NCBI GenBank assembly: GCA_964577595.1
Contig: CAZNZK010000001.1
Location: 1,434-65,433 of the forward strand
Reading direction: 5' to 3'
DNA length: 64,000 nucleotides
Source of the DNA: an uncultured Candidatus Saccharibacteria bacterium
GTDB taxonomy: Bacteria > Patescibacteriota > Minisyncoccia > Phycocordibacterales > JAKAEA01
Of the stretch, positions 1 to 64,000 are shown piece by piece. A program made the translations under genes and the position numbers. Positions within the stretch are counted from its first letter, which is position 1; every line of letters starts with the position of its first letter. The notes below the pieces were generated by a model. It saw only the letters and a list, made by a program, of their open reading frames with translations, was not told the DNA's origin and ran no database searches.

Positions 1-800
1 CCGAGCAAAACCTGGCCGCCACCGCCAGCGGCATGGCCGCCATGGGCAAAATTCCGTTTATCGCTTCCTATGCCATGTTCAGCCCTGGCCGCAACTGGGA
101 GCAAATCCGCACCACCATTTGCTACAACAATCGCCCCGTCAAAATAGCCGGCTCGCATGCGGGCGTCTCCGTTGGCCCCGACGGTGGCACCCACCAGGCC
201 ATTGAGGACATCGCCATCACCCGCGTCATTCCGCGCATGGTCGTCATTTCCCCCTGCGATGCCATTGAAGCTAAAAAGGCGACGATTGCCGCGGCCAAAA
301 CTTCAGCGCCGACCTACATTCGCCTGGCGCGCGAAAAAACTCCCATCATCACCACTGAAAGTTCGCCATTTGAAATAGGGAAGGCGCAGGTAGTTTTCCA
401 GCCCATCACCCGCACGCCCGACGTCGCTATTATTGCCACCGGCGCTCTCGTCCACAAAGCGCTCCTTGCCGCTGCCGCTCTGGAAAAAGAAAAAATCGGC
501 GTCACCGTTCTCAATCTTCACACCATTAAACCCCTCGACGAACGCGCCATCCTCAAGCTCGCCGAAGAAGCCGGCGCAATCGTCACCGTGGAAGAGCATC
601 AAATAGCCGGTGGCATGGGCTCCGCCGTCGCCGAGCTCATCGCCGCCAAGGGCAAGCCGGTCCCTATTGAATTCATCGGCGTCCACGACCAATTCGGCCA
701 ATCCGGCACCCCCGCCGAACTCATTGAACACTATGGTATGGGCAAAGACGCGATTTTAGAAGCAGTAAAAAAAGTCCTCCAAAGAAAGGCTAAAAAATAA
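1..800 (+). CDS. Transketolase, C-terminal (pyrimidine-binding/C-terminal domain) subunit; 5' end is outside the window
   Basis: ORF 33..800 is open to the window edge. Motifs such as GSHAGVSVGPDGGTHQAIEDIA and a C-terminal TK_C-like region are typical of split transketolase subunit B. Confidence 0.85.
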   Translation, partial: EQNLAATASGMAAMGKIPFIASYAMFSPGRNWEQIRTTICYNNRPVKIAGSHAGVSVGPDGGTHQAIEDIAITRVIPRMVVISPCDAIEAKKATIAAAKTSAPTYIRLAREKTPIITTESSPFEIGKAQVVFQPITRTPDVAIIATGALVHKALLAAAALEKEKIGVTVLNLHTIKPLDERAILKLAEEAGAIVTVEEHQIAGGMGSAVAELIAAKGKPVPIEFIGVHDQFGQSGTPAELIEHYGMGKDAILEAVKKVLQRKAKK

Positions 801-839
801 GAAGTGTAAGACAAAAAGATTTTAAGGTACAATAGTACT

Positions 840-1739
840 ATGGCTATCCGCACTCCATCAAAAAATAGCTCCGTTACTGGCTTAAGGGGCTTACCAGTAC
901 AGAATATAAAACCAATATCTACCGAGGTTATTCTGGGTAATAGTCTTGACGTGTTAAAAAAAATTGATTCAAATTATGTCGATTTGGTAGTTACTTCACC
1001 CCCGTATAGCGACCAAAGAGATTCCACTTATGGTGGCATAAAAGCAGATAAATATGTTGAATGGTTTTTGCCTATCAGCGCAGAACTCTTGAGGGTTTTG
1101 AAACCAACAGGAACATTTGTCTTAAACATTAAAGAAAAAGTGACCAATGGCGAACGACATACCTATATTCTTAATTTAATTTTAGAAATGCGAAAACAGG
1201 GCTGGTTTTGGACGGAAGAATTTATTTGGCATAAAAAAAATTGCTATCCGGGTAAGTGGCCAAATCGTTTTCGTGATGCCTGGGAACGACTCTTGCAATT
1301 CAATAAAGATAAAAAATTCAATATGTATCAAGATGAGGTTATGGTGCCGACCGGCGATTGGGCAAAGACGCGATTAAAAAATCTCAGCGAGACGGATAAG
1401 ACACGCGACAATTCTAAGGTGGGAAGTGGTTTTGGAAAAAATATTTCTAATTGGATAGGTAGAGAAATGGCTTATCCGAGTAATGTCTTACATCTGGCAA
1501 CTGAAAGTGGCAATAAAAAACATAGCGCAGCATTTCCCAAAGAATTACCTCGTTGGTTTATCAAGCTTTTTACTAAGCCCGGGGACATGGTGCTTGATCC
1601 TTTTCTTGGTTCTGGGACAACGAGCGTTGTCTCAAAGGAAATGGCTCGAAATAGCATAGGTATTGAAATTTTGCAGGAATACTATACTCTTGCTAAGGAG
1701 AACGTGGCGAATGTACAAGACCGTCTACCGCTTCTCTAG
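840..1739 (+). CDS. Beta-class DNA methyltransferase (N4-cytosine or N6-adenine); the SPPY catalytic motif precedes the FxGxG AdoMet motif
   Basis: The motif VVTSPPYSD lies near the N-terminus and DPFLGSGTT near the C-terminus, the permuted order typical of beta-group amino-MTases. The gene is low-GC compared with its flanks. Confidence 0.85.
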   Translation: MAIRTPSKNSSVTGLRGLPVQNIKPISTEVILGNSLDVLKKIDSNYVDLVVTSPPYSDQRDSTYGGIKADKYVEWFLPISAELLRVLKPTGTFVLNIKEKVTNGERHTYILNLILEMRKQGWFWTEEFIWHKKNCYPGKWPNRFRDAWERLLQFNKDKKFNMYQDEVMVPTGDWAKTRLKNLSETDKTRDNSKVGSGFGKNISNWIGREMAYPSNVLHLATESGNKKHSAAFPKELPRWFIKLFTKPGDMVLDPFLGSGTTSVVSKEMARNSIGIEILQEYYTLAKENVANVQDRLPLL

Positions 1740-1742
1740 TTC

Positions 1743-2504
1743 ATGCGAAAAATAGAATATAGTGAAATTGACGCGTTTATAACGGCTTCCATTATGAAGC
1801 CATTTTATGATGATCGGCTCAGGAAACTCAAGGAACTAAATTTAGAGAATATCCTGAAACGGAAAAATCCGTATCTATTCAAGGCAAAAAATATTGAGAC
1901 CAGTGGGGAATTTGTTAAATATATTCTGGACGCATTTCTTTCTTCTCAAGAGGAAACCATCTTCGGTAATCTGCTTGAAGAGTTGGCAATATTTATTTGT
2001 GCAAAAGTATTTAAAGGGAAGAAAGCTGAACAAGGTGTGTTTAAGAGTGTTGACCTACAATTTGAAAAAGATAATAAGCACTATATTGTAGGTATAAAAT
2101 CTGGTCCCAATTGGGGCAACAAAGATCAGGTTGATGCAATGAAGTTAAACTTCAAAGTAGCCAAAGCTCTCTTGAAGACCAGCGGAATCAAAAAAGAAGT
2201 CGTCGCTGTGAATGGTTGTATCTACGGAAAAGAGCGAACTCCTTTTAAAGAGAATGAAGATCCAGAAAAGAGTTATTACAAGATTTGTGGCCAAGAATTC
2301 TGGGAATTTATTTCTGGTGATAGTAACCTCTACAAAAACATCATTCTTCCTTTAGATAAAGAGGCGAAAGCAAGAGGGGAGTACTTTAAGGAAGTATATG
2401 CTCAAAAAAGCAATGAGATGATTAAAGAATTTTCCGATTCTTTTCTTACAAAATCGGGTCAGATAGATTGGGAGAAAATTGTTGATTTTGTTTCTAAGAA
2501 ATAA
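1743..2504 (+). CDS. Putative Type II restriction endonuclease partner of the adjacent MTase (hypothetical, PD-(D/E)xK-like)
   Basis: The ORF starts 4 nt after the MTase stop on the same strand, in the same low-GC island. A candidate E...D-x3-EK segment (VDLQFEKDNK) is present. I recognise no family. Confidence 0.45.
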   Translation: MRKIEYSEIDAFITASIMKPFYDDRLRKLKELNLENILKRKNPYLFKAKNIETSGEFVKYILDAFLSSQEETIFGNLLEELAIFICAKVFKGKKAEQGVFKSVDLQFEKDNKHYIVGIKSGPNWGNKDQVDAMKLNFKVAKALLKTSGIKKEVVAVNGCIYGKERTPFKENEDPEKSYYKICGQEFWEFISGDSNLYKNIILPLDKEAKARGEYFKEVYAQKSNEMIKEFSDSFLTKSGQIDWEKIVDFVSKK

Positions 2505-2564
2505 GAGTTAGCCTCGCTGATTTTGACAAAACGATTCTTTTGTAGCATAACCTGCATATTCGTA

Positions 2565-2592
2565 TTGCTTGTATAATTTAGTGGTATATAAT
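2565..2592 (+). promoter_or_regulatory. Sigma70-like promoter for the 2622 gene (TTGCTT-16-TATAAT), with an additional TTGACA at 2523-2528
   Basis: TTGCTT lies at 2565-2570, there is a 16-nt spacer, and TATAAT lies at 2587-2592. The ATG is 29 nt downstream. Confidence 0.5.
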
Positions 2593-2621
2593 ACATTTAT
2601 TACAAATAATTATGTATCACT

Positions 2622-3176
2622 ATGGAAAATGACGAAAAAAATGTGGAAGTAAGTTTGAAAGGGGGTGGGCTTGATTTTAGTTATAAAACTTCTCTCCAAA
2701 AAGCCGCTCATGTAATAGCTTTTTTGAGCACAGGTAAGGAAATACAAAACAATAGTGGTACTGTAAAGACAGAATCTGTAGTTTTTTTGGGGTCAAACCA
2801 TCAGCGTTCCACCGGTTCGCCTTTGGATGCTATAAAGCAATCGACTGCGCGTACTTACCCACAAAAAATTGCTGTACTCGGTAAATTTCTTACAGAGCGT
2901 GACAATAGGGAAACATTTGATCCTAAAGAAATACTCACTTTGTTACGTCGTATGGGTGATATGCCCAAGAATTTTACCCGCGATTTAAAAGATGCTGGTT
3001 TGTTGGGTTATGTTACCGAAGAGCCAAATAATGAATATCTACTAACAGAACACGGTAAGCAAACGGTGGAGTCAAAATTTCAAGGTGCCATTGCTGCCAG
3101 TTCTGGTGTAAAGAAGAAATCAAAAAAGAAAGTTAACAATGATATTCCTCAAACGAAAATAAATCATGGCGAATAA
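2622..3176 (+). CDS. Hypothetical 184-aa protein with a Lys-rich C-terminal tail
   Basis: The ORF has its own strong promoter and low GC. It ends in KKKSKKKVNN and overlaps the next gene by 11 nt. Confidence 0.6.
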   Translation: MENDEKNVEVSLKGGGLDFSYKTSLQKAAHVIAFLSTGKEIQNNSGTVKTESVVFLGSNHQRSTGSPLDAIKQSTARTYPQKIAVLGKFLTERDNRETFDPKEILTLLRRMGDMPKNFTRDLKDAGLLGYVTEEPNNEYLLTEHGKQTVESKFQGAIAASSGVKKKSKKKVNNDIPQTKINHGE

Positions 3177-3372
3177 ACGACTATACATAGAGCGTAGACC
3201 CGAGGGTGACTACGCTGTTAGGCGTCCAGATTCTGAGCGTGCAAGCGCTGTGGCGCCTACACAAGCAGAAGCAATTGAAAAAGCAAGGGAATTAAGTCCT
3301 GGCACAGCTCCCGATGTAGAGCGAGTGCGCTACACATCAGGGGGTAATCCGGATAAGTGGCGTCGTGCTTAA
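3166..3372 (+). CDS. DUF2188-family small protein
   Basis: The sequence YIERRPEGDYAVRRPDSERASAVAPTQAEAIEKAREL..GG matches the DUF2188 pattern as I remember it. Its GC is high, like the host genome. Confidence 0.7.
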   Translation: MANKRLYIERRPEGDYAVRRPDSERASAVAPTQAEAIEKARELSPGTAPDVERVRYTSGGNPDKWRRA

Positions 3373-3377
3373 TTTAG

Positions 3378-4424
3378 TTACACCTTCCTCACCTTATAAT
3401 CCGCGGGGGCTTTCTTCAAAAAATCGAGTAATTTCGGCATGGTCAAGAGACCTTCTTGTGCACCCACATATTGCACGACGGATTGGGAGTTAATTGGGCC
3501 CCAAGAGAGGGCGTCGCTCAAGGATTTGCCCATGGCGAGGGCGACGGTGACTGTGGAGCTGAAGGCGTCGCCAGCGCCGGTGCGTTCGTAGGGCGTATGC
3601 GGGTAAATTCCAATGAACCAGAGATCGGTGCCATCGTAGGCGAAAGCGCCATTCATGCCGTCGGTGATGCAGACAATTTTGGGGCCGAGGGCGCGGAGGG
3701 CTTTGGCGAAGTCTAAGATTTCAGCGTTCTTTTCTTCTGACGAAGCGTTTTCGGGGCGTTCAGTTTTGCCGAGGATACGGGCGGCTTCTTCGCGGTTGCA
3801 GAAGAAAATTTCGGTGCGCTCGTAGATGCTTTTGAGGGCGGTGGTGCCAAACTTCATTTGGTAGGTGCCGGGCTGGAAGGCGAGCTTCACTTTCGGATTG
3901 GCTTTGAGGTAGGCGGCGATTTCCTGGTGATAGGGCAGGGAGTTTTCGCCGAGGGAGCTGAGGTAGATCCACTTGGGTGCGTCGTTTTTGGTGAGGGGGA
4001 ATTTGTAGGGGTACTGCTGGTGCTTCACGAGGATAGTGCGCTCCACGCCATACCACAACACGTAGTGGTAGTTGGAAATCATGGTTTTGTGGGTGGTGAC
4101 AAACTGCGTGGCGACTTTATTGGTTTTGTAGGAGGCGAGCATTTCTTTGCCGTAGCTGTCGCCGCCGACATCGGAAATAATAACGGCTTTCAGGCCGAGG
4201 CGGGCCGCGGAAACGGCGGCGTTGGCGCTATTGCCCACGCCAGCAATGACTTTCACGAAATCGTAGGGGATTTTTTCGCCGAAGGTAACACAGAGTTCTT
4301 TAGTAACGCCGTCAGCGGCAGGCAGGACGGTGGCATCGGTCAGATGAATAAAGGCATCGGTCACCGTGTCGCCGATAGCGATGAATTCAGGGCCGCCGCC
4401 AAAAATGTTTGAAATGAATGACAT
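3378..4424 (-). CDS. PfkB-family carbohydrate/nucleoside kinase (ribokinase-like)
   Basis: The C-terminus carries GAGDAFSSTV and the N-terminus carries Gly-rich GGGPEF. The ATG at 4424 is preferred over the TTG at 4460. Confidence 0.85.
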   Translation of the reverse strand: MSFISNIFGGGPEFIAIGDTVTDAFIHLTDATVLPAADGVTKELCVTFGEKIPYDFVKVIAGVGNSANAAVSAARLGLKAVIISDVGGDSYGKEMLASYKTNKVATQFVTTHKTMISNYHYVLWYGVERTILVKHQQYPYKFPLTKNDAPKWIYLSSLGENSLPYHQEIAAYLKANPKVKLAFQPGTYQMKFGTTALKSIYERTEIFFCNREEAARILGKTERPENASSEEKNAEILDFAKALRALGPKIVCITDGMNGAFAYDGTDLWFIGIYPHTPYERTGAGDAFSSTVTVALAMGKSLSDALSWGPINSQSVVQYVGAQEGLLTMPKLLDFLKKAPADYKVRKV

Positions 4425-4497
4425 AAGGTGGTTTTTATGGGTACTGCACCAGTATACCAAACCTTTTATGTGTAGATAGTCGTAGTATAATAAAAGA

Positions 4498-5406
4498 ATG
4501 CTAAAAAGATTTTCTTATGCTGTTGCGGGTATCGCTTTGGCGCTTACGCCTTTTACTGTTATTCATGCCCAAACCGCGCCAACTATTTCCATTGGCATCA
4601 GCCAGTTTTCGCCGGGCACGCAGGTGACGGTGGGCACCGCGCTGACCTTTCAAATAAATATTTCTGGCTTTACGACGCCGACCTATGGGGTGGGGGATTC
4701 TTTTTCGGGGAGCACCATTACTCCGAGCGACATCGCCTACAACGGCGCTTTTTCCTGGACGCCGACAGCGGCGGATATTGGTTATCACCAACTTCGCATT
4801 AGCGCGACCGATGGTAATGGCGACAGTGCCACTATCATGCAGAACGTGACCGTTGCAGCGGTTGGCAGTGTGTCTATGTTATCTATAAGTCCTGGCGCGC
4901 AGGTGGCGGCTGGAACTCGTGTGGGCTTTAACGTCCAGGCCAACGGCTTCACACCACCTATTTATTCAGTGAGCGATTCTTTTTCTGGTACGAGCGTTAA
5001 TAATAATGACGTAGACCAAAATGGCTATTTCAGCTGGACACCCGACGCCAGCCAAACGGGCACGCACAATATTACTATTCGAGTGAGCGACTACAACGGC
5101 CATCACGGAAGCATTAGTCAGCAAATAATCGTGGGCGCGCCAAGCTCGTTGGTAGCAGTTTCCTCGCCGGCTTCTGTGCCGGTTACTGTGGGCGCGATAT
5201 TTACCAGCACGCTTGATGTTGGTTCAACGGGTTCGCAGGTGACGGCTTTGCAGCAACGTTTAACGACCAATGGATTCTATACAGGGCCGATTACTGGTTT
5301 CTTTGGCGCGGTGACTGCCGTGGCAGTAAAAAAGTTCCAGGCGGCTCACGGCCTTTCGCCGGTAGGCGCCGTTGGTCCCGCTACTCGCGCGCTTTTAAAT
5401 AAATAA
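4498..5406 (+). CDS. Secreted protein with two tandem Ig-like repeats (~95 aa each) and a C-terminal PG_binding_1-like peptidoglycan-binding domain
   Basis: There is a signal peptide. The internal repeats are ISIGISQFSPG...NVTV and LSISPGAQVAAG...QIIV. The C-terminal motif is VTALQQRLTTNGFYTGPITGFFGAVTAVAVKKFQAAHGL. Confidence 0.8.
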   Translation: MLKRFSYAVAGIALALTPFTVIHAQTAPTISIGISQFSPGTQVTVGTALTFQINISGFTTPTYGVGDSFSGSTITPSDIAYNGAFSWTPTAADIGYHQLRISATDGNGDSATIMQNVTVAAVGSVSMLSISPGAQVAAGTRVGFNVQANGFTPPIYSVSDSFSGTSVNNNDVDQNGYFSWTPDASQTGTHNITIRVSDYNGHHGSISQQIIVGAPSSLVAVSSPASVPVTVGAIFTSTLDVGSTGSQVTALQQRLTTNGFYTGPITGFFGAVTAVAVKKFQAAHGLSPVGAVGPATRALLNK

Positions 5407-5409
5407 CCG

Positions 5410-5428
5410 GGGTCAGGCACCGGTTAAT
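5410..5428. repeat. Half-copy of the GGGTCAGGCACCGGTTAAT repeat family
   Basis: It matches the first 19 nt of the 40-nt elements at 34063 and 34692 exactly. It lies 4 nt after the stop of the 4498 gene. Confidence 0.7.
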
Positions 5429-5440
5429 TTCCAATCAACA

Positions 5441-5468
5441 AAAAACCCGCGGTTTAGTGCGGGTTTTC
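5441..5468. terminator. Bidirectional rho-independent terminator between the convergent 4498 gene and the csp gene
   Basis: The stem is ACCCGC/GCGGGT with an 8-nt loop. It is flanked by an A-run and a T-run. Confidence 0.7.
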
Positions 5469-5507
5469 TGCTTAAGTTGCTCCGTAAGGGGCGCCTTAAA
5501 TGCCTGA

Positions 5508-5705
5508 TTACGCGCGTTGCACGTTGACGGCATTGATGCCCTTTGGGCTGTCTTCAGTTTCAAAGCTGACGGCATCGCCTTCGCGAAGCTCATCAAACAT
5601 TACGCCGACAAGGGACTTGGAATGGAAGAAAATATCCTTTCCGCCGTCCTGAGGGGCGATGAAACCAAAACCCTTAGGCATGATCTTTTTGATCGTTCCT
5701 TTCAT
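5508..5705 (-). CDS. Cold-shock protein (CspA family)
   Basis: The sequence MKGTIKKIMPKGFGFI...DAVSFE is canonical for a cold-shock domain (CSD). Confidence 0.85.
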   Translation of the reverse strand: MKGTIKKIMPKGFGFIAPQDGGKDIFFHSKSLVGVMFDELREGDAVSFETEDSPKGINAVNVQRA

Positions 5706-5888
5706 GAGTGAATGGTGATTTAATAAAAACAAATAGAATGTTCGTGGATCGACGATTTCGAATCACGCTGTTTGTTACAGGGTATGATAGCATAGCCCGT
5801 TGTGCTTGTCAACTACTTCTAAATATTGTCTGGTTTTGCCCTTGTAACGGCTTGCTAAAGGAATTTTTCGGCATGGTATACTATTTCC

Positions 5889-6785
5889 ATGAAAACTTTG
5901 CGCGAATATGTGGCCGCGGCGAGCGAGAAGAAAATCGCCATTGGCCATTTTAATATTTCCGATATTGCGGGGCTTTGGGCGGTGTTTACTGCGGCGAAAG
6001 AGCTCGTTCCTGGTCAGAAAACACCTATTATTATCGGCGCCTCGGAAGGGGAGCGAGAGTTCATTGGTGTGCCTCAGGTAGCAGCACTGGTGAAAAGCTT
6101 GCGTGAAGAATTTGACTACCCGGTCTTTCTCAATGGCGACCACACCTATTCATTTGAAAAAGTAACAGCGGCTATTGACGCCGGTTTTGATTCGGTGATT
6201 TTTGACGGCGCCCAGCTTTCTTTTGATGACAACGTGAAGCAGACAAAACAGTGCGTTGACTATGCCCGCGAAGTCACGAAAAAGACTGGCCGTGACATTT
6301 TAATAGAAGGGGAGCTCGGCTACATCGGTGTTTCTTCCAAGGTGCTGGATGCTATTCCGGCGGGCGTTGGCCTTTCCGGTGATGCTCTCACTTCGCCTGA
6401 GCAAGCTAAAGAATTTGTCGCAAAAACCGGCGTAGACATGCTCGCTCCGGCCATTGGCAGTTTTCATGGCATGGTTAAAGGAATGACGGTGAAGCCGGGG
6501 CTTGATATTCCACGCATCGCCGCTATCCGCACCGCCACGGGCGTGCCCCTTGTGCTCCATGGTGGCTCTGGTAATAAGGACGAGGATTTTATCAATTCCA
6601 TCACGGCCGGCATCAATATCGTGCACATAAATACCGAAATTCGCGTGGCCTATCGCGATGCCCTAGTGCTCTTTTTGCAGGAAAATCCCGAAGAAGTCGC
6701 TCCTTATAAGTATCTACGGGCCGGTTCGCAGGCCATGCAGAAAGTTATCACCGGGCGTTTGAAGCTGTTTAATAAGATTGCCTAA
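5889..6785 (+). CDS. fba: Fructose/tagatose-bisphosphate aldolase, class II
   Basis: The N-terminus reads GHFNI. The sequence LVLHGGSGNKDED is typical of class II FBA. Confidence 0.85.
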   Translation: MKTLREYVAAASEKKIAIGHFNISDIAGLWAVFTAAKELVPGQKTPIIIGASEGEREFIGVPQVAALVKSLREEFDYPVFLNGDHTYSFEKVTAAIDAGFDSVIFDGAQLSFDDNVKQTKQCVDYAREVTKKTGRDILIEGELGYIGVSSKVLDAIPAGVGLSGDALTSPEQAKEFVAKTGVDMLAPAIGSFHGMVKGMTVKPGLDIPRIAAIRTATGVPLVLHGGSGNKDEDFINSITAGINIVHINTEIRVAYRDALVLFLQENPEEVAPYKYLRAGSQAMQKVITGRLKLFNKIA

Positions 6786-6844
6786 ACCGTTGCATTTTTA
6801 GCGGTTTCTTGTATACTGTGCTCCTGCTTTTATATTGACCTTGT

Positions 6845-7564
6845 ATGTTAACTTTGGATTACACCCCCCGCGACAGCAAAATCAAGCCGGAAGCCCTCCG
6901 CGTAAGTGGTTCCGTGCCAGCTGTTTTTTACGGCCCTAAGCAAGCGTCCACGCCGGTGACGCTTAAAGCGATTGATTTTCTCAAGGCTTGGAAAAAGGCT
7001 GGCGAGTCTTCCATTATTATCTTGAAAGGCCCGAAAGGCGAGGAGCATGAGGCGCTTATCCACGACGTTGACCTTCACCCAGTGAGCGAAGCACCCCTGC
7101 ATGCTGATTTTTATGTTATTGAAAAGGGTAAGAAGCTTAGTTTGGAAATTCCACTTGAATTTACCGGTGTTTCCGCGGCTGTTAAGGATTTAGGCGGCAC
7201 GCTCGTTAAAGTGCTCCACGACATTGAAATTGAAGCTCTGCCTAAGGATCTCCCGCACACGCTTACTGTTGATATTAGCCTCCTCACCACTCTGGAAAGC
7301 CAAATTCTCGCCAAGCAAATCGTTCTGCCGGCCGGCGTAGAGCTCATTAGCGGCCCTGAAGAAGTTGTGGCCGCCATTACGGTTGCTAAGGAAGAAGTTG
7401 AAGAGCCTTCTAAAACCATTGACGATATTGAAGTAGTTGGTGCCAAGGGTAAGGAAGAAGTCGCCGAAGGTGATGCCGCCGCCGCGGGTAAGGATGCCAA
7501 AGCGGGCGATAAAGCCGCTAAGCCAGCCGAAAAAGGCGCTGAAAAGAAGCCTGAGAAAAAATAA
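6845..7564 (+). CDS. rplY: Ribosomal protein L25/general stress protein Ctc with a Lys/Ala/Glu-rich C-terminal extension
   Basis: It has an L25 N-terminal domain and a Ctc-type beta-barrel. The tail is low-complexity. Confidence 0.8.
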   Translation: MLTLDYTPRDSKIKPEALRVSGSVPAVFYGPKQASTPVTLKAIDFLKAWKKAGESSIIILKGPKGEEHEALIHDVDLHPVSEAPLHADFYVIEKGKKLSLEIPLEFTGVSAAVKDLGGTLVKVLHDIEIEALPKDLPHTLTVDISLLTTLESQILAKQIVLPAGVELISGPEEVVAAITVAKEEVEEPSKTIDDIEVVGAKGKEEVAEGDAAAAGKDAKAGDKAAKPAEKGAEKKPEKK

Positions 7565-7593
7565 TCTGAAAGAGCAAAAATATAGTATACTAA

Positions 7594-7623
7594 AACCCGT
7601 CAATCCCATTTTGACGGGTTTTT
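7594..7623 (+). terminator. Rho-independent terminator after rplY
   Basis: The stem CCCGTCAA/TTGACGGG is followed by a T-run. Confidence 0.7.
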
Positions 7624-7628
7624 TGTTT

Positions 7629-8999
7629 ATGAAAAAATTTTTCACCCCAATCCTTATAATTTCAGTCCTATTTTGTCCGATTGGCGCTTTTGCTCAGACG
7701 GCCCCAACTACCGCGACGCTCGTTCCGGCAACCGCCGACACCACCAAGGCCGCCCAGCAAGCCGCTCTGCAGGCCCAACTCACCGATATTCTGGCGCAGA
7801 TTTCCGCCCAGCAGTCAGCACTTTCTACTGAACAGCAAAAGGGTCAAACGCTTCAGCGTGATATTAATATTCTTGACGACCAAATTAAAACTGCACAACT
7901 GCAAATTAAAGCTCACCAGCTCAACATTCAACAGCTTGGCACGCAAATTGATCAAAAGAGTCAGACTATTTCTGACTTGGGTGATCAGGTAGTTGCCACT
8001 GATCAGTCACTTTCCCAACTTGTCCGCGAAACCAATCAGATAGATTCTTTTTCGCTTGCCGACGTCGTGCTCAGCGGCCGCAGCATTTCCGACTTTTTTG
8101 CCGATCTGGACACCTTTAGTTCGCTCAAACAATCCATTCAAGTGACACTTTCCGCCATCCGTCAATCGGCCAGCTCAACGCAGGAGGCAAAACAAAATTT
8201 AACGACCCAGCAAATCGCCGAGCAGGATGCCAAGGCCGCTATTGTGCAGGAACAGGCGCAAATTCAAGCTAACGAAACTCAGAAGGCGGCACTTCTTAGT
8301 TTAAGTAAACAACAGCAGGCCAATTACGCCAGCACTATCGCCGCGCAACAAACAAGGGCTAACGCCATTCGCCAGGCGCTCTTTTCACTTCTGCAGACGT
8401 CGTCACAGATTACGTTTGGTACCGCGCTTTCTTATGCACAAACCGCCCAACAGCTCACGGGCGTTGATCCAGCTTTCTTGCTCGCTATTTTGACTCAGGA
8501 AACCAATCTTGGTAAAAATGTCGGCACCTGTAATCAGCCTGGCCAGCCGGCGTATAAATTGTGGCAGTCTATTATGTCTAAAGGTAATCAGCCGGCATAT
8601 TTACAAGTCACCACAGCACTCGGCATTAATCCTAATGGCCAACCGCTTTCGTGCCCTCAAGCCTCCGGTGGCTACGGCGGTGCTATGGGGCCGGCGCAGT
8701 TTATTCCATCTACCTGGCTTCTGCTGCAACCAAAAATCAACGCGGCCCTTGGCACGAGCGGCATGCCTAATCCGTGGGATCCGAAAACCGCCTTTTTAGC
8801 CGCAGCCCTTTACTTGCGTGACATTGGCGCGGCCGGGGGCGGCTACACTGCCGAGCGCAATGCCGCCTGTCGCTACTATTCCGGCCGTCCTTGTGACAGT
8901 AAGCGCCCGCCAAACACTTCTTATGGTAATTCCGTTATGGCTTTGGCGGGTTCTATTCAGTTAAACCAAATCAATCCGCTTGAGAATGTGGGAGGTTGA
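7629..8999 (+). CDS. Secreted Gln-rich coiled-coil protein with a C-terminal MltB-like lytic transglycosylase domain
   Basis: The signal peptide is MKKFFTPILIISVLFCPIGAFA. A long Q-rich heptad region follows. The C-terminal domain carries LTQETNLGKN and GPAQFIPSTW, matching the SLT_2/MltB motif GxMQFMPxTW. The longer ORF from 7437 overlaps rplY and is rejected. Confidence 0.7.
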   Translation: MKKFFTPILIISVLFCPIGAFAQTAPTTATLVPATADTTKAAQQAALQAQLTDILAQISAQQSALSTEQQKGQTLQRDINILDDQIKTAQLQIKAHQLNIQQLGTQIDQKSQTISDLGDQVVATDQSLSQLVRETNQIDSFSLADVVLSGRSISDFFADLDTFSSLKQSIQVTLSAIRQSASSTQEAKQNLTTQQIAEQDAKAAIVQEQAQIQANETQKAALLSLSKQQQANYASTIAAQQTRANAIRQALFSLLQTSSQITFGTALSYAQTAQQLTGVDPAFLLAILTQETNLGKNVGTCNQPGQPAYKLWQSIMSKGNQPAYLQVTTALGINPNGQPLSCPQASGGYGGAMGPAQFIPSTWLLLQPKINAALGTSGMPNPWDPKTAFLAAALYLRDIGAAGGGYTAERNAACRYYSGRPCDSKRPPNTSYGNSVMALAGSIQLNQINPLENVGG

Positions 9000-9105
9000 C
9001 ACCGCCATACAAAAATGTTATTCTAGATAAGGTTTTTGTTTTTGTCCGACGTAATCCTCGGCGCTCACTGTGCCGGCGATTCGTCTTTTAAAAAAGGAGT
9101 TAGTT

Positions 9106-9684
9106 GTGGCAACCAAAACAAGCATGTTCAGTGGTATCAAAGGACTGTTGCGGTCCAGGCCCCGTTGGCATACTGAAGCCGGACTTGTTCGGCTTGATAT
9201 TACGTCAGGGGGCATGGCTGGTTGGCAGTGGGTTGGGCATCTTGAAGAGGCCCATGTCTCTGTGGCCCCCAGTGCCGCCAGTGTGCTCGTATCGCCCGAT
9301 TTTGTGTGTGCTGAGAAGGGTGTGAAGTATGCGGTCGCAATTCTCCCAGGTCGTCTTTTTTCTGCTCGGAAAAATCGGACCGCGACAAACATTCAGGCCG
9401 AGGCTGATCGCCGGGGGTTGATCAAGCCCAACACCGACCTCGCTTGTCTTATTCGCCGGAGCTTTTCGGATGAAGACATTCAGGCGATGGGGTTCAGATC
9501 AATCATTGTTATGCACGAGCCCATTTTGGCAGACGGTTCCTTGTGTGTTCTGGGTGTTGATAGTGATGGCGCTAGTGACGGTCCTTTTTGGGCGACGTAT
9601 GAGTTGGGAACGTATTCCTATGATGATCCGCCCGATGATCCCTGGGATCGTGAGCACGGCTTCGCATACATTGTTCCTGTCTAA
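9106..9684 (+). CDS. Hypothetical protein; GTG start preceded by a canonical SD (AAGGAG-6 nt-GTG)
   Basis: The ORF 9070..9684 is probably shortened to start at GTG 9106 because of the SD at about 9090-9095. I recognise no domains. Confidence 0.5.
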   Translation: MATKTSMFSGIKGLLRSRPRWHTEAGLVRLDITSGGMAGWQWVGHLEEAHVSVAPSAASVLVSPDFVCAEKGVKYAVAILPGRLFSARKNRTATNIQAEADRRGLIKPNTDLACLIRRSFSDEDIQAMGFRSIIVMHEPILADGSLCVLGVDSDGASDGPFWATYELGTYSYDDPPDDPWDREHGFAYIVPV

Positions 9685-9699
9685 GTGTCTCGGTTTTGT

Positions 9700-9745
9700 C
9701 CTAATTTCCAGCTCCTCTCGCCTTGCGCGGTGAGGGGCTTTGCTT
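9700..9745 (+). terminator. Probable terminator hairpin plus T-run after the 9106 gene
   Basis: The GC-rich imperfect stem (CCTCTCGCC...GGTGAGGGG) is followed by TTTGCTTTTTT. Confidence 0.4.
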
Positions 9746-9781
9746 TTTTCCAAATATTCTGCTAGAATCTCGCATACAAAC

Positions 9782-10048
9782 ATGAAAGTAGATACCCACC
9801 CCAAATACTTTGAAAAGGCCTCGGTTACCTGCGCATGCGGCACCACCTTTACGCTGGGCTCTACGAAAGAGAAAATCAACGTTGAAATTTGCTCCAATTG
9901 TCACCCTTTTTACACTGGTAACGAAAAAATCGTAGACACTGCCGGTATGGTGGACAAGTTCCGCTCTCGGGCTGCTAAGGCCGCTCCCAAAAAGGCTCCC
10001 AAGAAAGCTGTTGAGGTAGTTTCAGAAGAAGCTATAGAAGCAAAGTAA
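9782..10048 (+). CDS. rpmE: Ribosomal protein L31 (zinc-binding type) with a basic C-terminal extension
   Basis: The sequence reads MKVDTHPKY...CACG...[16 protein letters not shown] lies upstream. Confidence 0.85.
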
Positions 10049-10110
10049 CTACACTGCCCTTTTTATGCACGCTCTCTAGCTAGTGGGCGTGTATAATTGC
10101 GTATATCAAT

Positions 10111-11100
10111 ATGAACCCCGAAATCCAACAGTATAAAAAGAATCCGAAAACCGCGTATATGGCGGACATGGTTTTAAAATTGGACGCGGATGCGGCTAGT
10201 GTTCGAAAAATGGGGGAGAGCGACCCGGCTATGGCTGAATTAGCCAAAGGTGAACTTGCCGACATTGAATTACAGAAAGCCGCGCTCATGGCGCAGATGA
10301 AAGAAATTACAGATGCCGATGCGGCCGCCGAAAAGCTTGCCGAAGAGGCCGACAAATATCCTAATGAGTTGATTTTAGAAGTACGGGCCGGTGCCGGTGG
10401 CGATGAAGCCGCGCTTTTTGCCGCTGAGCTTGCCGCCATGTACCAAGGCTATGCTGTGCGCCAGGGTTGGCAGTTTGAAAAAGTCAGTGAATCCCAAAGC
10501 GATTTAGGCGGCTATAAAGAGGCGGTTTTTGAAATTCACGGCAAGGATGTCTATCGCAAACTTCGTTTTGAAACCGGCGTGCATCGCATTCAGCGCATTC
10601 CTGAAACTGAAAAAGCCGGCCGGGTACACACCTCTACTGCTTCCGTCGCCGTTTTGCCTTTGCGCAAAAAAGTGAAATTTGAAATAAATCCTTCCGAGCT
10701 TGAAATTGAAACCTCACGGGCTGGCGGCAAGGGCGGTCAGAACGTGAATAAGGTGGAAACCGCCGTGCGCATTGTGCACATTCCCACGGGTATCGATGTG
10801 CGTTCCACTGCCCAGCGTAGCCAAAGTGCCAACAAGGAAAAAGCTATGGAAATTCTCATGGCCAAGCTGGAGCAGAGGCACGACGACGAGGCCAACGCCA
10901 AGTTTGCCGCTAACCGTAAAGAGCAAATAGGCACCGGTGACCGCTCGGAAAAAATCCGCACGTATAACATTCTCCAGGACCGCGTCACCGACCATCGTCT
11001 CAAAGAAAACTGGCACAACATTGAGCAGATTTTCGCGGGCAACATTGATGAAATGGTAGACGGCATGAGTAAGATGGGCGACAATGCCATAGTTGCCTAA
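10111..11100 (+). CDS. prfA: Peptide chain release factor 1
   Basis: It carries the GGQ motif ([17 protein letters not shown]). The PxT-type tripeptide (RIPETEK) and [11 protein letters not shown] fit RF1 rather than RF2. Confidence 0.85.
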
Positions 11101-11124
11101 AACCGGCTTATTTGATACACTCTT

Positions 11125-11874
11125 TTGCCTATGGTAGATGATATTTCAACCCCAGTTGCCAACGTCGCTATGAACGATCCTTTGATGGAACAGATGTTCA
11201 AGGCGGGCGCGCATTTTGCTTTTGCTAAGAATCGCCGCCATCCTTCAGCCAAGCCACTGATTTTTGGCACGAAAAACCGCGTAGAGATTTTTGATTTAGA
11301 ACAAACCAAAGAATATTTGAATACCGCTAAAGATTTTGCCCGTAAGCTTGGCACTACCGGTGGGGTTATCCTTTTTGCCAGCGCTAAGAGCGAGGCGCGC
11401 GAAGCTGTTGAGCGCGCCGGCCGTGTTTTGAGCCAGCCTTTTGTTGCTGGTCGCTGGATTGGTGGCACTTTTACGAATTTCGGCCAAATCCGCAAGCGCA
11501 TTGACCGCATGGAAAAGCTCATGAGCGACAAAGAGAAAGGCGAGCTTGGCAAATACACCAAAAAAGAACGTCTTTTGATTGACCGTGAAATTGCCAACCT
11601 TCAGCGCTTCTTCGGTGGTATCGCTACGCTCAAGGAAATGCCCAAAGCCCTTTTTGTGGTTGATCCCAAGAAAGAAAAAACCGCCGTGGCCGAAGCCCAC
11701 TCCGCAGGCGTTCCTATCATAGCTATTACCGGCAGTGATTGCGATTTGACCGACGTAAAATTTCCAATTCCGGGCAACGACTCTTCAGTTTCCAGCATCA
11801 ATTTCTTCGTCAACGAAATCATCGCCGCCTATCAGGAAGGAAAGGCTCAGGCTGCCAAAACTCCTGCTAAATAG
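11125..11874 (+). CDS. rpsB: Ribosomal protein S2
   Basis: The sequences AGAHFAFAKNRRHPSAKPLIFG..IFDLEQT and the C-terminal PIIAITGSDCD are present. Confidence 0.9.
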   Translation: MPMVDDISTPVANVAMNDPLMEQMFKAGAHFAFAKNRRHPSAKPLIFGTKNRVEIFDLEQTKEYLNTAKDFARKLGTTGGVILFASAKSEAREAVERAGRVLSQPFVAGRWIGGTFTNFGQIRKRIDRMEKLMSDKEKGELGKYTKKERLLIDREIANLQRFFGGIATLKEMPKALFVVDPKKEKTAVAEAHSAGVPIIAITGSDCDLTDVKFPIPGNDSSVSSINFFVNEIIAAYQEGKAQAAKTPAK

Positions 11875-11958
11875 ACAATTTCTAAAAATTGTTTTGTAAC
11901 TAAAAGTTTTATTTTTTCTTCAGGACTATTTTAACTAGGGTTGGTATAATTAGACTAT

Positions 11959-12132
11959 ATGATGGCAGAAACAGTCTTTCTTCCAATAATAACCCTTCTC
12001 GTCGGCATTGTCGGTTACTTCGTAAAGAAAACCTACGATAGGGTTGATACTATGGGTAACAGGGTTGACGATATTAGCCGCGATCTTTTTGATGTGAAGT
12101 CAAAAGTTGATATTCTTTGGCAAACCAAGTAA
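11959..12132 (+). CDS. Small (57 aa) predicted membrane protein; absent from the ORF track because it is under 60 aa
   Basis: TATAAT at 11945-11950 lies 8 nt upstream of the ATG. There is one TM helix (TVFLPIITLLVGIVGYFV) and a charged C-terminus. It sits between rpsB and tsf. Confidence 0.4.
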   Translation: MMAETVFLPIITLLVGIVGYFVKKTYDRVDTMGNRVDDISRDLFDVKSKVDILWQTK

Positions 12133-12144
12133 ACTGGATGAATT

Positions 12145-12741
12145 ATGGCTATTACTACTGAACAAATCAAAGAATTACGCGACAGAACCGGTGTTTCGGT
12201 GATGCAGTGCAAGAAGGCGCTGGAGGAAGCTGGCGGCGACACGGAAAAGGCCGTGGTTATTTTGCGCAAAATCAGCTCTCAAGTGGCTGGCAAGAAAGCC
12301 GACCGCGTTTTTCATGCGGGTTTTATCGGTTCCTATGTGCATTCAAATGGCTTGATTGGCTCCATGGTAGAGCTTCTCACTGAAACTGATTTCGTCGCCG
12401 GTAATGCTGATTTTAAGGCACTAGCTCGCGACATCGCCATGCATGTGGCCGCTACTCGCCCAGAATTTTTGAAGGCAAGTGATGTTTCTGCAGAAGCCAC
12501 AAAAGCCGCAAACGAAGTGTTTGAGAAAGAATTTGCCGATTCCGGCAAGCCGGAAAAAATGCGCGCCGGTATTGTGGACGGTAAAATGAAAGCATATCTT
12601 AAAGAAAAAATTCTGCTTGAACAGCCTTTCATTAAAAATCCCGATATCACCATTGCCGGCCTCGTTGATTCCGCTATTCAAAAATTCGGCGAGAAAATTG
12701 AAGTTGCCCGTTTTTCCTATGTTTCAGTATTAGGTAAGTAA
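12145..12741 (+). CDS. tsf: Elongation factor Ts (short form)
   Basis: The sequence MAITTEQIKELRDRTGVSVMQCKKALEEAGGD is a UBA-like N-terminus typical of EF-Ts. Confidence 0.9.
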   Translation: MAITTEQIKELRDRTGVSVMQCKKALEEAGGDTEKAVVILRKISSQVAGKKADRVFHAGFIGSYVHSNGLIGSMVELLTETDFVAGNADFKALARDIAMHVAATRPEFLKASDVSAEATKAANEVFEKEFADSGKPEKMRAGIVDGKMKAYLKEKILLEQPFIKNPDITIAGLVDSAIQKFGEKIEVARFSYVSVLGK

Positions 12742-12742
12742 T

Positions 12743-13138
12743 ATGTTTATAACTCCACTCATTCTTTTTATTGTTGCGGGCGTCGGCATTGTCACGCTGG
12801 TCAGTCTCAAGGCCTACCAACTCTCACGCGGGGTGCAGTTGCCAATGGCCGCAAAGCGTAATGCTGTGGAAGGCAGGATTAGAAAATTTGAGAGGGGAGT
12901 GAAGCGTAAAACAGCGAATGTTAAGAGCATTTTTTCTTCCGCTGGTATGTGGAAGATGCTTGCAACAATTGAGGCGTATTATGCTCGGGTTACTATTGCC
13001 GTGAAAAATGCTCTCACTGGCCCCGGCCACTGGCTTGACCGCAACACTCGCAACCTGGTGAGCTTGGTTCGTGGTCGCCAAACTCTTTCAGGCCGTGATA
13101 CTCCTTCCTCATATCTCCGCGATATTAGCCGCCCCTAA
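12743..13138 (+). CDS. Hypothetical membrane-anchored basic protein, translationally coupled to tsf
   Basis: The ATG lies 2 nt after the tsf stop. There is an N-terminal TM helix followed by an Arg/Lys-rich region. Confidence 0.5.
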   Translation: MFITPLILFIVAGVGIVTLVSLKAYQLSRGVQLPMAAKRNAVEGRIRKFERGVKRKTANVKSIFSSAGMWKMLATIEAYYARVTIAVKNALTGPGHWLDRNTRNLVSLVRGRQTLSGRDTPSSYLRDISRP

Positions 13139-13179
13139 GCTTTTTAAATTTTCTAATTTAGGATATAGTAGCGCTTATT

Positions 13180-13252
13180 GCCGCCTTAGCTCAGTTGGTA
13201 GAGCAACTGTTTTGTAAACAGTAGGTCCCCAGTTCAAGCCTGGGAGGCGGCT
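13180..13252 (+). tRNA. tRNA-Thr (anticodon UGU)
   Basis: I folded the cloverleaf by hand. The acceptor stem is GCCGCCT/AGGCGGC. The D-arm is AGCTCAGTTGGTAGAGC. The anticodon stem ACTGT/ACAGT carries the loop TTTGTAA. The T-arm is CCCAG TTCAAGC CTGGG. No CCA is encoded. Confidence 0.85.
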
Positions 13253-13268
13253 CCGATTTTCGATTGAC

Positions 13269-13362
13269 ATTGGAATGCAACTACTATAGGATATCCCAAT
13301 CAAACGCTGACTGAGTTTTGACTAGTTTGATGCTCTAATTTGGCGATTTTGTCGTTATTTAT
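13269..13362 (+). promoter_or_regulatory. rpoBC leader: TTGACA -35 plus a -10-like box, and the palindrome TCGTTAT-TT-ATAACGA at 13346-13362
   Basis: The motifs are visible in the sequence. The function is inferred. Confidence 0.35.
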
Positions 13363-13466
13363 AACGACATTTTATCGTTTTCTGCTTTACTATAGTCGTC
13401 TAATTTAATAGGTTAACTTACTAACCAGAAGGTTGCCCAAAAACGTAAATTGGGGTCGCCAACTTT

Positions 13467-16400
13467 TTGCACAACAATATTTTTTATATGTCAAACTCGT
13501 CAATCGCCTTGAACGAAAACGTGTCGGGAGCCGGAAAAGAGCAGAAGCATTTCGGTCGTTTCAAAAAACCGTTGGCAGAAATGCCCAACTTGGTAGAAGC
13601 CCAGATGGCCTCATTCACCTGGCTTATTGAACATGGCATGGAAGAGGTTTTCAAGGAATTTTCTTCCATTCGCGACTACGCCGGCAAGAAATTCGAGCTG
13701 ACCTTCGTTGGTTTTAAAATCGGTCAGCCGCAATATGACGAATTCTACGCCAAAGACAACAAGCTTTCCTACGAAGCGCCCATGAAAGTGATGGTACGTT
13801 TAAAAAACAAAACAATTGGCACCACCAAGGAGCAGGAAATCTTTATGGCGGACTTTCCGCTCATGACCCCGCACGGCACGTTCATTGTGGCCGGCGTTGA
13901 GCGCGTTATCGTGCCCCAGCTCGCTCGTTCATTCGGCATTTTCTTCACCTCCAGTGAAATCAAAGGAAAAATGTATTTCGGGGCAAAAATTATCCCGTCG
14001 CGCGGTGCCTGGATTGAAATTGAAGCCGAGCCGGATGGCGCGCTCTACGTGCGCATTGATCGCAAGCGCAAATTCCCAATTTCCTCGCTTCTCCGTGTTG
14101 TTGGTGCTCAGCAAAGCGGCGGCAAAGTGTTCACCGACACCGACATTTTAGATTTGTTTGCCGGCCAAGTAGCTTCTCGCGCTTTCATTGAGAGCTCACT
14201 TGCCAAGGATCACGCCAAAACCACCGACGACGCCTATATTGAAATCCATAAGCGCTTGCGCGATGGCGACCTGGCCACGGCCGAGAACGCCCGAGAATTC
14301 GTCAATTCTATTTTTAATGAAGAGCGCTACGATATTTCTCGCGTTGGCCGTTTTCGCTTCAACAAGCGCTTTGCTAAAGAGATGGACGAAAAAGCGCTGG
14401 CTCGTCGCACTATCAGCCTGGAAGATTTGACTATGGTGGTCAACTACATCGCCACGCTTTCCACCACGCCGAACTCCTTCGCTGACGACATTGACCACCT
14501 CGGTTCGCGCCGCGTGCGCTACGTTGGTGAGCTTCTTCAGCAGAAGGTCCGCGTTGGTCTTTCACAAATGAAGCGCAATATCCAGGACCGCATGTCCACT
14601 ATTGAGTCCGACGTGACCATGCCGGTGCAATTTATTTCGCCCAAGCCCTTGCAGGCTCGCATCAAGGAATTTTTCACCACCAACCAGCTCTCGCAGTTCA
14701 TGCAGCAGGAAAATATTCTTTCCGAGCTTGAACACTTGCGTCTGCTTTCCGCTCTCGGCCCAGGCGGCTTGGATCGTATGCGTGCTGGTTTTGAAGTACG
14801 CGACGTTCATCCATCACACTATGGCCGCTTGTGTCCAATTCACACCCCTGAAGGCACCAACATCGGTCTTATCTTGCACTTGGCTACGCATGCCAAGCTG
14901 AATGAATTCGGTATGATTGAAACGCCGTATGCCAAAGTAAAAAATGGCAAAGTCACCAAGGAAATTGTGTACCTCAATGCTCTGGAAGAAGAATCCTTCC
15001 ACATTGCGCACGCCGCTACTCGCTACGATGACGAGGGTGTCATTTTGGAAAAAGAAGTAGAGGTGCGCCACAACAGTGACCCGGCCGTGGTTACTCCCGA
15101 CAAAGTTGATTTCATTGACGTCTACACCAACCAGGCATTTTCCGTGGCTACGTCTATGATTCCGTTCCTTAACCACGACGATGCCGCTCGTGCGTTGATG
15201 GGTTCCAACATGCAGAAGCAGGCCACACCCTGTCTTATTCCGGAAGCTCCGCTTGTTGCGACCGGCATTGAAACTGCCGCCGCCCGTGACACTGGCCGCC
15301 TTATTTTTTCCGAAGAGGCGGGCACGGTTGTCTATGTTGACGCTCGTAAAATCATCGTGAAGGGTCGCGCCAAGGAGCACGAATACAAGCTCATTAATTT
15401 TTCCCGTACCAACGGTTTCACTGCTTTCTATCATCGCCCCGCGGTTACTACCGGCGATAAAGTTGAAAAAGGCGCCCTCTTGGCCGACGCTTCCTCAAGC
15501 GACGGCGGCCAGATGGCTCTTGGCCAGAACGCCTTCGTGGCTTTCATGAGCTGGAGTGGTGCCAATTATGAAGACGCCATTATCCTTTCCGAACGCCTCG
15601 TTAAGGAAAGCAAATTCACCTCTATCCACATTGAAGAATTCATTGTAAACGTCCGCGACACCAAACTCGGTCCTGAAGTCACCACCCACGACATTCCTAA
15701 CGTTGGTGAAATCAAGCTCAAAAATTTAGATGAAGAAGGCATCGTGCGCGTTGGTGCCGAAGTGCGCCCCGGTGACATTCTTGTCGGCAAAATTACGCCG
15801 AAAGGGGAGACTCAACTCACGCCGGAAGAGCGCCTCCTTCGCTCACTTTTCGGCGAAAAGGCTCGCGATGTAAAAGACACCAGCAAGCGCCTTGAAAACG
15901 GCAAGCGCGGCCGCATCATTTCCGTCAAAGTATTTTCTCGCGAGCGCGGTGACAAATTAGATTCCGGTATCATCAAGCGTATTCACATTGAAGTAGCTCA
16001 GCTACGCAATATTTCCGTCGGCGACAAGCTCGCCGGCCGCCACGGTAACAAGGGTGTTATTTCCAAAATTCTTCCTGTAGAAGATATGCCTTACACTGCC
16101 GATGGTACGCCTATTGACGTTATCCTCACTCCGCTCGGCGTGCCAAGCCGTATGAACCTTGGTCAAATTCTTGAATTACACCTCGGCCTCGCTGCGCACA
16201 CGCTCAACTACCAGGCCATCGTCCCACCTTTTGCCGGTGCCACCGACAAGGAAATTAAGGATGAATTAGAAAAGGCCGGTTTCAAAAAAGACGGCAAAAT
16301 GCCTCTGTTTGATGGAAGAACGGGCGATAAATTTGATCAAGAAATCGCCGTCGGCTACATGTATATTCTTAAGTTGCACCACATGGTTGAAGACAAGATT

Positions 16401-16778
16401 CACATGCGTTCCATTGGTCCGTACTCGCTCATTACCCAGCAACCGCTTGGTGGCAAGGCTCAGCAAGGTGGCCAGCGCTTCGGTGAAATGGAAGTTTGGG
16501 CGCTGCTTGGTTACGGTGCCGCGCACAACCTGCGTGAAATGCTCACTATTAAGAGCGACGACATCCTCGGTCGCAGTGCCGCCTTTGATTCCATCGTGAA
16601 GGGTCAGGAAATTAGCACGCCAAACATGCCAGCCTCTTTCAACGTGTTGGTCAGCACGATGAAGGGTCTTGGTTTGGATGTGGATATGAAAAAGAAGGTC
16701 GGAGAAGAGCCGCCTCGTGAACGCGGCAAGGCGGCAGTTATCGCCGAAATGGAGAAGGAATTAGCTCGCGAAGAATAA
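13467..16778 (+). CDS. rpoB: DNA-directed RNA polymerase subunit beta
   Basis: It is 1103 aa and carries canonical RpoB blocks (GRHGNKGV, NLGQILELHLG...). The start could instead be the ATG at 13488. Confidence 0.95.
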   Translation: MHNNIFYMSNSSIALNENVSGAGKEQKHFGRFKKPLAEMPNLVEAQMASFTWLIEHGMEEVFKEFSSIRDYAGKKFELTFVGFKIGQPQYDEFYAKDNKLSYEAPMKVMVRLKNKTIGTTKEQEIFMADFPLMTPHGTFIVAGVERVIVPQLARSFGIFFTSSEIKGKMYFGAKIIPSRGAWIEIEAEPDGALYVRIDRKRKFPISSLLRVVGAQQSGGKVFTDTDILDLFAGQVASRAFIESSLAKDHAKTTDDAYIEIHKRLRDGDLATAENAREFVNSIFNEERYDISRVGRFRFNKRFAKEMDEKALARRTISLEDLTMVVNYIATLSTTPNSFADDIDHLGSRRVRYVGELLQQKVRVGLSQMKRNIQDRMSTIESDVTMPVQFISPKPLQARIKEFFTTNQLSQFMQQENILSELEHLRLLSALGPGGLDRMRAGFEVRDVHPSHYGRLCPIHTPEGTNIGLILHLATHAKLNEFGMIETPYAKVKNGKVTKEIVYLNALEEESFHIAHAATRYDDEGVILEKEVEVRHNSDPAVVTPDKVDFIDVYTNQAFSVATSMIPFLNHDDAARALMGSNMQKQATPCLIPEAPLVATGIETAAARDTGRLIFSEEAGTVVYVDARKIIVKGRAKEHEYKLINFSRTNGFTAFYHRPAVTTGDKVEKGALLADASSSDGGQMALGQNAFVAFMSWSGANYEDAIILSERLVKESKFTSIHIEEFIVNVRDTKLGPEVTTHDIPNVGEIKLKNLDEEGIVRVGAEVRPGDILVGKITPKGETQLTPEERLLRSLFGEKARDVKDTSKRLENGKRGRIISVKVFSRERGDKLDSGIIKRIHIEVAQLRNISVGDKLAGRHGNKGVISKILPVEDMPYTADGTPIDVILTPLGVPSRMNLGQILELHLGLAAHTLNYQAIVPPFAGATDKEIKDELEKAGFKKDGKMPLFDGRTGDKFDQEIAVGYMYILKLHHMVEDKIHMRSIGPYSLITQQPLGGKAQQGGQRFGEMEVWALLGYGAAHNLREMLTIKSDDILGRSAAFDSIVKGQEISTPNMPASFNVLVSTMKGLGLDVDMKKKVGEEPPRERGKAAVIAEMEKELAREE

Positions 16779-16802
16779 GAGAAAGAAATAATTAATAAAA
16801 AC

Positions 16803-19800
16803 ATGCCAACACCACAAAAAACAATGAATACTTCTTTCTCCCACACTGCCCGCGGCCGCGCCAGCGCCGCCGCTCGCGCCGAGCAGGATTTTGACTCCAT
16901 TATTCTGAAAATCGCCTCGCCGGAAAAAATCAAAGAATGGTCACGTGGGGAAGTGACCAAGCCGGAAACCATTAACTACCGCACTCAGCGCTCCGAAAAA
17001 AGCGGCCTCTTTGACGAAAAAATCTTCGGTCCGGATAAGGATTTTGAGTGTTATTGCGGTAAATATCGCGGTATTCGCTATAAAGGCATCGTCTGCGAAA
17101 AGTGCGGGGTAGAAATCACGCGCTCCATAGTGCGCCGCGAACGCATGGGCCACATTGACTTGGCTGTGCCGGTTTCGCATATCTGGTTCTTGCGCTCAAT
17201 GCCGAGCCGCATCAGTATGATTCTCGGACTCACGAGCGCCGAAGTGGAAAAAGTTATTTACTTCGCCGGCTACATTGTTACCAGCGTCAACGAGCCGGAG
17301 CGCGCCCAGATTCTTAAAGACCTGGACGCAGAATTCAAAAGTAAATCCAAGAGCTCGCAGGACGAAAAAACCAAAGATGCTCTGAAAGAAATGTATCTGC
17401 AGGCCAAAAAAGATATTGACAGCATCCAACGCGGCATTGTTTTGGATGAAGTCGCTTATCATAATTTTTCCGTAAAATACAGCACGCTCTTTGAGGCTGG
17501 TATTGGTGCCGAAGCGGTCTTCAATATTCTCCGTAATGTTGATGTTAAGAAGCTCGTCACTACGCTTGAGGCCGACCGCGAAAAAGCCGGTGCCGCCGAG
17601 CGCGAACGCATTGACAAGCGTCTTTCATTGGCTCGCTCAATGGTTTCTGCCAATATCCGCCCCGAATGGATGTTCTTGACGCGCATTCCTGTTATTCCGC
17701 CCGGTCTTCGCCCGATGGTGCCGCTTGATGGTGGTCGTTTTGCCACGTCCGACGTCAACGATCTTTACCGCCGCGTTATTAATCGCAACAATCGTCTCAA
17801 GAAACTTAAAGAAATTAATGCCCCCGAAGTCATTCTCCGCAATGAAAAGCGCATTCTCCAGGAAGCCGTTGACTCTTTAATTGACAGCTCTATTCGCCAC
17901 GGTTCCGCTTCGGCTGGCCCCACGTCTTTGGCTGCCCGTCGTGCTCTGAAATCCCTTGCCGATAACTTGAAATCTAAGCGCGGTTTGTTCCGTGCCAACC
18001 TTCTTGGTAAACGCGTTGACTATTCCGGCCGCTCCGTTATTGTTGTTGGTCCTGATCTCGCTTTAGACCAGTGTGGTTTGCCTAAGCATATGGCATTGGA
18101 ACTTTTCCGCCCATTCATTATTGCCGAGCTTTTGAAGCGCGAGCTTGCTTACAACATCCGTTCCGCCGGCCGCCTCATTGACGATGGTATTCCGGAGGTG
18201 TGGGCTATTTTGGAAGATGTTATTCGCGGCAAATATGTTCTCTTAAACCGCGCGCCTACTCTACACCGTTTGGGTATCCAGGCCTTCCGCCCTATTCTTA
18301 TTGAAGGTAATGCTATTCAGGTGCACCCACTTGTTTGCGGTGCTTTTAACGCCGACTTTGACGGTGACCAAATGGCCGTGCACGTGCCACTTTCCCGCCA
18401 AGCCCAGCTTGAAGCTTCTGAAATCATGGCTGCCAATAAAAACATCTTGAAGCCAGGTTCCGGCGACCCTACTGTTTCCGCAAAAATGCTTGATATTGTC
18501 CTTGGTTGCTACTGGGCCACAAAGATTGTTGCCGGCAAGAAAGGCGAAGGTAAAATTTTTGCCGATGCCAACAGCGCCATCACCGCTCGCGATTTTGATG
18601 AGCTTGATTTGCGCGCTAAAATTAAAATCTTGCCCGGTGAAGGGGTAAAGTACGCCGCCTTTGACGGTAAGCCTTTTGAAACATCGGTTGGCCGCTTACT
18701 CTTCAATGCCGCACTGCCTGCCGACTACCCATTCTTGAATGCCGAAATTGACCGCAAGAAAATGGGCGCTCTGGTTAACGACATTATTGATCGCTACGGC
18801 ATTGCCGCGGTGCCTGCTAACCTAGACAAAATCAAGAAATTTGGCTTCTCTTTTGCCACCGCTTCCGGCGTAACGTGGGGCATTGATGATGTGACTATCC
18901 CCGAAGGAAAAACCGCTCTCATTGAAGCCGCCCGCACTCGTGCTGAAGGCGTTGAAACGCAATATAACGATGGCCTGCTTTCCAAAGAGGAGCGCCTGCG
19001 CATGCTCATTGAGGTTTGGCAGGGTGCAAAGGGTCAAATAGAAAAACTCATTCCAGCCACGCTTGCTCCCAACGGTTCTGTTCACGACATGGTCATTTCC
19101 GGTGCTCGCGGTTCGCTTGGCCAAATTACCCAGATGGTTGGTATGAAGGGTCTTATCACCAACACTGCTGGCGACACTATTGAATTCCCAATTATCTCTT
19201 GTTCCAAGGAAGGCCTTACGCCAATTGAATACTTTATTACGACGCACGGCTCTCGTAAGGGTTTAACCGACACCGCGCTTAACACCGCTAAGGCCGGCTA
19301 CCTCACGCGCAAGCTCTTCGTTGTTGCCCAAGACACCATTATTACTGAAGACGATTGTGGCACAAAGGACGGCATTTTGGTCCATAAGGATTCTGGTTCT
19401 GGTATTGAAATCTCACTTGCTCGTGTCACGAGGGGCCGTGTGGCTGCCAGTGACATCATCGCTCCAGATGGAACGGTTCTTGCCAAGCGTGGCGCGCTTA
19501 TCAGTAAGCATGACGCTCAAAAAATTGAAGCATCCGGTGTTAAGAGTGTGCACGTGCGCTCCCCGATGACCTGTAAAACAATTGGCGGCATCTGCACTCA
19601 TTGCTATGGCTACGATCTTGGTCGTGATGCACTTATTGAAATCGGCGAAGCTGTCGGCACGGTGGCGGCCCAGGCTATCGGCGAGCCGGGTACCCAGCTC
19701 ACTATGCGTACTTTTCACGCTGGCGGTACTTCTCAAATTGGTGGCGACATTACTCAAGGTTTGCCTCGCGTTGAGGAACTCTTTGAGAAGCGTGCTCCCA

Positions 19801-20546
19801 AAAATCCCGCCGTTATCATCCGCGTAGATGGCATTGTTTCTGACATCCAAGACACCGGCAAGGAACGTCTCATCATGGTTATTCCCGACGTGCCCGCTGG
19901 TAAATCCAAGAAAGCTACTAAGGGCGACAGCGAATATGCCGCCAGTTACAACCGCGTTATCCTCGTGAAAACGGGCGACAAAGTTAAGAAGGGTGATATC
20001 GTCACCGACGGTTCTGCCGATATTGACGAAATTTTCCTCTATGCCGGCCGCGAGCGCGCGCAAGAATATATCATCAGCGAAGTGTCTCGCATCTACGAAC
20101 TCCAAGGTGAGGCTGTTTCAAGGAAGCATATGGAAGTTATTGTCCGTCAAATGTTCTCCCGTCGTCGCATCACCGAGCAGGGCGACACAAATCTTTCCGC
20201 TGGCGATATCGTAGAGCATCATCGCTTTCAACTTGAAAACATTCGCGTTAAAGAGCTTGATAAAACCGAAGCCAAAGCCGAGTCGGTGGTTATGGGTATT
20301 ACAGAAGTCTCCCTTTCCCGCAAGAGTTTCCTTTCCGCCGCTTCATTTCAGCACACCACTCGCGTGCTTATCAATGCCGCCGTTCGTGGCAATGAAGATC
20401 GTCTCGTTGGCCTCATGGAAAACGTCATTCTCGGTCGCCTCATTCCCGCCGGCACTGGTTTTCCCGGCAGTAAAAAGCAGAAAATGATTGAAGCGATAAC
20501 TCCTCTGCGGCCCGCTGTGCAGGAAGATGTTGTTGTGGAAGGGTAG
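16803..20546 (+). CDS. rpoC: DNA-directed RNA polymerase subunit beta'
   Basis: It is 1247 aa. The Zn-finger CYCGKYRGIRYKGIVCEKCG and NADFDGDQMAVHVP are present. Confidence 0.95.
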   Translation: MPTPQKTMNTSFSHTARGRASAAARAEQDFDSIILKIASPEKIKEWSRGEVTKPETINYRTQRSEKSGLFDEKIFGPDKDFECYCGKYRGIRYKGIVCEKCGVEITRSIVRRERMGHIDLAVPVSHIWFLRSMPSRISMILGLTSAEVEKVIYFAGYIVTSVNEPERAQILKDLDAEFKSKSKSSQDEKTKDALKEMYLQAKKDIDSIQRGIVLDEVAYHNFSVKYSTLFEAGIGAEAVFNILRNVDVKKLVTTLEADREKAGAAERERIDKRLSLARSMVSANIRPEWMFLTRIPVIPPGLRPMVPLDGGRFATSDVNDLYRRVINRNNRLKKLKEINAPEVILRNEKRILQEAVDSLIDSSIRHGSASAGPTSLAARRALKSLADNLKSKRGLFRANLLGKRVDYSGRSVIVVGPDLALDQCGLPKHMALELFRPFIIAELLKRELAYNIRSAGRLIDDGIPEVWAILEDVIRGKYVLLNRAPTLHRLGIQAFRPILIEGNAIQVHPLVCGAFNADFDGDQMAVHVPLSRQAQLEASEIMAANKNILKPGSGDPTVSAKMLDIVLGCYWATKIVAGKKGEGKIFADANSAITARDFDELDLRAKIKILPGEGVKYAAFDGKPFETSVGRLLFNAALPADYPFLNAEIDRKKMGALVNDIIDRYGIAAVPANLDKIKKFGFSFATASGVTWGIDDVTIPEGKTALIEAARTRAEGVETQYNDGLLSKEERLRMLIEVWQGAKGQIEKLIPATLAPNGSVHDMVISGARGSLGQITQMVGMKGLITNTAGDTIEFPIISCSKEGLTPIEYFITTHGSRKGLTDTALNTAKAGYLTRKLFVVAQDTIITEDDCGTKDGILVHKDSGSGIEISLARVTRGRVAASDIIAPDGTVLAKRGALISKHDAQKIEASGVKSVHVRSPMTCKTIGGICTHCYGYDLGRDALIEIGEAVGTVAAQAIGEPGTQLTMRTFHAGGTSQIGGDITQGLPRVEELFEKRAPKNPAVIIRVDGIVSDIQDTGKERLIMVIPDVPAGKSKKATKGDSEYAASYNRVILVKTGDKVKKGDIVTDGSADIDEIFLYAGRERAQEYIISEVSRIYELQGEAVSRKHMEVIVRQMFSRRRITEQGDTNLSAGDIVEHHRFQLENIRVKELDKTEAKAESVVMGITEVSLSRKSFLSAASFQHTTRVLINAAVRGNEDRLVGLMENVILGRLIPAGTGFPGSKKQKMIEAITPLRPAVQEDVVVEG

Positions 20547-20586
20547 GGGCTAGGCACGCTCAAAGGGTTTGGTATAATGTAAGTAC

Positions 20587-23500
20587 ATGTCATCCAAACC
20601 TTGGCTCCCTTGGACTATTTTTGCAGTGGCTATGTTTATCTTGGTTGGCATTGCCTACACCGGCATTGCCGTTCTTACACCTGCTCATACCACTCCCGCG
20701 GCAGTTATCACTGCTACCACCGCCGCTACCGCTACTCCTAAAGTTACTCCTTGCATTGGCGGCGCAAAATTTAATGTGATTACTGGCGCAGTTTGCCCCA
20801 ACGCGCCGGTTGTTCCTGCCTACACTTTTACTAAAGTTCTTGCTCCCGGTAGTGTTGGTCCTGCCGTGAAAGCGCTTCAACGACTGTTAAACAGTGATCC
20901 TGCCACGAGAATACTCGGTAAAGGCGCCGGCTCTCCCGGTAAGGAGTCAACTTATTATGGTCCTGGCACCATGTTGGCAGTGGGGAAGTTCCAATTAAAG
21001 TATCGGGCTCAAATCCTCACTTCCGTCGGGCTCAAGAAGCCTACCGGTATTGTTGGCGCTTCAACTATTAAACAACTCAACGCTGTGGAAGTCGCTATCG
21101 CGAGAGCTAAAATCTCCACGCTGGCCTCAACACTTACAACTTCTCTTGTTCCGTCTGCCCCTTTGGCCGGCGGTGTTGTCACTCAGAATCTCATTGGTGC
21201 TAATGTCGGTGGCGGGGGTTTTAGTAGCGGTGGAGGAGGTGGCGGGGGAGGTGGTTCTGGCGGTGGCGGCGGGTGTGTGGTTCCAACAATAACTTCATCA
21301 CTTTCTGCGAGTGGAAATACTGGTTCGAATTTTACTTACAACATAACTGCGAGTGGTGATCCAACCATAACCTATTCAACGGGCTCTTTGCCAGGCGGGT
21401 TGTCTTTGTCAGCGCAAACTATTTCTGGTACACCGGCAAGCGCCGGCACCCCGACGGTATCCATCACTGCCACAAACGGTTGTGGACATGATACCGAAAC
21501 ACTTTCACTCACAATTACAAGTGGTGGCGGTGGCTGTGTTTCGCCCGCAATTACCTCTTCTCTTACAGATTTTGCCACGCAAAACAGTGTTTATTCATAC
21601 ACGCTTTCGGCTGCTGGCACCGCGCCATTTACGTACACGGCTACCAATCTACCCTCTGGCGTCTCGTTCTCATCGCCGACCATTTCCGGCACGCCAACGG
21701 TGCTTGCCACAACAAACGTTTCTGTTTCTGCCACCAACGCTTGTGGTACTGACAACGAGACTCTTTCGCTCACGGTGAATCAGGCTGTGTCGTGGCAACA
21801 GAACGCTAGTGGTTTTACCGCCCTTGCTACAAGTTCCGACAGTCAGGTTATTTACGTGAGCAGTAGTAGCGGTAATGATTCAAATAATGGTCTCTCTCCT
21901 CAGGCTCCGGTGCAAACTCTTAATAAGGCACGTTCCCTGGTTCGTGACGGGTATCCCGATTGGATTTTGCTAAAGCGCGGCGACACTTTTAATTCCAGCG
22001 ACGGTGGTTCGCCCGGAGATAGCCCGTCTGTGCTTTTGCTTAACTGGGGCGGTCGGTCGGCATCGGAACCAACAGTCATTGGTGCCTACGGCACTGGTGC
22101 TCGGCCAATTCTCGATGCGTATGGAAATGCTGCGGCTATTGATATTGGTTCGCAAAATGTTAACCACATTGCCATTACCGGTCTTAATCTCACGTCTAGT
22201 CAAAGAAATCCCAATTCTCCAAACTACGCCGGAGACGGAAATGTTTCAGATAACAGTGAAGGAATATTGTGGTTAAGTTCTGCAGAAGGTGATACCGATT
22301 TACTTGTTGAAGACTGCGTCATGAGCTATTTTGATGATGCAGGCAACTTTAGTGGTTTTAACGGTGGTCGTTTAAGTAGCATTACTTTCCGACGTAATAT
22401 TGTTATGGACGACTACAATACCGGCGGCTCAGAAGGCGGCCACTCGCAGGGTGTGATTTTCGGCGGCGTTGACAATGTACTCATTGAACAGAATGTTTTT
22501 GACCATAATGGTTGGAATGAGCAGATTCCTGACGCCGGTGCCAATAGTTTTAATCAAGAGATTTATATTCAGCATGGCAATACTGGTGTTACGGTGCGGG
22601 AGAATATTATCGCTAATTCAGCTGGTGACGGTCTCCAATTGCGTTCTGGTGGCACTATGCAGGACAATATTTTTGCCGACGACCCACTCGCTGGTTTCGT
22701 AAGCGGTGGTGATGGCGCTGTCGCTGTTGATGTTCCTGTTGCCACCTCCATTATGACTGGTAACGTGGTGCTGAATGGCCTAGATATGCCAGGAGTGCTT
22801 GGCGGCCCTCGTGGCTGGGGCTTAGATGTGAATCCAAACTATGGCCCGAATCCCGTTACCGTGTTGGTAGACAATAACGTTCTTGCGCATAATACAGGAA
22901 CAGGATCTCACGGCACCTGGCTATTTAATGATATTCAGTCTCCAGAACTTGCCACTGGTATTTCCAATGTCACGGTCAGTAACAACACATATTACAACTG
23001 GTCTTCGCCATCTAACGATCTCATTATTGACCAGCCAACAGTTGGTACAAACACGCTTACCAATAATACCTTTGACGGCACAGGTTACAGTGACCCGGAT
23101 CGCACACTTGCTTCCTACAATGTAACACTCGGCGGCGCCAATTCCGACGATGCCTTTTTGGCCGCTGCAGAAAGTCGACCCACCGGCACCTGGAACGACA
23201 ACTATGGCGCCTTAGCAGCTATCAATTATGTTCGCGAGGGCTTTAATTTGTCTGATTTAGTGGCGCCGCCTTCAATATCTTTTTCTCCTGCTTCTGCTTC
23301 CGTGAATACCGGCAGTGGTACTACGCTCACGTGGTCTACTTCCGGCGCTTCCTCGTGTACGGCCAGCGGGGGTTGGTCGGGAAGCAAGGCCACTTCAGGC
23401 TCGCAAAGCACGGGCAATCTTACTAGCACTACCGCCTTTACTTTGACGTGTACGGGCACTGGCGGATCCTCCTCCGCCGGGGCAACGGTAACGGTGACTC

Positions 23501-24564
23501 AACCACTGGCCATAGACATTGCCGCTATAAGTGGAGTCGTCGTGCCATCAACAGGCGCCACGCCAACGGCAAGCATAAGCGCGACAAGTGAATACACGGC
23601 CGCTATTTCCTGGAGTCCCACCGACAATCCTTTTGCTGGGAGTACCGCGTACACTGCCACTATCACGTTAACTCCAAAATTCGGTTACACCGTAACCGGT
23701 ATTACGTCAAATTTCTTTACGGTATCTGGCGCCAGTAGTGTTACTAACTCTTCTAATTCAGGGGTTGTCACTGCAGTATTTCCTGCTACTCAAGCAGCCG
23801 CCAATCTCACGAACGGTTTGCTGGCCTACTACCCATTTGATGGTAGTGTGGCTGACACGAGCGGTAATGCCAATAACGGCACTGCAGTTGGTAGTCCCTC
23901 ATATATTACCGGTCAGCTCGGTCAAGCCATTTCTCTTGATGGTACAAGCCAGTATGTTGATACCGCCAATTATGCCGACAACCTTTCAAGTATTTCAGTC
24001 GCCGCTTGGATACAAGTGGGCACGGGTGTTTCAGGCTCATTCTTGCCAGTTGTATATAAAATGAGTAGTAGTGGTTCTTCTGGGATAGGGTGGGGTGTAA
24101 ATATTTTTCATACCCTTGGCAATTATGAAATTGGCTACTTACAACAACAAGATGGTTCAACATATAATGAATTTACCAGTCACGACGCTATTACTGATGA
24201 CGGTGGTTGGCATTTCATTGTGCTCACGCAAGGTGGTGGCCTCAATAGTGTTCCTGATATGTATATTGATGGCGCGAACGTTAGCATTGATGACCACGGT
24301 TCCACTAAAAATCTCACCACTACTTCCAACGCTCTCAATGTGCGAATCGGTGCCACTGGTAGCGGAGACAAGTTCTTCCCTGGCTCCATTGACGAGGTCC
24401 GTGTCTATAACAGAGCGCTGAATTCAGATGAAGTGTCGCAATTGTATAACCAAGGCCTGGCCTATTTCAAAACTCCCCAGCTTCAGCCTCAAACAGAAAT
24501 AGCTTCAGTGTGGCAAGCGGTGCAGGCCTGGATTAATGGATTGAAAAAACAATTCGGCTTGTAA
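20587..24564 (+). CDS. Giant (1325 aa) cell-surface protein: N-terminal signal anchor, PG_binding_1-like domain, Gly-rich linker, two Ig-like (cadherin-like) repeats, right-handed beta-helix region, further Ig-like segments, and a C-terminal concanavalin-A-like/LamG domain
   Basis: An N-terminal TM helix is present. The PG-binding motif is VKALQRLLNSDPATRILGKG...YYGPGTMLAVGKFQ. The tandem repeats are TITSSLSASGN...LSLTITSGGGGC and SPAITSSLTDF.... The beta-helix motifs include NHIAITGLNLTSS and NVFDHNGWNE. The C-terminal LamG motifs are LLAYYPFDGSVADTSGNANNG...IDEVRVYNRALNSDEVSQLY. Confidence 0.85.
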   Translation: MSSKPWLPWTIFAVAMFILVGIAYTGIAVLTPAHTTPAAVITATTAATATPKVTPCIGGAKFNVITGAVCPNAPVVPAYTFTKVLAPGSVGPAVKALQRLLNSDPATRILGKGAGSPGKESTYYGPGTMLAVGKFQLKYRAQILTSVGLKKPTGIVGASTIKQLNAVEVAIARAKISTLASTLTTSLVPSAPLAGGVVTQNLIGANVGGGGFSSGGGGGGGGGSGGGGGCVVPTITSSLSASGNTGSNFTYNITASGDPTITYSTGSLPGGLSLSAQTISGTPASAGTPTVSITATNGCGHDTETLSLTITSGGGGCVSPAITSSLTDFATQNSVYSYTLSAAGTAPFTYTATNLPSGVSFSSPTISGTPTVLATTNVSVSATNACGTDNETLSLTVNQAVSWQQNASGFTALATSSDSQVIYVSSSSGNDSNNGLSPQAPVQTLNKARSLVRDGYPDWILLKRGDTFNSSDGGSPGDSPSVLLLNWGGRSASEPTVIGAYGTGARPILDAYGNAAAIDIGSQNVNHIAITGLNLTSSQRNPNSPNYAGDGNVSDNSEGILWLSSAEGDTDLLVEDCVMSYFDDAGNFSGFNGGRLSSITFRRNIVMDDYNTGGSEGGHSQGVIFGGVDNVLIEQNVFDHNGWNEQIPDAGANSFNQEIYIQHGNTGVTVRENIIANSAGDGLQLRSGGTMQDNIFADDPLAGFVSGGDGAVAVDVPVATSIMTGNVVLNGLDMPGVLGGPRGWGLDVNPNYGPNPVTVLVDNNVLAHNTGTGSHGTWLFNDIQSPELATGISNVTVSNNTYYNWSSPSNDLIIDQPTVGTNTLTNNTFDGTGYSDPDRTLASYNVTLGGANSDDAFLAAAESRPTGTWNDNYGALAAINYVREGFNLSDLVAPPSISFSPASASVNTGSGTTLTWSTSGASSCTASGGWSGSKATSGSQSTGNLTSTTAFTLTCTGTGGSSSAGATVTVTQPLAIDIAAISGVVVPSTGATPTASISATSEYTAAISWSPTDNPFAGSTAYTATITLTPKFGYTVTGITSNFFTVSGASSVTNSSNSGVVTAVFPATQAAANLTNGLLAYYPFDGSVADTSGNANNGTAVGSPSYITGQLGQAISLDGTSQYVDTANYADNLSSISVAAWIQVGTGVSGSFLPVVYKMSSSGSSGIGWGVNIFHTLGNYEIGYLQQQDGSTYNEFTSHDAITDDGGWHFIVLTQGGGLNSVPDMYIDGANVSIDDHGSTKNLTTTSNALNVRIGATGSGDKFFPGSIDEVRVYNRALNSDEVSQLYNQGLAYFKTPQLQPQTEIASVWQAVQAWINGLKKQFGL

Positions 24565-24633
24565 GGGATTGCTCATTGCAAAACAAAAATTTTTAGGACG
24601 CAATAAGAAGAGTGGCAAAAAAGTGCTACACTG

Positions 24634-26373
24634 GTGCTGAATATGACTCCAGTAGAGCAAATTAAAAATAAGCTGAGCATCAACGATGTCGTTGGTTCCT
24701 ATATAAAAGTAGAGCGTGCGGGGGCTAATTTTAAGGCAAGATGCCCATTTCATAACGAAAAGACGCCGTCGTTTTTTATATCACCGGAGCGCGGTTCTTA
24801 TTATTGTTTTGGTTGTGGGGCTAAAGGCGATATTTTTAGTTTTGTGCAGCAGTTTGAGGGCTTAGATTTTGTGGGCGCCCTGCGCGTGTTGGCTGATAGG
24901 GCAGGGGTTACTTTGCACCGCCGCGATGCTGGAGTTGAAAGCCGCGAACGCAGTGCCCGCGAGAAACTCTATGTAGCCCATGAATACGCCACGCTTTTTT
25001 ATCAGCGCCAGTTGGCGAATAGGTCGGAAGCTTTGGAATATTTGAAAAAACGCGGCCTTACCGAAGCTACTATAAAAGAATGGCGTCTCGGCTATGCGCC
25101 AGTGGAGTGGCGAACGCTCTACGATTATCTGAAGAGTAAAAATTTCAGCGACGCCGAAATTGAAATGGCGGGCTTTGCCAAAAAATCAGAAAAAAGCGCG
25201 GGGTTTTACGACCGTTTCCGCGGCCGGGTGATGTTCCCGATTTTTGACGCGGCCGGGCGGGTCATTGCTTTTTCTGGCCGCCAACACGAAAGCGACGGTA
25301 CAGAGGCAAAATATCTCAACAGCCCGGAAACGCCGCTCTTTCAAAAATCCCACGTTCTCTATGGTTGGCATAAAGCTCGTTTGTCTATTCGCCAGAAAGG
25401 CCAAGTAGTCTTGGTTGAAGGGCAAATGGATTTGCTCGCATGTCACCAGGCCGGGCTTGTCAATACCGTAGCTACTTCCGGCACAGCGCTCACTATTGAC
25501 CATATCACGCTCATGAAGCGCCTGGCCGACAAATTAGTTATTTGTTACGACGCTGACACGGCCGGCCAAAACGCCGCGGCAAAAGGCTTCGGCCTGGCTC
25601 TGGCTGCTGGCTTGGAAGTAACTGTCGCTACCTTGCCGGCGGGGAAGGATCCGGCCGAGCTTGCCTCCGAGAGCCCGGAAAAATTAGTTACTTTTATCAA
25701 TGCCGCCCGTCATATACTAGACGTGGAGCTAGAGAGGATTTTGGTGGAGCACCCCTCAGTCCGTGAGCGCGATAGGGCCATTGAAAAAACTCTCCTTCCT
25801 CTCATAGCTCTTTTAGAAAGTCCTACCAATCAAAGTCGCTACGTGACCGAAATCGCTCACAAAGCAAGCCTCAAAGAACAGGTACTGTGGGACGAAATCA
25901 AGAAGCTGGCTTCGCGAAATGTGGTTCAAAGAAGCGCAGGGTCAGCCGCTCCAATGGGAGGCACGGCCAGTTCTCATAGTAGTCATTTAACAAAGCGTTT
26001 AGAGGTGGTAGAACGGCTTTTGTGGGGTTTGGTTTTCTTGCTCGACAACAATACCGGCAAGGAGGGCAAAAGTGGTGCCTCGCTGGACATTCGGCAAAAA
26101 ATCAGTACAATTGTGGGCACGCCTCAATTTGTTGCTCGCGAGCAAGCGGCGGCTAAAATAAAGGATGAATTGCTTTTTGAAGCCGAGGCCGCTTTTGCTT
26201 CTGGCGATGAATCAAGCTCCTTTAAGAAGGTTGGCGATGAGCTTGTAGCTGATTTTGAAGAAGAGTGGCTCCGAGAAGAGCTTGCTAGTGCCACTAGGGC
26301 CGGCCAGTCGCAGGACGTTTTAAATCAATTACTCATGCGCCTTCGTTCCGCGCATCAAAAACACCTTCAATAA
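24634..26373 (+). CDS. dnaG: DNA primase
   Basis: The Zn-ribbon is [30 protein letters not shown]. The TOPRIM motif is [17 protein letters not shown]. Confidence 0.9.
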
Positions 26374-26390
26374 TAATTTTTTATAAAAAC

Positions 26391-27578
26391 ATGGCCACCA
26401 AAAAAACAAAGAAAATAGTCGCCAAAAAACCCGCCAAAAAGGCGGTTAAAAAAGTCCTACACGCGAACGACGCCATAAAAACAGCTAAAAAGGGTGTGGC
26501 CAAGCTGGAAGAGATGGATCGCAAAGCCGATATGTTGGTCGGCAAAGGCAAGGAACGCGGTTTCGTCACCTACGACGAAATTTTGAAGGAATTTCCAACG
26601 GTTGAGGACGACCTCCTCTTTTTGGAGGATCTCTATGAAAAGTTCTCCACGGCTGGCGTTGATGTGTTAGAAGGTGGTGGCCTGTTAGAGGTGCCCACCG
26701 CTGAGCCTAGTGGTAAAAAGTCCTATTACAGCACCGGCGAAGGTGGTTACGATTCCATTCAAATGTATCTCAAAGAAATTGGCCAATACCCGCTGTTGAC
26801 TGCCGCTATGGAAAAAGAATTGGCTCGTCGCATTGAAAAAGGCGACGACGAGGCCCGCACTTTGCTGGCTCGCGCCAATTTGCGCTTGGTGGTCTCTATT
26901 GCTAAAAAATACGTTGGTCGCTCGCCCGATCTCACTCTTCTAGACTTGATTCAAGAGGGTAACATCGGCCTCTTTAAGGCAGTGGATAAATTTGACTGGA
27001 CCAAAGGCTTCAAGTTTTCAACCTATGCCACCTGGTGGATTCGCCAGGCCATCACCCGTGCTTTGGCCGACCAGTCCCGCACCATCCGTGTGCCGGTGCA
27101 TATGGTGGAAACTATCGCTAAATACAAGCAGGTCGTGCGTCGCCTCGCTCAGGATTTGGGCCGCGACCCTCTGCCCGAAGAAATCGCCATGGAAATGGGC
27201 TTGGAGGTGGAAAAAATCTATCAAATTGAAAAAATTGACCAGGGCGTGGTTTCGCTCCAGAGCCAAGTTGGTGATGACAGCGGCGACCGCGATTCTGAGC
27301 TTCAGGATTTTATCGCCGATGATAAAATTCTCTCACCTGATCAGGAAACCTCCCGCCGCATAGTTCAGGATCAAGTGCGCGAAATTCTCAATGATTTACC
27401 CGAAAAAGAGCGTAAAATTCTTGAATTACGGCACGGCTTAGTAGATGGCGTTCAGCACACTCTTGAAGAAGTCGGTAAAAAATTCGGTGTCACTCGCGAA
27501 CGTATCCGCCAAATAGAGGCCAAAGCTCACGAAAAAATCCGTCAGCACGAGCGCGTCAACCGCTTGAAGAATTATTAA
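26391..27578 (+). CDS. rpoD: RNA polymerase sigma factor, sigma-70 (RpoD) family
   Basis: Region 2 reads [37 protein letters not shown]. Region 4 is a C-terminal HTH. The gene follows dnaG in the conserved order. Confidence 0.9.
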
Positions 27579-27657
27579 TAGTGTGGTATGGTTCTTCGTT
27601 AGATACCCGTATTGTGCGGGTTGAAACTGTGGGTGCGTCTACAAAGGAGTTATACGC

Positions 27658-28170
27658 ATGATCTACCCAGTTGTCGCGGAAGTGGTGTATCTTTTTCCTG
27701 GGGCAAGCGGCAATCCACTGCTCGTTTTTCCTCCCTGGTGTTCTCTTGAGGGGGTAAAAGATTCGTTTGCCGATATGGAGCAGCCAAGTGGTTTCTTTGG
27801 CATCCACTATGAGCAGAATGGTGACGAGGCGTGGCGGGTTTTGCTCGGAGGAACGCAGTGGTATCGTGGTGCTGTCGCGACGCTTCGCGAGCACGTGGTT
27901 GTGGATAAACACACAACCATCGTCAGTCGGGATTTCAACATAGCGGTCACCATCTTCACGCCCGCGCACCCCTTCGTTCACCAAGTTCTTTCCGTGCCGC
28001 CGCCCGGGTCGGTGTGTCACCCAAATATTCTTCGCGAAAAGGCGCGCCTTAAGCACGTACCGTCTTTTGACGGTGATGAATGGCGCAGGGGCGTTTTGCT
28101 CCGGGGTTTCCCGTCCAATTTGATTGCGAATGAAATCCGCAATCGGGCTCGTCAATCACTGGCGGCCTAA
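27658..28170 (+). CDS. Hypothetical protein (170 aa) with a canonical SD
   Basis: AAAGGAG sits 8 nt upstream of the ATG. A strong + strand terminator follows immediately. The competing minus-strand ORF 27556..28155 is rejected. Confidence 0.55.
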   Translation: MIYPVVAEVVYLFPGASGNPLLVFPPWCSLEGVKDSFADMEQPSGFFGIHYEQNGDEAWRVLLGGTQWYRGAVATLREHVVVDKHTTIVSRDFNIAVTIFTPAHPFVHQVLSVPPPGSVCHPNILREKARLKHVPSFDGDEWRRGVLLRGFPSNLIANEIRNRARQSLAA

Positions 28171-28208
28171 ATCGGTTCCAGTCTTTTCAATATTGTCCTT
28201 TCTTGCCG

Positions 28209-28246
28209 GGGGCGGGTCACACTCTTGTGACCCGCCCCTTTTTTAT
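28209..28246 (+). terminator. Rho-independent terminator
   Basis: The 13-bp stem GGGGCGGGTCACA/TGTGACCCGCCCC has a CTCT loop. TTTTTTATTT follows on the + strand. Confidence 0.75.
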
Positions 28247-28277
28247 TTGGTCGAAAAGGTGGTACGATTCGCCCATC

Positions 28278-31200
28278 ATGGCCAGCGGCGAAAATTTTGA
28301 AAAACTCTATAAGGCGCTCAATGTCGCCCAGAAAAAGGCGGTGGATGCTATTGAGGGGCCGGTTATGGTTATTGCGGGCCCTGGCACGGGTAAAACGCAA
28401 ATTTTAGCCCTGCGCATTGCCAACATTTTGCGAAAAACCGATACATCACCCGACGCCATTTTGGCCCTGGCCTTCACAGAATCCGCGGTGCACTCCATGC
28501 GTTCGCGTTTGGTTTCAATCATTGGGCCGGCGGCCTATAAAATCGCTATTTTCACCTTCCATGGTTTTGCTAACAGTATTATTGAACGCTATCCGGAAGA
28601 ATTTCCACGCATTATTGGTGCCGCTCCAGCCACCGCCGTTGATCAGGTGGGTATTTTGACTGACATCATTGAGGGTCGCTCGAAACTGGCAAACGGATTA
28701 GTAATTTTGCGTCCCTACGGCGAGCCACTCTTTTACTTGCCGGGAATTCAATCAGCCATTACGGAATTAAAGCGTGAAAACATCGGCCCGGCAGAGTGCT
28801 TGGCGCTGGTTAAAAAAGAAGTAAAAGCCTTGGCGGCCGTACCCGAGAGCGAGCGGGTGCACCAAAAAGGCGCTCATAAAGGCAAAGTTAAAAGTGAATT
28901 CACCGAGCGCGAAAAAAATGTCGCTAAAAACCAGGAGTTTGCCGCTGTATATGCCGCCTATGAACACGAGCTGGCGAAGCGTCGGCTCTATGATTTTGAA
29001 GACATGTTGCGCGAGGTGGTGCAGGCGTTTTCCAATAATGCCGACTTGCTTCTGCGCGCCCAAGAACAGTATCAATACATTTTGGCCGACGAGCACCAGG
29101 ATGCCAATGCTACCCAAAACGCCCTTCTGGAATTGCTGACGAATTTTCACACCGAGCCGAACCTTTTCATTGTCGGTGATGAGAAGCAGGCAATTTTTCG
29201 TTTTCAAGGCGCGTCGCTGGATAATTTCTTGTATTTTAAAAAACTCCACCCAGCGGCCACCGTTATTTCTCTTGAGCAAAATTACCGCTCAACGCAGGCA
29301 ATTCTTGACGTGGCCGGTGGGCTTATTGCTAATAATCGCGTTGCTGATGCCAACATGCGCGTGTCTCTGCGGGCCAGCGGGGCTGTGGCCGGCAAGAAAG
29401 AAAAGGGGACTGGCGGGCTAGACATTTCGCTGGCTGAATTCAGCTCACCGGAACGAGAACTCACGTTTGTGGCTCGCGATATTGCTACGCGAAAAGAGCC
29501 TGATGTCGCCATTATATATCGCACCAACAATGACGCTGACGGCATTAGTCGGGCCTTGCGTGTGGCTGGCGTGCCGCACACGATTTATTCTGATAAAAGT
29601 TTATTTGCCGACCCGGCCGTGGCCAACCTGGTTCTCTTGGCGCGAACGCTTGCTACCTATGGTGATGATGCCGTCCTCGGTCGCGTGCTGTACGTCGATT
29701 TTCTGAAATGCTCACCGCTGGATGTTTTTAAACTTACTCGTTATGCTTCGGAAAAACGGGTCCTTATTGCTGATGTGCTAGCTTCGTCCAAGCTTTTGGC
29801 CGCCGCTGGTGTTGCGGATGTGGAACACTTCAGTGGTGTCGCCACCACGCTTTCCGCTCTGGCTATTTTTAGTAAAAACCATGGGTTGACCGAAACTTTG
29901 GACCAGCTAGTGTATCACTCGGGTTTTATTGAGCATTTACTAACAGCGCCGGCCATTGTGGAGCATTTAGCGGCTTTGGAATCTTTTATGCGTGAAGCGG
30001 GTCAGGTGGTGCGCGGCAACGCAAAAGCCACCCTCGCCGACATGGTGGCGTTTATTGATGTGGTGGAGGAACACGGTATTGGGCTTGGCATTACAGTTGC
30101 AGATGCGGACGATCGCGACGGTGAGCCACTAGTGCGCCTTATGACCGCGCACAAGTCAAAGGGTTTGGAATTTCAAACGGTATATATTATTGGCGCCCAG
30201 GAGGGTCACTGGGATGGTCGTCGCAAGCGCACTCAGTTTAAATTACCCCTGCCGCGCGCCGCGGATACTGCGGAGGATTTTTCTCTTGAAGACGAGCGTC
30301 GGCTTTTTTATGTGGCGCTCACGAGGGCCAAGCGGCACGTCACTATAAGTTGGGCGGCGGCCGATATGGGTGGCAAACCAAAATTACCCAGCCAATTTGT
30401 CACCGAGCTTAATCCTGCATTAGTCCGTCACATTGACGCTGTTGTTTTGGAAAAAAAATTACGCCAACCGGAAATGAGCAAAATGGCTGGCGAGGCCACT
30501 ACGGCGCCTTTGGCCAACCGCGCTTTTATTCGGGATCTTTTTAAAAGACAAGGATGGTCGGTGACTGCGCTCAACAATTACTTGCGCTGCCCTTGGGAAT
30601 ATTTTTTCAAGAATTTGGTGCGATTGCCGGATACAAAAACCATTCACCAGCTTTACGGTACGGCCGTGCACGCCGCGCTGGCTCACTTTTTCCGCCTTTT
30701 TGGAGAAGGCGAGCTCATGTCTCGAAAGGCGTTCTTGGATATCTTTGAATTTTCCCTGAACCGACAACAGCTTTCCGCCAAAGACCGCGTCGCCAGTCTC
30801 GTTAAAGGGAATAAAGCTCTCGGAGGTTGGTACGATTGGTACGTTAAAAAAGGCGCGAATCCGTGGCCACCACAAGGTTTGGTGGAGTTTGATATTCGCG
30901 GTGTAACCGTGCCTGTCGTCGTTGCTGAAAGCAAAGATCAGCCCGAAACACTGGATGTTCCGCTTAACGGCAAGCTTGACCGGGTAGAGTTTCTTAATGA
31001 TCGCGAAGTCAATGTTGCCGATTTCAAAACGGCCAAGCCAAAAAGCCGCAATGAAATCCTCGGTAAAACAAAAAGCTCCAAGCAAAATAGCGCCCCTGAT
31101 TATTTCCGCCAGCTCATTTTTTATAAACTGCTCCTGAGTTTGCATGAAAAAGGCCGGCGGGTCATGGTTTCCGGCGACATTGATTTTGTTGAACCCAATG

Positions 31201-31382
31201 GGAGCGGCAAATATCAGAAGGAGCGTTTTATGCCCACCGATGACGACGTAGTGACATTAAAACAAACCATCATTTTGGCTAGTAAAGATGTGTGGAATCT
31301 TGCCTTCTGGAATCGCATCTGTGACGATCCCGATTGCGAGTTCTGTGCACTCCGTAAAAAGCTCGGGCCCGATCCAATGTAG
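28278..31382 (+). CDS. UvrD/PcrA-family ATP-dependent DNA helicase fused to a C-terminal RecB/Cas4-like PD-(D/E)xK nuclease domain with a 4-Cys Fe-S cluster signature
   Basis: The Walker A motif is AGPGTGKTQ. A UvrD motif is DEHQD. The C-terminal region carries VADFKTAK, the QxxxY-type motif YFRQLIFYKLL, and Cys residues at RCPWEY plus CDDPDCEFC. The start is moved to ATG 28278, because the upstream part of ORF 28203 overlaps the terminator. Confidence 0.85.
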   Translation: MASGENFEKLYKALNVAQKKAVDAIEGPVMVIAGPGTGKTQILALRIANILRKTDTSPDAILALAFTESAVHSMRSRLVSIIGPAAYKIAIFTFHGFANSIIERYPEEFPRIIGAAPATAVDQVGILTDIIEGRSKLANGLVILRPYGEPLFYLPGIQSAITELKRENIGPAECLALVKKEVKALAAVPESERVHQKGAHKGKVKSEFTEREKNVAKNQEFAAVYAAYEHELAKRRLYDFEDMLREVVQAFSNNADLLLRAQEQYQYILADEHQDANATQNALLELLTNFHTEPNLFIVGDEKQAIFRFQGASLDNFLYFKKLHPAATVISLEQNYRSTQAILDVAGGLIANNRVADANMRVSLRASGAVAGKKEKGTGGLDISLAEFSSPERELTFVARDIATRKEPDVAIIYRTNNDADGISRALRVAGVPHTIYSDKSLFADPAVANLVLLARTLATYGDDAVLGRVLYVDFLKCSPLDVFKLTRYASEKRVLIADVLASSKLLAAAGVADVEHFSGVATTLSALAIFSKNHGLTETLDQLVYHSGFIEHLLTAPAIVEHLAALESFMREAGQVVRGNAKATLADMVAFIDVVEEHGIGLGITVADADDRDGEPLVRLMTAHKSKGLEFQTVYIIGAQEGHWDGRRKRTQFKLPLPRAADTAEDFSLEDERRLFYVALTRAKRHVTISWAAADMGGKPKLPSQFVTELNPALVRHIDAVVLEKKLRQPEMSKMAGEATTAPLANRAFIRDLFKRQGWSVTALNNYLRCPWEYFFKNLVRLPDTKTIHQLYGTAVHAALAHFFRLFGEGELMSRKAFLDIFEFSLNRQQLSAKDRVASLVKGNKALGGWYDWYVKKGANPWPPQGLVEFDIRGVTVPVVVAESKDQPETLDVPLNGKLDRVEFLNDREVNVADFKTAKPKSRNEILGKTKSSKQNSAPDYFRQLIFYKLLLSLHEKGRRVMVSGDIDFVEPNGSGKYQKERFMPTDDDVVTLKQTIILASKDVWNLAFWNRICDDPDCEFCALRKKLGPDPM

Positions 31383-31394
31383 TATAATTTAGCT

Positions 31395-33305
31395 ATGCCT
31401 CCCCAGTCCTCCTCGCATTCAAAATTTGTCATATTTGTGTTGTGTGTGGTGGCGATTCTTTTGGGCGTCGTCTTCTTTTTTATTCATCAGTATTCTTCCA
31501 AGTCAGCTACTGGTGCCAGTTTGGCTACGTCCGGTCAATCGGCACTTCTTTCGGCACAAACGCAAACGGCTGTTCTGCGATGTTTTGAAAATACTACCTC
31601 AGCCCAAGTGGGCCCAATCTGCACCACAGCCACCACTGATGCCGCCGCTGAAAATCCACTCTCCCGCACCGTTGTCATTTCCGATTCGGTAGTATCCGCC
31701 AATAATATAGGGAATACTCCGGTTGAAACCGCTAACAAGCCCTCTTCTGATATTTCCGTTGTGGCACAAAAGAATTCCGTTTCCACGCAAACCACGTCTG
31801 CAGACAAAAATCCATCTGCAAATGTATCCACCCCAATTGTACCTCCAGTAAATAGTACCAGTTCTTCATCACCGGCCGACCGAGCGCCAAGCCAGCAAAT
31901 CTATACCATCACAGCCACTGCCGATGCACACGGAACTATTTCGCCTCCGGGAACGGTTACCGTGAATGCTGGTTCTTCACAAACCTACGCTCTTATTCCC
32001 AATGTTGGCTACCAAATCAACACGGTTACGATTGATGGCTTTAGCGTCACTCCTGCTGGCACCTATGTTTTTGCCAAGATTGGCGCCAATCACGCCATTT
32101 CCGTGACGTTTATTTCTATGGTGGCATACATACCTTCTGGCACATCACCGAGTGACTTAGGTACTGATACAGGGTCGCCTACGACTCCTCCCTCGGGCCC
32201 TTCCTCCGGTACTCCTTCGTCTGGGTCTGGGGAGTCTTCATCTGATACGCCTCCATCTAATAACAATACTAGCCCGGCTGATTCTCCAGCGGTTTCTGCG
32301 TTCTCCATTACTGCTTCTTCAGGAACAAACGGTTCTATTTCTCCAAGCGGCACAACAATGGTTACTGCCGGCGATTTACAAACATATACTTTTACGCCAA
32401 ACAGCGGCTATCAGGTTAATTCTGTAACCATTGATGGCGTCAATCAGGGTGCTTTACCCGCGTACACATTTTTTAGCGTTATGACCAATCATGCCCTTTC
32501 TGTTACTTTTATTCCGGCGTCGCAATCATCTTCCAATCAACAATCAAGTTCTTCCGGCTCCTCAGGATCCGGAAGTTCATCGGCTGGTGGAGGAAGTGAT
32601 TCTTCTTCTGGAAACAATGATTCTTCTTCTGGAAATTCTGGCTCTGGTTCCGGCGGCGCGTCTGCCGGAGGTCTCATTGCCTATTATCCTCTTGATGGCA
32701 ATGGTCATGATGCAAGTGGTAATGGGTACGATGCCACGCTTATTCATTCACCTCTTTTTACTGCCGGTGAATTTGGCAGAGCGGTAGAATTTAGTACTGC
32801 CGGTGCAAAATACGTTCTCTTGCCCAGTATTCTCAATTATCCAGCAGTCGCCACTACCTCTTATGCCCTCACTGTTTCGCTCTGGTTTAAAAGTACTACG
32901 GGCGATTGTCCGCTTTATTATGAAGATAATACCGGTATTGCTGGCATCCGTCTCGGTACCGACGATAAAATCTACGCCAGCGTTTTTGATCATGGTTCCG
33001 GCACTGATGAGTTGGTGACCAGTGGCACGTATACCGATGGAAAGTGGCACCACGTTGTGGACACTTATGATGGTGGCACCGAAACACTTTATGTTGATGG
33101 TGAACTTGTTGGTAGTCAGAGTGGCGTCTCCGAGCTTGGTATTACTGGCGACCCGAGCGCTCGCCTTGGAATGGGTATCGTTTGCGGCTGGCCGCATGGT
33201 AGTTGCGCTTATCATTGGCTTGATAATGGTGCCATTGACGACGTGCGTTTTTACAACCGGGCGCTTTCCGCCGCGGAAGTTATGCAACTCTATCTTGGTA
33301 ATTAA
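31395..33305 (+). CDS. Secreted/anchored protein with two divergent InlB-B-repeat-like domains, a Ser/Gly-rich linker and a C-terminal concanavalin-A-like/LamG domain
   Basis: There is an N-terminal TM helix. The repeats are YTITATADAHGTISPPGTVTVNAGSSQTYALIPNVGYQINTVTIDG and FSITASSGTNGSISPSGTTMVTAGDLQTYTFTPNSGYQVNSVTIDG. The LamG motifs are LIAYYPLDGNGHDASGNGYDA...IDDVRFYNRALSAAEVMQLY. Confidence 0.8.
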   Translation: MPPQSSSHSKFVIFVLCVVAILLGVVFFFIHQYSSKSATGASLATSGQSALLSAQTQTAVLRCFENTTSAQVGPICTTATTDAAAENPLSRTVVISDSVVSANNIGNTPVETANKPSSDISVVAQKNSVSTQTTSADKNPSANVSTPIVPPVNSTSSSSPADRAPSQQIYTITATADAHGTISPPGTVTVNAGSSQTYALIPNVGYQINTVTIDGFSVTPAGTYVFAKIGANHAISVTFISMVAYIPSGTSPSDLGTDTGSPTTPPSGPSSGTPSSGSGESSSDTPPSNNNTSPADSPAVSAFSITASSGTNGSISPSGTTMVTAGDLQTYTFTPNSGYQVNSVTIDGVNQGALPAYTFFSVMTNHALSVTFIPASQSSSNQQSSSSGSSGSGSSSAGGGSDSSSGNNDSSSGNSGSGSGGASAGGLIAYYPLDGNGHDASGNGYDATLIHSPLFTAGEFGRAVEFSTAGAKYVLLPSILNYPAVATTSYALTVSLWFKSTTGDCPLYYEDNTGIAGIRLGTDDKIYASVFDHGSGTDELVTSGTYTDGKWHHVVDTYDGGTETLYVDGELVGSQSGVSELGITGDPSARLGMGIVCGWPHGSCAYHWLDNGAIDDVRFYNRALSAAEVMQLYLGN

Positions 33306-34034
33306 TTAGGGGCGAAGCAGGGTATCTATGGCCGCTTTGAGGTTGGAATAGGGGACTGCGCCGGAAGTAATTGGTACTTTTGCCGTAGCTGTCGTTAATA
33401 CAGTAAAGGGCGTTCCTTGGGCGCCACTAGCAAGGGCGTCGTTGTATTCCCCGGTGATTTTGGTGGCATACTTGTTGCTTTCTAGGCAGGTCGTGAAATT
33501 GGCCTGATTAAGGCCAATTTGGGCCGCCAGGACGGGTAATTGGCCGGGATCAAGGCCTTGGTAGTTGAGCGCAGTAAAGTCTTTCTTGCTAAAAAGGAGG
33601 TCTAAATAGGTCCAAAAAGCAGTGTTACCACCGAGCTCGGCGGCGCATTCGGTAGCCTGTGCCTCTTTTGGTGCTTTCGGGTGAAATGCAAAGTGGCGGT
33701 AGACCCAGGCTACTTGATTAGTGCCGCTCGGGCCGTAGGTCGCCATAATTTGCTCCATGGTTTTTTGAAATTGTTGGCAGTAGGGGCAGTCGGTGTCCGC
33801 GTATTCCACCACGATAACTGGCGCATCCAAACTGCCCTGGATGTGGTCGGCGGTAGTGACGGGTGGCAGGTTGGTAATGGCGGCCCCGTTGGCGGCATTA
33901 GGTGCGAGGGAAATGGAAGAGGTGTTGGGAGCTTGTTTGATATACACGATTGCTCCCGCTACGATGATGCCTGCTACCACGATAGCGGCCGATAGTACCC
34001 AGATGATTTTATTGGAAGACGAGGGGGAGTCCAT
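33306..34034 (-). CDS. Membrane-anchored DsbA-family thiol:disulfide oxidoreductase (thioredoxin fold, CPYC active site)
   Basis: There is an N-terminal TM helix. The active-site motif is EYADTDCPYCQQF. Confidence 0.8.
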   Translation of the reverse strand: MDSPSSSNKIIWVLSAAIVVAGIIVAGAIVYIKQAPNTSSISLAPNAANGAAITNLPPVTTADHIQGSLDAPVIVVEYADTDCPYCQQFQKTMEQIMATYGPSGTNQVAWVYRHFAFHPKAPKEAQATECAAELGGNTAFWTYLDLLFSKKDFTALNYQGLDPGQLPVLAAQIGLNQANFTTCLESNKYATKITGEYNDALASGAQGTPFTVLTTATAKVPITSGAVPYSNLKAAIDTLLRP

Positions 34035-34062
34035 ATACTATAGGATAGCATAAACTAGAAAC

Positions 34063-34102
34063 TAGGGTCAGGCACCGGTTAATAACCCGTGCCTGACCCT
34101 AG
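34063..34102. repeat. 40-nt near-perfect palindromic element, copy B (CTAGGGTCAGGCACCGGTTAATAACCCGTGCCTGACCCTAG)
   Basis: Read directly from the sequence. It lies 8 nt downstream of the exonuclease stop. Confidence 0.85.
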
Positions 34103-34110
34103 TACTTGGT

Positions 34111-34686
34111 TTAAAACGGCAAGGTGTGAGTCATGCTGGCATTGCCAAGCTCTTGCCAGCCGCTGGTATCAATAGCGATATCTACTTTTCGCGAGCCGTC
34201 TTTATAGTGGAGCTTGCCTTTTTTGAGCGCGTATTCGTAAAGCTCTTTGGTGAGACGGACATCTTCTAGGCAGTATTTCTTTACTTTTTCAATCTCGCCA
34301 TTTTTCCACCATACCAGTGCTTGGAGGCCGTGGCCCGATTTATTTTGACCAAGCGTGCCTTCGGCTATTTGATCAAGTTTTAGGCGGCGGCCGAGTGTTT
34401 TCTTGATTTCCGCGAGCAGGTCAATACTTTTTATTTTACTTAAATCGCCCGGGTAATATTTATTTAAAAGAGGAATGTCAAAATAGTCACTGTTGTAGCC
34501 TATGAGCACATCGGCGGCCTCAAATATAGGCCACAATTGAGGTAATTCTTCCTGTAGATAGGCACGATATGTGTCGGTGGCAGAGTCATAGACACCGACC
34601 ACGGAAATATCCAAATCAGTCGGGTCATTACTGCCGACATCTTGAAAAAGATTTCTAGTTTCAATATCAAATACAATAAAGCGCAT
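34111..34686 (-). CDS. DEDD-family 3'-5' exonuclease (RNase H-like fold)
   Basis: Motif I is FDIETRN. Motif II is GYNSDYFDIPLL. Motif III is YCLEDVRLTKELY. The ATG at 34686 is preferred. The GTG extension to 34704 in the ORF track would translate the repeat element as PDPPP. Confidence 0.75.
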   Translation of the reverse strand: MRFIVFDIETRNLFQDVGSNDPTDLDISVVGVYDSATDTYRAYLQEELPQLWPIFEAADVLIGYNSDYFDIPLLNKYYPGDLSKIKSIDLLAEIKKTLGRRLKLDQIAEGTLGQNKSGHGLQALVWWKNGEIEKVKKYCLEDVRLTKELYEYALKKGKLHYKDGSRKVDIAIDTSGWQELGNASMTHTLPF

Positions 34687-34691
34687 GGGGG

Positions 34692-34731
34692 GAGGGTCAG
34701 GCACGGGTTATTAACCGGTGCCTGACCCTAG
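34692..34731. repeat. 40-nt palindromic element, copy C; it is the reverse complement of copy B at 39 of 40 positions
   Basis: Read directly from the sequence. It lies 5 nt upstream of the exonuclease ATG on the minus strand. Confidence 0.85.
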
Positions 34732-34832
34732 TTTACAATAGTTTCGGACTATCGCAATTATCCACAGGTTGTGCGTATTGCTTTTACTGCCAGTCGGCGG
34801 TATTCTGTAGTGAACAATCATTTACTTATCTC

Positions 34833-35498
34833 ATGAAAAAAATATTCACGCAATCGGTTTATAACGCTTTAGTGACCAGTGTCTGCTCGTCGCTTGTTAT
34901 CGCGAGCGTGTATGTTGCCTTTGAACCGCTTTTTGCGCAGGGCGCGACGTCTCAAACGGTTACAGTCACCCTTAACGTGACGAGCGGCGTGGCGGTGACG
35001 GTTGATTCTAATGCTATCAACATGAGCACCAACTTGAGTGTTACGCAAAATACCGCAGTTGCCACTTCTACCTTTACCGTTTCCACCAACGACAACATTG
35101 GCTACACGTTCCAGTTGGCAGCAAGCACTAATTCGGCTATGCAATCGGGTGGTAATAAAATCGCTGATTTTCCTACTACAACACCGCAAACATGGACGAG
35201 CGGTATCGGAAACCCCGATGCACGTTTCGGTTTTTCGGTTATCGGCAGTGACTTAGCTGGTCCTGCGAGTTGGTGGGGTAGCGGTAGTTATTGTAATGGT
35301 GCTAGCACTAGCACAATTTCCACGACACTTAAATATTTTGGTTTTTACACCACCGCTACTACCACGTCAAAAAATTCCAGCACAACTACTCCTTCCGGTG
35401 ACACCACTATCGTTTGCTACGCAGTTAATCAAAATAATACCTACATCCCGAGCGGCACCTACACGGCAAGCATAACAGGCACGGCTATTGCCAACTAG
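34833..35498 (+). CDS. Secreted Thr/Ser-rich protein, paralog of the 36549 gene
   Basis: There is a signal peptide. Motifs shared with 36549..37325 are GY.FQL..ST, FGFS, a Cys pair, and C-terminal GTYTASITGTAIA. Confidence 0.7.
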   Translation: MKKIFTQSVYNALVTSVCSSLVIASVYVAFEPLFAQGATSQTVTVTLNVTSGVAVTVDSNAINMSTNLSVTQNTAVATSTFTVSTNDNIGYTFQLAASTNSAMQSGGNKIADFPTTTPQTWTSGIGNPDARFGFSVIGSDLAGPASWWGSGSYCNGASTSTISTTLKYFGFYTTATTTSKNSSTTTPSGDTTIVCYAVNQNNTYIPSGTYTASITGTAIAN

Positions 35499-35539
35499 TG
35501 CGCATTGCCATTTTTGCTCGCAGGGTGTAAATTTTCTCC

Positions 35540-36541
35540 ATGAACATGATTTCATCACGCAGGGCGCTCTCGGCTCTAATTCTCTTTATTAGTGTTGCTT
35601 TTTGCGTACTTCCCACAGTTACGGCTGCCGCGCCAGCCGGCGCAGGTCCATACCACATAGACGGGCTCTCTGTGGAAAGTCGTGGCGATTTTGTGTTGGA
35701 GCCAGCTAAACAAGAGACGTTCCTCAATCCTGGTGACACTGTCACGGAAATCATTTATGTAACCGACCGTGTCCGAGGTACTACTACGTTTAGTATTGGT
35801 ATCCAGGATTTCAAGGGTACTAATGACCCTAATGCGCCCGTGGCGATAGTTCCTCCAGGCCAAAGCGGTCCCGATTCGGGTAAGGATTTTCTCAGCGTGC
35901 CGGCTTCAGAGCTCACTCTTTCTTTTGGTCAGCGGGCCACGATTCCAGTTACGGTTACTGTCCCTAAAGATGCTTCGCCGGGCGGCTATTACGCGGCCGT
36001 CCTTATTTCCAATGAGCCAACGGTGGTGGCTACTAGCTCTACTTCAGTTACCGGTGCTACTCGCGTTATCTCGCGTCTTGGCACTCTCTTTTTCATTCGG
36101 GTTAATGGTCCCGCCAATCCGCAAGGCCAATTGCAGGATTTTCGCATTAATGCACCCACAAGCCGAGCGATTTACAACAGCGGGCCATTCACTTTTGAAA
36201 TGCTTTTCAATAACACCGGCAACCTCTACCTCACGCCTTACGGCACTATTACTATTAAGAATTTTCTCGGTTCAACTATTGCCACCGTGCCGGTGGATGC
36301 CTATTATTCTTTACCACAATCATTGCGCTATCGCGATGTAAGTTGGAATCAATTTGCCTTGTTTGGCCGATATACTGCCACACTCCAGCTTAATCGCAGT
36401 TACGGCGGCACTACTGACACCAAAACCATCGCCTTCTGGGTTATTCCGTGGGAGTTTCTGTTAACCGCTTTTGCTATCCTTTTTGTTGTAATCTTCGGCG
36501 TGATTTTCTTCCTGCGAACCTTTGAAGTGCGGCGAAAGTAA
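35540..36541 (+). CDS. Secreted protein with a cleavable signal peptide and a C-terminal TM anchor followed by RRK
   Basis: The signal peptide is ...VTAAAPAGAG. The C-terminus is FAILFVVIFGVIFFLRTFEVRRK. The architecture resembles DUF916/DUF3324-type cell-surface proteins, but this is inference. Confidence 0.7.
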   Translation: MNMISSRRALSALILFISVAFCVLPTVTAAAPAGAGPYHIDGLSVESRGDFVLEPAKQETFLNPGDTVTEIIYVTDRVRGTTTFSIGIQDFKGTNDPNAPVAIVPPGQSGPDSGKDFLSVPASELTLSFGQRATIPVTVTVPKDASPGGYYAAVLISNEPTVVATSSTSVTGATRVISRLGTLFFIRVNGPANPQGQLQDFRINAPTSRAIYNSGPFTFEMLFNNTGNLYLTPYGTITIKNFLGSTIATVPVDAYYSLPQSLRYRDVSWNQFALFGRYTATLQLNRSYGGTTDTKTIAFWVIPWEFLLTAFAILFVVIFGVIFFLRTFEVRRK

Positions 36542-36548
36542 TTAAACT

Positions 36549-37325
36549 ATGAAGCAGTTTTTGTTCGCGTTCATGGCAATGACGGTGGCGATGATGCTTG
36601 TGTGTATCGCGCGTTTTTTTGTGCCTGTCGCGGTCAGGGCCGCCATGCAAAGCTCAAAGTATGCCATTCCAACCGACAGTATTAATTTCGGTGGCGGCGA
36701 CAGCACCAGCACTAATTTTAGCGAAGAAGACACACTCGGCGAAGTGGGAAGTGGTTTGGGAACAAGCACCAAGTACTCACTCAACGCAGGTTACCAGCAA
36801 ATTTCCGGTTCCAGTATTTCTTTGACGTCAGCGGCCAATGTCACTTTGCCGGCTATTGGCGGTCTTAATTCCGGCACAACTATGGCCAGCTCAACCTGGA
36901 ACGTCACGACCGATGACGCGGCGGGCTATCAGCTTAGTATTCTTTCTGCCACAGCACCCGCTTTGGTAACGCCAGCCCATGCCTATTTCGGCGATTATGC
37001 GCCGAGTGGCGGGGTAGGCTCGGCCGACTTTACTTTCGCAGTAGGTAGCGGCGCTTCCACATTCGGCTTTTCTCCAGAAGGGCCCGACATCGTCAGTCGT
37101 TTTAAAGATACTGGTTCATCCTGTGGCACTGGTTCCAGCGACACGCCCATGGCCTGCTGGGCCGGCTTTACCACCACCAGCCAAACCATCGCCGCCGGTA
37201 GTGGCTACAATTTACCCGCTGGCGCTTCTACCACGGTTGAATATGAGGCTGGCATCGGTTCCAATAAAATTCAAGACGCGGGGACGTATACTGCCACGCT
37301 CACAGTCACCGCTGTCGCGCTGTAA
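36549..37325 (+). CDS. Secreted Ser/Thr/Gly-rich protein, paralog of the 34833 gene
   Basis: There is a signal peptide. The C-terminal motif is GTYTATLTVTAVAL. Confidence 0.7.
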   Translation: MKQFLFAFMAMTVAMMLVCIARFFVPVAVRAAMQSSKYAIPTDSINFGGGDSTSTNFSEEDTLGEVGSGLGTSTKYSLNAGYQQISGSSISLTSAANVTLPAIGGLNSGTTMASSTWNVTTDDAAGYQLSILSATAPALVTPAHAYFGDYAPSGGVGSADFTFAVGSGASTFGFSPEGPDIVSRFKDTGSSCGTGSSDTPMACWAGFTTTSQTIAAGSGYNLPAGASTTVEYEAGIGSNKIQDAGTYTATLTVTAVAL

Positions 37326-37351
37326 GCGCGACAATTTGTTATGATACGGTT

Positions 37352-38500
37352 ATGAAATACCGTTTTTCTGCTTTCTCTTTTTGTGTAGTTGTTTTTGTTT
37401 TTTGCACGCCCCCTCACGTATTTGCCGCTACTGCTCAAAGCGTGTGCGTTAGTTTGTCGGTAGGTAGTACTACCGACGCGGGTGACAATTGCTCGCCGCC
37501 GGTAGCCACGTCCACACCAACCACCACACCAACCACCACGCCGGCAACACCGCCCAGTCCATCAACCGTCACCTCGCCAAGCGCGCTTGCTGGCCCGGCA
37601 ATCATCCCCAACGTTAGTGACATCACTGTGGGCTACCAGGGCAATTCGGTGGTTATCAATTGGCATAATCCAACCGACGCGGCACATTTTTCTGGCGTGC
37701 GCATCGTGCGCTCGTCCTACACCGTGCCGCTCGATCAGTTTTCTGGGAAGGTCGTGTATCAAGGTTCCGGCACGTACGCGCTTGATACGGGTGGCATTCC
37801 CGGCACGGTCTATTACTACACCGCTTTCAGTTATGACGCGGTGGGGAATTATTCCTCAGGCGCTGTCTTTTTTGCCGTCTGGCCGAGCGTCGCCCTGCCG
37901 GTAGTGCCGCAATCGCCTAATCAAACTCAAAATCAATTTCCGGTGCAGTCAGTTTTTCCGCCGCTCTTTCCGCAGACAACAAGCTCGTCGTCGCCGCTGT
38001 TACCAAGCACGGGGGGTCGGCAGCTAATTTTTTCGCTAACAGATATCTCATTCATTCAGGACGGTCGCGTGCTTCTTTTAGCGAATAGCACAATTACAGC
38101 CGACGGCACCATGCCGCTCGTTGTGGCAGTTGCCGACAGTGCTGTCGCTAGAAAAATTTCCGGTGGTTTAGCACGGGCAATGATCGCGATAAATATTCTT
38201 GGTCATGAAAGTGCCTATTTGTTGCGCGAGAGCGCGGCCGACCAGGCTTCAGAAGCTCGTCTGGACTTAACAACGGTGCCAGCCGGCGGTTATCCTTTTG
38301 TGGTGGAATTTTGGCCGAATAGGGGAGAGCCTTTCGCCGTTTCCGGTACTCTTGTGGTTACTGGTTCGTCCACTTCAACTGGTATTTTAGGTACTGGTAT
38401 AAGCTTCGCTCAGCTAGGGAAGTTACTCATCTTGCTTGCCCTATTTTCCATTTTTATTTTACTCATTCATCGCGCCCGCCGTCACCAAAACCAGGGCTAA
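37352..38500 (+). CDS. Surface protein with a signal peptide, TPTTTPTTTP linker, fibronectin-III-like domain and a C-terminal TM anchor
   Basis: The Fn3-like segment is GYQGNSVVINWHNPTDAAHFSGVRIVRSSYTVP...GTVYYYTAFSYDAVGN. The C-terminus is LLILLALFSIFILLIHRARRHQ. Confidence 0.7.
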   Translation: MKYRFSAFSFCVVVFVFCTPPHVFAATAQSVCVSLSVGSTTDAGDNCSPPVATSTPTTTPTTTPATPPSPSTVTSPSALAGPAIIPNVSDITVGYQGNSVVINWHNPTDAAHFSGVRIVRSSYTVPLDQFSGKVVYQGSGTYALDTGGIPGTVYYYTAFSYDAVGNYSSGAVFFAVWPSVALPVVPQSPNQTQNQFPVQSVFPPLFPQTTSSSSPLLPSTGGRQLIFSLTDISFIQDGRVLLLANSTITADGTMPLVVAVADSAVARKISGGLARAMIAINILGHESAYLLRESAADQASEARLDLTTVPAGGYPFVVEFWPNRGEPFAVSGTLVVTGSSTSTGILGTGISFAQLGKLLILLALFSIFILLIHRARRHQNQG

Positions 38501-38597
38501 GTCTCGTTAGCAACAATTCAAAAAACACCCCCATATAGTTAGCCATATTTTTGCTGGCTTTTCCCCACGTACCTGGGGATTTCCTGTGTTTATGTCA

Positions 38598-38667
38598 CCT
38601 CGGCTAAGGTATAATTAGCCTTATAAATAAAGGTTTTTTCCTTGCCGAGGTACCTCGGCAAGCCGAG
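38598..38667 (+). promoter_or_regulatory. Promoter and operator region: TATAAT at 38610-38615; perfect 22-bp palindrome CTTGCCGAGGTACCTCGGCAAG at 38641-38662; extra half-sites CCTCGGC at 38598 and GCCGAG at 38662
   Basis: Read directly from the sequence. It is located between the -10 box and the ATG of the HTH gene. Confidence 0.55.
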
Positions 38668-38679
38668 AAAGCCAACGAA

Positions 38680-39108
38680 ATGGAAATTTTGCAAGATTTT
38701 ATTACGGCAGGTCAGGCGGCGAAGCTCGCTGGCTATAACCCTGATTACGTCAGTCAGCTCATTCGCGCCGGAAAAATTCGCGGAAAAAAAGTCGGTAAAA
38801 ACTGGGTAACAACCCGCCATGAATTAAGCCGCTACATACAAGTAGTAGGTGGTAAGCCTTTGCCGATTATTGGCTCCGGTCAGTCGGGTAGCCGCCGTCG
38901 CAATTGGCGCGGCCGTTTCGTGAGCCCGCTGTTTGTCATTGTGGCCGCTTTCATCGCGGGCTTTTTGGCCTTGGTCGGTTTCGGTGTGTATGCGTCCATT
39001 TACAACCAGGCTTTGAGTTCTGCACAAAACGGCTCACAGGCTTCTTCTACGATGACTGGATCAACGGCCGCCGCGGGCAACATTGTCACTAGCTTGCCGC
39101 AGCTATAA
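38680..39108 (+). CDS. Membrane-anchored helix-turn-helix protein (excisionase/MerR-like HTH_17-type N-terminal domain plus one TM helix)
   Basis: The HTH region is ITAGQAAKLAGYNPDYVSQLIRAGKIRGKKVGKNWV. The TM helix is FVSPLFVIVAAFIAGFLALVGFGVYA. Confidence 0.7.
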   Translation: MEILQDFITAGQAAKLAGYNPDYVSQLIRAGKIRGKKVGKNWVTTRHELSRYIQVVGGKPLPIIGSGQSGSRRRNWRGRFVSPLFVIVAAFIAGFLALVGFGVYASIYNQALSSAQNGSQASSTMTGSTAAAGNIVTSLPQL

Positions 39109-39113
39109 AAATC

Positions 39114-42100
39114 ATGTTCTCCCGCAACAACCAACCGAACAAGATTTTCAAAACAACACTCGTGGTGTTGGCGGTGCTTGTTGCGGCCGTAACCCTTTCC
39201 CTCGCCAGCTTCTTCACGGTTGCTCGCGCCGCTATCAACCCGGAAATTAATTACCAAGGCAAACTCACCACTAACACCGGCACGCTCGTTCCGAACGGTT
39301 CCTACAACGTTGAATTCAAACTCTACACCAACACCGGCACGAACATTTGGACGGAAGATGATCTTGTTTTCAACAGTCAGGGCGTTAGCATTACTAGCGG
39401 GCTTTTCAGCATTATGCTCGGCTCCACCACCGCGTTCACCGGCGTCAACTGGAATCAGACACTCTACCTCGGCGTCAATATCGGTAGCACCACTACCAGC
39501 CCCACCTGGGACGGCGAAATGACGCCGCGCAAAATTCTCGGCACTGTGCCAGCTGCATTTGTGGCACAAACACTTAATGGTCTTTCTTCCAGCGAATTCA
39601 TGCGTTCCGATGCTACCAACTCCACTTCCACCGCGAGCACATTCTTCTCCGTAACCCAAAGCGGTGCCGGTGACATTGCGGATTTTATTGGTCAAAACAG
39701 CGCGCCGGTGCTTTACCTCCAGTCCGGCGGCAGTGTTGGCATCGGCACCTCGTCGCCCTGGACTGCGCTTTCCGTGAAAGGCGCCAGTGACCTCGGTAAT
39801 TTTGCTCAAGCCGGCTACTTCGTTGGCACCACTACCGCAACATCAACCCTCGCTGGGGGCTTGCAAGCACTCGCGCTTAACATCACTTCTTCCACGGCTA
39901 GTTCCACATTTGGTAACGGTATCAATTTAGCGAAAGGTTGCTTCTCAGTCGCTGGTACTTGTCTTACTCAGTCTGCCAACTACTGGACTTCTGCTGGCGG
40001 CAACATCTACAACAACACCGGCACCAATGTTGGCATCGGCACCACTACACCGAATTGGAATTTGCAGGTAGCAGGCCAGAGCCCGGTGATCGCCCTCACC
40101 GACACTGGCGCGCCCGCTAATCAACAACACTGGTTCCTGGAAAGTCAGAATGGGGGATTCACTATTGGCACGAGTAGTAATAATCTCTCAGCCACCACCA
40201 CGTATTTGCGTTTTGACAATACAGCCAGCCGCAACAACACAGCTGTTGGCTTCACCGCGCTTTCGGCGGTGACCACCGGTTCGGCCAACGTTGCTCTCGG
40301 TTATCAGGCGGGTCAAGCTGTCACTGGTGCTTTTGATCAGACGCTTGTGGGTTATCAAGCTGGTTACAACACCACCAATAACACTAGTCAGCAGAATACT
40401 TTCCTTGGCTATCAGTCAGGTTTCAATAACACGACGGGTGCTTACAACACGGCTGTTGGCTCTGCCGCTTTTGCCGCCGGTTCCACTGGCAGTTACAACG
40501 TCCTTGTCGGCGCCAGCGCCGGCTACGGTTTTGCTACGTCTGGCTCCAATTCAAATAACGTCATTATCGGCTACAACGCTGTCGGCGGCGCGGCCGCGGC
40601 TTCCACGGGTAACGATACCGTTGTCGGTTATCAAGCTGGTTATACTCTCAATGGCGGCAACAACAACACGTTGTATGGTTTTCAAACTGGATACGGCCTT
40701 TCAAGCGGCGCGAATAATATTTTCCTTGGCTATCAAACCGCTTCCACCACAAGTAGTGGTTCCAATAATATTGCCATCGGGTATAACATTAATTTACCGA
40801 GCGTTAATGGTTCCAATCAATTAAATATTGGCAATATTTTGTACGGTACAGGGTTGACTGGCTCCCTCACCACTTCTGCTGGCGCCATTGGTGTCGGCAC
40901 GAGTAGCCCATGGGCAACACTTTCTGTGCAGGGTCCGGCGCAAAGCACGAGCCCTCTTTTTGCCATCGGCTCCACCACGAACGCAACTCTCTTCGCTATT
41001 CTGGCTAACGGCTTTGTCGGCATCGGCACGAGCACGCCGGCCAGCGAATTAGCGGTGAGCGGCAATGTTTCCATAAAAGAAACCGCAAATAACAACAACT
41101 GGCTTACGCTTTACAACGCTATTGGTAGCACCACTGGCATTATTCGCGAAAATAGCGGCTCTGGCTCCGGTGGCATTTCAATCCAAGGATTCCGTTCCGG
41201 TGGCAATGGTCAGGCCTTGGCTTTTTACGGCAAAGTACTCAAAGATGACGGCACTGAAGTAGCCGGATCTCTGTTTGATGTTATGCAAGGCACTACGGCT
41301 GTCGGCACTACTGGCAACAATGTCACCAACACCCCGATTGCCGCATTTTGTAATAATTACGAAGGCGGTCTCTTCAGTGCCACCACCACCTGTAAAGTTA
41401 TCTTCAGTGCCGCTGGCAACGTCGGCATCGGCACCACCTCGCCCTGGACTACGCTCTCCGTCAACGGCTCAAGTGACCTCGGCAACTTCGCCCAAGCTGG
41501 CTACTTCATTGGCACCACTACAGCAACGTCAACTCTCGCTGGTGGCTTGCAAGCACTCGCGCTCAACATTACCTCAACAACCGCGAGCTCAACCTTTGCC
41601 AACGGCATCAACCTCGCCAAAGGTTGCTACGCTATCGGTGGTAGTTGTTTGAACGTCAACAACTTCTGGACATCGCTCAGCGGCAATATCTACAACAACA
41701 CCGGCACTAACGTTGGTATTGGTACTAGCACACCGAATGCCTCGCTCTTTGTCACCACGGCTGGTCAGCAAAACGGTAGCTCGCCGCTCTTTACTGTGGC
41801 TTCTACCACTGGCGCCTCACTTTTCACCGTGCTTGCCAACGGCAATGTTGGCGTTGGCACCAGCTCTCCATATGGCGCGCTCGGTATGAATGGCACGGTA
41901 GATGCCACGGCCTTCATCGGTAATGGCGCTGGCCTCACGCAGCTTACCGCCGCTGGCTCGTTGGGCGGTATACAATTTAATGACACCCTCATTCTTAATT
42001 CGGACACTATCAACCAGCCGGGTATTAATGACTCTAGTTACAACGTCACTTCTTTTGTTGTTGCGCACGGTTCCCGCTTCAGTATTGGTAACATAGTTAA

Positions 42101-45100
42101 GCAAGAAGCCAGTACTCCAGAATTAATGCTGGTTACGGCCGTTAGTGGCAACACACTCACGGTCTTCAGGAATTATCCAACGGGAGCTTACCCAACGGGT
42201 CGCTCCCAGCTCCTGAATAACGAAGTGTTGGATATCGTCGCACTTAATCAATTTAATTCCGATGCTACGCTTACGTGGGATAATATCAATAAGCGCTTGG
42301 GCGTTGGCACGACCACATTTAGTGGTAACACCATTTTGGCTATCGGCGGTGTAGCGGCCAATAACAATATTGGTTTGAGTCTGGAGGATGGAGGTGTCTC
42401 ACAAGGGTCACTCGTGCTTGATAACACTGATCAGGTTCTGCTTAGTGCTACGAACGGCTCAGGTTACAACAACATTATTCTTAGCGGTGCGAATATTACT
42501 CTGAATGGAGGCCTCAATTCTGCCACCCTTGATCAAAACGGCACCTTTAATGTCGGCGACCTAGTTGACGGTGGCCAAATCACCGTTGGCGGTGCTACGG
42601 GTGTTGGCGCAACGCTTACCGCAACCGAATTAACTTTGGGGGTTGACGATACAATTACTGCGAATGCTGGCTTTGATGGGGGGCTACTCTTTAATAACGA
42701 CAATACTACTGGTTATCAGTGGGAGTCTAATAATCTTTCCATCGCCACACTTGGTTCTACCGGCAATCTTGCCGCCTCTGGCACCATCGCCGTGCAGGGC
42801 ACTGGCACGAGCACGTTTGCTGGCGGCCTCGCCGCAAACATTTTTAACGCTACTTCTGCGACCGCAAGTTCCACCTTTGCCAACGGCATCAACTTAAAGA
42901 ATGGTTGCTACGCCATCAGTGGCGCTTGTATCGGCACCGGCGCGGCAACACTCACTGGCGGCGTGGCTGGCGCGCTCACGTATTGGACGGGTTCTGGCAC
43001 TGTGGGCGCCACCACATCGCCAACGTTTAATGCTTTCTATGCCACCTCAACCACGGCCACCTCCACCATCGCTGGTGCCCTCACTATTGGCTCGACCAAT
43101 ACCAACATCTACCCCAACGCGCCACTTATTCTGACAGGCAACGTCAATAATGCCAGCCAGTTTGTAATGCAAAATTTGAGCAATGGCAGCAATGCCTCGG
43201 CCGATTTGATCGTGGGTGCTGACCTCATGAACAACAGCTCGTATTACGGCGACCTTGGTTACAACAGCTCTGCTAACACTGCTAGCGCGTACACTGGCTT
43301 TGCCGCTAACGACCTCTATCTCTATTCCAGTGACAGTAATCTTGACTTGGCCGCCGCAAGCACTACCGGCCCCGCCAGTATCAACTTCCTCACGGGCGGC
43401 ACTTTGGCGGCGAATGTCCGCATGACCATTGGCAATACCGGTAACGTCGGCATCGGCACTACGAGCCCCTACGCCCGCCTCTCTGTGTGGGGAGCAAACG
43501 CTCTTTCCGGCAGTAATCTTTTCCTGCTTGCCAACAATGCTTCAACGACACTCTTCGCGGTTGATGGCGCCGGCAACGTAAACATTCCTGTGGCGACTGC
43601 CACCACCACTATCGCTGGCGGCTTTGATGTCGGCAACGGCTCGCTCCACTATGAATCGTCCACCGGTCAAACTAATATCAGCAATCTCCAGATAGGGGCT
43701 CTTTCATTCCCGAGCGATTCCGGTGTGCTCACTTGGGCCGACATGCCGGTGACCACGGCTTCAGCCATGGGCACGCTGGAAAGTTACAGTGCTAACATTG
43801 ATGGTAGTGTTCTTTTGACAATTGCGGCGCAGGCAGATGGCTTGGGCGGTATCCAAAACGCCGGTATCGGTATCGGTACGACGAGCCCGATGGCCACCTT
43901 AGCCGTTCAGGGGTTGACCGGTACCACAACGCCGTATCTTTTTGCCGTTGCTAGTTCCACGGGGCAAACATACTTAACTATTGATAATAACGGCACTACT
44001 ACAATTCGGGGAAACTTGGTTGTCTACGGTAATATCGTTCCAGGAAACACGGATACGTATAGTCTTGGTACGGCTTCTTCTACGACGGAATGGAAGAGTT
44101 TGTACGTGGCAACCTCAACGATTTATTTGGGTGGGACGGCCGTAAGTATCAGTAATGGTAGTTTGCTCGTGGGCGGTAATCCGGTGACTGGCGGCGGAGC
44201 CACCACTGAGAAATGGGCAACATCTACCGATCTCACCTCTATATATACCAATACCGCCACCAAAATTGGCATCGGCACGTCGTCGCCTTGGGCAACCCTA
44301 TCCATCACCGGTTCTTCCGATCTTGGTAACTTTGCTCAGGCTGGATACTTCACAGCAACAAGCACGACTGGCACTAGCTATTTCGCGGGCAAGGTTGGTG
44401 TTGCTTCCAGTACTCCTTACGCGAATCTCTCCGTTTCCAGTCTTTCTCAACAAGTTGGCACTTTGCCGCTCTTCCAGGTTGGTAGCACCACTAACGCTTC
44501 GCTCTTTAATGTTCTTGGCAACGGCAATGTCGGCATTGGCACCACTTCACCGTATTCATTCCTTTCAATTCAGACGCCATCCAGTTTTGCCGGTCAGATT
44601 ATTGATATCTCCACCAGTGCTGGCGCGTCACTTCTCCATCTAACGAACGCTGGTAATCTTGGCCTTGGCACCACTTCGCCGTGGAGCACCTTCTCCGTCA
44701 AAGGCTCTTCCGACCTCGGCAACTCCGCTTTGGCCGGCTACTTCACGGGCACCAGCACAGCAACCAGCACGTTCACCGGTGGCCTCGCCGCAAACATCTT
44801 CAACGCTACTTCTGCGACCGCCTCTTCCACCTTCGCCAACGGCATCAACCTTACGAACGGTTGCTACGCCATTGCGGGCACTTGTTCCACTATTGGTTCC
44901 GGCTCTGCTGGCTGGTTGTCATATTACGCCGGTACTGGCCAGGCGCTTACCGCCACCTCTTCCATCTTCCTTGCTACTAGCGGCAACGTTGGTGTCGGTT
45001 CTACCACGCCCTATGCCACGCTTTCCGTTTCCACCCCTGGCCAACAAATTGGCACCCTGCCGCTCTTCCAGGTCGCCTCAACCACCAAGGCCGCCATCTT

Positions 45101-46640
45101 CAGTGTCTTTGGCAACGGTCTTGTTGGCATCGGTAGTAGCACGCCATGGGCATCGCTCGGTATCTCTACACTCGCCCAGCAAGCTGGCACGCTGCCGCTC
45201 TTTAGTGTGGCTTCTACGACAGGCGCACAAATCTTCACGGTTACGGGCAACGGCACGTTTACCTATGGTGTCAACTCAACGTCCACCATTCCTAACAACA
45301 CTACTGGCGCTTGGATAATTTCTACCTCAACAGCCGCCAATGCCACACCGCTCTTTAGGATTGATACAACGACCAATGCTGAAAAAATTGTCCTCGGCAC
45401 AGCCTCGAGTAGCGACGTGATTATTGGCGATAACGGCATTTCACCCAACCTCGTCTTCTACAACAGTGGCACTATCAAGGGCTTTACCAGCGGCGGTTCA
45501 ACCATCACACTCGGTTCCGGCAACGACATCATCAACTCCGCGGTCAAATTCGGCATCGGTTCTACCAGCCCGTGGCGCGCACTTTCCGTTAACGGCACGG
45601 CCGCCTTTACCGGTCTTACATCTTCGGTTACTGGCACTGCGGTATGTATCGCCGCCGGCACGGGTGAGCTCTTGAACTCTGGCGGCTCTAGCTGTACGCC
45701 GTCATCAATTCGTTTCAAAGAAAACGTCAACACACTAAGTCCGGGCTTTGCTCTTAATGAGCTTGATGAATTACGCGTGGTCTCTTTTGATTACAAGCCC
45801 GGCGATTATCCTACGTGGGATAGCCCGCATTCTTACGGTATGATTGCTGAAGAGGTTCAGCAGATTGACCCAACCTTGGTAGATTATGGTAGCGATGGTC
45901 AGCCCTTCTCCTTGCGCTTTGAAAAAATCACCGGTCTTACTGTGCAAGCCATTCAGGAATTGAATTTGAATTTGGAGACAATCGCTTCCACTACTGCAAG
46001 CACGACGCCGGAATCACAAGGTTTTGCCAGCGCCTTCTTCGGTAATTTGTTCCACCAAATCAGCACCTGGCTGGCCAGCACCACTAACGGCATCAGCGAC
46101 CTCTATGCCACTGTCTTCCATAGTAATGAAGTAGATACTAACAAGCTTTGCGTTGGCACAACCTGCGTTACGCAACAGCAATTTATGGCGATGGTAAATG
46201 CTTCAGTCAATAATGGGGGAGGTTCGTCTGGTACCACTTTTAGCGGATCTAGCGTCGGCACCGGTAGTACAAGTGGAACAACGGGTGGCACTACTACGAC
46301 AGCTGGCACCACAACCACGGCCACGAGTACCGACACAACCACGAGTTCGGGTACTGGTTCGGACACGGCCACAACCACTCCCGTGACCACGACAGGTGGG
46401 GGTGATTCTGGCACGACATCCGCCACAACAACCGATACTACAACTAACACAACAACCGGCGACACGAATACTAATCCGGCTACGCCGACTACCGATACAA
46501 CCACCACAAGCACCGACACCACATCCACCACTAATACAACCAGCTCAACTGACACCACGAGCGCAACCGATGCGTCCACACCAGCGCCAACAACTCCCGC
46601 GCCCAGTTCTGACACAACGAGCCCAACCACGACACCATAA
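39114..46640 (+). CDS. Giant (2508 aa) tail-fibre-like surface protein: signal anchor, conserved N-terminal INYQGKLT module, many repeats of the (N)VGIGT(T/S)SP(W/Y)..LSV type, a C-terminal peptidase-S74-like intramolecular chaperone (CIMCD) domain, then a ~140-aa Thr-rich tail
   Basis: The N-terminal TM helix is followed by AINPEINYQGKLTTNTGTLVPNGSYNVEFKLY. The repeat unit ...GIGTSSPWT.LSV.G.SDLGNFAQAGYF.GTTTATST... recurs. A Ser-Lys dyad, SSIRFK, is encoded at 45702-45719. The region around that dyad through DELRVVSFDYKPGDY...GMIAEEVQQIDP resembles the endosialidase CIMCD. The T-rich tail spans about 46210-46637. Confidence 0.9.
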   Translation: MFSRNNQPNKIFKTTLVVLAVLVAAVTLSLASFFTVARAAINPEINYQGKLTTNTGTLVPNGSYNVEFKLYTNTGTNIWTEDDLVFNSQGVSITSGLFSIMLGSTTAFTGVNWNQTLYLGVNIGSTTTSPTWDGEMTPRKILGTVPAAFVAQTLNGLSSSEFMRSDATNSTSTASTFFSVTQSGAGDIADFIGQNSAPVLYLQSGGSVGIGTSSPWTALSVKGASDLGNFAQAGYFVGTTTATSTLAGGLQALALNITSSTASSTFGNGINLAKGCFSVAGTCLTQSANYWTSAGGNIYNNTGTNVGIGTTTPNWNLQVAGQSPVIALTDTGAPANQQHWFLESQNGGFTIGTSSNNLSATTTYLRFDNTASRNNTAVGFTALSAVTTGSANVALGYQAGQAVTGAFDQTLVGYQAGYNTTNNTSQQNTFLGYQSGFNNTTGAYNTAVGSAAFAAGSTGSYNVLVGASAGYGFATSGSNSNNVIIGYNAVGGAAAASTGNDTVVGYQAGYTLNGGNNNTLYGFQTGYGLSSGANNIFLGYQTASTTSSGSNNIAIGYNINLPSVNGSNQLNIGNILYGTGLTGSLTTSAGAIGVGTSSPWATLSVQGPAQSTSPLFAIGSTTNATLFAILANGFVGIGTSTPASELAVSGNVSIKETANNNNWLTLYNAIGSTTGIIRENSGSGSGGISIQGFRSGGNGQALAFYGKVLKDDGTEVAGSLFDVMQGTTAVGTTGNNVTNTPIAAFCNNYEGGLFSATTTCKVIFSAAGNVGIGTTSPWTTLSVNGSSDLGNFAQAGYFIGTTTATSTLAGGLQALALNITSTTASSTFANGINLAKGCYAIGGSCLNVNNFWTSLSGNIYNNTGTNVGIGTSTPNASLFVTTAGQQNGSSPLFTVASTTGASLFTVLANGNVGVGTSSPYGALGMNGTVDATAFIGNGAGLTQLTAAGSLGGIQFNDTLILNSDTINQPGINDSSYNVTSFVVAHGSRFSIGNIVKQEASTPELMLVTAVSGNTLTVFRNYPTGAYPTGRSQLLNNEVLDIVALNQFNSDATLTWDNINKRLGVGTTTFSGNTILAIGGVAANNNIGLSLEDGGVSQGSLVLDNTDQVLLSATNGSGYNNIILSGANITLNGGLNSATLDQNGTFNVGDLVDGGQITVGGATGVGATLTATELTLGVDDTITANAGFDGGLLFNNDNTTGYQWESNNLSIATLGSTGNLAASGTIAVQGTGTSTFAGGLAANIFNATSATASSTFANGINLKNGCYAISGACIGTGAATLTGGVAGALTYWTGSGTVGATTSPTFNAFYATSTTATSTIAGALTIGSTNTNIYPNAPLILTGNVNNASQFVMQNLSNGSNASADLIVGADLMNNSSYYGDLGYNSSANTASAYTGFAANDLYLYSSDSNLDLAAASTTGPASINFLTGGTLAANVRMTIGNTGNVGIGTTSPYARLSVWGANALSGSNLFLLANNASTTLFAVDGAGNVNIPVATATTTIAGGFDVGNGSLHYESSTGQTNISNLQIGALSFPSDSGVLTWADMPVTTASAMGTLESYSANIDGSVLLTIAAQADGLGGIQNAGIGIGTTSPMATLAVQGLTGTTTPYLFAVASSTGQTYLTIDNNGTTTIRGNLVVYGNIVPGNTDTYSLGTASSTTEWKSLYVATSTIYLGGTAVSISNGSLLVGGNPVTGGGATTEKWATSTDLTSIYTNTATKIGIGTSSPWATLSITGSSDLGNFAQAGYFTATSTTGTSYFAGKVGVASSTPYANLSVSSLSQQVGTLPLFQVGSTTNASLFNVLGNGNVGIGTTSPYSFLSIQTPSSFAGQIIDISTSAGASLLHLTNAGNLGLGTTSPWSTFSVKGSSDLGNSALAGYFTGTSTATSTFTGGLAANIFNATSATASSTFANGINLTNGCYAIAGTCSTIGSGSAGWLSYYAGTGQALTATSSIFLATSGNVGVGSTTPYATLSVSTPGQQIGTLPLFQVASTTKAAIFSVFGNGLVGIGSSTPWASLGISTLAQQAGTLPLFSVASTTGAQIFTVTGNGTFTYGVNSTSTIPNNTTGAWIISTSTAANATPLFRIDTTTNAEKIVLGTASSSDVIIGDNGISPNLVFYNSGTIKGFTSGGSTITLGSGNDIINSAVKFGIGSTSPWRALSVNGTAAFTGLTSSVTGTAVCIAAGTGELLNSGGSSCTPSSIRFKENVNTLSPGFALNELDELRVVSFDYKPGDYPTWDSPHSYGMIAEEVQQIDPTLVDYGSDGQPFSLRFEKITGLTVQAIQELNLNLETIASTTASTTPESQGFASAFFGNLFHQISTWLASTTNGISDLYATVFHSNEVDTNKLCVGTTCVTQQQFMAMVNASVNNGGGSSGTTFSGSSVGTGSTSGTTGGTTTTAGTTTTATSTDTTTSSGTGSDTATTTPVTTTGGGDSGTTSATTTDTTTNTTTGDTNTNPATPTTDTTTTSTDTTSTTNTTSSTDTTSATDASTPAPTTPAPSSDTTSPTTTP
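39753..40055 (+). repeat. Intragenic ~300-nt direct repeat, copy 1 (about 85% identical to 41439-41737)
   Basis: Read directly from the sequence. A third, more diverged copy lies at about 44270-44420. Another pair lies at about 42830-42900 and 44770-44860. Confidence 0.7.
41439..41737 (+). repeat. Intragenic ~300-nt direct repeat, copy 2
   Basis: This copy aligns with 39753-40055 nearly codon for codon. Confidence 0.7.
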
Positions 46641-47701
46641 TGTTAAAAACACCCACAATAAAAAAAATAAACCGGTGCCTGACCCCCATTCTTATTTTCG
46701 TTATACTTTTTTCGTTTCCAGGCGTGCTTGAAGCGGCGGCTATCAACGGCTACACGGTTGTATTTATAACCAACGGCACCACGAGTTGGGTGCCCCGTAG
46801 TGATTGGAACCCGGCTTCAAATACGGTGGAGCTTATTGCCGGCGGCGGCGCGGGGGCGAGTGGGTTAAACGCCACAAGCTCCACTGCGTCCCCGGGTGGC
46901 GGTGGTGGTGCGGGAGGCGCGTACGTTAAACTTTCCAACGTTAGTTTGGTTGTTGGCGACGTGGTGCAAATGTCCGTGGGCGCGGGCGGAGCCACGAGCA
47001 CGCTTACCTCAACGGCCGGCGGCGACACGTGGTTTTGGTCAAACACTTTTGCGCTCGCCAAAGGTGGCGGTGGAGCCTCAACGACCAGTAACTATGATGG
47101 CGGTGCCACCACGACTGGTTCGCTTGGTCCAATAATAAAAAACGGAGGCTATGGTGGCGGTAGTGGCGGTGTTGGTGGCTCTACGTGTACGGCAAGTGGC
47201 GGTGGCGGTGGCGGCGGCGGCGCGGCGGGGCCGGACAAGTCGGGTGTGGCTGCGGCCACGAGCACAGCCAGCACGTGTACCACAACAAACACTGCCGGCA
47301 CTGTCGGCGGCACTGCTGATGGTGCAATAGTTGCCGGCGGCACAGCTGGCGCGGCGGGAGGTGCTGGTGCAATTGGTGGTAAAGGCGGTGCTGGTACTGC
47401 TGGAAGTATGTACACAGCCAACCCTGTTGGCACAACGGGCGGCTCAGGAAGCGGCGGCGGCGGGGGAGGCGGTGCTAAAAGTACATTTGCCGGCGGTGGC
47501 GGAGGCTTGGCCGGTAACTATGGTGGCGGTGGCGGTGGAGGTGGGGGTGCAGGAGGCACTGCCGCAACTAAAGGCGGCCCTGGCGCCAACGGCGCTCCTG
47601 GCCTTATTGTTATCAGTTTTACTGAATTAGCTAGCACTACTGCGCGGCGAATCCGCTTGCTCGGCGGTGTTACATTTTTAGGTGGCGTCCGGCTTTACTA
47701 A
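46640..47701 (+). CDS. Secreted Gly-rich protein (GGxGG-type low-complexity repeats), translationally coupled to the giant gene (TAATG)
   Basis: The signal peptide is MLKTPTIKKINRCLTPILIFVILFSFPGVLEA. The body is G-rich and the C-terminus reads GGPGANGAPGLIVISF. Confidence 0.7.
   Translation: MLKTPTIKKINRCLTPILIFVILFSFPGVLEAAAINGYTVVFITNGTTSWVPRSDWNPASNTVELIAGGGAGASGLNATSSTASPGGGGGAGGAYVKLSNVSLVVGDVVQMSVGAGGATSTLTSTAGGDTWFWSNTFALAKGGGGASTTSNYDGGATTTGSLGPIIKNGGYGGGSGGVGGSTCTASGGGGGGGGAAGPDKSGVAAATSTASTCTTTNTAGTVGGTADGAIVAGGTAGAAGGAGAIGGKGGAGTAGSMYTANPVGTTGGSGSGGGGGGGAKSTFAGGGGGLAGNYGGGGGGGGGAGGTAATKGGPGANGAPGLIVISFTELASTTARRIRLLGGVTFLGGVRLY
46670..46685. repeat. Half-copy, in reverse orientation, of the GGGTCAGGCACCGGTT repeat family, embedded in the signal-peptide codons of the 46640 gene
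   Basis: It reads AACCGGTGCCTGACCC and matches 16 of 16 positions. With flanks, 21 of 22 positions match copy A. Confidence 0.7.
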
Positions 47702-47718
47702 AAACACTTTATATATAC

Positions 47719-48321
47719 ATGCAACGCCGAACTCTCTTTCTTTCCATAATAGCCATCTGCTTGGTTGCGTTGGCACTTGTCGCGATATTCTTTATATATG
47801 TATATCATCACGCCGATCCAGAATCTCTTGCACGTGTTGACGTGCCTGGCCCTGCCGTTCCCACTAGCCCCATGATTGCTGAAACTCTGCCTGATGGCCA
47901 GAAATCCTATGTCAATAAGTACTATCATTTCTCGCTAGTATATCCACCCGATCTTGCTCTTACGGAATATGCTGAAGCCGGCGGCGGTCGCACTATCGTT
48001 TTTCAGGAAAACCCGGCCACTAATACGCCTATTTCAGCCCAGAAAAATCTCAACGGTTTCCAAATTTTCATCATTCCCTATGCCGACTCGGAGCTTTCCG
48101 ATGCCCGTTTCAAGATGGATGAACCCTCCGGCATTCATGATGACCCGCAGAATGTCGTCATTGGCGGTGTCACCGGCACTATTTTTTACGGCCGCAACTC
48201 CATCATGGGGGACACGCGCGAGCTCTGGATAATCCACGGTGGTTTTCTCTATGAAATCACCACATATAAGCCCCTGGATTCTTGGCTCGCTGGTATAATG
48301 AGCACCTGGAAATTCCTATAA
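47719..48321 (+). CDS. Hypothetical protein with an N-terminal TM helix
   Basis: The TM helix is LFLSIIAICLVALALVAIFFIYVY. A TATA-rich box lies immediately upstream of the ATG. Confidence 0.55.
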   Translation: MQRRTLFLSIIAICLVALALVAIFFIYVYHHADPESLARVDVPGPAVPTSPMIAETLPDGQKSYVNKYYHFSLVYPPDLALTEYAEAGGGRTIVFQENPATNTPISAQKNLNGFQIFIIPYADSELSDARFKMDEPSGIHDDPQNVVIGGVTGTIFYGRNSIMGDTRELWIIHGGFLYEITTYKPLDSWLAGIMSTWKFL

Positions 48322-48322
48322 A

Positions 48323-50533
48323 ATGAAAAAATATTTCTCAAAAATTTCTATAGTGCCCGCCATCTTCATTGTTGTGGCTTGCGTCGCGCCGCAGGCCGCC
48401 AAGGCTGCGGTTATTCAGGCGCCAATTTCTCTCGGCACCCTCGGTAATGGTCTTGTTGACTACTACACTATGGATGGCGTGAATATCAACTGGGGTACTG
48501 GCGTGGTTGCTGATAATTCTAATCATGGTAACACTGGCATTGTGACTAATATGGGCACGACGACGTCGCCTGTGGCAGGGAAGGTTGGGCAAGCGCTTAC
48601 TTTTAATGGTACGAATCAATACGTGAATGCTTCGGGAATACCATCGGTCAGTAACCCGCTTACTGTTGCCGTTTGGATTAATCCATCAGCACTTTCCCAA
48701 TCAAGTTTTAGCGCTGGCTCCGGAGGCACTATTATTGATGAAAATGAAGGCGGCGGAACCAGTGGTTGGGTTCTTGGTGTAAAAAATAATAACACCGTCT
48801 GGTTCTGGCCTTCTTCTGGTAATGATAAATACAGCACGGCGACCATTCCACTTAATACTTGGACGCATGTGGTGATAACCTACGATGGCACCAATATCCG
48901 TTTTTATATTAACGGTGGGCTTGATAGCACTCAGGTCATGTCTGCTCCCCAGGGGTCGGCCACCTTTTTCCGGGTAGGCGGAAAATCGTGGATAACGGGC
49001 TATTGGAAGGGTGGTTTGGACGATGTGCGTATCTATAATCGGGCGCTTTCAACTGCCGAGGCAAAACAGCTCTATGGTCTTGGTACCAGTAAAACTAACG
49101 CCGTCTCTTCGGCGAGTCCTTTGGCTAGCGGCTTGATTGGTTACTACACCCTAGACACCGCGAATATTAATTGGGGTACCGGCGCTGTCGCCGATAGTTC
49201 TGGTAATGGTCACACGGGCACAGTGACCAACTTAAGCACGCCAGCTTCAGTCGTGACGGGGCAGATCGGGCAGGGAATCTCATTTACCGGTAGTAATCAA
49301 TATATTGACACTACCAACTATGCCGACAATCCCAGCAATCTTTCTGTTGCTGGGTGGTTTAAATCCGGTGGAGATCAGACTCATAGTTTCTTGGTTGACA
49401 AAATGAGTAATTTTGGCAACGGGGCGGGTTGGACAGTGTATTTCAACCAAATATCCGGCGGAATGGAAATAGGTTTTGTAACTCAGGAAGCCGGCGGGAG
49501 TAATTGGGAGCAATACCAAAATCATTCTGATATTCCCGCTGATGGGCTATGGCACCATTTTGTGGCAACTCTCAGCGGTGGTCCTGGTAATGGAGGTATC
49601 ATTCTCATTTATATCGATGGATCGAGTGTGTCGCTGGACAATCTCAGTCGTGGAACATTTACCACTATAACTACCGCTGTCAATGTTAGAATGGGTAATG
49701 ACAGTGATGTAGAAAAGCAATTTATTGGTTCTCTCGATGATGTCCGTGTGTATAATCGCACTCTTTCTGCCACTGAGGTGAGTCAGCTTTATGCGCTTAC
49801 AACCAATACTGCTATCACGAAAGCGGCACCGGTGTACCTCAACACGTCATTAACGGGCGTGGGTGGCACGTTGACCCGCGGCCTTGTTGGTTATTGGACA
49901 ATGGACGGCGCAAATATTAATTGGAAAACTGCTGCAGTCGCTGATAACTCTGGCTATAGCAATGTTGGTGCGATGGTTACTATGAGCACGAGCACATCGC
50001 CTGTGGCAGGGAAAATTGGCCAGGCACTTAATTTCGTAAAATCTTTTTCACAGTATGTGAGTGTTCCTAGTAGCGTGATTACTCCACTCGTGACCACTGG
50101 CCTGGCCTCGGTTGCTTTTTGGATGAAGCCGGCGACGCTCGCGAGCTATTCTGCGCCTTTTGATTGCGGTCAAAGCGGCACATCTCGTCAGCTCAGTATG
50201 CTTATTAATAGCGCCGGTGGCGGCACCGTGGCCGCCAAAGGTGTTGCTGGTGCCGCCGCCACCTATTCTCCCGCTTGGACAATCGGTCAATGGCAGTTTG
50301 TAGTCATGACTGTTGATGCGACGAATTTCAAAACATATAAAAACGGCGTGCTCAACAGCACTACGGCTGGTGCGATTGGTTCTGGTTTTACCGACACCAG
50401 CGCCATTTGCCAGGTAGGAGGTAATCCCAGTGGCGGGGGTTCTAGTTTTGACGGTTCCATTGACGACGTTCGCGTCTATAACCGCGTACTCACCGCAGGC
50501 GAAATCACCCAGCTCTACAATCTCAGCAAATAA
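48323..50533 (+). CDS. Secreted protein with three tandem concanavalin-A-like/LamG (Laminin_G_3-like) domains
   Basis: There is a signal peptide. The three repeats each start (L)VDYYTMDG/LIGYYTLD/LVGYWTMDG..NINW..AVAD.SG...G. Each ends (L/I)DDVRVYNR.L...E..QLY. The ATG is 1 nt after the upstream stop. Confidence 0.85.
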   Translation: MKKYFSKISIVPAIFIVVACVAPQAAKAAVIQAPISLGTLGNGLVDYYTMDGVNINWGTGVVADNSNHGNTGIVTNMGTTTSPVAGKVGQALTFNGTNQYVNASGIPSVSNPLTVAVWINPSALSQSSFSAGSGGTIIDENEGGGTSGWVLGVKNNNTVWFWPSSGNDKYSTATIPLNTWTHVVITYDGTNIRFYINGGLDSTQVMSAPQGSATFFRVGGKSWITGYWKGGLDDVRIYNRALSTAEAKQLYGLGTSKTNAVSSASPLASGLIGYYTLDTANINWGTGAVADSSGNGHTGTVTNLSTPASVVTGQIGQGISFTGSNQYIDTTNYADNPSNLSVAGWFKSGGDQTHSFLVDKMSNFGNGAGWTVYFNQISGGMEIGFVTQEAGGSNWEQYQNHSDIPADGLWHHFVATLSGGPGNGGIILIYIDGSSVSLDNLSRGTFTTITTAVNVRMGNDSDVEKQFIGSLDDVRVYNRTLSATEVSQLYALTTNTAITKAAPVYLNTSLTGVGGTLTRGLVGYWTMDGANINWKTAAVADNSGYSNVGAMVTMSTSTSPVAGKIGQALNFVKSFSQYVSVPSSVITPLVTTGLASVAFWMKPATLASYSAPFDCGQSGTSRQLSMLINSAGGGTVAAKGVAGAAATYSPAWTIGQWQFVVMTVDATNFKTYKNGVLNSTTAGAIGSGFTDTSAICQVGGNPSGGGSSFDGSIDDVRVYNRVLTAGEITQLYNLSK

Positions 50534-50685
50534 GAACAGGACATTTTTTGCTTTTACTTTTCCGCGCCGCTATGCTAGTATCCTAGTAATCGTACGTTCT
50601 CGTTTCAAGCCGCGTCACTAGTTGAGTTGTTGGCCAAGAGGGGTCGGATACGATTGATTACTGTAAACAAATTTTCTGAAGTTAT

Positions 50686-50982
50686 ATGGCTAAAAAGTTA
50701 TACGTTGGTGGCTTGCCTTACAGCACTACGGAACAAGGTCTTCGCGATGTCTTCGCTAAGTATGGCGAAGTAACCGCATCCTCCATTATTATGGACAAGA
50801 TGACGGGCCGCTCGCGCGGTTTTGGTTTCGTTGAGCTTGAAGACGCCGGTGCCGACAAGGCCGTTGCCGAAATGAACGGTGCCCAATTTGAGGGCCGCCG
50901 CCTTACGGTCAACGAAGCTCGCCCCATGGTGCCTCGCGATGAATTTCGCCCGCGCTCTCCTCGTGGTGCTCAGCAGTTCTAG
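50686..50982 (+). CDS. RNA-binding protein with an RRM domain
   Basis: RNP-2 is KLYVGGL and RNP-1 is RGFGFVEL. Confidence 0.85.
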   Translation: MAKKLYVGGLPYSTTEQGLRDVFAKYGEVTASSIIMDKMTGRSRGFGFVELEDAGADKAVAEMNGAQFEGRRLTVNEARPMVPRDEFRPRSPRGAQQF

Positions 50983-51028
50983 GTTGATAGGCAGTTTTAG
51001 TCCGACCTCACTACTACGGTAGTGCGAA

Positions 51029-51056
51029 AAATCCCCGAGCAATTGGGGATTTTTTG
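51029..51056 (+). terminator. Rho-independent terminator after the RRM gene
   Basis: The stem AAATCCCC/GGGGATTT is followed by TTTTT. Confidence 0.7.
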
Positions 51057-51065
51057 TTGCGGGAA

Positions 51066-51269
51066 TTAAAAATTATTTCTTTTATCCAGAGTCCTTACCT
51101 GAGTGTCGTATTTAGTACCCGCAACTTTCCATTTTTCCTTAAGGTCTCTAAAATTTTTGGCAATCCTCTTTTTAAAGGTCACATCTCTATCTCCTTTAGT
51201 GTTATTAAATCGCTTGTCTGTCATTTTATAAAGCTCAAGTATTGTATATTCTTTTTTCTTCATGTCCAT
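51066..51269 (-). CDS. Small Lys-rich hypothetical ORF (67 aa) in an AT-rich islet
   Basis: Only the ORF itself supports this call. I recognise no motif. Confidence 0.3.
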   Translation of the reverse strand: MDMKKKEYTILELYKMTDKRFNNTKGDRDVTFKKRIAKNFRDLKEKWKVAGTKYDTQVRTLDKRNNF

Positions 51270-51640
51270 AGGGTTACAAATTAGTACTTAATAAGTAACT
51301 AGTATAAATGAGCGTTATGAATTTTGATAGTGCCTTTTCGGTACCTACAGAAAATTGTTTACAAAACGTGTATTTCCAGCATTTCTGCGTCGCTTTATTT
51401 TTAAAAATGGCCTACTGAAGGCGTGCTATACCACATTAGGTCACAAAAAAACATATGCGATTTAATGCATATGTTTCCTGCGGTAAAAAAGCCCTTTAGT
51501 TAGGGATCCTGCGTCGAAAAAATAATTTATTTGCAAAATTTGACAGGTTTTTAGAGCATTTTCTGTACCTTGCCTAAAGGCTTTTCTGACAGAACAGGAT
51601 TTTTTGGATTGCGCAAGGGTCTTCGGCGAAAATGTGGCTA

Positions 51641-53440
51641 TTATTTATTTTTGGTACCCCGTTCAGCGCGGTCTTTGTCTATTTTGGTGAGATATTTTTT
51701 GCGGAGACGGACGTTTTTAGGCGTAATTTCAATGTATTCATCCTCACTCATGATTTCCATGGCGCGCTCAATAGAGAGTTTCCAAGCGGGGGCAAGGTAA
51801 ATGCTGTCGTCACTGCCGGAGGCGCGCATGTTGGTGAGTTGTTTGCCTTTGGTGGGGTTGACGTAGAGATCTTCACCTTTGGTGGCAGTGCCAATAACTT
51901 GACCCTCGTATACTTCATCGGCAGGCTCAACATACAGGGTGCCGCGCTGTTGGAGGTTGTCCAACGAGAAGGCGAGGACTTTGCCTGGAGCCATGGAAAT
52001 CATGGCGGCGGCCTGGCGGTGGTCCATCTCGCCGGCATAAGGACGGAATTCCAGAAAACGCGAAGAAAGAATACCTTCGCCTTTTGTGTCTATGATGAAT
52101 TCGTTGCGATAGCCGAGAAGGCCGCGGGTGGGGATTTCAAAAGTGAGGCGAGTGATGCCGCGATCCTCAACCATGTTGTGGAGCTGGCCACGGCGGCGAT
52201 TGAGCTTTTCAATGATGGCACTGGCGTAGGTGCTTGGCACGTCGGCAATAGTTTCCTCAAACGGCTCAAGCTTAACGCCATTCTCCTCCTTTATGATGAC
52301 CTGTGGCTGAGAAACCTGGACCTCATAGCCTTCACGGCGCATGTTTTCCAGGAGAATTGAAATGTGGAGTTCTCCGCGGCCGTATACCTTGAATGCTTCG
52401 TTGGAAGAAAAGTCCACTTTGAGGCCGACGTTCACTTCAAGCTCGTGCTCCAGGCGTTCGCGGATTTGGCGGCCTGTGACGAGCGAGCCCTCGCGCCCGG
52501 CAAAGGGGGAGTTGTTAACCAGAAAGTTGAGGGCAATCGTCGGCTCGTCAATTTTAATGGCAGCCAGGGGAGTGGTGTCGGGGCTCGTGCTGACGGTTTC
52601 GCCGATGAAGATTTCCGGCAAGCCAGCAATCATGACGATGTCGCCCGGAGCAGTTTCGTTGATTTCCTTGCGCACCGTGCCTTCAAAAGTAAAAATTTTG
52701 GTGATTTTTCCGGAGTGTTTTTCGCCGGTAGGGGCATTGGCGTAGACCATTTCGCCCGTTTTTGCTTTGCCGGCATACACGCGGCCGATGGCCATGCGGC
52801 CGAGGAAGTTGTCGTAGGCAAGGTTGAATACTTGCATTAGAAATGGAGCGTCGGCCGAAGCGTCTTTATTTGCGGGGGCGACTTCACGTAAAATAGTTTC
52901 CAGAAGCGGCGTGAGGTCCTTGGATTCGTCCTCCAATTTCATTTTAGCTATTCCTTGGCGGCCGATGGCGAAAACGGTGGTGAATTCTAGTTGCTTGTCG
53001 TCGGCGCCGAGCTCAAAGAAAAGTTCCAACACTTCATCAATGACTTCTTTGGGGCGAGCGGCCGGTTTATCTATCTTATTAATAACCACAATTGGTTTAA
53101 GGCCGAGCTCAAGCGATTTTTTCAAAACGAAACGTGTTTGCGGCATTGGGCCTTCCTGAGCATCAACGACGAGTAAAACGGAATCAATGGCGCGAAGAAC
53201 ACGCTCTACTTCAGAGCCGAAGTCGGCATGGCCTGGGGTGTCTACGATGTTGATTTTTGTGTCTTTGTAATAGAGAGAAGTGTTTTTGGCGTAAATGGTA
53301 ATGCCGCGCTCCTGTTCAAGGGCGTTGGAGTCCATGGTGACGCCTTCGGCCACCATGCCCGTTTGGCGTAGCAGGGCATCCGTCAAGGTGGTCTTGCCGT
53401 GGTCAACGTGAGCGATAATGGCGATATTGCGAATTTCCAT
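51641..53440 (-). CDS. typA: Translational GTPase BipA/TypA
   Basis: The N-terminus reads [17 protein letters not shown]. The EF-G-like domain order is present. Confidence 0.9.
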
Positions 53441-53549
53441 ACAATTAAATTTACCGAGAAATAAAAAAGGTTCTCCTCAAGCCGGACGATAGGGAACAGC
53501 TTTCGGAAAACCCTTTTCGTTTCTCTGTGATATAATATTATTGTAACAT

Positions 53550-55544
53550 ATGAAAAAAATATGGGCAAGCGTGGCGGTGCTGGTGGCGGCTGTCGGCGTG
53601 GTATACGGTGATATTGGCACGTCGCCGCTCTACGCTATTAATCAAATGTTCTTGGGTGGCGCCCATGCGCTCGCGCCCACGGCGCCGGCTATTTTGGGTG
53701 CTATTAGTTTGATTTTTTGGGCGCTGACGCTCATTGTTACCTGTAAATATTTGATTTTTGTTCTGCTGGCCGACCATGAGGGCCAGGGTGGCGTGTTTGC
53801 CTTGCTGGGCCTCCTAGAGCGACATCGTCAGAAAATAGTTATCGGCCTTCTGCTCATCGTGCTCCTTGTTTCCGCCGGCCTTATTCTCGGCGAAGGCGTG
53901 ATGACGCCGGCCATTTCCGTGCTTTCGGCTGTTGAGGGCTTGGCTATTGCTAATCATGTTTTCGCGCCGTTTATCGTCATTATTACACTGGCGATTTTGT
54001 GCGTTTTGTTCGCGGTGCAATATAAAGGGACGCATCGCTTGGGCCGAATTTTTGGGCCGGTTATGCTTGTGTGGTTTTTGGTTATCGCCTTACTTGGCTT
54101 GCGCCAGATCATTGGCCAGCCGGGAATTTTGTGGGCGCTGAATCCTATTCTTGGCATTCAGCTTCTGGTGACACTCCACTGGCAGACGCTTTTCTTTGTA
54201 ATAAGCGGCATGGTGTTGGCCGTTTCCGGCGTTGAGGCTCTGTATGCTGATTTAGGGCACTTTAGTGCCGCGCCGCTGCGGCGCGGCTGGCTTTTCTTTG
54301 TGTACCCGGCTCTCATTTTAAGTTACTTTGGTCAGGGGGCATTTCTGCTCGCTCACACCGCGCCGGGGGCACTCGCTGGTGTCACTAGTATTTTTTATGC
54401 TTCGGTGCCGATAGCTTTTTTGTACCCGATGATTATTCTGGCTACTGTCGCCACGGTGGTAGCCAGCCAGGCTCTTATTTCCGGAGCCTATTCTTTAGTT
54501 GCTCAAGCTACGGCACTCAATTATTTGCCGCGTTTTCGCATTATTCACACTAACCGCACCCATGAGGGGCAAATTTATCTGCCGGCAGTGAATTGGTTTC
54601 TATTTCTCGGCTCGGCGCTTTTGGTGGTAGTTTTTGGTTCTAGCACCGCTTTGGCCAGCGCTTATGGTTTTGCTATTGCTTTGGTGATGGCAGCCACCAC
54701 TGTGGCGATGGCCGCGGTGGCAATTTTGTGGTGGCAGTGGCCGTGGTGGCGCAGTGTTTTAGTGTTCGGATGTTTTGGCGCGATTGATGTAGCTTTTGTT
54801 ATTTTTACCGGGGTGCGTTTTGGGGCGGGAGGCTGGGTGCCCGTGGCAGTTGGTGCCGCTATTTTTGCTCTCATGGGCAGTTGGAACTGGGCGCGAGGCA
54901 CTATTGCCAGTGCCCTCACTCGCTATGCGCGAGATAATAAAAATACTATGGCTGAGTTAGTGGCGCTTAAAAAACGCTTGGCCACCGGGCAGGGAGTAGT
55001 GGATGACGAGCGTGGCCGTTTTGTTGAGGCCGATAGGGCGGTGGTGTTTTTGGTGCCTGAGAGCGTTGACTCTTTGGCCGATCCCGTGCCGCTCATTGTG
55101 CGTGCGTATATGCGTCGCAACGGTGCCATCGCCAAGCATGTGATTTTGATGCACTTGGCGCGCAGTCGGCATGCCTTTGTACGCAAGGGCCGTTATGAAA
55201 TCATTCCCTTCGGAGCGAACATTTGGAGCGTCACTGGCCGTTTCGGTTTCATGGAAGAGATGTGTTTAGGTGACATCGTGGCAGAATTGGTTAATGATAT
55301 TCCCGTTCTTAAACATGACCGATTCCTAGTGGAGGCGGGGACTGAAGAGGTGCATACCGCTCGCGGGGTAGCGTGGTTTGATAATCTGCGACTGCGGCTG
55401 TTTCGTTTATTACAACGCATTTCAACGCCAACCTACCGCTATTTCGGTATAGAATCATCTACGTCGCTTTCAACCACTACTTTTCACATTTATATAGACG
55501 AACGGGGTGCCAGTATGCGTTTGCCCGACATAGATTTACCGTAA
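53550..55544 (+). CDS. kup: KUP/HAK/KT potassium uptake transporter
   Basis: The sequence is VGVVYGDIGTSPLYAI and the body is polytopic. Confidence 0.9.
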   Translation: MKKIWASVAVLVAAVGVVYGDIGTSPLYAINQMFLGGAHALAPTAPAILGAISLIFWALTLIVTCKYLIFVLLADHEGQGGVFALLGLLERHRQKIVIGLLLIVLLVSAGLILGEGVMTPAISVLSAVEGLAIANHVFAPFIVIITLAILCVLFAVQYKGTHRLGRIFGPVMLVWFLVIALLGLRQIIGQPGILWALNPILGIQLLVTLHWQTLFFVISGMVLAVSGVEALYADLGHFSAAPLRRGWLFFVYPALILSYFGQGAFLLAHTAPGALAGVTSIFYASVPIAFLYPMIILATVATVVASQALISGAYSLVAQATALNYLPRFRIIHTNRTHEGQIYLPAVNWFLFLGSALLVVVFGSSTALASAYGFAIALVMAATTVAMAAVAILWWQWPWWRSVLVFGCFGAIDVAFVIFTGVRFGAGGWVPVAVGAAIFALMGSWNWARGTIASALTRYARDNKNTMAELVALKKRLATGQGVVDDERGRFVEADRAVVFLVPESVDSLADPVPLIVRAYMRRNGAIAKHVILMHLARSRHAFVRKGRYEIIPFGANIWSVTGRFGFMEEMCLGDIVAELVNDIPVLKHDRFLVEAGTEEVHTARGVAWFDNLRLRLFRLLQRISTPTYRYFGIESSTSLSTTTFHIYIDERGASMRLPDIDLP

Positions 55545-55551
55545 ATTATGC

Positions 55552-55580
55552 TTGACAAGTTGTCAACACTTTGCTAGTAT
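55552..55580 (+). promoter_or_regulatory. Strong sigma70-type promoter TTGACA-17-TAGTAT. The -35 lies inside the near-palindrome TTGACAAGTTGTCAA. The SD AGGAGA lies at 55664-55669.
   Basis: Read directly from the sequence. Confidence 0.55.
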
Positions 55581-55675
55581 ATAGCCTGAACTACTCTAGG
55601 CAACTAGATAGCAAAACAGCGCTTTGTAGCGCCGTTTAATCGACCTTTCACAAACTTCTTTTTTAGGAGAAGCTT

Positions 55676-56749
55676 ATGCTTCACACAACTCGTTCCGCTC
55701 GTCGTATTCGTTCGTCCTCGGCCCGTCTCATGATGGAAGCTTTGGACAGTCGCGAACTCATGTCCGTGACCATGCCGACGGTAACGCCGGCCGCACCCGT
55801 CCAAGCCGCTCCGGCCCCCGTCGTCACGGTGACGACACTGGTGCCCTTGGTCAATGCCAATGTGCGGGTGGGCGTTGATAACAACGGCAACTTGCAGGTG
55901 GCGGCGTATGGCGCGTATAGCGTCACTACCGGTCAGCCGACCGCGCCAGCCAACATCGTGCTGTACATGTACCACGACAGCAGTCGCGGTGGTGCTGATG
56001 TCAGCATCTCCGCCGGCGGTATGAACGTCGTCCTGCCCGTTGCAAGTTACAGCGGCATTACGGTGACGGACACCACCGGTGGAACCATCAATTTCAGCGC
56101 TCCGGACACCCAGTTGTTGGCGGACTATGTGCCATTCGTCAATTTGACGTCCAATGGCTCCGTCTATCTCACTTCGGTTGTGCCGGTCAACGCCACGGGC
56201 AACTACGTCAATGAGGGTGACACGGGGTTCTTCAATCCCCGCGACAACCTCACCGGCCATACCGTTATCTCGGTGCCGGGTGGTGCCAATCTCTTTGCCG
56301 TAGGTACGGGTGCGACCCTGGTTTCTTCCGGGCCGATCAATTCCACCTTCTTTGGCGATAGTGGCGGCACTAGTGTTATCTGTGGTGGCAATGCCAATAA
56401 CATTGCCTATCTCGGTGCCGGCGACAGCGCCTCATTCGGGACTGGCAACAATACCGTCAACGTCAACTCCTACGGCACTACGTTTGACCCGAGTAACATT
56501 TATTTTGGCGGCGGAAGCAACCAAGTGAATGTGCGTGGCGACCTGAATGCCCTGGTAACGATTAACCAAAGTGGTGGTTCGGTATACGTACAGCAGTTCA
56601 CCTCCGTGCGCTATCTTGGCGTCATGGCCTACAGCGGCGGTACGGGCACGCTGGTTCGGGACAACTCCCTTATGGGTGATCCCAACTACAACTTGCTCAA
56701 CAGTGTTCTCTATTACGCCGACCTCAACACTGTTGGCGGCAAGGGCTAG
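55676..56749 (+). CDS. Secreted Gly/Asn/Thr-rich beta-strand-repeat protein with an N-terminal RLxxExLxxRxLxS motif
   Basis: The N-terminus reads RRIRSSSARLMMEALDSRELMSV. The body is repetitive and beta-rich. It has a strong promoter, an SD and a terminator. Confidence 0.7.
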   Translation: MLHTTRSARRIRSSSARLMMEALDSRELMSVTMPTVTPAAPVQAAPAPVVTVTTLVPLVNANVRVGVDNNGNLQVAAYGAYSVTTGQPTAPANIVLYMYHDSSRGGADVSISAGGMNVVLPVASYSGITVTDTTGGTINFSAPDTQLLADYVPFVNLTSNGSVYLTSVVPVNATGNYVNEGDTGFFNPRDNLTGHTVISVPGGANLFAVGTGATLVSSGPINSTFFGDSGGTSVICGGNANNIAYLGAGDSASFGTGNNTVNVNSYGTTFDPSNIYFGGGSNQVNVRGDLNALVTINQSGGSVYVQQFTSVRYLGVMAYSGGTGTLVRDNSLMGDPNYNLLNSVLYYADLNTVGGKG

Positions 56750-56782
56750 GATGTAGCGTCAGAAAAAAGAAGGTTGGTTCGT

Positions 56783-56818
56783 AGCCCCGGGCACATTCGT
56801 GTGTTCGGGGCTTTTTCT
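56783..56818. terminator. Bidirectional terminator between the convergent 55676 and 56841 genes
   Basis: The stem AGCCCCG/CGGGGCT has a 16-nt loop. It is flanked by an A-run and a T-run. Confidence 0.65.
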
Positions 56819-56840
56819 TGGATGAAAATTGCAATGTGTT

Positions 56841-57356
56841 TTATTGAAGCGTAAAGGTCAGCTGGTTGCTCACGCCATTGGCATTTTTTATGGTCAGCAT
56901 TTCAGAACCTGCCGGGAAAAGCACAGCCCATGTGGGACAAGCGGCAGTGGGGGCGCAATCGGCTCCGCCATATTTAGGTACAGTGAAGGAAATAGTGTGG
57001 CCATCAATAGAAGAAAGGTTGGAAACTGCACGAAAGACGCCGAAGTTTACATTGTTGCCTGTGGGGGTAAAGCCGGTGCCAGTGAGGGTAACGATGGCTC
57101 CTGTCGTGGTAGCCATAGGGAGAAGGTTGGTGATTTTGGGGGCAGACAGTACGACTGGGGCTGGTTTAGGGGTTATTGGTTTGGTTGGCGCGGCAGGTTG
57201 AGGAATGTTGCTGGATGGCAATGGTGTTGTGCTTGTAGCGTTAGTTTCCGGAGGAACGGTTTGAACTGGCGCAGGTGTTTTAAATACAAGAAAAAAGACG
57301 AGGGCGGCGGCTACTACTAAAATACCCAAAGCGAGAAGAAATTTTGATGTTTTCAT
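56841..57356 (-). CDS. Secreted protein with a Pro/Thr-rich linker and an IPT/TIG-like beta domain
   Basis: The signal peptide is MKTSKFLLALGILVVAAALVFF. TATACT lies 6 nt upstream of the ATG, the same leaderless geometry as fba. Confidence 0.65.
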   Translation of the reverse strand: MKTSKFLLALGILVVAAALVFFLVFKTPAPVQTVPPETNATSTTPLPSSNIPQPAAPTKPITPKPAPVVLSAPKITNLLPMATTTGAIVTLTGTGFTPTGNNVNFGVFRAVSNLSSIDGHTISFTVPKYGGADCAPTAACPTWAVLFPAGSEMLTIKNANGVSNQLTFTLQ

Positions 57357-57392
57357 GGCGGCAGTATACCACAATTTGCTATACTTTCTACA

Positions 57393-58691
57393 ATGAATTC
57401 GGCATTGCTATGGGGACGGGTGCTAATGGCCGACACGCTGGCTTTTCACATATTTTTTGCGCTTTTGGGTGTGGGTATTCCGCTCTTTGTGTGTGTTGCT
57501 GAGTTTATTGCTATGGTGCGTCGCGATGGGGATTTCTTGAAAATAGCCAAGCGTTGGTCATTTGCTATGGCGGTGCTTTTTGCCGTAGGGGCGATTTCTG
57601 GCACGGTGGTGGCTATTGAATTTTTTATGCTCTGGCCGGGCTTTACCGCTTTTGCCGGGCCGGCTATCGGCCTGCCGATGTTTCTTGAGGTTTTCGCGTT
57701 CTTTATTGAGGCGATCTTCTTGAGTATCTATTTATATACGTGGGAGAGGTGGGGAAGCGTCCACAGTTCGTGGCGGCATTGGTTGTGCTCCTTGCCCGTC
57801 GTGCTCGGCTCGCTCGCCTCGGCCTTTTTGATAACTACCGTGAATGCATTTATGAATGTGCCGAGCGGTATTACAACCGCAAAGGTCGGCGGCGTTTTGA
57901 AAATTGTGACGGTGAATCCATGGCAAGCGATGTTTGGGCCAGCTGTTTTTAGCGAAACCACACACTCTATTTTTGCCTACTATGCCACCACCGCTTTTAT
58001 TGCCGCGGCCATGTATGCCTGGATGATTGCGCGCCGGCAAAAAAAACAAGGTCAAACTCCCGAAACTGAAACGTATATGCGCAAAGGTCTGGCTTATTCT
58101 TTGATTGTCGCTTTTGTTTTTGCCCTCGTGGTTGGTTGGACAGGAGATCACTCGGCGCGATTTTTGGCTTCGCATGAGCCCCTCAAGTTGGCAACTATAG
58201 AACAAGTGTCCGCAACGGAGGCGAATGCCCCCTTGGTTTTCTTTGGCGTGCATGTGCCGGGTATGTTGAGTGTGATGGTTGGGGGCACGCGCGATACTGT
58301 TGTTCGCGGCTTGGCTAGTTTTGACCCGGCTCTTTGGCCGCCCGCATTCATTCATGTGCTTTTTGACCTTATGGCCGCAAGCGGATTTTTATTGTTGCTC
58401 GTGCCAATTCTCTATTTTATTGTGCCGAAATGGCGGTATTCCCGGGCCTTAGTTTTTCTTATTATCCTTTCTGCTTTGGCGGCAGTGTTTTCCGTTGAGG
58501 CTGGTTGGATTGTTACCGAGGTTGGCCGCCAGCCATTTGTGGTGGCAGGACTCATGAAAACCGCGGAGGCCTTCACGCCTTCGACTGGTGTGGTTGCTAT
58601 CGCGCTTATTTTTCCCGTGCTCTATATTGTCCTAGCTATTGCCGCTTTTTGGATTCTTATTCGCCATTACGCATATCATAAACCGCTCTAA
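57393..58691 (+). CDS. cydA: Cytochrome bd-type quinol oxidase subunit I
   Basis: It is a polytopic protein. The N-terminal pattern FHIFFALLGVGIPLF resembles CydA helix 1, and the length is typical of a short Q-loop. Confidence 0.75.
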   Translation: MNSALLWGRVLMADTLAFHIFFALLGVGIPLFVCVAEFIAMVRRDGDFLKIAKRWSFAMAVLFAVGAISGTVVAIEFFMLWPGFTAFAGPAIGLPMFLEVFAFFIEAIFLSIYLYTWERWGSVHSSWRHWLCSLPVVLGSLASAFLITTVNAFMNVPSGITTAKVGGVLKIVTVNPWQAMFGPAVFSETTHSIFAYYATTAFIAAAMYAWMIARRQKKQGQTPETETYMRKGLAYSLIVAFVFALVVGWTGDHSARFLASHEPLKLATIEQVSATEANAPLVFFGVHVPGMLSVMVGGTRDTVVRGLASFDPALWPPAFIHVLFDLMAASGFLLLLVPILYFIVPKWRYSRALVFLIILSALAAVFSVEAGWIVTEVGRQPFVVAGLMKTAEAFTPSTGVVAIALIFPVLYIVLAIAAFWILIRHYAYHKPL

Positions 58692-58694
58692 TTT

Positions 58695-59666
58695 ATGTAT
58701 TCACTTTTTACTGCCCACATACCATTTCTCGCCGTACTCATCGCGGGTTTTTTCCTGTGGTGCTACATAGTAGCCAGCTCGGTTGAGTTCGGTCTATCGC
58801 TCCTCATTCTATTTCCGCGGCTCGCTGGCGAGCGCTCGTTGCTGGTCATAACAATTTTGAATCCAATATGGGAAGTGAATAATGTCTTTTTGGTCGGCTT
58901 TTTTGTGTCGCTTTTCGCCTTTTTCCCTGGTTTTGTGCCGTGGCTTACAATCACACTTTTTACGCCGCTCTGCATTTTTGTAGCAGTGAGTGGTGCGCGC
59001 ATTTTGCTCGTGCTCGTATTCTTTTATAGCTCATGGGAATGGCTTAAAAAGTCGCTAGTAGTACGCTCCGCATTTGCTCTATGTTCTTTTGCTGGCCCAG
59101 TGTTATTGGCAGTGGGCGCCGTTGCTGTACTTACGGGCATTGCTCCAAGCCTCTGGCCCGCATCATTTTTCTGGCTGGTGGCAGCAGCGGTGTGTGTTGC
59201 CCTTTCGTCACTTGCCGCTTTTGCTGGGTTGTTTGGTCGGAAAACTTTTGGTGATGTGGCGGTTATTGCCTATGCCGCCAGCGCCATTTGGTTCTTTAAA
59301 ATGTTGCCGTTTTACATGCCGTGGGTTTCCATCACCCACCCACAGTTTCTTTCCAGTGCTTTTACCTGGACCTCACTACTGCTTGTTGCGGCCCTGGCTC
59401 TTGTTTTTGCCGGTCGCCTAGTGCGCCGGCCCGCAATTGCCTTTACTGGCTTAGCGGCCGTAGCCGGTATCCTAATCATCTTCGTAGCGGCCTTGCAGCA
59501 GCCTTATTTGGCATATCCATTTGTGTCAGCCGCCAGCGCTTTCACGGCTCTTGCTACGGCTAAAATTCTTTTCGGGGCTTTTGCGGGAGGTTCTGTGATT
59601 TTAATTCCCAGCATCCTCCTGCTCTACTGGCTTTTTGTGTTTAATAAAAAACCGGTTGTTTTATAA
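58695..59666 (+). CDS. cydB: Cytochrome bd-type quinol oxidase subunit II
   Basis: It lies 4 nt after cydA. It is a polytopic protein of 323 aa. Confidence 0.65.
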   Translation: MYSLFTAHIPFLAVLIAGFFLWCYIVASSVEFGLSLLILFPRLAGERSLLVITILNPIWEVNNVFLVGFFVSLFAFFPGFVPWLTITLFTPLCIFVAVSGARILLVLVFFYSSWEWLKKSLVVRSAFALCSFAGPVLLAVGAVAVLTGIAPSLWPASFFWLVAAAVCVALSSLAAFAGLFGRKTFGDVAVIAYAASAIWFFKMLPFYMPWVSITHPQFLSSAFTWTSLLLVAALALVFAGRLVRRPAIAFTGLAAVAGILIIFVAALQQPYLAYPFVSAASAFTALATAKILFGAFAGGSVILIPSILLLYWLFVFNKKPVVL

Positions 59667-60494
59667 AAGAATAAAGGCCACGAAACCGGCGACGATACAG
59701 TAAATAGCAAACGGCAAAAGATTGTTGCCGACTTTTTTGAAATAGCGCGTGAGGAATTTTGCGGAAAAGTAGCTGGCAACGGCGGCGGCAAGAGCGCCCA
59801 CAATGGCCGGCCCTACAAGCGGGCGATTGGCAGCTGAAGCCAAGCTCGGTAATTTTAAAAGGGCAGCTGCCAGAATAATCGGTCCGGAAAGCAAGAAAGA
59901 AAATTGCAGGGCGTTTTCGCGATCAAGTCCAGTGGTGAGGCCGCCGCTCATTGTCATGCCGGTGCGAGAAAAGCCGGGGATGAGAGCAAGGATTTGCGTA
60001 AGGCCAACCCAAAAAGCTTTGCCGAAAGAAAGGGTAGTGACAGTGTGTTTTACGCGGTGACGACGGCGGGCCCAGGATTCTACGAGTAAAAGGACAATAC
60101 CGTTGGCGATGAGGACAAGAGCAACGAGGCGCGGTGACACGAAAAGCGCCGCAAGCTTTTTCTGCAGGAGCAGGCCTAAAATGCCGGCAGGAATGGTGGC
60201 CACAACGAGTAGCCAGCCGAGGCGCTCTATCGGGGTTTCAATTTTAAAGCGGCTGAGTGAGCGCCAAAGACCGGCAATAATAGCCAACCACTCGCGACCG
60301 AAAAAACAAATGAGTACGAGGGCGGTAGCAAAATGTGTGGCCACAAGAAAAATTAGAACGCTTTCGGCGCTATTGGCGCTTGTCCAGCCCCCAAGGCCGG
60401 AAAGGATAATACTGTGGCCCAGGCTAGAAATAGGGAAGAGTTCAGTGACTCCTTGGACGAGGCCCAACCACAGTGCTTGCCCATAACCAATCAT
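59661..60494 (-). CDS. uppP: Undecaprenyl-diphosphatase (BacA/UppP)
   Basis: The sequence is GLVQGVTELFPISSLGHSII. Confidence 0.85.
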   Translation of the reverse strand: MIGYGQALWLGLVQGVTELFPISSLGHSIILSGLGGWTSANSAESVLIFLVATHFATALVLICFFGREWLAIIAGLWRSLSRFKIETPIERLGWLLVVATIPAGILGLLLQKKLAALFVSPRLVALVLIANGIVLLLVESWARRRHRVKHTVTTLSFGKAFWVGLTQILALIPGFSRTGMTMSGGLTTGLDRENALQFSFLLSGPIILAAALLKLPSLASAANRPLVGPAIVGALAAAVASYFSAKFLTRYFKKVGNNLLPFAIYCIVAGFVAFILL

Positions 60495-60540
60495 ATTGTG
60501 TACAATGATACCATATTCGTTAATTCTTTAGAAAATCTAT

Positions 60541-61350
60541 ATGGACACAACTCCCAAGCCGGAAATCGTTACGCCACCGATGGTGAAGGAAAAAGACCCG
60601 CATTTTTATCGTCTTACTTTGCCGCTCTATATAATAGCGGGAGCGGTTGTGTTGGCAGGGGTTATGGTGGCCGGCACATTCATCTACACTCAGCACGTAG
60701 CCATTGAGGCAGCTTACGCGGCGGCCAACCAGCAGGGCGTAGCTGCGGCAGGGACAAATGGTCAGCCAGCCAATAAGCCAGTAAATGTTTCGGCGGTAAA
60801 AACGGCCGGGGAGCCGTTTATTGGCAATGCTAATGCGCCAGTGACCATCGCCGAATGGAGTGACTATCAGTGCCCGTTCTGCAAACAGTTTGAAATGAGT
60901 GTTTTGCCCCAGCTTGTCGCCAATTATGTCACGGCAGGAAAAGTCAAAATCGTCTTTAAGGACTTTCAATTTCTCGGGCCGGATTCTTTGACCGCGGCTG
61001 AAGTAGGCCGCGCCGTATGGCAAGCCTACCCGGGCCAATTCTACGCCTGGCGCCAGGCAATGTATCAGAATCAGGCCTCTGAAAATCACGCAGCCGATCC
61101 GAATGGCTTAACTAACTACCTTGCTATTACCAAAACGGTTCCCGGCATTGATGCCACTAAAATCGCCCAGCTTATCGCCCAAAACAAGACGCAGTACGAT
61201 GCCGCCATCAATGCCGACCAGCAGGAGGGTGGCAGTTTCGGCGTAAATGGTACTCCTTCATTTGTCATCGGTAATGGCAACCCCATAGTTATTGGTGGTG
61301 GTTCACTCTCTCAATTCAGTTCACTTATTGACCCGGTTTTGAAGAAATAA
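60541..61350 (+). CDS. Membrane-anchored DsbA-family oxidoreductase (CPFC active site)
   Basis: There is an N-terminal TM helix. The active-site motif is WSDYQCPFCKQF. It is a paralog of the 33306 gene. Confidence 0.8.
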   Translation: MDTTPKPEIVTPPMVKEKDPHFYRLTLPLYIIAGAVVLAGVMVAGTFIYTQHVAIEAAYAAANQQGVAAAGTNGQPANKPVNVSAVKTAGEPFIGNANAPVTIAEWSDYQCPFCKQFEMSVLPQLVANYVTAGKVKIVFKDFQFLGPDSLTAAEVGRAVWQAYPGQFYAWRQAMYQNQASENHAADPNGLTNYLAITKTVPGIDATKIAQLIAQNKTQYDAAINADQQEGGSFGVNGTPSFVIGNGNPIVIGGGSLSQFSSLIDPVLKK

Positions 61351-61355
61351 AAGCT

Positions 61356-61892
61356 ATGGAGACGGCGATTTTTGGCGGCGGTTGTTTTTGGTGCACGGAA
61401 GCGGTGTTTCTTATGCTTCGTGGTGTGCAGGCCGTTGCTCCTGGTTATGCCGGTGGCACTACGGCTAATCCGACGTACGAACAGGTTTCAAGTGGCCGCA
61501 CCGGCCATGCGGAATGTATCAAAATTGACTACGATCCGAAACAAATCGCCTTCCATGATTTACTGACGGTGTTTTTTGCTTCGCATGACCCGACAACACC
61601 GAATCGTCAAGGGAACGATGTTGGTACGCAGTATCGTTCGGCAATTTTTTACACCACGCCCGGGCAAAAAGCGGAAGCGACGCAATTCATTGCTGAATTG
61701 TCACAGGTACCAGGCGGCAAGCCCATAGTCACTGAAATTGCTCCTCTCGCTGAATTTTGGCCAGCTGAGGATTACCACCAAAAATATTACGAAAGTCATA
61801 AGGACGCGCCCTATTGTCAGCTCGTTATTGACCCTAAGGTGGAAAAGGTTCAAGAACAATTTGCTGAATTATTAAAATCTCATGCAAAATAA
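61356..61892 (+). CDS. msrA: Peptide methionine sulfoxide reductase A
   Basis: The motif is GGGCFWC. Confidence 0.9.
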   Translation: METAIFGGGCFWCTEAVFLMLRGVQAVAPGYAGGTTANPTYEQVSSGRTGHAECIKIDYDPKQIAFHDLLTVFFASHDPTTPNRQGNDVGTQYRSAIFYTTPGQKAEATQFIAELSQVPGGKPIVTEIAPLAEFWPAEDYHQKYYESHKDAPYCQLVIDPKVEKVQEQFAELLKSHAK

Positions 61893-62271
61893 TATGTCCA
61901 AAGAAATGCCCAAAACCGAGGAAGGGTGGCGCAAAAAGTTGACGCCGGAGCAGTATAAAATCTTACGTGAAAAGGGGACTGAAGCGCCTTTTTCCGGCAA
62001 GCTCTCACAGGCAAAAGATGGTGTGTACCGATGCGCGGCCTGCGGCAACTCGCTTTTCGCCGCCGACGCCAAGTTTGATTCGGGCACCGGCTGGCCGAGT
62101 TTTGACCAAGCACTGCCTGGCGCCGTTAAACAACAACGCGACGGTACTCTCGGCATGGAACGCACGGAAATTTTGTGCGCGGTATGCGGCTCGCATCTCG
62201 GTCACGTTTTTGACGACGGTCCCACCAAAACCGGCAAGCGCTTCTGCCTCAATTCAGTTTGTTTGGAATAA
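61882..62271 (+). CDS. msrB: Peptide methionine sulfoxide reductase B
   Basis: The CxxC pairs are CAACGN and CAVCGSHLGHVFDDGP. It overlaps msrA by 11 nt. Confidence 0.9.
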   Translation: MQNNMSKEMPKTEEGWRKKLTPEQYKILREKGTEAPFSGKLSQAKDGVYRCAACGNSLFAADAKFDSGTGWPSFDQALPGAVKQQRDGTLGMERTEILCAVCGSHLGHVFDDGPTKTGKRFCLNSVCLE

Positions 62272-63943
62272 AACGATATAAAATCAAATTTTCGGTGCTT
62301 GTGCCGAGCGCCGTGAAAGCGCCGCAAGAGAATCCCGAAGCGTATGCGTACGCGATGCCGTATTGTGAGGCAATAGTCTCTTTCTGAGAGCAGTTTGCCT
62401 GCATAAAATTATTGTAAGAAAGAGTGTTCACGGTGATATAGGCGGCTTTTGACTGCAGGGGTATATTGCCAGTGGTAATACCGATAACTAGCCCTTTCCA
62501 TGGCGGGGCGATGAATCGCGCGCCGGTAATGTTGTGGAAGAGCGCGAGGTCGTCGGCAGTGAGAAAGCGGCTAATGGGGGCCGATGGTGTGAGGGCGTGC
62601 GTGGTGCCGCCGCTACCAATTGTTAGGACTAATTCCTGCCAGTTTTGTTGATTGGGATAGAAAAAGGCGGTGAAAGAGCAAGTAATAACGAGCAGGGCCG
62701 CCCAGAATTCTTCTCTAAACCAATGACGAAACGTGTTAATGAGAAAGTCGGCACCGGCACCGGCAACAACAGTCAACAGGATTGCCATAACACTCACCAG
62801 CCGGAAATACTCAATAATAAAAATCCATGGCGTTAGGCTGTAGTAAATCCAGTAAGCAATACCTACAGTCAGCACCGCCACAAAAGCCCAGCGTCGGCGC
62901 TGAAATAGGGGGTAGAAGCCGATAGTCGCGAGAGTTAGCACAAACATTGGCAGTATGTCCCACGGGTAGAGAGCGACACTGCCGCCATCACTACCACGGT
63001 ACAGAATGTCGGCGGTGATGGTTGTAATAAGGCCATGGCCGAGGCCTTTTACGAGGAGTAGGGTAATAATGCTTCCGGCTGCCAAGAGTATGACAACCCC
63101 GCTCACGCATACTATTTTCAAAAAATCTTTGTTAATGCCGGAACGTAGAGCTACCGCAATTAGTAAAGGAACGATAAACACAACAAGTTGCGGATAGAGT
63201 GCGAGTGCCAGAAAGGATGCCAAAAGCGTAAGAATTTTGTCGTTACGTGCCGCCGCAGCCAGAGCTATAAGCAATCCCCACGTGCCAACACTATAAGCCA
63301 AGAAGAACCAAGGGCCGGGCAAGTTTCCGCTATTCGTGATGAATGGCAAGCAAAGCACGGCAACCAGGGATCCGACGCGCCCCAGGCTGAGCGACCGGCA
63401 CAGTACATACAGAAGCGCGGCTGTTATGAGGCCGCCGATGATTGCCATAGTCGCAAAGTCGTTAACGGGCGAAAGGCCAAAAAGTAAGAAAAAATCGGCG
63501 GTCAGCGCGTGGAAAGGTAGAACTAAATCGGGGAATGGTTTGCCATTCAACGGGTTAACCGCCGGCAAAACGTGTTGGTTGATGGAGAACTGAGCCATAC
63601 CCGCGGTGATCCATTCATCGGAATAAAATGGGTAGGGATAGCCATTGGACGCCACTATTTGTGTGCCATATTGCGTCGCTACGGGGCCGCTATAGTGGTA
63701 ATGCACCACGTAGAATTCGGCCCAAACGATAGTGAAGGCGATAACAACAAACAGCGAAGCGGTGAGTGTGGTCCTAGAGAAACGAATCCGCGTCCATAAG
63801 CGTTGTCGCCAGAAGGTCGTCAGGGCGATAACAGCGCCAACAAAATAAAAGGCCAGTACATTCCAATAGTTAAAAATTCCTGCCGTTTGTGTCACCAGGG
63901 CAACGAGAATAGAAAAACCAAGTATACCCGCGGCCATCCACAA
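62249..63943 (-). CDS. Large polytopic membrane protein, possibly a GT-C-fold glycosyltransferase/oligosaccharyl-transferase-like enzyme (function uncertain)
   Basis: It is 564 aa with 10 or more predicted TM helices. I recognise no catalytic motif with confidence. Confidence 0.55.
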   Translation of the reverse strand: MWMAAGILGFSILVALVTQTAGIFNYWNVLAFYFVGAVIALTTFWRQRLWTRIRFSRTTLTASLFVVIAFTIVWAEFYVVHYHYSGPVATQYGTQIVASNGYPYPFYSDEWITAGMAQFSINQHVLPAVNPLNGKPFPDLVLPFHALTADFFLLFGLSPVNDFATMAIIGGLITAALLYVLCRSLSLGRVGSLVAVLCLPFITNSGNLPGPWFFLAYSVGTWGLLIALAAAARNDKILTLLASFLALALYPQLVVFIVPLLIAVALRSGINKDFLKIVCVSGVVILLAAGSIITLLLVKGLGHGLITTITADILYRGSDGGSVALYPWDILPMFVLTLATIGFYPLFQRRRWAFVAVLTVGIAYWIYYSLTPWIFIIEYFRLVSVMAILLTVVAGAGADFLINTFRHWFREEFWAALLVITCSFTAFFYPNQQNWQELVLTIGSGGTTHALTPSAPISRFLTADDLALFHNITGARFIAPPWKGLVIGITTGNIPLQSKAAYITVNTLSYNNFMQANCSQKETIASQYGIAYAYASGFSCGAFTALGTSTENLILYRFIPNKLN

Positions 63944-64000
63944 TGCTCCGCGCCGCCAATCGGCAAAAGCGGGAATAAGGCAAAAAGGGACACAGAGTAG

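What the first reader, a model, noticed from the sequence alone, without database searches (positions are those of the whole stretch)
38680..50533. Translationally coupled operon of about 12 kb: membrane HTH, 2508-aa tail-fibre-like giant, Gly-rich fibre protein, TM protein and triple-LamG lectin
The gene junctions show tight coupling. The HTH stop lies 5 nt before the giant ATG. The giant and the Gly-rich gene overlap as TAATG. The 47719 gene has a leaderless-type start. The 48323 ATG lies 1 nt after the preceding stop. The giant protein has phage tail-fibre hallmarks: a C-terminal S74-type intramolecular chaperone domain and a Gly-rich companion protein. The adjacent excisionase-type HTH suggests the module is phage-derived and was domesticated as an adhesion or host-interaction apparatus. 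Small-genome episymbiotic bacteria are known to rely on giant surface proteins, but this particular five-gene combination is not one I recognise as described.
Basis: partly seen in the sequence, partly recalled or inferred. Interest (0 to 1): 0.65.

Follow-up and report, generated by a model that had tools for sequence, protein, structure and literature searches.

The report
Conserved surface-fibre gene cluster in Patescibacteria
The five genes are real, but they are the variable end of a larger, widely conserved Patescibacteria gene cluster that most likely builds a long self-processing surface fibre on a wall-anchoring platform, giving a concrete candidate for how these tiny bacteria attach to other cells.

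Summary
All five ORFs, their junctions (5 nt gap, TAATG overlap, 17 nt, 1 nt) and the domain calls hold up: HTH_17 plus a TM segment, a C-terminal Peptidase_S74 domain, and three LamG domains. "Leaderless-type start" is wrong, because only 2 of 45 genes in the window have an SD-like motif.

The five genes are not the conserved unit. In related loci the recurring cluster is:
- a membrane-tethered HTH;
- four exported proteins, which lie upstream at 34833-38500. One of them (U2) is a homologue of the Firmicutes WxL-interacting protein;
- a fibre carrying the conserved "INYQGKL" N-terminal domain.

With at least 6 kb of upstream sequence, 33 of 39 metagenome loci show HTH or U genes. The genes downstream of the fibre vary: a multi-LamG protein in 9 of 32 S74-fibre loci, the PsbP-fold TM protein near S74 fibres in 6 of 7 informative contexts, and the Gly_rich_2-type protein in 3 loci. 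One locus fuses the Gly-rich domain to three LamG domains.

The fibre has the architecture of Bdellovibrio MAT fibres, with Ser2197 and Lys2202 conserved. Apart from weak PHROG tail-family matches for the Gly-rich protein, similarity to phages is limited to the S74 domain. No phage genes are nearby, and the locus sits next to the same RRM gene in 8 further fibre loci, so recent phage origin is not supported.

Verdict: a new variant of known kinds, moderately interesting.

The parts
34833..35498 (+). U1: exported 221-aa beta-rich protein, paralogue of U3.
   Evidence: Collinear homologues lie upstream of the fibre genes in L007 and L015 and in many metagenome loci. No match to Pfam WxL or any other family at E<=1.
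35540..36541 (+). U2: homologue of WxL-interacting protein (WxLIP), with signal peptide, Ig-like domains and a C-terminal TM anchor.
   Evidence: The family profile A4 hits PDB EfmWxLIP1 (9i25, 9i1y) at E 1e-11. 33 of 68 family members hit Pfam WxLIP_PGBD. The family has 5609 cluster representatives at E<=1e-3. Orthologues in L007, L015 and L016 score E 1e-66 to 1e-78.
36549..37325 (+). U3: exported 258-aa beta-rich protein, paralogue of U1.
   Evidence: Orthologues score E 1e-36 to 1e-56 in L007, L015 and L016. It sits at a conserved position between U2 and U4.
37352..38500 (+). U4: exported 382-aa protein with a C-terminal TM anchor. Orthologues carry fibronectin-III domains.
   Evidence: Orthologues score E 1e-14 to 1e-22. 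Orthologues in L015 and L016 match fn3 at E 1e-11 to 1e-14. TM segments are shown.
38641..38662 (.). Perfect 22-bp palindrome CTTGCCGAGGT/ACCTCGGCAAG, 17 nt upstream of the HTH start codon. It could be an operator or a 5' hairpin; its function is unknown.
   Evidence: unique in the window, with 0 matches expected by chance. Hairpins at a similar position occur in some related loci but with unrelated sequences.
38680..39108 (+). HTH-TM: short member of a family of membrane-tethered excisionase/MerR-type HTH proteins. HTH at residues 8-54, basic stretch, TM at 78-109, and a 33-aa external tail.
   Evidence: Family members flank the cluster in 29 of 39 loci that have at least 6 kb upstream, and sit directly next to the fibre gene in 28 loci. 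58 of 61 have a TM segment and all share a conserved HTH motif.
39114..39230 (+). Giant fibre, residues 1-39: signal peptide or N-terminal anchor, ending ...VARA|AINPE.
   Evidence: Hydrophobic segment at residues 8-41. The conserved domain starts immediately after it in 82 homologues.
39231..39701 (+). Giant fibre, residues 40-196: conserved N-terminal beta-sandwich domain (INYQGKL...MTPRK), the proposed cell-proximal docking domain.
   Evidence: 82 of 120 listed homologues carry it at about 50-60% identity. There are 474 relatives in metagenomes. AF2 model pLDDT is 88-96 over model residues 11-100. No significant PDB fold match.
39702..45701 (+). Giant fibre, residues 197-2196: shaft with 14 [VI]G[IV]G[TS]xxP loop motifs and four repeated C-x6-C modules.
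   Evidence: The same motif occurs at least twice in 37 of 39 long N-domain proteins.
45702..45983 (+). Giant fibre, residues 2197-2290: Peptidase_S74 intramolecular chaperone. Predicted nucleophile is Ser2197 (codon 45702-45704) with Lys2202.
   Evidence: Pfam E 6.5e-9, above the cut-off. Ser, Arg and Lys are invariant in A1. The profile hits phage chaperone-domain structures: 8jov at 1.8e-13, 6f45, MyRF 7dc3, T5 8hqz and phi29 3gud.
45984..46637 (+). Giant fibre, residues 2291-2508: lineage-specific extension after the chaperone domain (conserved FF.N.F..W.AD..NGI...LCV..TC[IV]T) followed by a 123-aa tail that is 51% Thr.
   Evidence: The extension is present in 16 of 45 S74-bearing homologues. 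No phage match covers it.
46640..47701 (+). Exported Gly-rich protein (29% Gly), a divergent member of the Gly_rich_2 (PF21722) superfamily.
   Evidence: hhalign against PF21722-bearing proteins gives probability 99.8, E 8.6e-28, with shared non-Gly motifs. phrog_863 scores 6.7e-7. It is found after S74 fibres in L003 and L024. It is fused to three LamG domains in L013.
47719..48321 (+). TM200: N-terminal TM helix plus an external PsbP/Mog1/DUF1795-like alpha/beta domain. A rare family, with 16 clusters found.
   Evidence: AF2 pLDDT is 85.5. Foldseek matches PsbP at E 1e-4 with probability 1.0, and also Tsi3, Apa and DcrB. It lies within 2.5 kb downstream of an S74 fibre in 6 of 7 informative contexts.
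48323..50533 (+). Exported protein with three tandem LamG / concanavalin-A-like lectin domains.
   Evidence: Laminin_G_3 three times, E 1.3e-71. Full-length relatives at about 30% identity lie 1-10 nt after S74 fibre genes in L014, L018, L020, L021, L022, L023 and L026; the LamG proteins directly after the L013 and L058 fibres are shorter, and L013's full-length relatives lie further downstream.

Best explanation
The region is the distal part of a chromosomal gene cluster, widespread in Patescibacteria (Parcubacteria/Paceibacteria), that builds a cell-surface fibre adhesin.

Shown:
- A conserved gene order of membrane-tethered HTH, U1, U2 (WxLIP homologue), U3 and U4, followed by a fibre gene.
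- The fibre product has a signal peptide, a conserved N-terminal beta-sandwich domain, a long repetitive shaft and, in about half of the complete proteins, a C-terminal S74 chaperone domain with an intact Ser-Lys dyad.

Inferred mechanism:
- All products are exported by Sec.
- U2 is anchored by its C-terminal TM helix and, together with U1, U3 and U4, forms a wall-associated platform, as WxLIP does with WxL proteins in Firmicutes.
- The fibre's N-terminal domain docks on that platform.
- The fibre trimerises from its C-terminal S74 domain, which then cuts itself off at Ser2197 and exposes the distal tip.
- Scaling from the Bdellovibrio Bd2133 tip (about 370 residues, 150 A; PMC10769870), the roughly 2000-residue shaft would reach about 80 nm. 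This is a rough estimate.
- The downstream genes are exchangeable accessories of the tip or of assembly: the triple-LamG protein and the Gly-rich protein as glycan or target-binding partners, and TM200 as a membrane-anchored PsbP-fold chaperone or scaffold.
- The HTH-TM protein is most likely a ToxR-like one-component regulator of the cluster.
- The apparatus is the organism's candidate device for recognising and holding on to host cells or surfaces.
For: - Domain identities: S74; N-domain fold; U2 is WxLIP; Gly_rich_2; TM200 fold.
- All products carry export or TM signals.
- Synteny, genome loci: U1-U4 lie immediately upstream of N-domain fibres in L007, L015 and L016, and partly in L014.
- Synteny, metagenome loci: of 39 loci with at least 6 kb upstream, 33 have HTH or U genes, 29 have HTH and 17 have U2.
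- The window's own order (U1-U4, then a short HTH, then the fibre) recurs in L044, L045, L051, L059, L069 and L106.
- Downstream linkage: LamG directly after the fibre in 9 of 32 S74-fibre loci (24 of them patescibacterial); fibre, Gly-rich, TM200 in L003 and L024; fibre, TM200, LamG in L062.
- A Gly-rich plus three-LamG fusion occurs in L013.
- Architecture matches the experimentally characterised Bdellovibrio MAT fibres. Those have a signal peptide, a conserved ~130-aa beta-rich N-domain, a trimeric beta-helix with capping loops, an S74 domain (SDxxxK) in 13 of 21 members, and surface localisation (PMC10769870).
- The WxL/WxLIP model of a wall-bound platform carrying long adhesins is described in PMC10599100 and PMC9772566.
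Against: - No expression, localisation or binding data exist, and the organism is uncultured.
- U1 and U3 show no detectable WxL domain, so the platform analogy rests on U2 alone.
- Docking of the N-domain on the U proteins is inferred only from co-occurrence. 6 of 39 well-covered loci lack both HTH and U genes upstream.
- The fibre was modelled only as a monomeric N-domain. Trimer formation and self-cleavage are untested.
- The roughly 220 residues that follow the chaperone domain are atypical and unexplained.
- LamG genes are common in this genome (three in the window), and genes are tightly packed in general, so part of the adjacency could be incidental.
- The 80 metagenome loci are those most similar to the query and include near-duplicates (L044/L045, L065/L066, L078/L081).
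Confidence: 0.6

Rival explanations
1. One reading: a phage tail-fibre module, or prophage remnant, recently captured and domesticated together with its excisionase-type HTH.
For: The S74 domain is typical of phage fibres, and 60 phage records match it. The Gly-rich protein weakly hits phage tail families: phrog_863 at 6.7e-7 and phrog_2683 at 0.0023. The HTH hits excisionase PHROGs and TIGR01764 below their cut-offs. The N-domain model has weak fold matches to small Caudovirales proteins and to the N-terminal parts of actinophage minor tail proteins (best E 6e-4, TM 0.35-0.5).
Against: - Phage sequence matches cover only the S74 domain, at 26-37% identity.
- The N-domain and the Gly-rich protein have no match in 50,697 phage records, and the N-domain has none in IMG/VR contigs.
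- There is no integrase, capsid, tail-tube or baseplate gene nearby. The neighbours are rpoB, rpoC, dnaG, rpoD, an addA-like gene, dsbA, bipA and kup.
- GC content is not distinctive.
- The HTH belongs to a membrane-tethered family.
- The cluster keeps the same RRM-gene flank in 8 further fibre loci, and its N-domain has 474 or more relatives in metagenomes.
Confidence: 0.07
2. The downstream genes (Gly-rich, TM200, LamG) are unrelated surface-protein genes that sit next to the fibre only because the genome is compact and rich in such genes. There is then no functional module beyond HTH, the U genes and the fibre.
For: Gaps of 20 nt or less occur in 42% of same-strand pairs. Three LamG proteins lie in this 64-kb window. 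Gly-rich plus TM200 occur without a fibre in L004. Many fibres are followed by other genes. Relatives have the order fibre, LamG, RRM without Gly-rich or TM200.
Against: LamG directly follows the fibre, with gaps of 1-10 nt, in 9 loci. TM200, a family of only 16 clusters, lies close downstream of an S74 fibre in 6 of 7 informative contexts. A Gly-rich plus three-LamG fusion sits downstream of a fibre in L013.
Confidence: 0.18
3. The fibre is mainly an enzymatic tailspike-like depolymerase or a structural envelope component, not an adhesin. In the enzymatic version it degrades host or environmental polysaccharide, with LamG as a carbohydrate-binding helper.
For: The founding S74 proteins are endosialidases and tailspikes (established knowledge; PMC10769870 compares the MAT cleft with the P22 tailspike). 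LamG/ConA-like folds occur in glycanases (name of Pfam PF13385).
Against: No catalytic domain is detected anywhere in the 2508 residues by Pfam, NCBIfam, PHROGs or PDB sequence search. The shaft consists of short repetitive loop motifs typical of fibres, not of a single large beta-helix enzyme.
Confidence: 0.1

Closest known systems
Bdellovibrio bacteriovorus MAT (mosaic adhesive trimer) fibres, S74 subgroup (PMC10769870)
   Same: - A signal peptide followed at once by a conserved beta-rich N-terminal domain that has no PDB homologue.
- A long repetitive fibre with recurring V-G-x-x-x-x-P-x-x-x-L-type loops.
- A C-terminal S74 domain with a Ser-x4-Lys dyad.
- Co-existing S74 and non-S74 members: 15 against 12 here, 13 against 8 in Bdellovibrio.
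- Encoded by a bacterium that lives on other cells.
   Different: - Homology of the two N-domains could not be tested, because no MAT N-terminal sequences were available.
- The loop motif here has one extra residue before the Pro.
- The catalytic motif is SSxRxK rather than SDxxxK.
- A conserved extension of about 95 aa and a Thr-rich tail follow the chaperone domain.
- The genes sit in a fixed cluster with a WxLIP homologue and a membrane HTH, which is not reported for MATs.
- The host phylum has a different envelope type.
Phage tail fibres and tailspikes with a C-terminal intramolecular chaperone (K1F endosialidase, T5 pb1, S16 long tail fibre, phi29 gp12)
   Same: The S74 fold and catalytic residues. 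The profile matches 8jov, 6f45, 8hqz and 3gud.
   Different: - There is no virion context.
- The protein has a Sec signal peptide and a cell-specific N-terminal domain instead of a baseplate-attachment domain.
- It has an extra C-terminal extension.
- Identity to phage sequences is only 26-37%, and only within the chaperone domain.
WxL / Csc cell-surface clusters of Firmicutes (WxLIP plus small and large WxL proteins; PMC10599100, PMC9772566)
   Same: One WxLIP-type protein (Ig-like domains plus a C-terminal TM helix) is flanked by two small exported beta-rich paralogues, next to a very long multi-domain surface protein and a further anchored protein. The proposed role is a wall-bound platform that presents an adhesin.
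   Different: - U1 and U3 have no detectable WxL domain or Trp-x-Leu motifs.
- The long protein carries its conserved domain at the N-terminus, not a C-terminal WxL domain.
- There is no LPxTG protein.
- The cluster occurs in Patescibacteria rather than in low-GC gut Firmicutes.
ToxR/CadC-type membrane-tethered one-component regulators
   Same: Topology only: a cytoplasmic N-terminal DNA-binding domain, a basic stretch, a single TM helix, and an external C-terminal part of variable length. The gene lies next to its presumed target genes.
   Different: The DNA-binding domain is of the excisionase/MerR type (HTH_17), not an OmpR-type winged helix. DNA binding and regulation are untested. The window's version has only 33 external residues.
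Giant adhesin-domain surface proteins reported in other Patescibacteria (for example Absconditicoccaceae, PMC13059738)
   Same: Very large exported proteins with concanavalin-A-like, fibronectin-III and similar domains, proposed to mediate host contact.
   Different: Those reports list domains of individual proteins. None of the Patescibacteria papers examined mentions S74, WxLIP or this gene cluster.

Membership tests
Peptidase S74 / intramolecular chaperone auto-processing domain | Match to Pfam PF13884 above the gathering score | tested here: met
   36.4 bits against a cut-off of 22, E 6.5e-9, residues 2197-2256. The profile of 12 relatives hits solved phage chaperone domains at E 1.8e-13.
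Peptidase S74 / intramolecular chaperone auto-processing domain | Catalytic Ser-Lys dyad, S-x4-K (SDxxxK in phages and MATs) | tested here: met
   S2197-S-I-R-F-K2202. Ser, Arg and Lys are invariant in alignment A1 and align with SDERLK and SDRRIK of the phage structures. The position after Ser is Ser rather than Asp.
Peptidase S74 / intramolecular chaperone auto-processing domain | The domain forms the extreme C-terminus and is released by self-cleavage after trimerisation | not testable with these tools
   Cleavage needs an experiment. About 220 further residues follow the domain here, which departs from the classical layout.
MAT-type fibre adhesins (Bdellovibrio) | Signal peptide followed directly by a conserved beta-rich N-terminal domain of about 130 aa | tested here: met
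   Residues 40-196 are conserved at 50-60% identity in 82 homologues, always just after the signal peptide. The domain is modelled as a beta-sandwich. This is an architectural match only.
MAT-type fibre adhesins (Bdellovibrio) | Homology of the N-terminal domain to the MAT N-domain | not tested
MAT-type fibre adhesins (Bdellovibrio) | Capping-loop motif V-G-G/N-pi-x-x-P-x-x-x-L recurring along the fibre | tested here: inconclusive
   There are 14 copies of [VI]G[IV]G[TS]xxPxxxL. The motif resembles the MAT motif but has one extra residue before the Pro.
WxL / Csc cluster | A full-length WxLIP (PGBD plus HBD plus C-terminal TM helix) | tested here: met
   The U2 family profile against EfmWxLIP1 gives E 1e-11 over the PGBD. 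33 of 68 members hit PF06030. A C-terminal TM helix is present. The HBD part aligns only weakly.
WxL / Csc cluster | At least two WxL-domain proteins within four genes of the WxLIP | tested here: not met
   U1 and U3 occupy those positions, but none of the 33 family members hits the WxL family or any other relevant family at E<=1. There is no PDB sequence match and no Trp-x-Leu motif in the consensus. Fold-level similarity was not tested.
Excisionase / MerR-type HTH_17 | Match to PF12728 or TIGR01764 above the cut-off | tested here: inconclusive
   PF12728 scores 25.3 bits against 27. TIGR01764 scores 21.6 against 28.8. The HTH motif is strongly conserved across 61 cluster-linked relatives.
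Prophage or phage tail module | Neighbouring phage structural, integration or lysis genes, or a match to phage genomes beyond single domains | tested here: not met
   Neighbours are housekeeping and surface genes. Phage matches are restricted to the S74 domain.
Gly_rich_2 (PF21722) glycine-rich domain | Match to the family profile | tested here: inconclusive
   There is no direct Pfam hit even at E<=10. Profile-profile comparison with six PF21722-bearing proteins gives probability 99.8 and E 8.6e-28, with shared W.vPsDWN, GGDTWF and GlIvItY motifs. Glycine bias inflates the score.
LamG / concanavalin-A-like lectin (PF13385) | Match above the gathering score | tested here: met
   240 bits against a cut-off of 27.6, in three stretches.
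PsbP / Mog1 / DUF1795-like fold (TM200) | Fold match of a confident model | tested here: met
   Model pLDDT is 85.5. Foldseek matches PsbP structures at E 1e-4 to 1e-3, probability 1.0, target TM-score 0.5-0.6. There is no sequence-level family hit.

The most novel reading that the evidence does not exclude
The cluster is a phylum-wide, so far undescribed host-attachment organelle of Patescibacteria. A WxLIP-based wall platform (U1-U4) carries exchangeable, self-processing MAT-like fibres. Expression is switched by a membrane-tethered HTH that senses the outside. The conserved fragment released by S74 cleavage (chaperone domain, extension and Thr-rich tail) has a second function of its own, for example as a secreted factor or a signal.
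Probability: 0.3. Interest if true: 0.8.

Novelty: new variant of a known kind. Interest (0 to 1): 0.6.

Why it matters
How Parcubacteria-type Patescibacteria recognise and hold on to partner cells is largely unknown. In the papers searched here, experimental work centres on type IV pili and a few adhesins in Saccharibacteria.

This analysis defines a conserved, recognisable gene cluster with hundreds of relatives in metagenomes. It also assigns testable roles to its parts: an anchor platform, a fibre with a predicted cleavage site at Ser2197, lectin accessories and a membrane-bound regulator.

Two further points follow:
- WxLIP-type surface clusters extend beyond Firmicutes.
- The Bdellovibrio-type fibre architecture extends to a second, unrelated group of bacteria that live on other cells, which suggests a common solution to the problem of grasping other microbes.

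Tried and rejected
- The promoter and terminator scan of 34-52 kb was at chance level and uninformative.
- PDB sequence searches with the giant, the Gly-rich protein and TM200 gave nothing usable.
- The word-indexed homologue search with the Gly-rich protein was swamped by low-complexity candidates and did not return even the query itself.
It was repeated with 4 closer sequences.
- The N-domain gave no significant PDB fold match and only weak, generic beta-sandwich matches in BFVD. I do not treat these as evidence of phage origin.
- Phage and viral searches with the N-domain, and the phage search with the Gly-rich protein, were negative.
- U1 and U3 showed no WxL or other family or structure match by sequence.
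- The cluster-member look-up of U2 relatives returned no organism names.
- The MAT paper's supplements hold no N-terminal sequences.
- Tested whether the 22-bp palindrome upstream of the HTH gene is a conserved operator. Hairpins occur at a similar position in some loci, but with unrelated sequences, so it remains only a note.
- Literature searches for S74 or endosialidase-chaperone terms with Patescibacteria/CPR found nothing relevant. The WxL + Patescibacteria search returned one unrelated paper.

Full report
**1.

The five ORFs are at exactly the stated coordinates. The junctions were read from the DNA: TAA, 5 nt, ATG between the HTH gene and the giant; a TAATG overlap between the giant and the Gly-rich gene; a 17-nt gap before 47719; and a 1-nt gap before 48323.

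Pfam gives the following:
- HTH_17 for the first protein, E 1.8e-5, at 25.3 bits against a cut-off of 27.
- Peptidase_S74 at residues 2197-2256 of the giant, E 6.5e-9, above the cut-off.
- Three Laminin_G_3 domains in the last protein, E 1.3e-71.

The HTH protein has one TM segment at residues 78-109. The other four proteins each start with a hydrophobic segment.

Two details need correcting:
- SD-like motifs precede only 2 of 45 genes in the window. The "leaderless-type" start of gene 47719 is therefore the norm for this organism.
- Gaps of 20 nt or less occur in 13 of 31 same-strand pairs. Tight spacing alone is weak evidence for coupling.

The consensus promoter and terminator scan is at chance level and decides nothing.

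The window matches a 250-kb metagenome contig (ENA ERZ27245386). All relatives that carry a name are Patescibacteria (Parcubacteria/Paceibacteria).

**2. The giant protein**

Domain map:

| Residues | Feature |
|---|---|
| 1-39 | Signal peptide (...VARA\|AINPE) |
| 40-196 | Conserved N-terminal domain |
| 197-2196 | Shaft with 14 [VI]G[IV]G[TS]xxP loop motifs and four C-x6-C modules |
| 2197-2290 | S74 domain |
| 2291-2385 | Conserved extension |
| 2386-2508 | Tail, 51% Thr |

- Ser2197, Arg2200 and Lys2202 are invariant among relatives.
- The family profile matches solved phage intramolecular-chaperone domains and MyRF: 8jov at E 1.8e-13, 6f45, 7dc3, 8hqz and 3gud.
- The N-terminal domain occurs in 82 of the 120 listed homologues at 50-60% identity. 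It always follows the signal peptide directly and is fused to varied distal parts.
- The N-terminal domain has at least 474 relatives in metagenome contigs.
- It models as a beta-sandwich, with pLDDT 88-96 over its core, and has no significant PDB match.
- Of 27 complete proteins with this domain, 15 end in S74 and 12 do not. Those ending in S74 are 851-3754 aa long, so 2508 aa is ordinary for the family.

**3. The conserved unit is not the five genes**

The four genes just upstream all encode exported or anchored proteins: U1 at 34833-35498, U2 at 35540-36541, U3 at 36549-37325 and U4 at 37352-38500. None has a Pfam hit.

They are collinear homologues of the four genes immediately upstream of N-domain fibres in genome loci L007, L015 and L016, and partly in L014. 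Only those fibres carry the N-domain.

In 80 metagenome loci retrieved with the N-domain, the usual order is HTH-TM, U1, U2, U3, U4, fibre. The variants are:
- U1-U4, then a short HTH-TM, then the fibre. This is the window's order, and it is also seen in L044, L045, L051, L059, L069 and L106.
- HTH, HTH, fibre.
- HTH, fibre.

Counts:
- Of 39 loci with at least 6 kb upstream, 33 have HTH or U genes, 29 have HTH and 17 have U2.
- HTH-TM abuts the fibre gene in 28 loci. Gaps run from -44 to +108 nt and are mostly -4 to +10.

The sample is biased towards close relatives of the query and contains a few near-duplicate contigs.

**4. What the upstream genes are**

- **U2** belongs to a very large family, with 5609 cluster representatives at E<=1e-3.
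  - Its profile matches the solved Enterococcus faecium WxL-interacting protein EfmWxLIP1 at E 1e-11.
  - 33 of 68 members hit Pfam WxLIP_PGBD.
  - Like WxLIP, it ends in a TM helix.
- **U1 and U3** are paralogues. They occupy the positions that two WxL proteins hold in Firmicutes clusters (PMC10599100). They show no WxL domain by sequence.
- **U4** orthologues carry fibronectin-III domains and a C-terminal anchor.
- **The HTH protein** belongs to a family with a strongly conserved N-terminal HTH motif. 58 of 61 members have a TM segment. The window's copy is a short form with only 33 external residues.

**5. The downstream genes are variable accessories**

Among 32 S74 fibres with visible downstream sequence, 24 of them patescibacterial, a LamG protein follows directly in 9, with gaps of 1-10 nt. 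In seven of the nine (L014, L018, L020, L021, L022, L023, L026) it is a three-domain, roughly 650-750-aa relative at about 30% identity over the full length; in L013 and L058 it is shorter.

TM200 is a rare family of 16 clusters. It lies within 2.5 kb downstream of an S74 fibre in the window and in L003, L008, L017, L024 and L062, but not in L004. Its model (pLDDT 85.5) is a TM helix plus a PsbP/Mog1/DUF1795-like domain.

The Gly-rich protein is a divergent Gly_rich_2 relative:
- hhalign gives probability 99.8 and shared non-glycine motifs, although the score is inflated by glycine bias.
- The order fibre, Gly-rich, TM200 recurs in L003 and L024.
- L062 has the order fibre, TM200, LamG.
- L013 encodes a single protein that fuses a Gly-rich domain to three LamG domains, downstream of an S74 fibre. 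This ties the Gly-rich and LamG genes together functionally.

An RRM-protein gene, at 50686-50982 in the window, closes the cluster in 8 further fibre loci, L011, L014, L018, L020, L021, L023, L056 and L065. This points to a stable chromosomal locus whose content between the fibre and the RRM gene is exchangeable.

**6. Most likely mechanism**

Shown: the domain identities, the export signals, the conserved catalytic residues and the synteny.

Inferred:
- U2, together with U1, U3 and U4, forms a wall-associated platform.
- The fibre's N-domain docks on that platform.
- The fibre trimerises from its S74 domain, which then cuts itself off at Ser2197 and exposes the tip.
- LamG and the Gly-rich protein bind targets at or near the tip.
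- TM200 acts as a membrane-anchored chaperone or scaffold.
- HTH-TM acts as a ToxR-like regulator.

Scaling from the Bd2133 tip (about 370 residues, 150 A; PMC10769870) gives a shaft of roughly 80 nm. This is a rough estimate.

**7. Comparison with what is known**

The closest described system is the Bdellovibrio MAT fibre family. It has the same layout: a signal peptide, a conserved beta-rich N-domain without PDB homologues, a trimeric fibre with recurring loops, and S74 in 13 of 21 members. MAT fibres are shown to sit on the predator surface and to self-cleave.

- Membership of the S74 family is met.
- Membership of MAT by homology of the N-domain could not be tested.
- Membership of the WxL cluster is met for WxLIP but not for the WxL proteins.

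New here are the fixed association of a WxLIP-type cluster, a membrane-tethered HTH and MAT-like fibres in Patescibacteria, and the conserved extension after the chaperone domain. Full-text searches found no relevant paper that links S74 or WxL with Patescibacteria. The Patescibacteria papers I checked mention only generic adhesin domains.

**8. Phage origin**

- Phage records match only the S74 domain, at 26-37% identity.
- The N-domain and the Gly-rich protein have no match in the phage records, and the N-domain has none in viral contigs.
- Weak hints remain. The Gly-rich protein hits phrog_863, a tail-fibre-assembly family, at 6.7e-7. The N-domain model has generic beta-sandwich matches to small Caudovirales proteins, best E 6e-4.
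- No phage genes flank the locus, and the flank is conserved.

The module shares ancient domains with phage fibres. It is not a recent phage capture.

**9. Verdict**

The finding is best described as the variable distal half of a conserved Patescibacteria surface-fibre cluster.

- It is a new variant of known kinds.
- It is moderately interesting (0.6) because it offers a concrete, testable candidate for host attachment in a group with almost no experimental handles.
- The main weaknesses are the lack of any expression or localisation data, the unproven platform-to-fibre contact, and the unresolved identity of U1 and U3.

Noticed in passing
window 38641-38662: A perfect 22-bp palindrome (CTTGCCGAGGT/ACCTCGGCAAG) lies 17 nt upstream of the HTH start codon, in the only long intergenic gap of the cluster (38501-38679). 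A TATAAT box lies about 25 nt further upstream. The palindrome is unique in the window. It could be an operator or a 5' hairpin.
   Followed up: partly
window 34693-34729: A near-perfect 18+18-nt inverted repeat lies between the minus-strand gene ending near 34700 and U1 (34833). It could be a bidirectional terminator or a regulatory site at the 5' edge of the cluster.
   Followed up: no
window, whole: Shine-Dalgarno-like motifs precede only 2 of 45 predicted genes. Translation initiation in this organism evidently does not rely on SD pairing.
   Followed up: partly
window 57393-59666: Cytochrome bd oxidase subunits I and II are encoded in a Patescibacteria genome. A Kup potassium transporter lies nearby at 53550-55544.
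   Followed up: no
window 20587-24564 and 31395-33305: Two further exported LamG-domain proteins (1325 aa and 636 aa) are interspersed with housekeeping genes (rpoB, rpoC, dnaG, rpoD, an addA-like helicase-nuclease). LamG surface proteins are abundant in this genome.
   Followed up: partly
window 50686-50982; L011, L014, L018, L020, L021, L023, L056, L065: A 98-aa RRM-domain protein gene is the conserved 3' neighbour of the fibre cluster across divergent loci, at about 50-63% identity.
   Followed up: partly
L013:7566-10790: A single 1074-aa protein fuses a Gly-rich (Gly_rich_2-type) domain to three LamG domains. It lies downstream of an S74 fibre and among three other LamG genes.
   Followed up: yes
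L003:7348-7713 and L003:8881-9999: A 23S_rRNA_IVP-family gene and an AAA_14/DUF4143 ATPase gene are inserted between the fibre, Gly-rich and TM200 genes of a related genome. They look like selfish or mobile insertions into the cluster.
   Followed up: no
window 47640-47698 (Gly-rich protein C-terminus); L003, L024: The Gly-rich proteins end in a conserved basic and hydrophobic tail (ARRIRLLGGVTFLGGVRLY, ARVIRLKGGTRLLGGARLR). It is absent from the short L004 homologue and from the fusion protein. Its function is unknown; it could be a sorting or docking signal.
   Followed up: no
L058, L094, L103, L113: Some contigs carry tandem or duplicated copies of the cluster. Examples are an S74 fibre and LamG followed by a second HTH-U1-U4-fibre set, and duplicated U1-U2 pairs. 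This suggests several fibre systems per genome.
   Followed up: no
L071, L074, L078, L080, L081, L092, L096, L098, L100, L101, L103, L115: Two distinct HTH-TM paralogues lie in tandem directly upstream of the fibre gene, usually without U1-U4. One has the motif GQLCR and a TM segment near residue 240-300. The other has the motif RLAREGK and a TM segment near residue 100.
   Followed up: partly

Follow-up and report, generated by a model that had tools for sequence, protein, structure and literature searches.

The C-terminus of a 2508-residue protein encoded in the 64,000-nucleotide stretch of DNA analysed here (the window) bears a genuine S74 self-cleaving folding-chaperone domain, an assignment which profile search and structure prediction confirmed, the cleavage itself being predicted. 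The gene is that of a giant surface protein on the chromosome of a Patescibacteria bacterium and is not viral, and the S74 protein with its additional module and tail is a lineage variant of a known domain. Judged by the sequences of relatives, a long C-terminal extension is the rule within Patescibacteria S74 proteins and not a one-off, and the region is probably a pro-domain at the C-terminus of a giant surface fibre encoded by the cell. The ultra-small Patescibacteria (CPR) are thought for the most part to be attached to host cells; to our knowledge almost none of their giant surface proteins has been characterised, and these are prime candidates for host contact. The results indicate that one widespread class of CPR surface proteins shares its build with the fibres of phages and of Bdellovibrio. 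No literature linking S74, PF13884 or intramolecular chaperones with Patescibacteria, CPR, Parcubacteria or Saccharibacteria was found.

Table 1. Features of the giant fibre-like gene and its surroundings, in window positions.
Feature	Position	Strand	Basis
Giant exported fibre-like protein, complete ORF of 2508 aa plus stop	39114..46640	+	ORF list and translation; S74 domain at C-terminus
N-terminal signal peptide or membrane anchor (MFSRNNQPNKIFKTTLVVLAVLVAAVTLSLASFFTVARA, then AINPE)	39114..39233	+	Sequence, hydropathy
Last fibre segment ahead of the predicted cleavage site, aa 2147-2196, GIGSTSPWRALSVNGTAAFTGLT...C2178...C2194-T-P	45552..45701	+	Conserved Cys and G-T-x-x-F-x-G-L-T motif
Catalytic dyad motif S2197-S-I-R-F-K2202	45702..45719	+	Start of Pfam S74 profile; dyad conservation
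S74 intramolecular chaperone core, aa 2197-2291, beta-rich part then long helix aa 2269-2291	45702..45986	+	Pfam, AlphaFold, Foldseek
Lineage-specific helix and Cys-hairpin module, aa 2299-2367	46008..46214	+	Relatives' alignment, AlphaFold; no Pfam match
Thr-rich, Lys/Arg-free tail, aa 2368-2508, 141 aa, predicted disordered	46215..46637	+	Composition, repeat scan, AlphaFold, relatives
Val-rich antisense ORF, 175 aa, artefact	46103..46630	-	ORF list; codons pair with sense positions 2, 1 and preceding 3
Downstream gene, predicted Gly-rich secreted protein (...CCATAATGTTA)	46640..47701	+	Signal-like N-terminus; 1-base stop overlap (TAATG)

The Pfam family PF13884 (Peptidase_S74) matches residues 2197-2256 across profile positions 1-57 of 58, with an E value of 6.5e-9 and a score of 36.4 bits (gathering cut-off 22 bits), and the match begins at SSIRFK, giving the pair Ser2197-x4-Lys2202. 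The initial annotation had read an S74 chaperone and its dyad from peptide strings which are all in the translation of this ORF, and had let that reading stand or fall with a profile match and a conserved dyad; both were found, as Ser2197 and likewise Lys2202 are in 99 of the 100 aligned relatives and both are invariant in a smaller set (10/10). The residue directly after the nucleophile is Ser (SSxRFK), where the published consensus, SDxxxK, has Asp; this is a family trait since 89 of 100 members share it, but it may bear on catalysis and so counts against the reading. In the AlphaFold (AF2) model, which is of the monomer only and has a mean pLDDT of 66.8, the S74 core is modelled at pLDDT 92-98 for residues about 2200-2280, and confidently to about 2285, as a beta-rich part leading into a long helix (model residues 129-151), as in 3GW6, 3GUD and 7DC3. 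Foldseek placed the same three structures at the top, 7dc3 (MyRF) with E 7.6e-6, probability 1.0 and 28% identity across 116 columns, then 3gud (E 0.046) and 3gw6 (E 0.18). At the level of sequence the C-terminal 408 residues matched only MyRF in the PDB, at E 0.15, and it took the fold search to confirm the kinship. The domain does not lie at the extreme C-terminus, 312 residues running from Ser2197 to the stop as against the usual 90-170 or so. The Pfam definition does not require an extreme C-terminal position, usual though this is for S74 proteins, and MyRF departs from it too.

With the C-terminal chaperone (CIMCD) of phage tail spikes and endosialidases (PF13884, MEROPS S74; 3GW6 of endoNF, 3GUD of GA-1) the protein shares the profile, the Ser-x4-Lys motif that opens the domain, the beta-rich core with its long helix and a place downstream of a long fibre-like region. 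It differs in that the gene is cellular and chromosomal, the protein is exported, Ser replaces Asp after the nucleophile, and the domain is internal, with about 215 residues beyond its helix made up of a linker, a helix and Cys-hairpin module of about 70 residues and the 141-residue disordered tail. The S74 fibres of Bdellovibrio are cell-encoded, and experiments demonstrated their cleavage, which a Ser-to-Ala change abolishes (PMC10769870). These mosaic adhesive trimeric (MAT) proteins of Bdellovibrio bacteriovorus, of about 1000 residues, have a signal peptide followed by a conserved beta-rich N-terminal domain of about 130 residues and are described as "terminating in" an S74 domain with the SDxxxK motif; in Bd3182 the mature fibre ends at A781 and the catalytic residue is S782 (PMC10769870). 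The S74 subgroup of MAT proteins, such as Bd3182, resembles the window protein in being cell-encoded with a signal or signal-like N-terminus, a long fibre or fibre-like body and an S74 chaperone, whereas the window protein has 2508 residues, belongs to another phylum, carries SSxRFK and has the additional module and tail. By analogy with Bd3182, the scissile bond is predicted to lie between Pro2196 and Ser2197, and self-cleavage there, the maturation step proposed, would most likely free a 312-residue fragment including the tail and expose the distal tip of the fibre, as it does in MAT proteins of the Bd3182 type.

The N-terminus is strongly hydrophobic, with a Kyte-Doolittle maximum of 2.66 (averaged over 19 residues, within the first 60). 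The 2196-residue fibre body has 15 G-x-G-T/S-x-S/T/N-P motifs, most of which run on as P-W/Y-x-x-L-S-V, and four copies of an ASSTFxNGINL..GC(F/Y)..xGxC module. Scans of the body against Pfam, PHROG and NCBIfam gave no family match, as did NCBIfam with the whole protein and its downstream neighbour, and so a trimeric fibre is suggested by the repeats and the S74 domain; the sole PDB sequence match of the body, the MAT protein Bd2133, is too weak as evidence (E 0.046). The 14 cysteines of the protein are all arranged as seven local pairs, and these, together with two DsbA-like genes in the window, fit an extracytoplasmic protein. Just ahead of the predicted cleavage site Cys2178 is kept in 95 and Cys2194 in 92 of 100 relatives, with the alignment also showing conservation of the G-T-x-x-F-x-G-L-T motif. 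The mature fibre would have this segment as its distal tip, predicted to be a disulfide-closed loop ending ...C-T-P.

The tail had been taken to follow the chaperone directly, whereas some 75 residues (about 2292-2367), conserved and partly structured, separate it from the S74 core. They run from an amphipathic aromatic helix (FASAFFGNLFHQISTWLAS) through NGISDLYATVF and a beta-hairpin with Cys2346-x4-Cys2351 to a short helix, and in the AlphaFold model the helices (model residues 159-181 and 214-227) and the hairpin (204-213) have pLDDT of about 66-84. No family matched this module in the Pfam scan. The same helix and hairpin are found in relatives L001, L006, L010, L012, L014-L016, L018 and L027, with the module consensus F..F....F.....W.A...NGI...FA.......LCV...C.TK..L..LL.

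The tail itself, first described as about 140 residues of almost pure Thr, Ser, Asp and Pro, has indeed 141, of which 66 are Thr (47%) and 22 Ser; Asp (7%) and Pro (5%) are there as well, and it was Gly (12%) and Ala (7%) that the description understated. Asp and Glu together number 10, Lys and Arg none, and hydrophobic residues three. Along most of it the pLDDT stays under 50, and the model shows no secondary structure there. Each of the four Thr codons accounts for 18-32% of the Thr residues, and Tandem Repeats Finder (39000..47800) gave in the tail one weak array of 34 bp (period 12, score 40). Since codon usage is diverse and there is almost no DNA tandem repeat, the composition seems to be held at the level of the protein; a recent origin by slippage was rejected on the same single array. 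The annotated stop is supported by its TAATG overlap with the next gene, and the protein ends ...SSDTTSPTTTP, without hydrophobic or basic residues. As in the Pro/Thr/Glu-rich wall-spanning regions of LPXTG-type proteins of monoderms, a long hydrophilic low-complexity stretch stands near the C-terminus of an exported protein, but sequence and hydropathy show neither a sorting motif nor a hydrophobic segment nor a basic end after the tail, which sits beyond the predicted self-cleavage site. Anchoring by the C-terminus was rejected for want of a hydrophobic segment and a sorting motif.

The search for relatives returned 10,078 cluster representatives at E ≤ 1e-3 and 134 at E ≤ 1e-30, and the nearest relatives and loci are in Patescibacteria genomes. 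From the catalytic Ser to the stop the median is 287 residues in Patescibacteria (34 loci), 134 in other phyla (58 loci) and 99 in viruses (95 hits). The tail, called unusual in the initial annotation, is so by comparison with phages and other phyla, while in Patescibacteria it is usual.

If the region is the pro-domain of a surface fibre, as we think probable for the mechanism as a whole and with the tail's part in it, the 2508-residue precursor would be exported through its N-terminal signal or anchor, and the S74 chaperone would nucleate the formation of trimers and the folding of the upstream fibre, starting at the C-terminal end of the latter. The Ser2197/Lys2202 dyad would then cut the chain between Pro2196 and Ser2197, so that the disulfide-looped tip is exposed and the core, the helix and Cys-hairpin module and the tail are set free together; that the tail would leave with the chaperone, as the initial annotation presumed, is reasonable. 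The tail would be one example of a family-wide appendage in which what is selected is not the sequence but its physical properties: hydrophilic, unstructured and either uncharged or acidic. Its role, deduced from composition alone, would most likely be to hold the folding nucleus in a soluble, extended and non-adhesive state in the envelope up to the moment of cleavage; the tail would then be discarded together with the chaperone. A lineage-wide extension almost entirely free of Lys and Arg may reflect the extracellular assembly of C-terminus-first fibres, as against assembly in the cytoplasm of a phage-infected cell.

The tails of relatives vary in sequence and in composition, being T/S-, P/E-, N/T- or D/G/S-rich, and in some, such as that of L006 (TTPPVDTTTPPVD), they are plain repeats. 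Two relatives, P0010 and P0104, stop just past the Cys hairpin, and so the tail may be dispensable, unless these two are clipped by contig ends. Other exported proteins of the window also have low-complexity stretches rich in S, T, G and P. All this would suit a tail that is functionless filler, built by slippage and drift because the C-terminal fragment is discarded after cleavage and low-complexity sequence can accumulate there. Such an origin is unlikely, however, given that the tail is at least 30 residues long in 93 of 95 relatives bearing the Cys hairpin and that Lys and Arg, missing from almost all the tails, have a median of 0.6% over 114 of them, which points to constraint. The near lack of DNA repeats and the use of all four Thr codons in the present tail speak against filler too, and S74 proteins of viruses and of phyla other than Patescibacteria, which lose the chaperone in the same way, have built up no such tails.

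Between hairpin and tail an Ig-like domain (PF16403) is inserted in P0008, L001, L013-L016, L024, L028 and L036, and in P0036 (...GLWGVIALLVAWNLYLTFRKK) and L081 (...YQWIIIGLLAIGYIRLNRKINKLTK) a C-terminal transmembrane helix with a basic end replaces the extension right after the S74 helix. One may imagine, rather speculatively, that the S74 domain of Patescibacteria sits in a larger pro-region (amphipathic helix, disulfide hairpin, in some cases an Ig-like domain, and a disordered tail free of Lys and Arg or a transmembrane anchor) that would tether or position the folding nucleus at the envelope, with self-cleavage serving, much as in MyRF, to release or activate giant fibres for host contact; the freed fragment might then have a function of its own.

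The Ser and Thr content of the tail (62%) is the highest among the 114 related tails, and the Ig-like insertion of some relatives, being a folded domain, suggests that the fragment is not merely disposable. These features are compatible with the tail being a retained O-glycosylated brush of the mucin type on the cell, with the S74 domain serving only as trimerisation chaperone or the fragment remaining non-covalently bound after cleavage, although we regard this as improbable; the Thr-rich region would then belong to a glycocalyx or adhesive surface, which seems equally doubtful. The strict conservation of the catalytic dyad argues for cleavage, a C-terminal anchor or hydrophobic segment is missing, and the 64-kb window yielded no glycosyltransferase gene. 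Glycosylation of the tail, raised in the initial annotation, is possible for the 2508-residue protein itself but is not a family-wide property or role, since the tails of many relatives are Pro/Glu-rich and poor in Ser and Thr.

MyRF is a eukaryotic membrane-tethered transcription factor with a transmembrane helix after its intramolecular chaperone auto-processing (ICA) domain. That domain (7DC3) is the best structural match of the S74 region, in both proteins there is sequence beyond the domain, and P0036 and L081 have the MyRF arrangement, while the conserved aromatic amphipathic helix (residues 2299-2321) could rest on a membrane surface. On this model the extension would tie the C-terminus to the membrane or wall and in this way bring three chains together, and self-cleavage would free the tip or the whole fibre. 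We give this little credence, because the 2508-residue protein, unlike MyRF, has no C-terminal transmembrane segment. No transmembrane-like stretch is present in its last 312 residues (19-residue hydropathy maximum just 0.79), a hydrophilic tail free of Lys and Arg offers no obvious means of attachment, and a convincing C-terminal transmembrane segment was found in one of 195 relatives screened, P0036, L081 having been recognised separately from its sequence.

The ORF is flanked by rpoBC, dnaG, an rpoD-like sigma-70 gene and bipA, and the window further holds kup, cydAB, an addA-like helicase, ribosomal protein genes and the two DsbA-like genes; an Rfam scan of the whole window gave only a tRNA-Thr at 13180. 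An origin of the gene as a tail fibre or tail spike of a prophage or other phage, for which the analogy with endosialidases, the matches of the C-terminal 408 residues to tail PHROGs (phrog_8215, E 3.3e-10; phrog_1980, E 2.5e-6) and that of the downstream gene to phrog_863 ("tail fiber assembly", E 6.7e-7) might speak, is hardly credible, since the PHROG matches of the 408 residues cover the S74 region alone and the 2196-residue body has none, the neighbours are housekeeping genes with no phage structural or replication gene among them in the 64-kb window, GC content is uniform, the N-terminus is of a Sec type that virion proteins lack, and viral homologues end 89-170 residues beyond the Ser against 312 here. 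A tail-spike or endosialidase identity for the gene does not hold with such neighbours and with the closest loci being Patescibacteria, and a prophage origin was rejected on gene context. For annotation, S74 matches in CPR genomes are not to be taken for prophage tail fibres.

Opposite the tail the Val-rich antisense ORF exists and is, as was first proposed, an artefact of frame, because each sense AC-N (Thr) reads GT-N (Val) on the other strand. Two ORFs in other frames over the tail, 46198..46386 and 46396..46731, were likewise rejected as genes, being frame shadows of the AC-N-rich tract. The downstream gene is probably co-translated with the 2508-residue ORF as part of the same operon.

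The peptide strings quoted in the initial annotation are all found in the translation of the ORF for a giant fibre-like protein, where SSIRFKENV begins at aa 2197 (nt 45702) and so places the predicted catalytic dyad at Ser2197-x4-Lys2202. Against Pfam-A the whole protein gives one match, to PF13884 Peptidase_S74 (aa 2197-2256, profile positions 1-57 of 58), at E 6.5e-9 and 36.4 bits, rising to E 5.1e-10 and 39.9 bits with the last 408 aa as query, and since the gathering score is 22 the S74 assignment made from the sequence alone stands. In PHROGs the same stretch matches the tail-fibre families phrog_8215 (E 3.3e-10) and phrog_1980 (E 2.5e-6). The sole PDB sequence match for the C-terminal region is the MyRF ICA domain 7dc3 (E 0.15), with ADLRAKEHV opposite SSIRFKENV and Lys on Lys. 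An AlphaFold2 model of aa 2141-2508, built from a 100-sequence alignment, is confident over aa ~2200-2280 (block pLDDT 92-98); its core is beta-rich, and aa 2269-2291 form a long helix. The MyRF ICA domain is also its closest structure in a Foldseek search of the PDB (7dc3, E 7.6e-6, probability 1.0, 28% identity over 116 columns), followed by GA-1 3gud (E 0.046) and endoNF 3gw6 (E 0.18), and these best matches are exactly the solved intramolecular-chaperone structures.

Conservation of the dyad, which the domain call also presupposed, is borne out. Ser2197 and Lys2202 are invariant across the window protein and nine homologues found by an initial protein search, and in the 100-sequence alignment, which takes in representatives from an exhaustive search (10,078 at E <= 1e-3, 134 at E <= 1e-30), each occurs in 99 rows, the lone exception being a gap. 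Ser follows the nucleophile in 89 of the 100, and so the family motif is S-S-x-R-(F/Y)-K, where for phage and Bdellovibrio proteins the quoted consensus is S-D-x-x-x-K (PMC10769870). Of the two cysteines just upstream, Cys2178 is conserved in 95% of the sequences and Cys2194 in 92%. Profile, motif and fold all make the domain a Peptidase_S74 member, a routine call, and the only usual feature missing is the terminal position.

Features of the giant gene and its surroundings
Feature	Position (nt)	Strand	Residues	Remark
Giant-protein ORF	39114..46640	+	2508 aa	45660..46640 is its 3' end
Module copies in body	within 39114..45701	+	aa 276-283, 838-845, 1265-1272, 1917-1924	
Conserved aromatic amphipathic helix FASAFFGNLFHQISTWLAS			aa 2299-2321	AF2 and relatives
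NGISDLYATVF segment				between amphipathic helix and Cys hairpin
Cys2346-x4-Cys2351 beta-hairpin			aa 2346-2351 (Cys pair)	AF2
Short helix after hairpin			aa 2354-2367	AF2
Thr-rich tail	46215..46637	+	aa 2368-2508, 141 residues	
Antisense Val-rich ORF	46103..46630	-		
Downstream gene	46640..47701	+	353 aa	signal-like N-terminus; body very rich in Gly (76 within aa 141-335)
Four consecutive ORFs	34833..38500	+	221, 333, 258, 382 aa	signal-like N-termini
DsbA-like proteins	33306..34034; 60541..61350	-; +		thioredoxin fold; hydrophobic segments at N-termini
Large Laminin_G_3 proteins	20587..24564; 31395..33305; 48323..50533	+		concanavalin-like; N-terminal hydrophobic segments
Restriction-modification pair	840..2504	+		type II; N6_N4 DNA methylase and EcoO109I-family endonuclease
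Cytochrome bd oxidase	57393..59666	+		subunits I and II
Stretch lacking any ORF >=150 aa	50534..51640			about 1.1 kb; GC 0.41 for 51001-52000

The tail does not lie directly behind the chaperone, as had first been thought; the chaperone helix is followed by a short Ser/Thr linker and then by the amphipathic helix, NGISDLYATVF, the Cys hairpin and the short helix, elements modelled with pLDDT of about 66-84. This helix/Cys-hairpin module is covered by no Pfam model and recurs in many Patescibacteria loci with the consensus F..F....F.....W.A...NGI...FA.......LCV...C.TK..L..LL, while a second variant carries another Cys-pair module, ...D.VTG..YC..I..G.......G.C, instead (relatives L002, L004, L007, L008, L035, P0017, P0019, P0021). 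In P0008, a further relative, an Ig-like PF16403 domain stands between hairpin and tail, past the predicted self-cleavage site, and at the same place eight loci (L001, L013-L016, L024, L028, L036) share the motif set ...GNNPA...Y.DLGA...D.AGN...R.V. Such insertions in Patescibacteria homologues suggest that the released fragment may have a function of its own.

Thr and Ser dominate the tail as initially described (66 Thr and 22 Ser, beside 10 Asp+Glu and 3 hydrophobic residues; Lys and Arg are absent), but calling it little else than Thr, Ser, Asp and Pro is slightly off, as Gly (~12%) and Ala (~7%) are at least as frequent as Asp and Pro. AlphaFold2 predicts no structure there (pLDDT mostly <50). 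Tandem Repeats Finder detects one weak 34-bp array only, all four Thr codons are used (32, 30, 20 and 18%), and base usage is near even at codon position 3 but strongly skewed at position 1 (A 57%) and position 2 (C 67%); the tail is coding, with its composition held at the protein level. The Val-rich antisense ORF exists, and its coordinates show that it is, as had been supposed, an artefact, a frame shadow of the Thr-rich tract: its codons are the complement of sense positions 2 and 1 plus the preceding 3, and so each Thr AC-N reads GT-N (Val).

How unusual such an extension is depends on the lineage. Measured from the catalytic Ser to the stop codon, the median is 99 aa in 95 IMG/VR viral contigs (range 89-170) and 134 aa in 58 loci of other phyla, mostly Acidobacteriota (105-167 and one outlier of 304), so the expectation that S74 domains are normally C-terminal is right for phages and other phyla; within Patescibacteria it fails, with a median of 287 aa over 34 genome loci (198-622). 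At 312 aa the window protein is by this measure typical for its own lineage. The Cys hairpin is present in 95 of the 145 closest cluster representatives with locatable motifs, and in 93 of those 95 at least 30 residues more follow, mostly 60-150. The median length of 114 such tails is 96 aa, with median contents of 0.6% Lys+Arg, 14% Asp+Glu, 25% Ser+Thr and 15.5% Pro; the 80 without the Ig-like motif divide into 36 P+D/E-rich, 16 S/T-rich and 28 mixed. The window tail is the S/T-rich extreme (62% against a maximum of 56% in relatives), and a tail of the same kind is found in the relative P0022 (126 aa; T 40%, S 15%, P 13%, D 10%). The family-wide property is a hydrophilic, disordered, neutral or acidic chain without Lys/Arg, and not Thr-richness. 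No literature linking S74 domains with CPR or Patescibacteria was found, and no description of the extended pro-region seems to exist, common as it is.

The closest functional analogue of the window protein is the cell-encoded S74 subgroup of Bdellovibrio MAT fibres, among which Bd3182 is a direct precedent: it was shown to cleave at S782, its mature tip ending at A781 and cleavage being blocked by S782A (PMC10769870). By homology with phage CIMCDs and Bd3182, it is most likely that the precursor would be exported, that the S74 domain would nucleate trimerisation and folding of the fibre, and that the dyad would then cut the Pro2196|Ser2197 bond, exposing a disulfide-looped tip and releasing a 312-aa fragment of chaperone core, helix/hairpin module and tail; for the window protein we infer cleavage, its site and trimerisation by this homology. 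From the conserved physical character of the tails alone, we propose for the tail a passive physical role through which, until cleavage, the folding nucleus at the C-terminus would stay soluble, extended and non-adhesive within a negatively charged envelope. An alternative with some support is that the C-terminal extension acts as a MyRF-like tether or release switch. In the relatives P0036 and L081 (3652..6525) the S74 helix is directly followed by a TM helix and a basic end, the C-termini ...GLWGVIALLVAWNLYLTFRKK and ...YQWIIIGLLAIGYIRLNRKINKLTK replacing module and tail, an arrangement shared with MyRF and here present in bacteria; L081, though filed as an IMG/VR viral contig, shares 58% identity with the window protein. 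The last 312 aa of the window protein itself hold no TM-like segment (KD19 maximum 0.79). A retained O-glycosylated brush and pure filler are the other alternatives to the passive role. The lineage-wide Lys/Arg-free extension itself is a real observation.

The giant protein opens with a segment of strong hydrophobicity (KD19 maximum 2.66), after which comes ARA|A. The 2196-aa body matches no family in Pfam, NCBIfam or PHROG, and its sole PDB sequence match, to the Bdellovibrio fibre Bd2133 (E 0.046), is suggestive, though short of significance. It contains 15 G-x-G-T/S-x-S/T/N-P motifs, most running on as P-W/Y-x-x-L-S-V, and four module copies ending ...ASSTFxNGINLxxGC(F/Y)xxxGxC, each with a Cys-x6-Cys pair. 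All 14 Cys of the giant protein fall within seven local pairs, which together with the two DsbA-like genes in the window fit an extracytoplasmic protein; the DsbA-like products would likewise fit disulfide formation outside the cytoplasm for the many Cys-paired surface proteins.

A phage origin of the giant gene was considered and rejected. Its neighbours are housekeeping genes (rpoB, rpoC, dnaG, a sigma-70 factor and an AddA-like helicase-nuclease, and further BipA, Kup, cytochrome bd oxidase, BacA, ribosomal proteins S2 and L25, EF-Ts and RF), the 64-kb window contains no gene for phage structure or replication, and GC content stays level along the giant gene, which is therefore cellular. 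When one genome per species was scanned, 529 relatives came up; Patescibacteria MAGs (Paceibacteria, Taylorbacteria, Vogelbacteria, Zambryskibacteria and others) supply the best of them and Acidobacteriota the next. The probable source of the window is thus a Patescibacteria (CPR) chromosome. The start of the downstream gene shares one base with the stop codon of the giant gene (TAATG), supporting the reading frame and annotated end of the giant ORF; the downstream product matches nothing in Pfam or NCBIfam, has a match to phrog_863 'tail fiber assembly' (E 6.7e-7) and may be a partner of the fibre. The four ORFs directly upstream of the giant gene, none with a Pfam match, may be part of the same surface-protein cluster.

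Predicted surface proteins are dense in the window, several of those encoded being Laminin_G_3 proteins; the first two of the three large ones listed contain internal S/T/G/P-rich low-complexity linkers. The low-GC stretch behind the third has no Rfam match at gathering threshold. Both subunits of a cytochrome bd oxidase are encoded in what seems to be a Patescibacteria genome; respiratory chains are usually absent from this group. GC is markedly low in the restriction-modification stretch (0.36-0.39 against about 0.51 elsewhere), and this pair was probably horizontally acquired.
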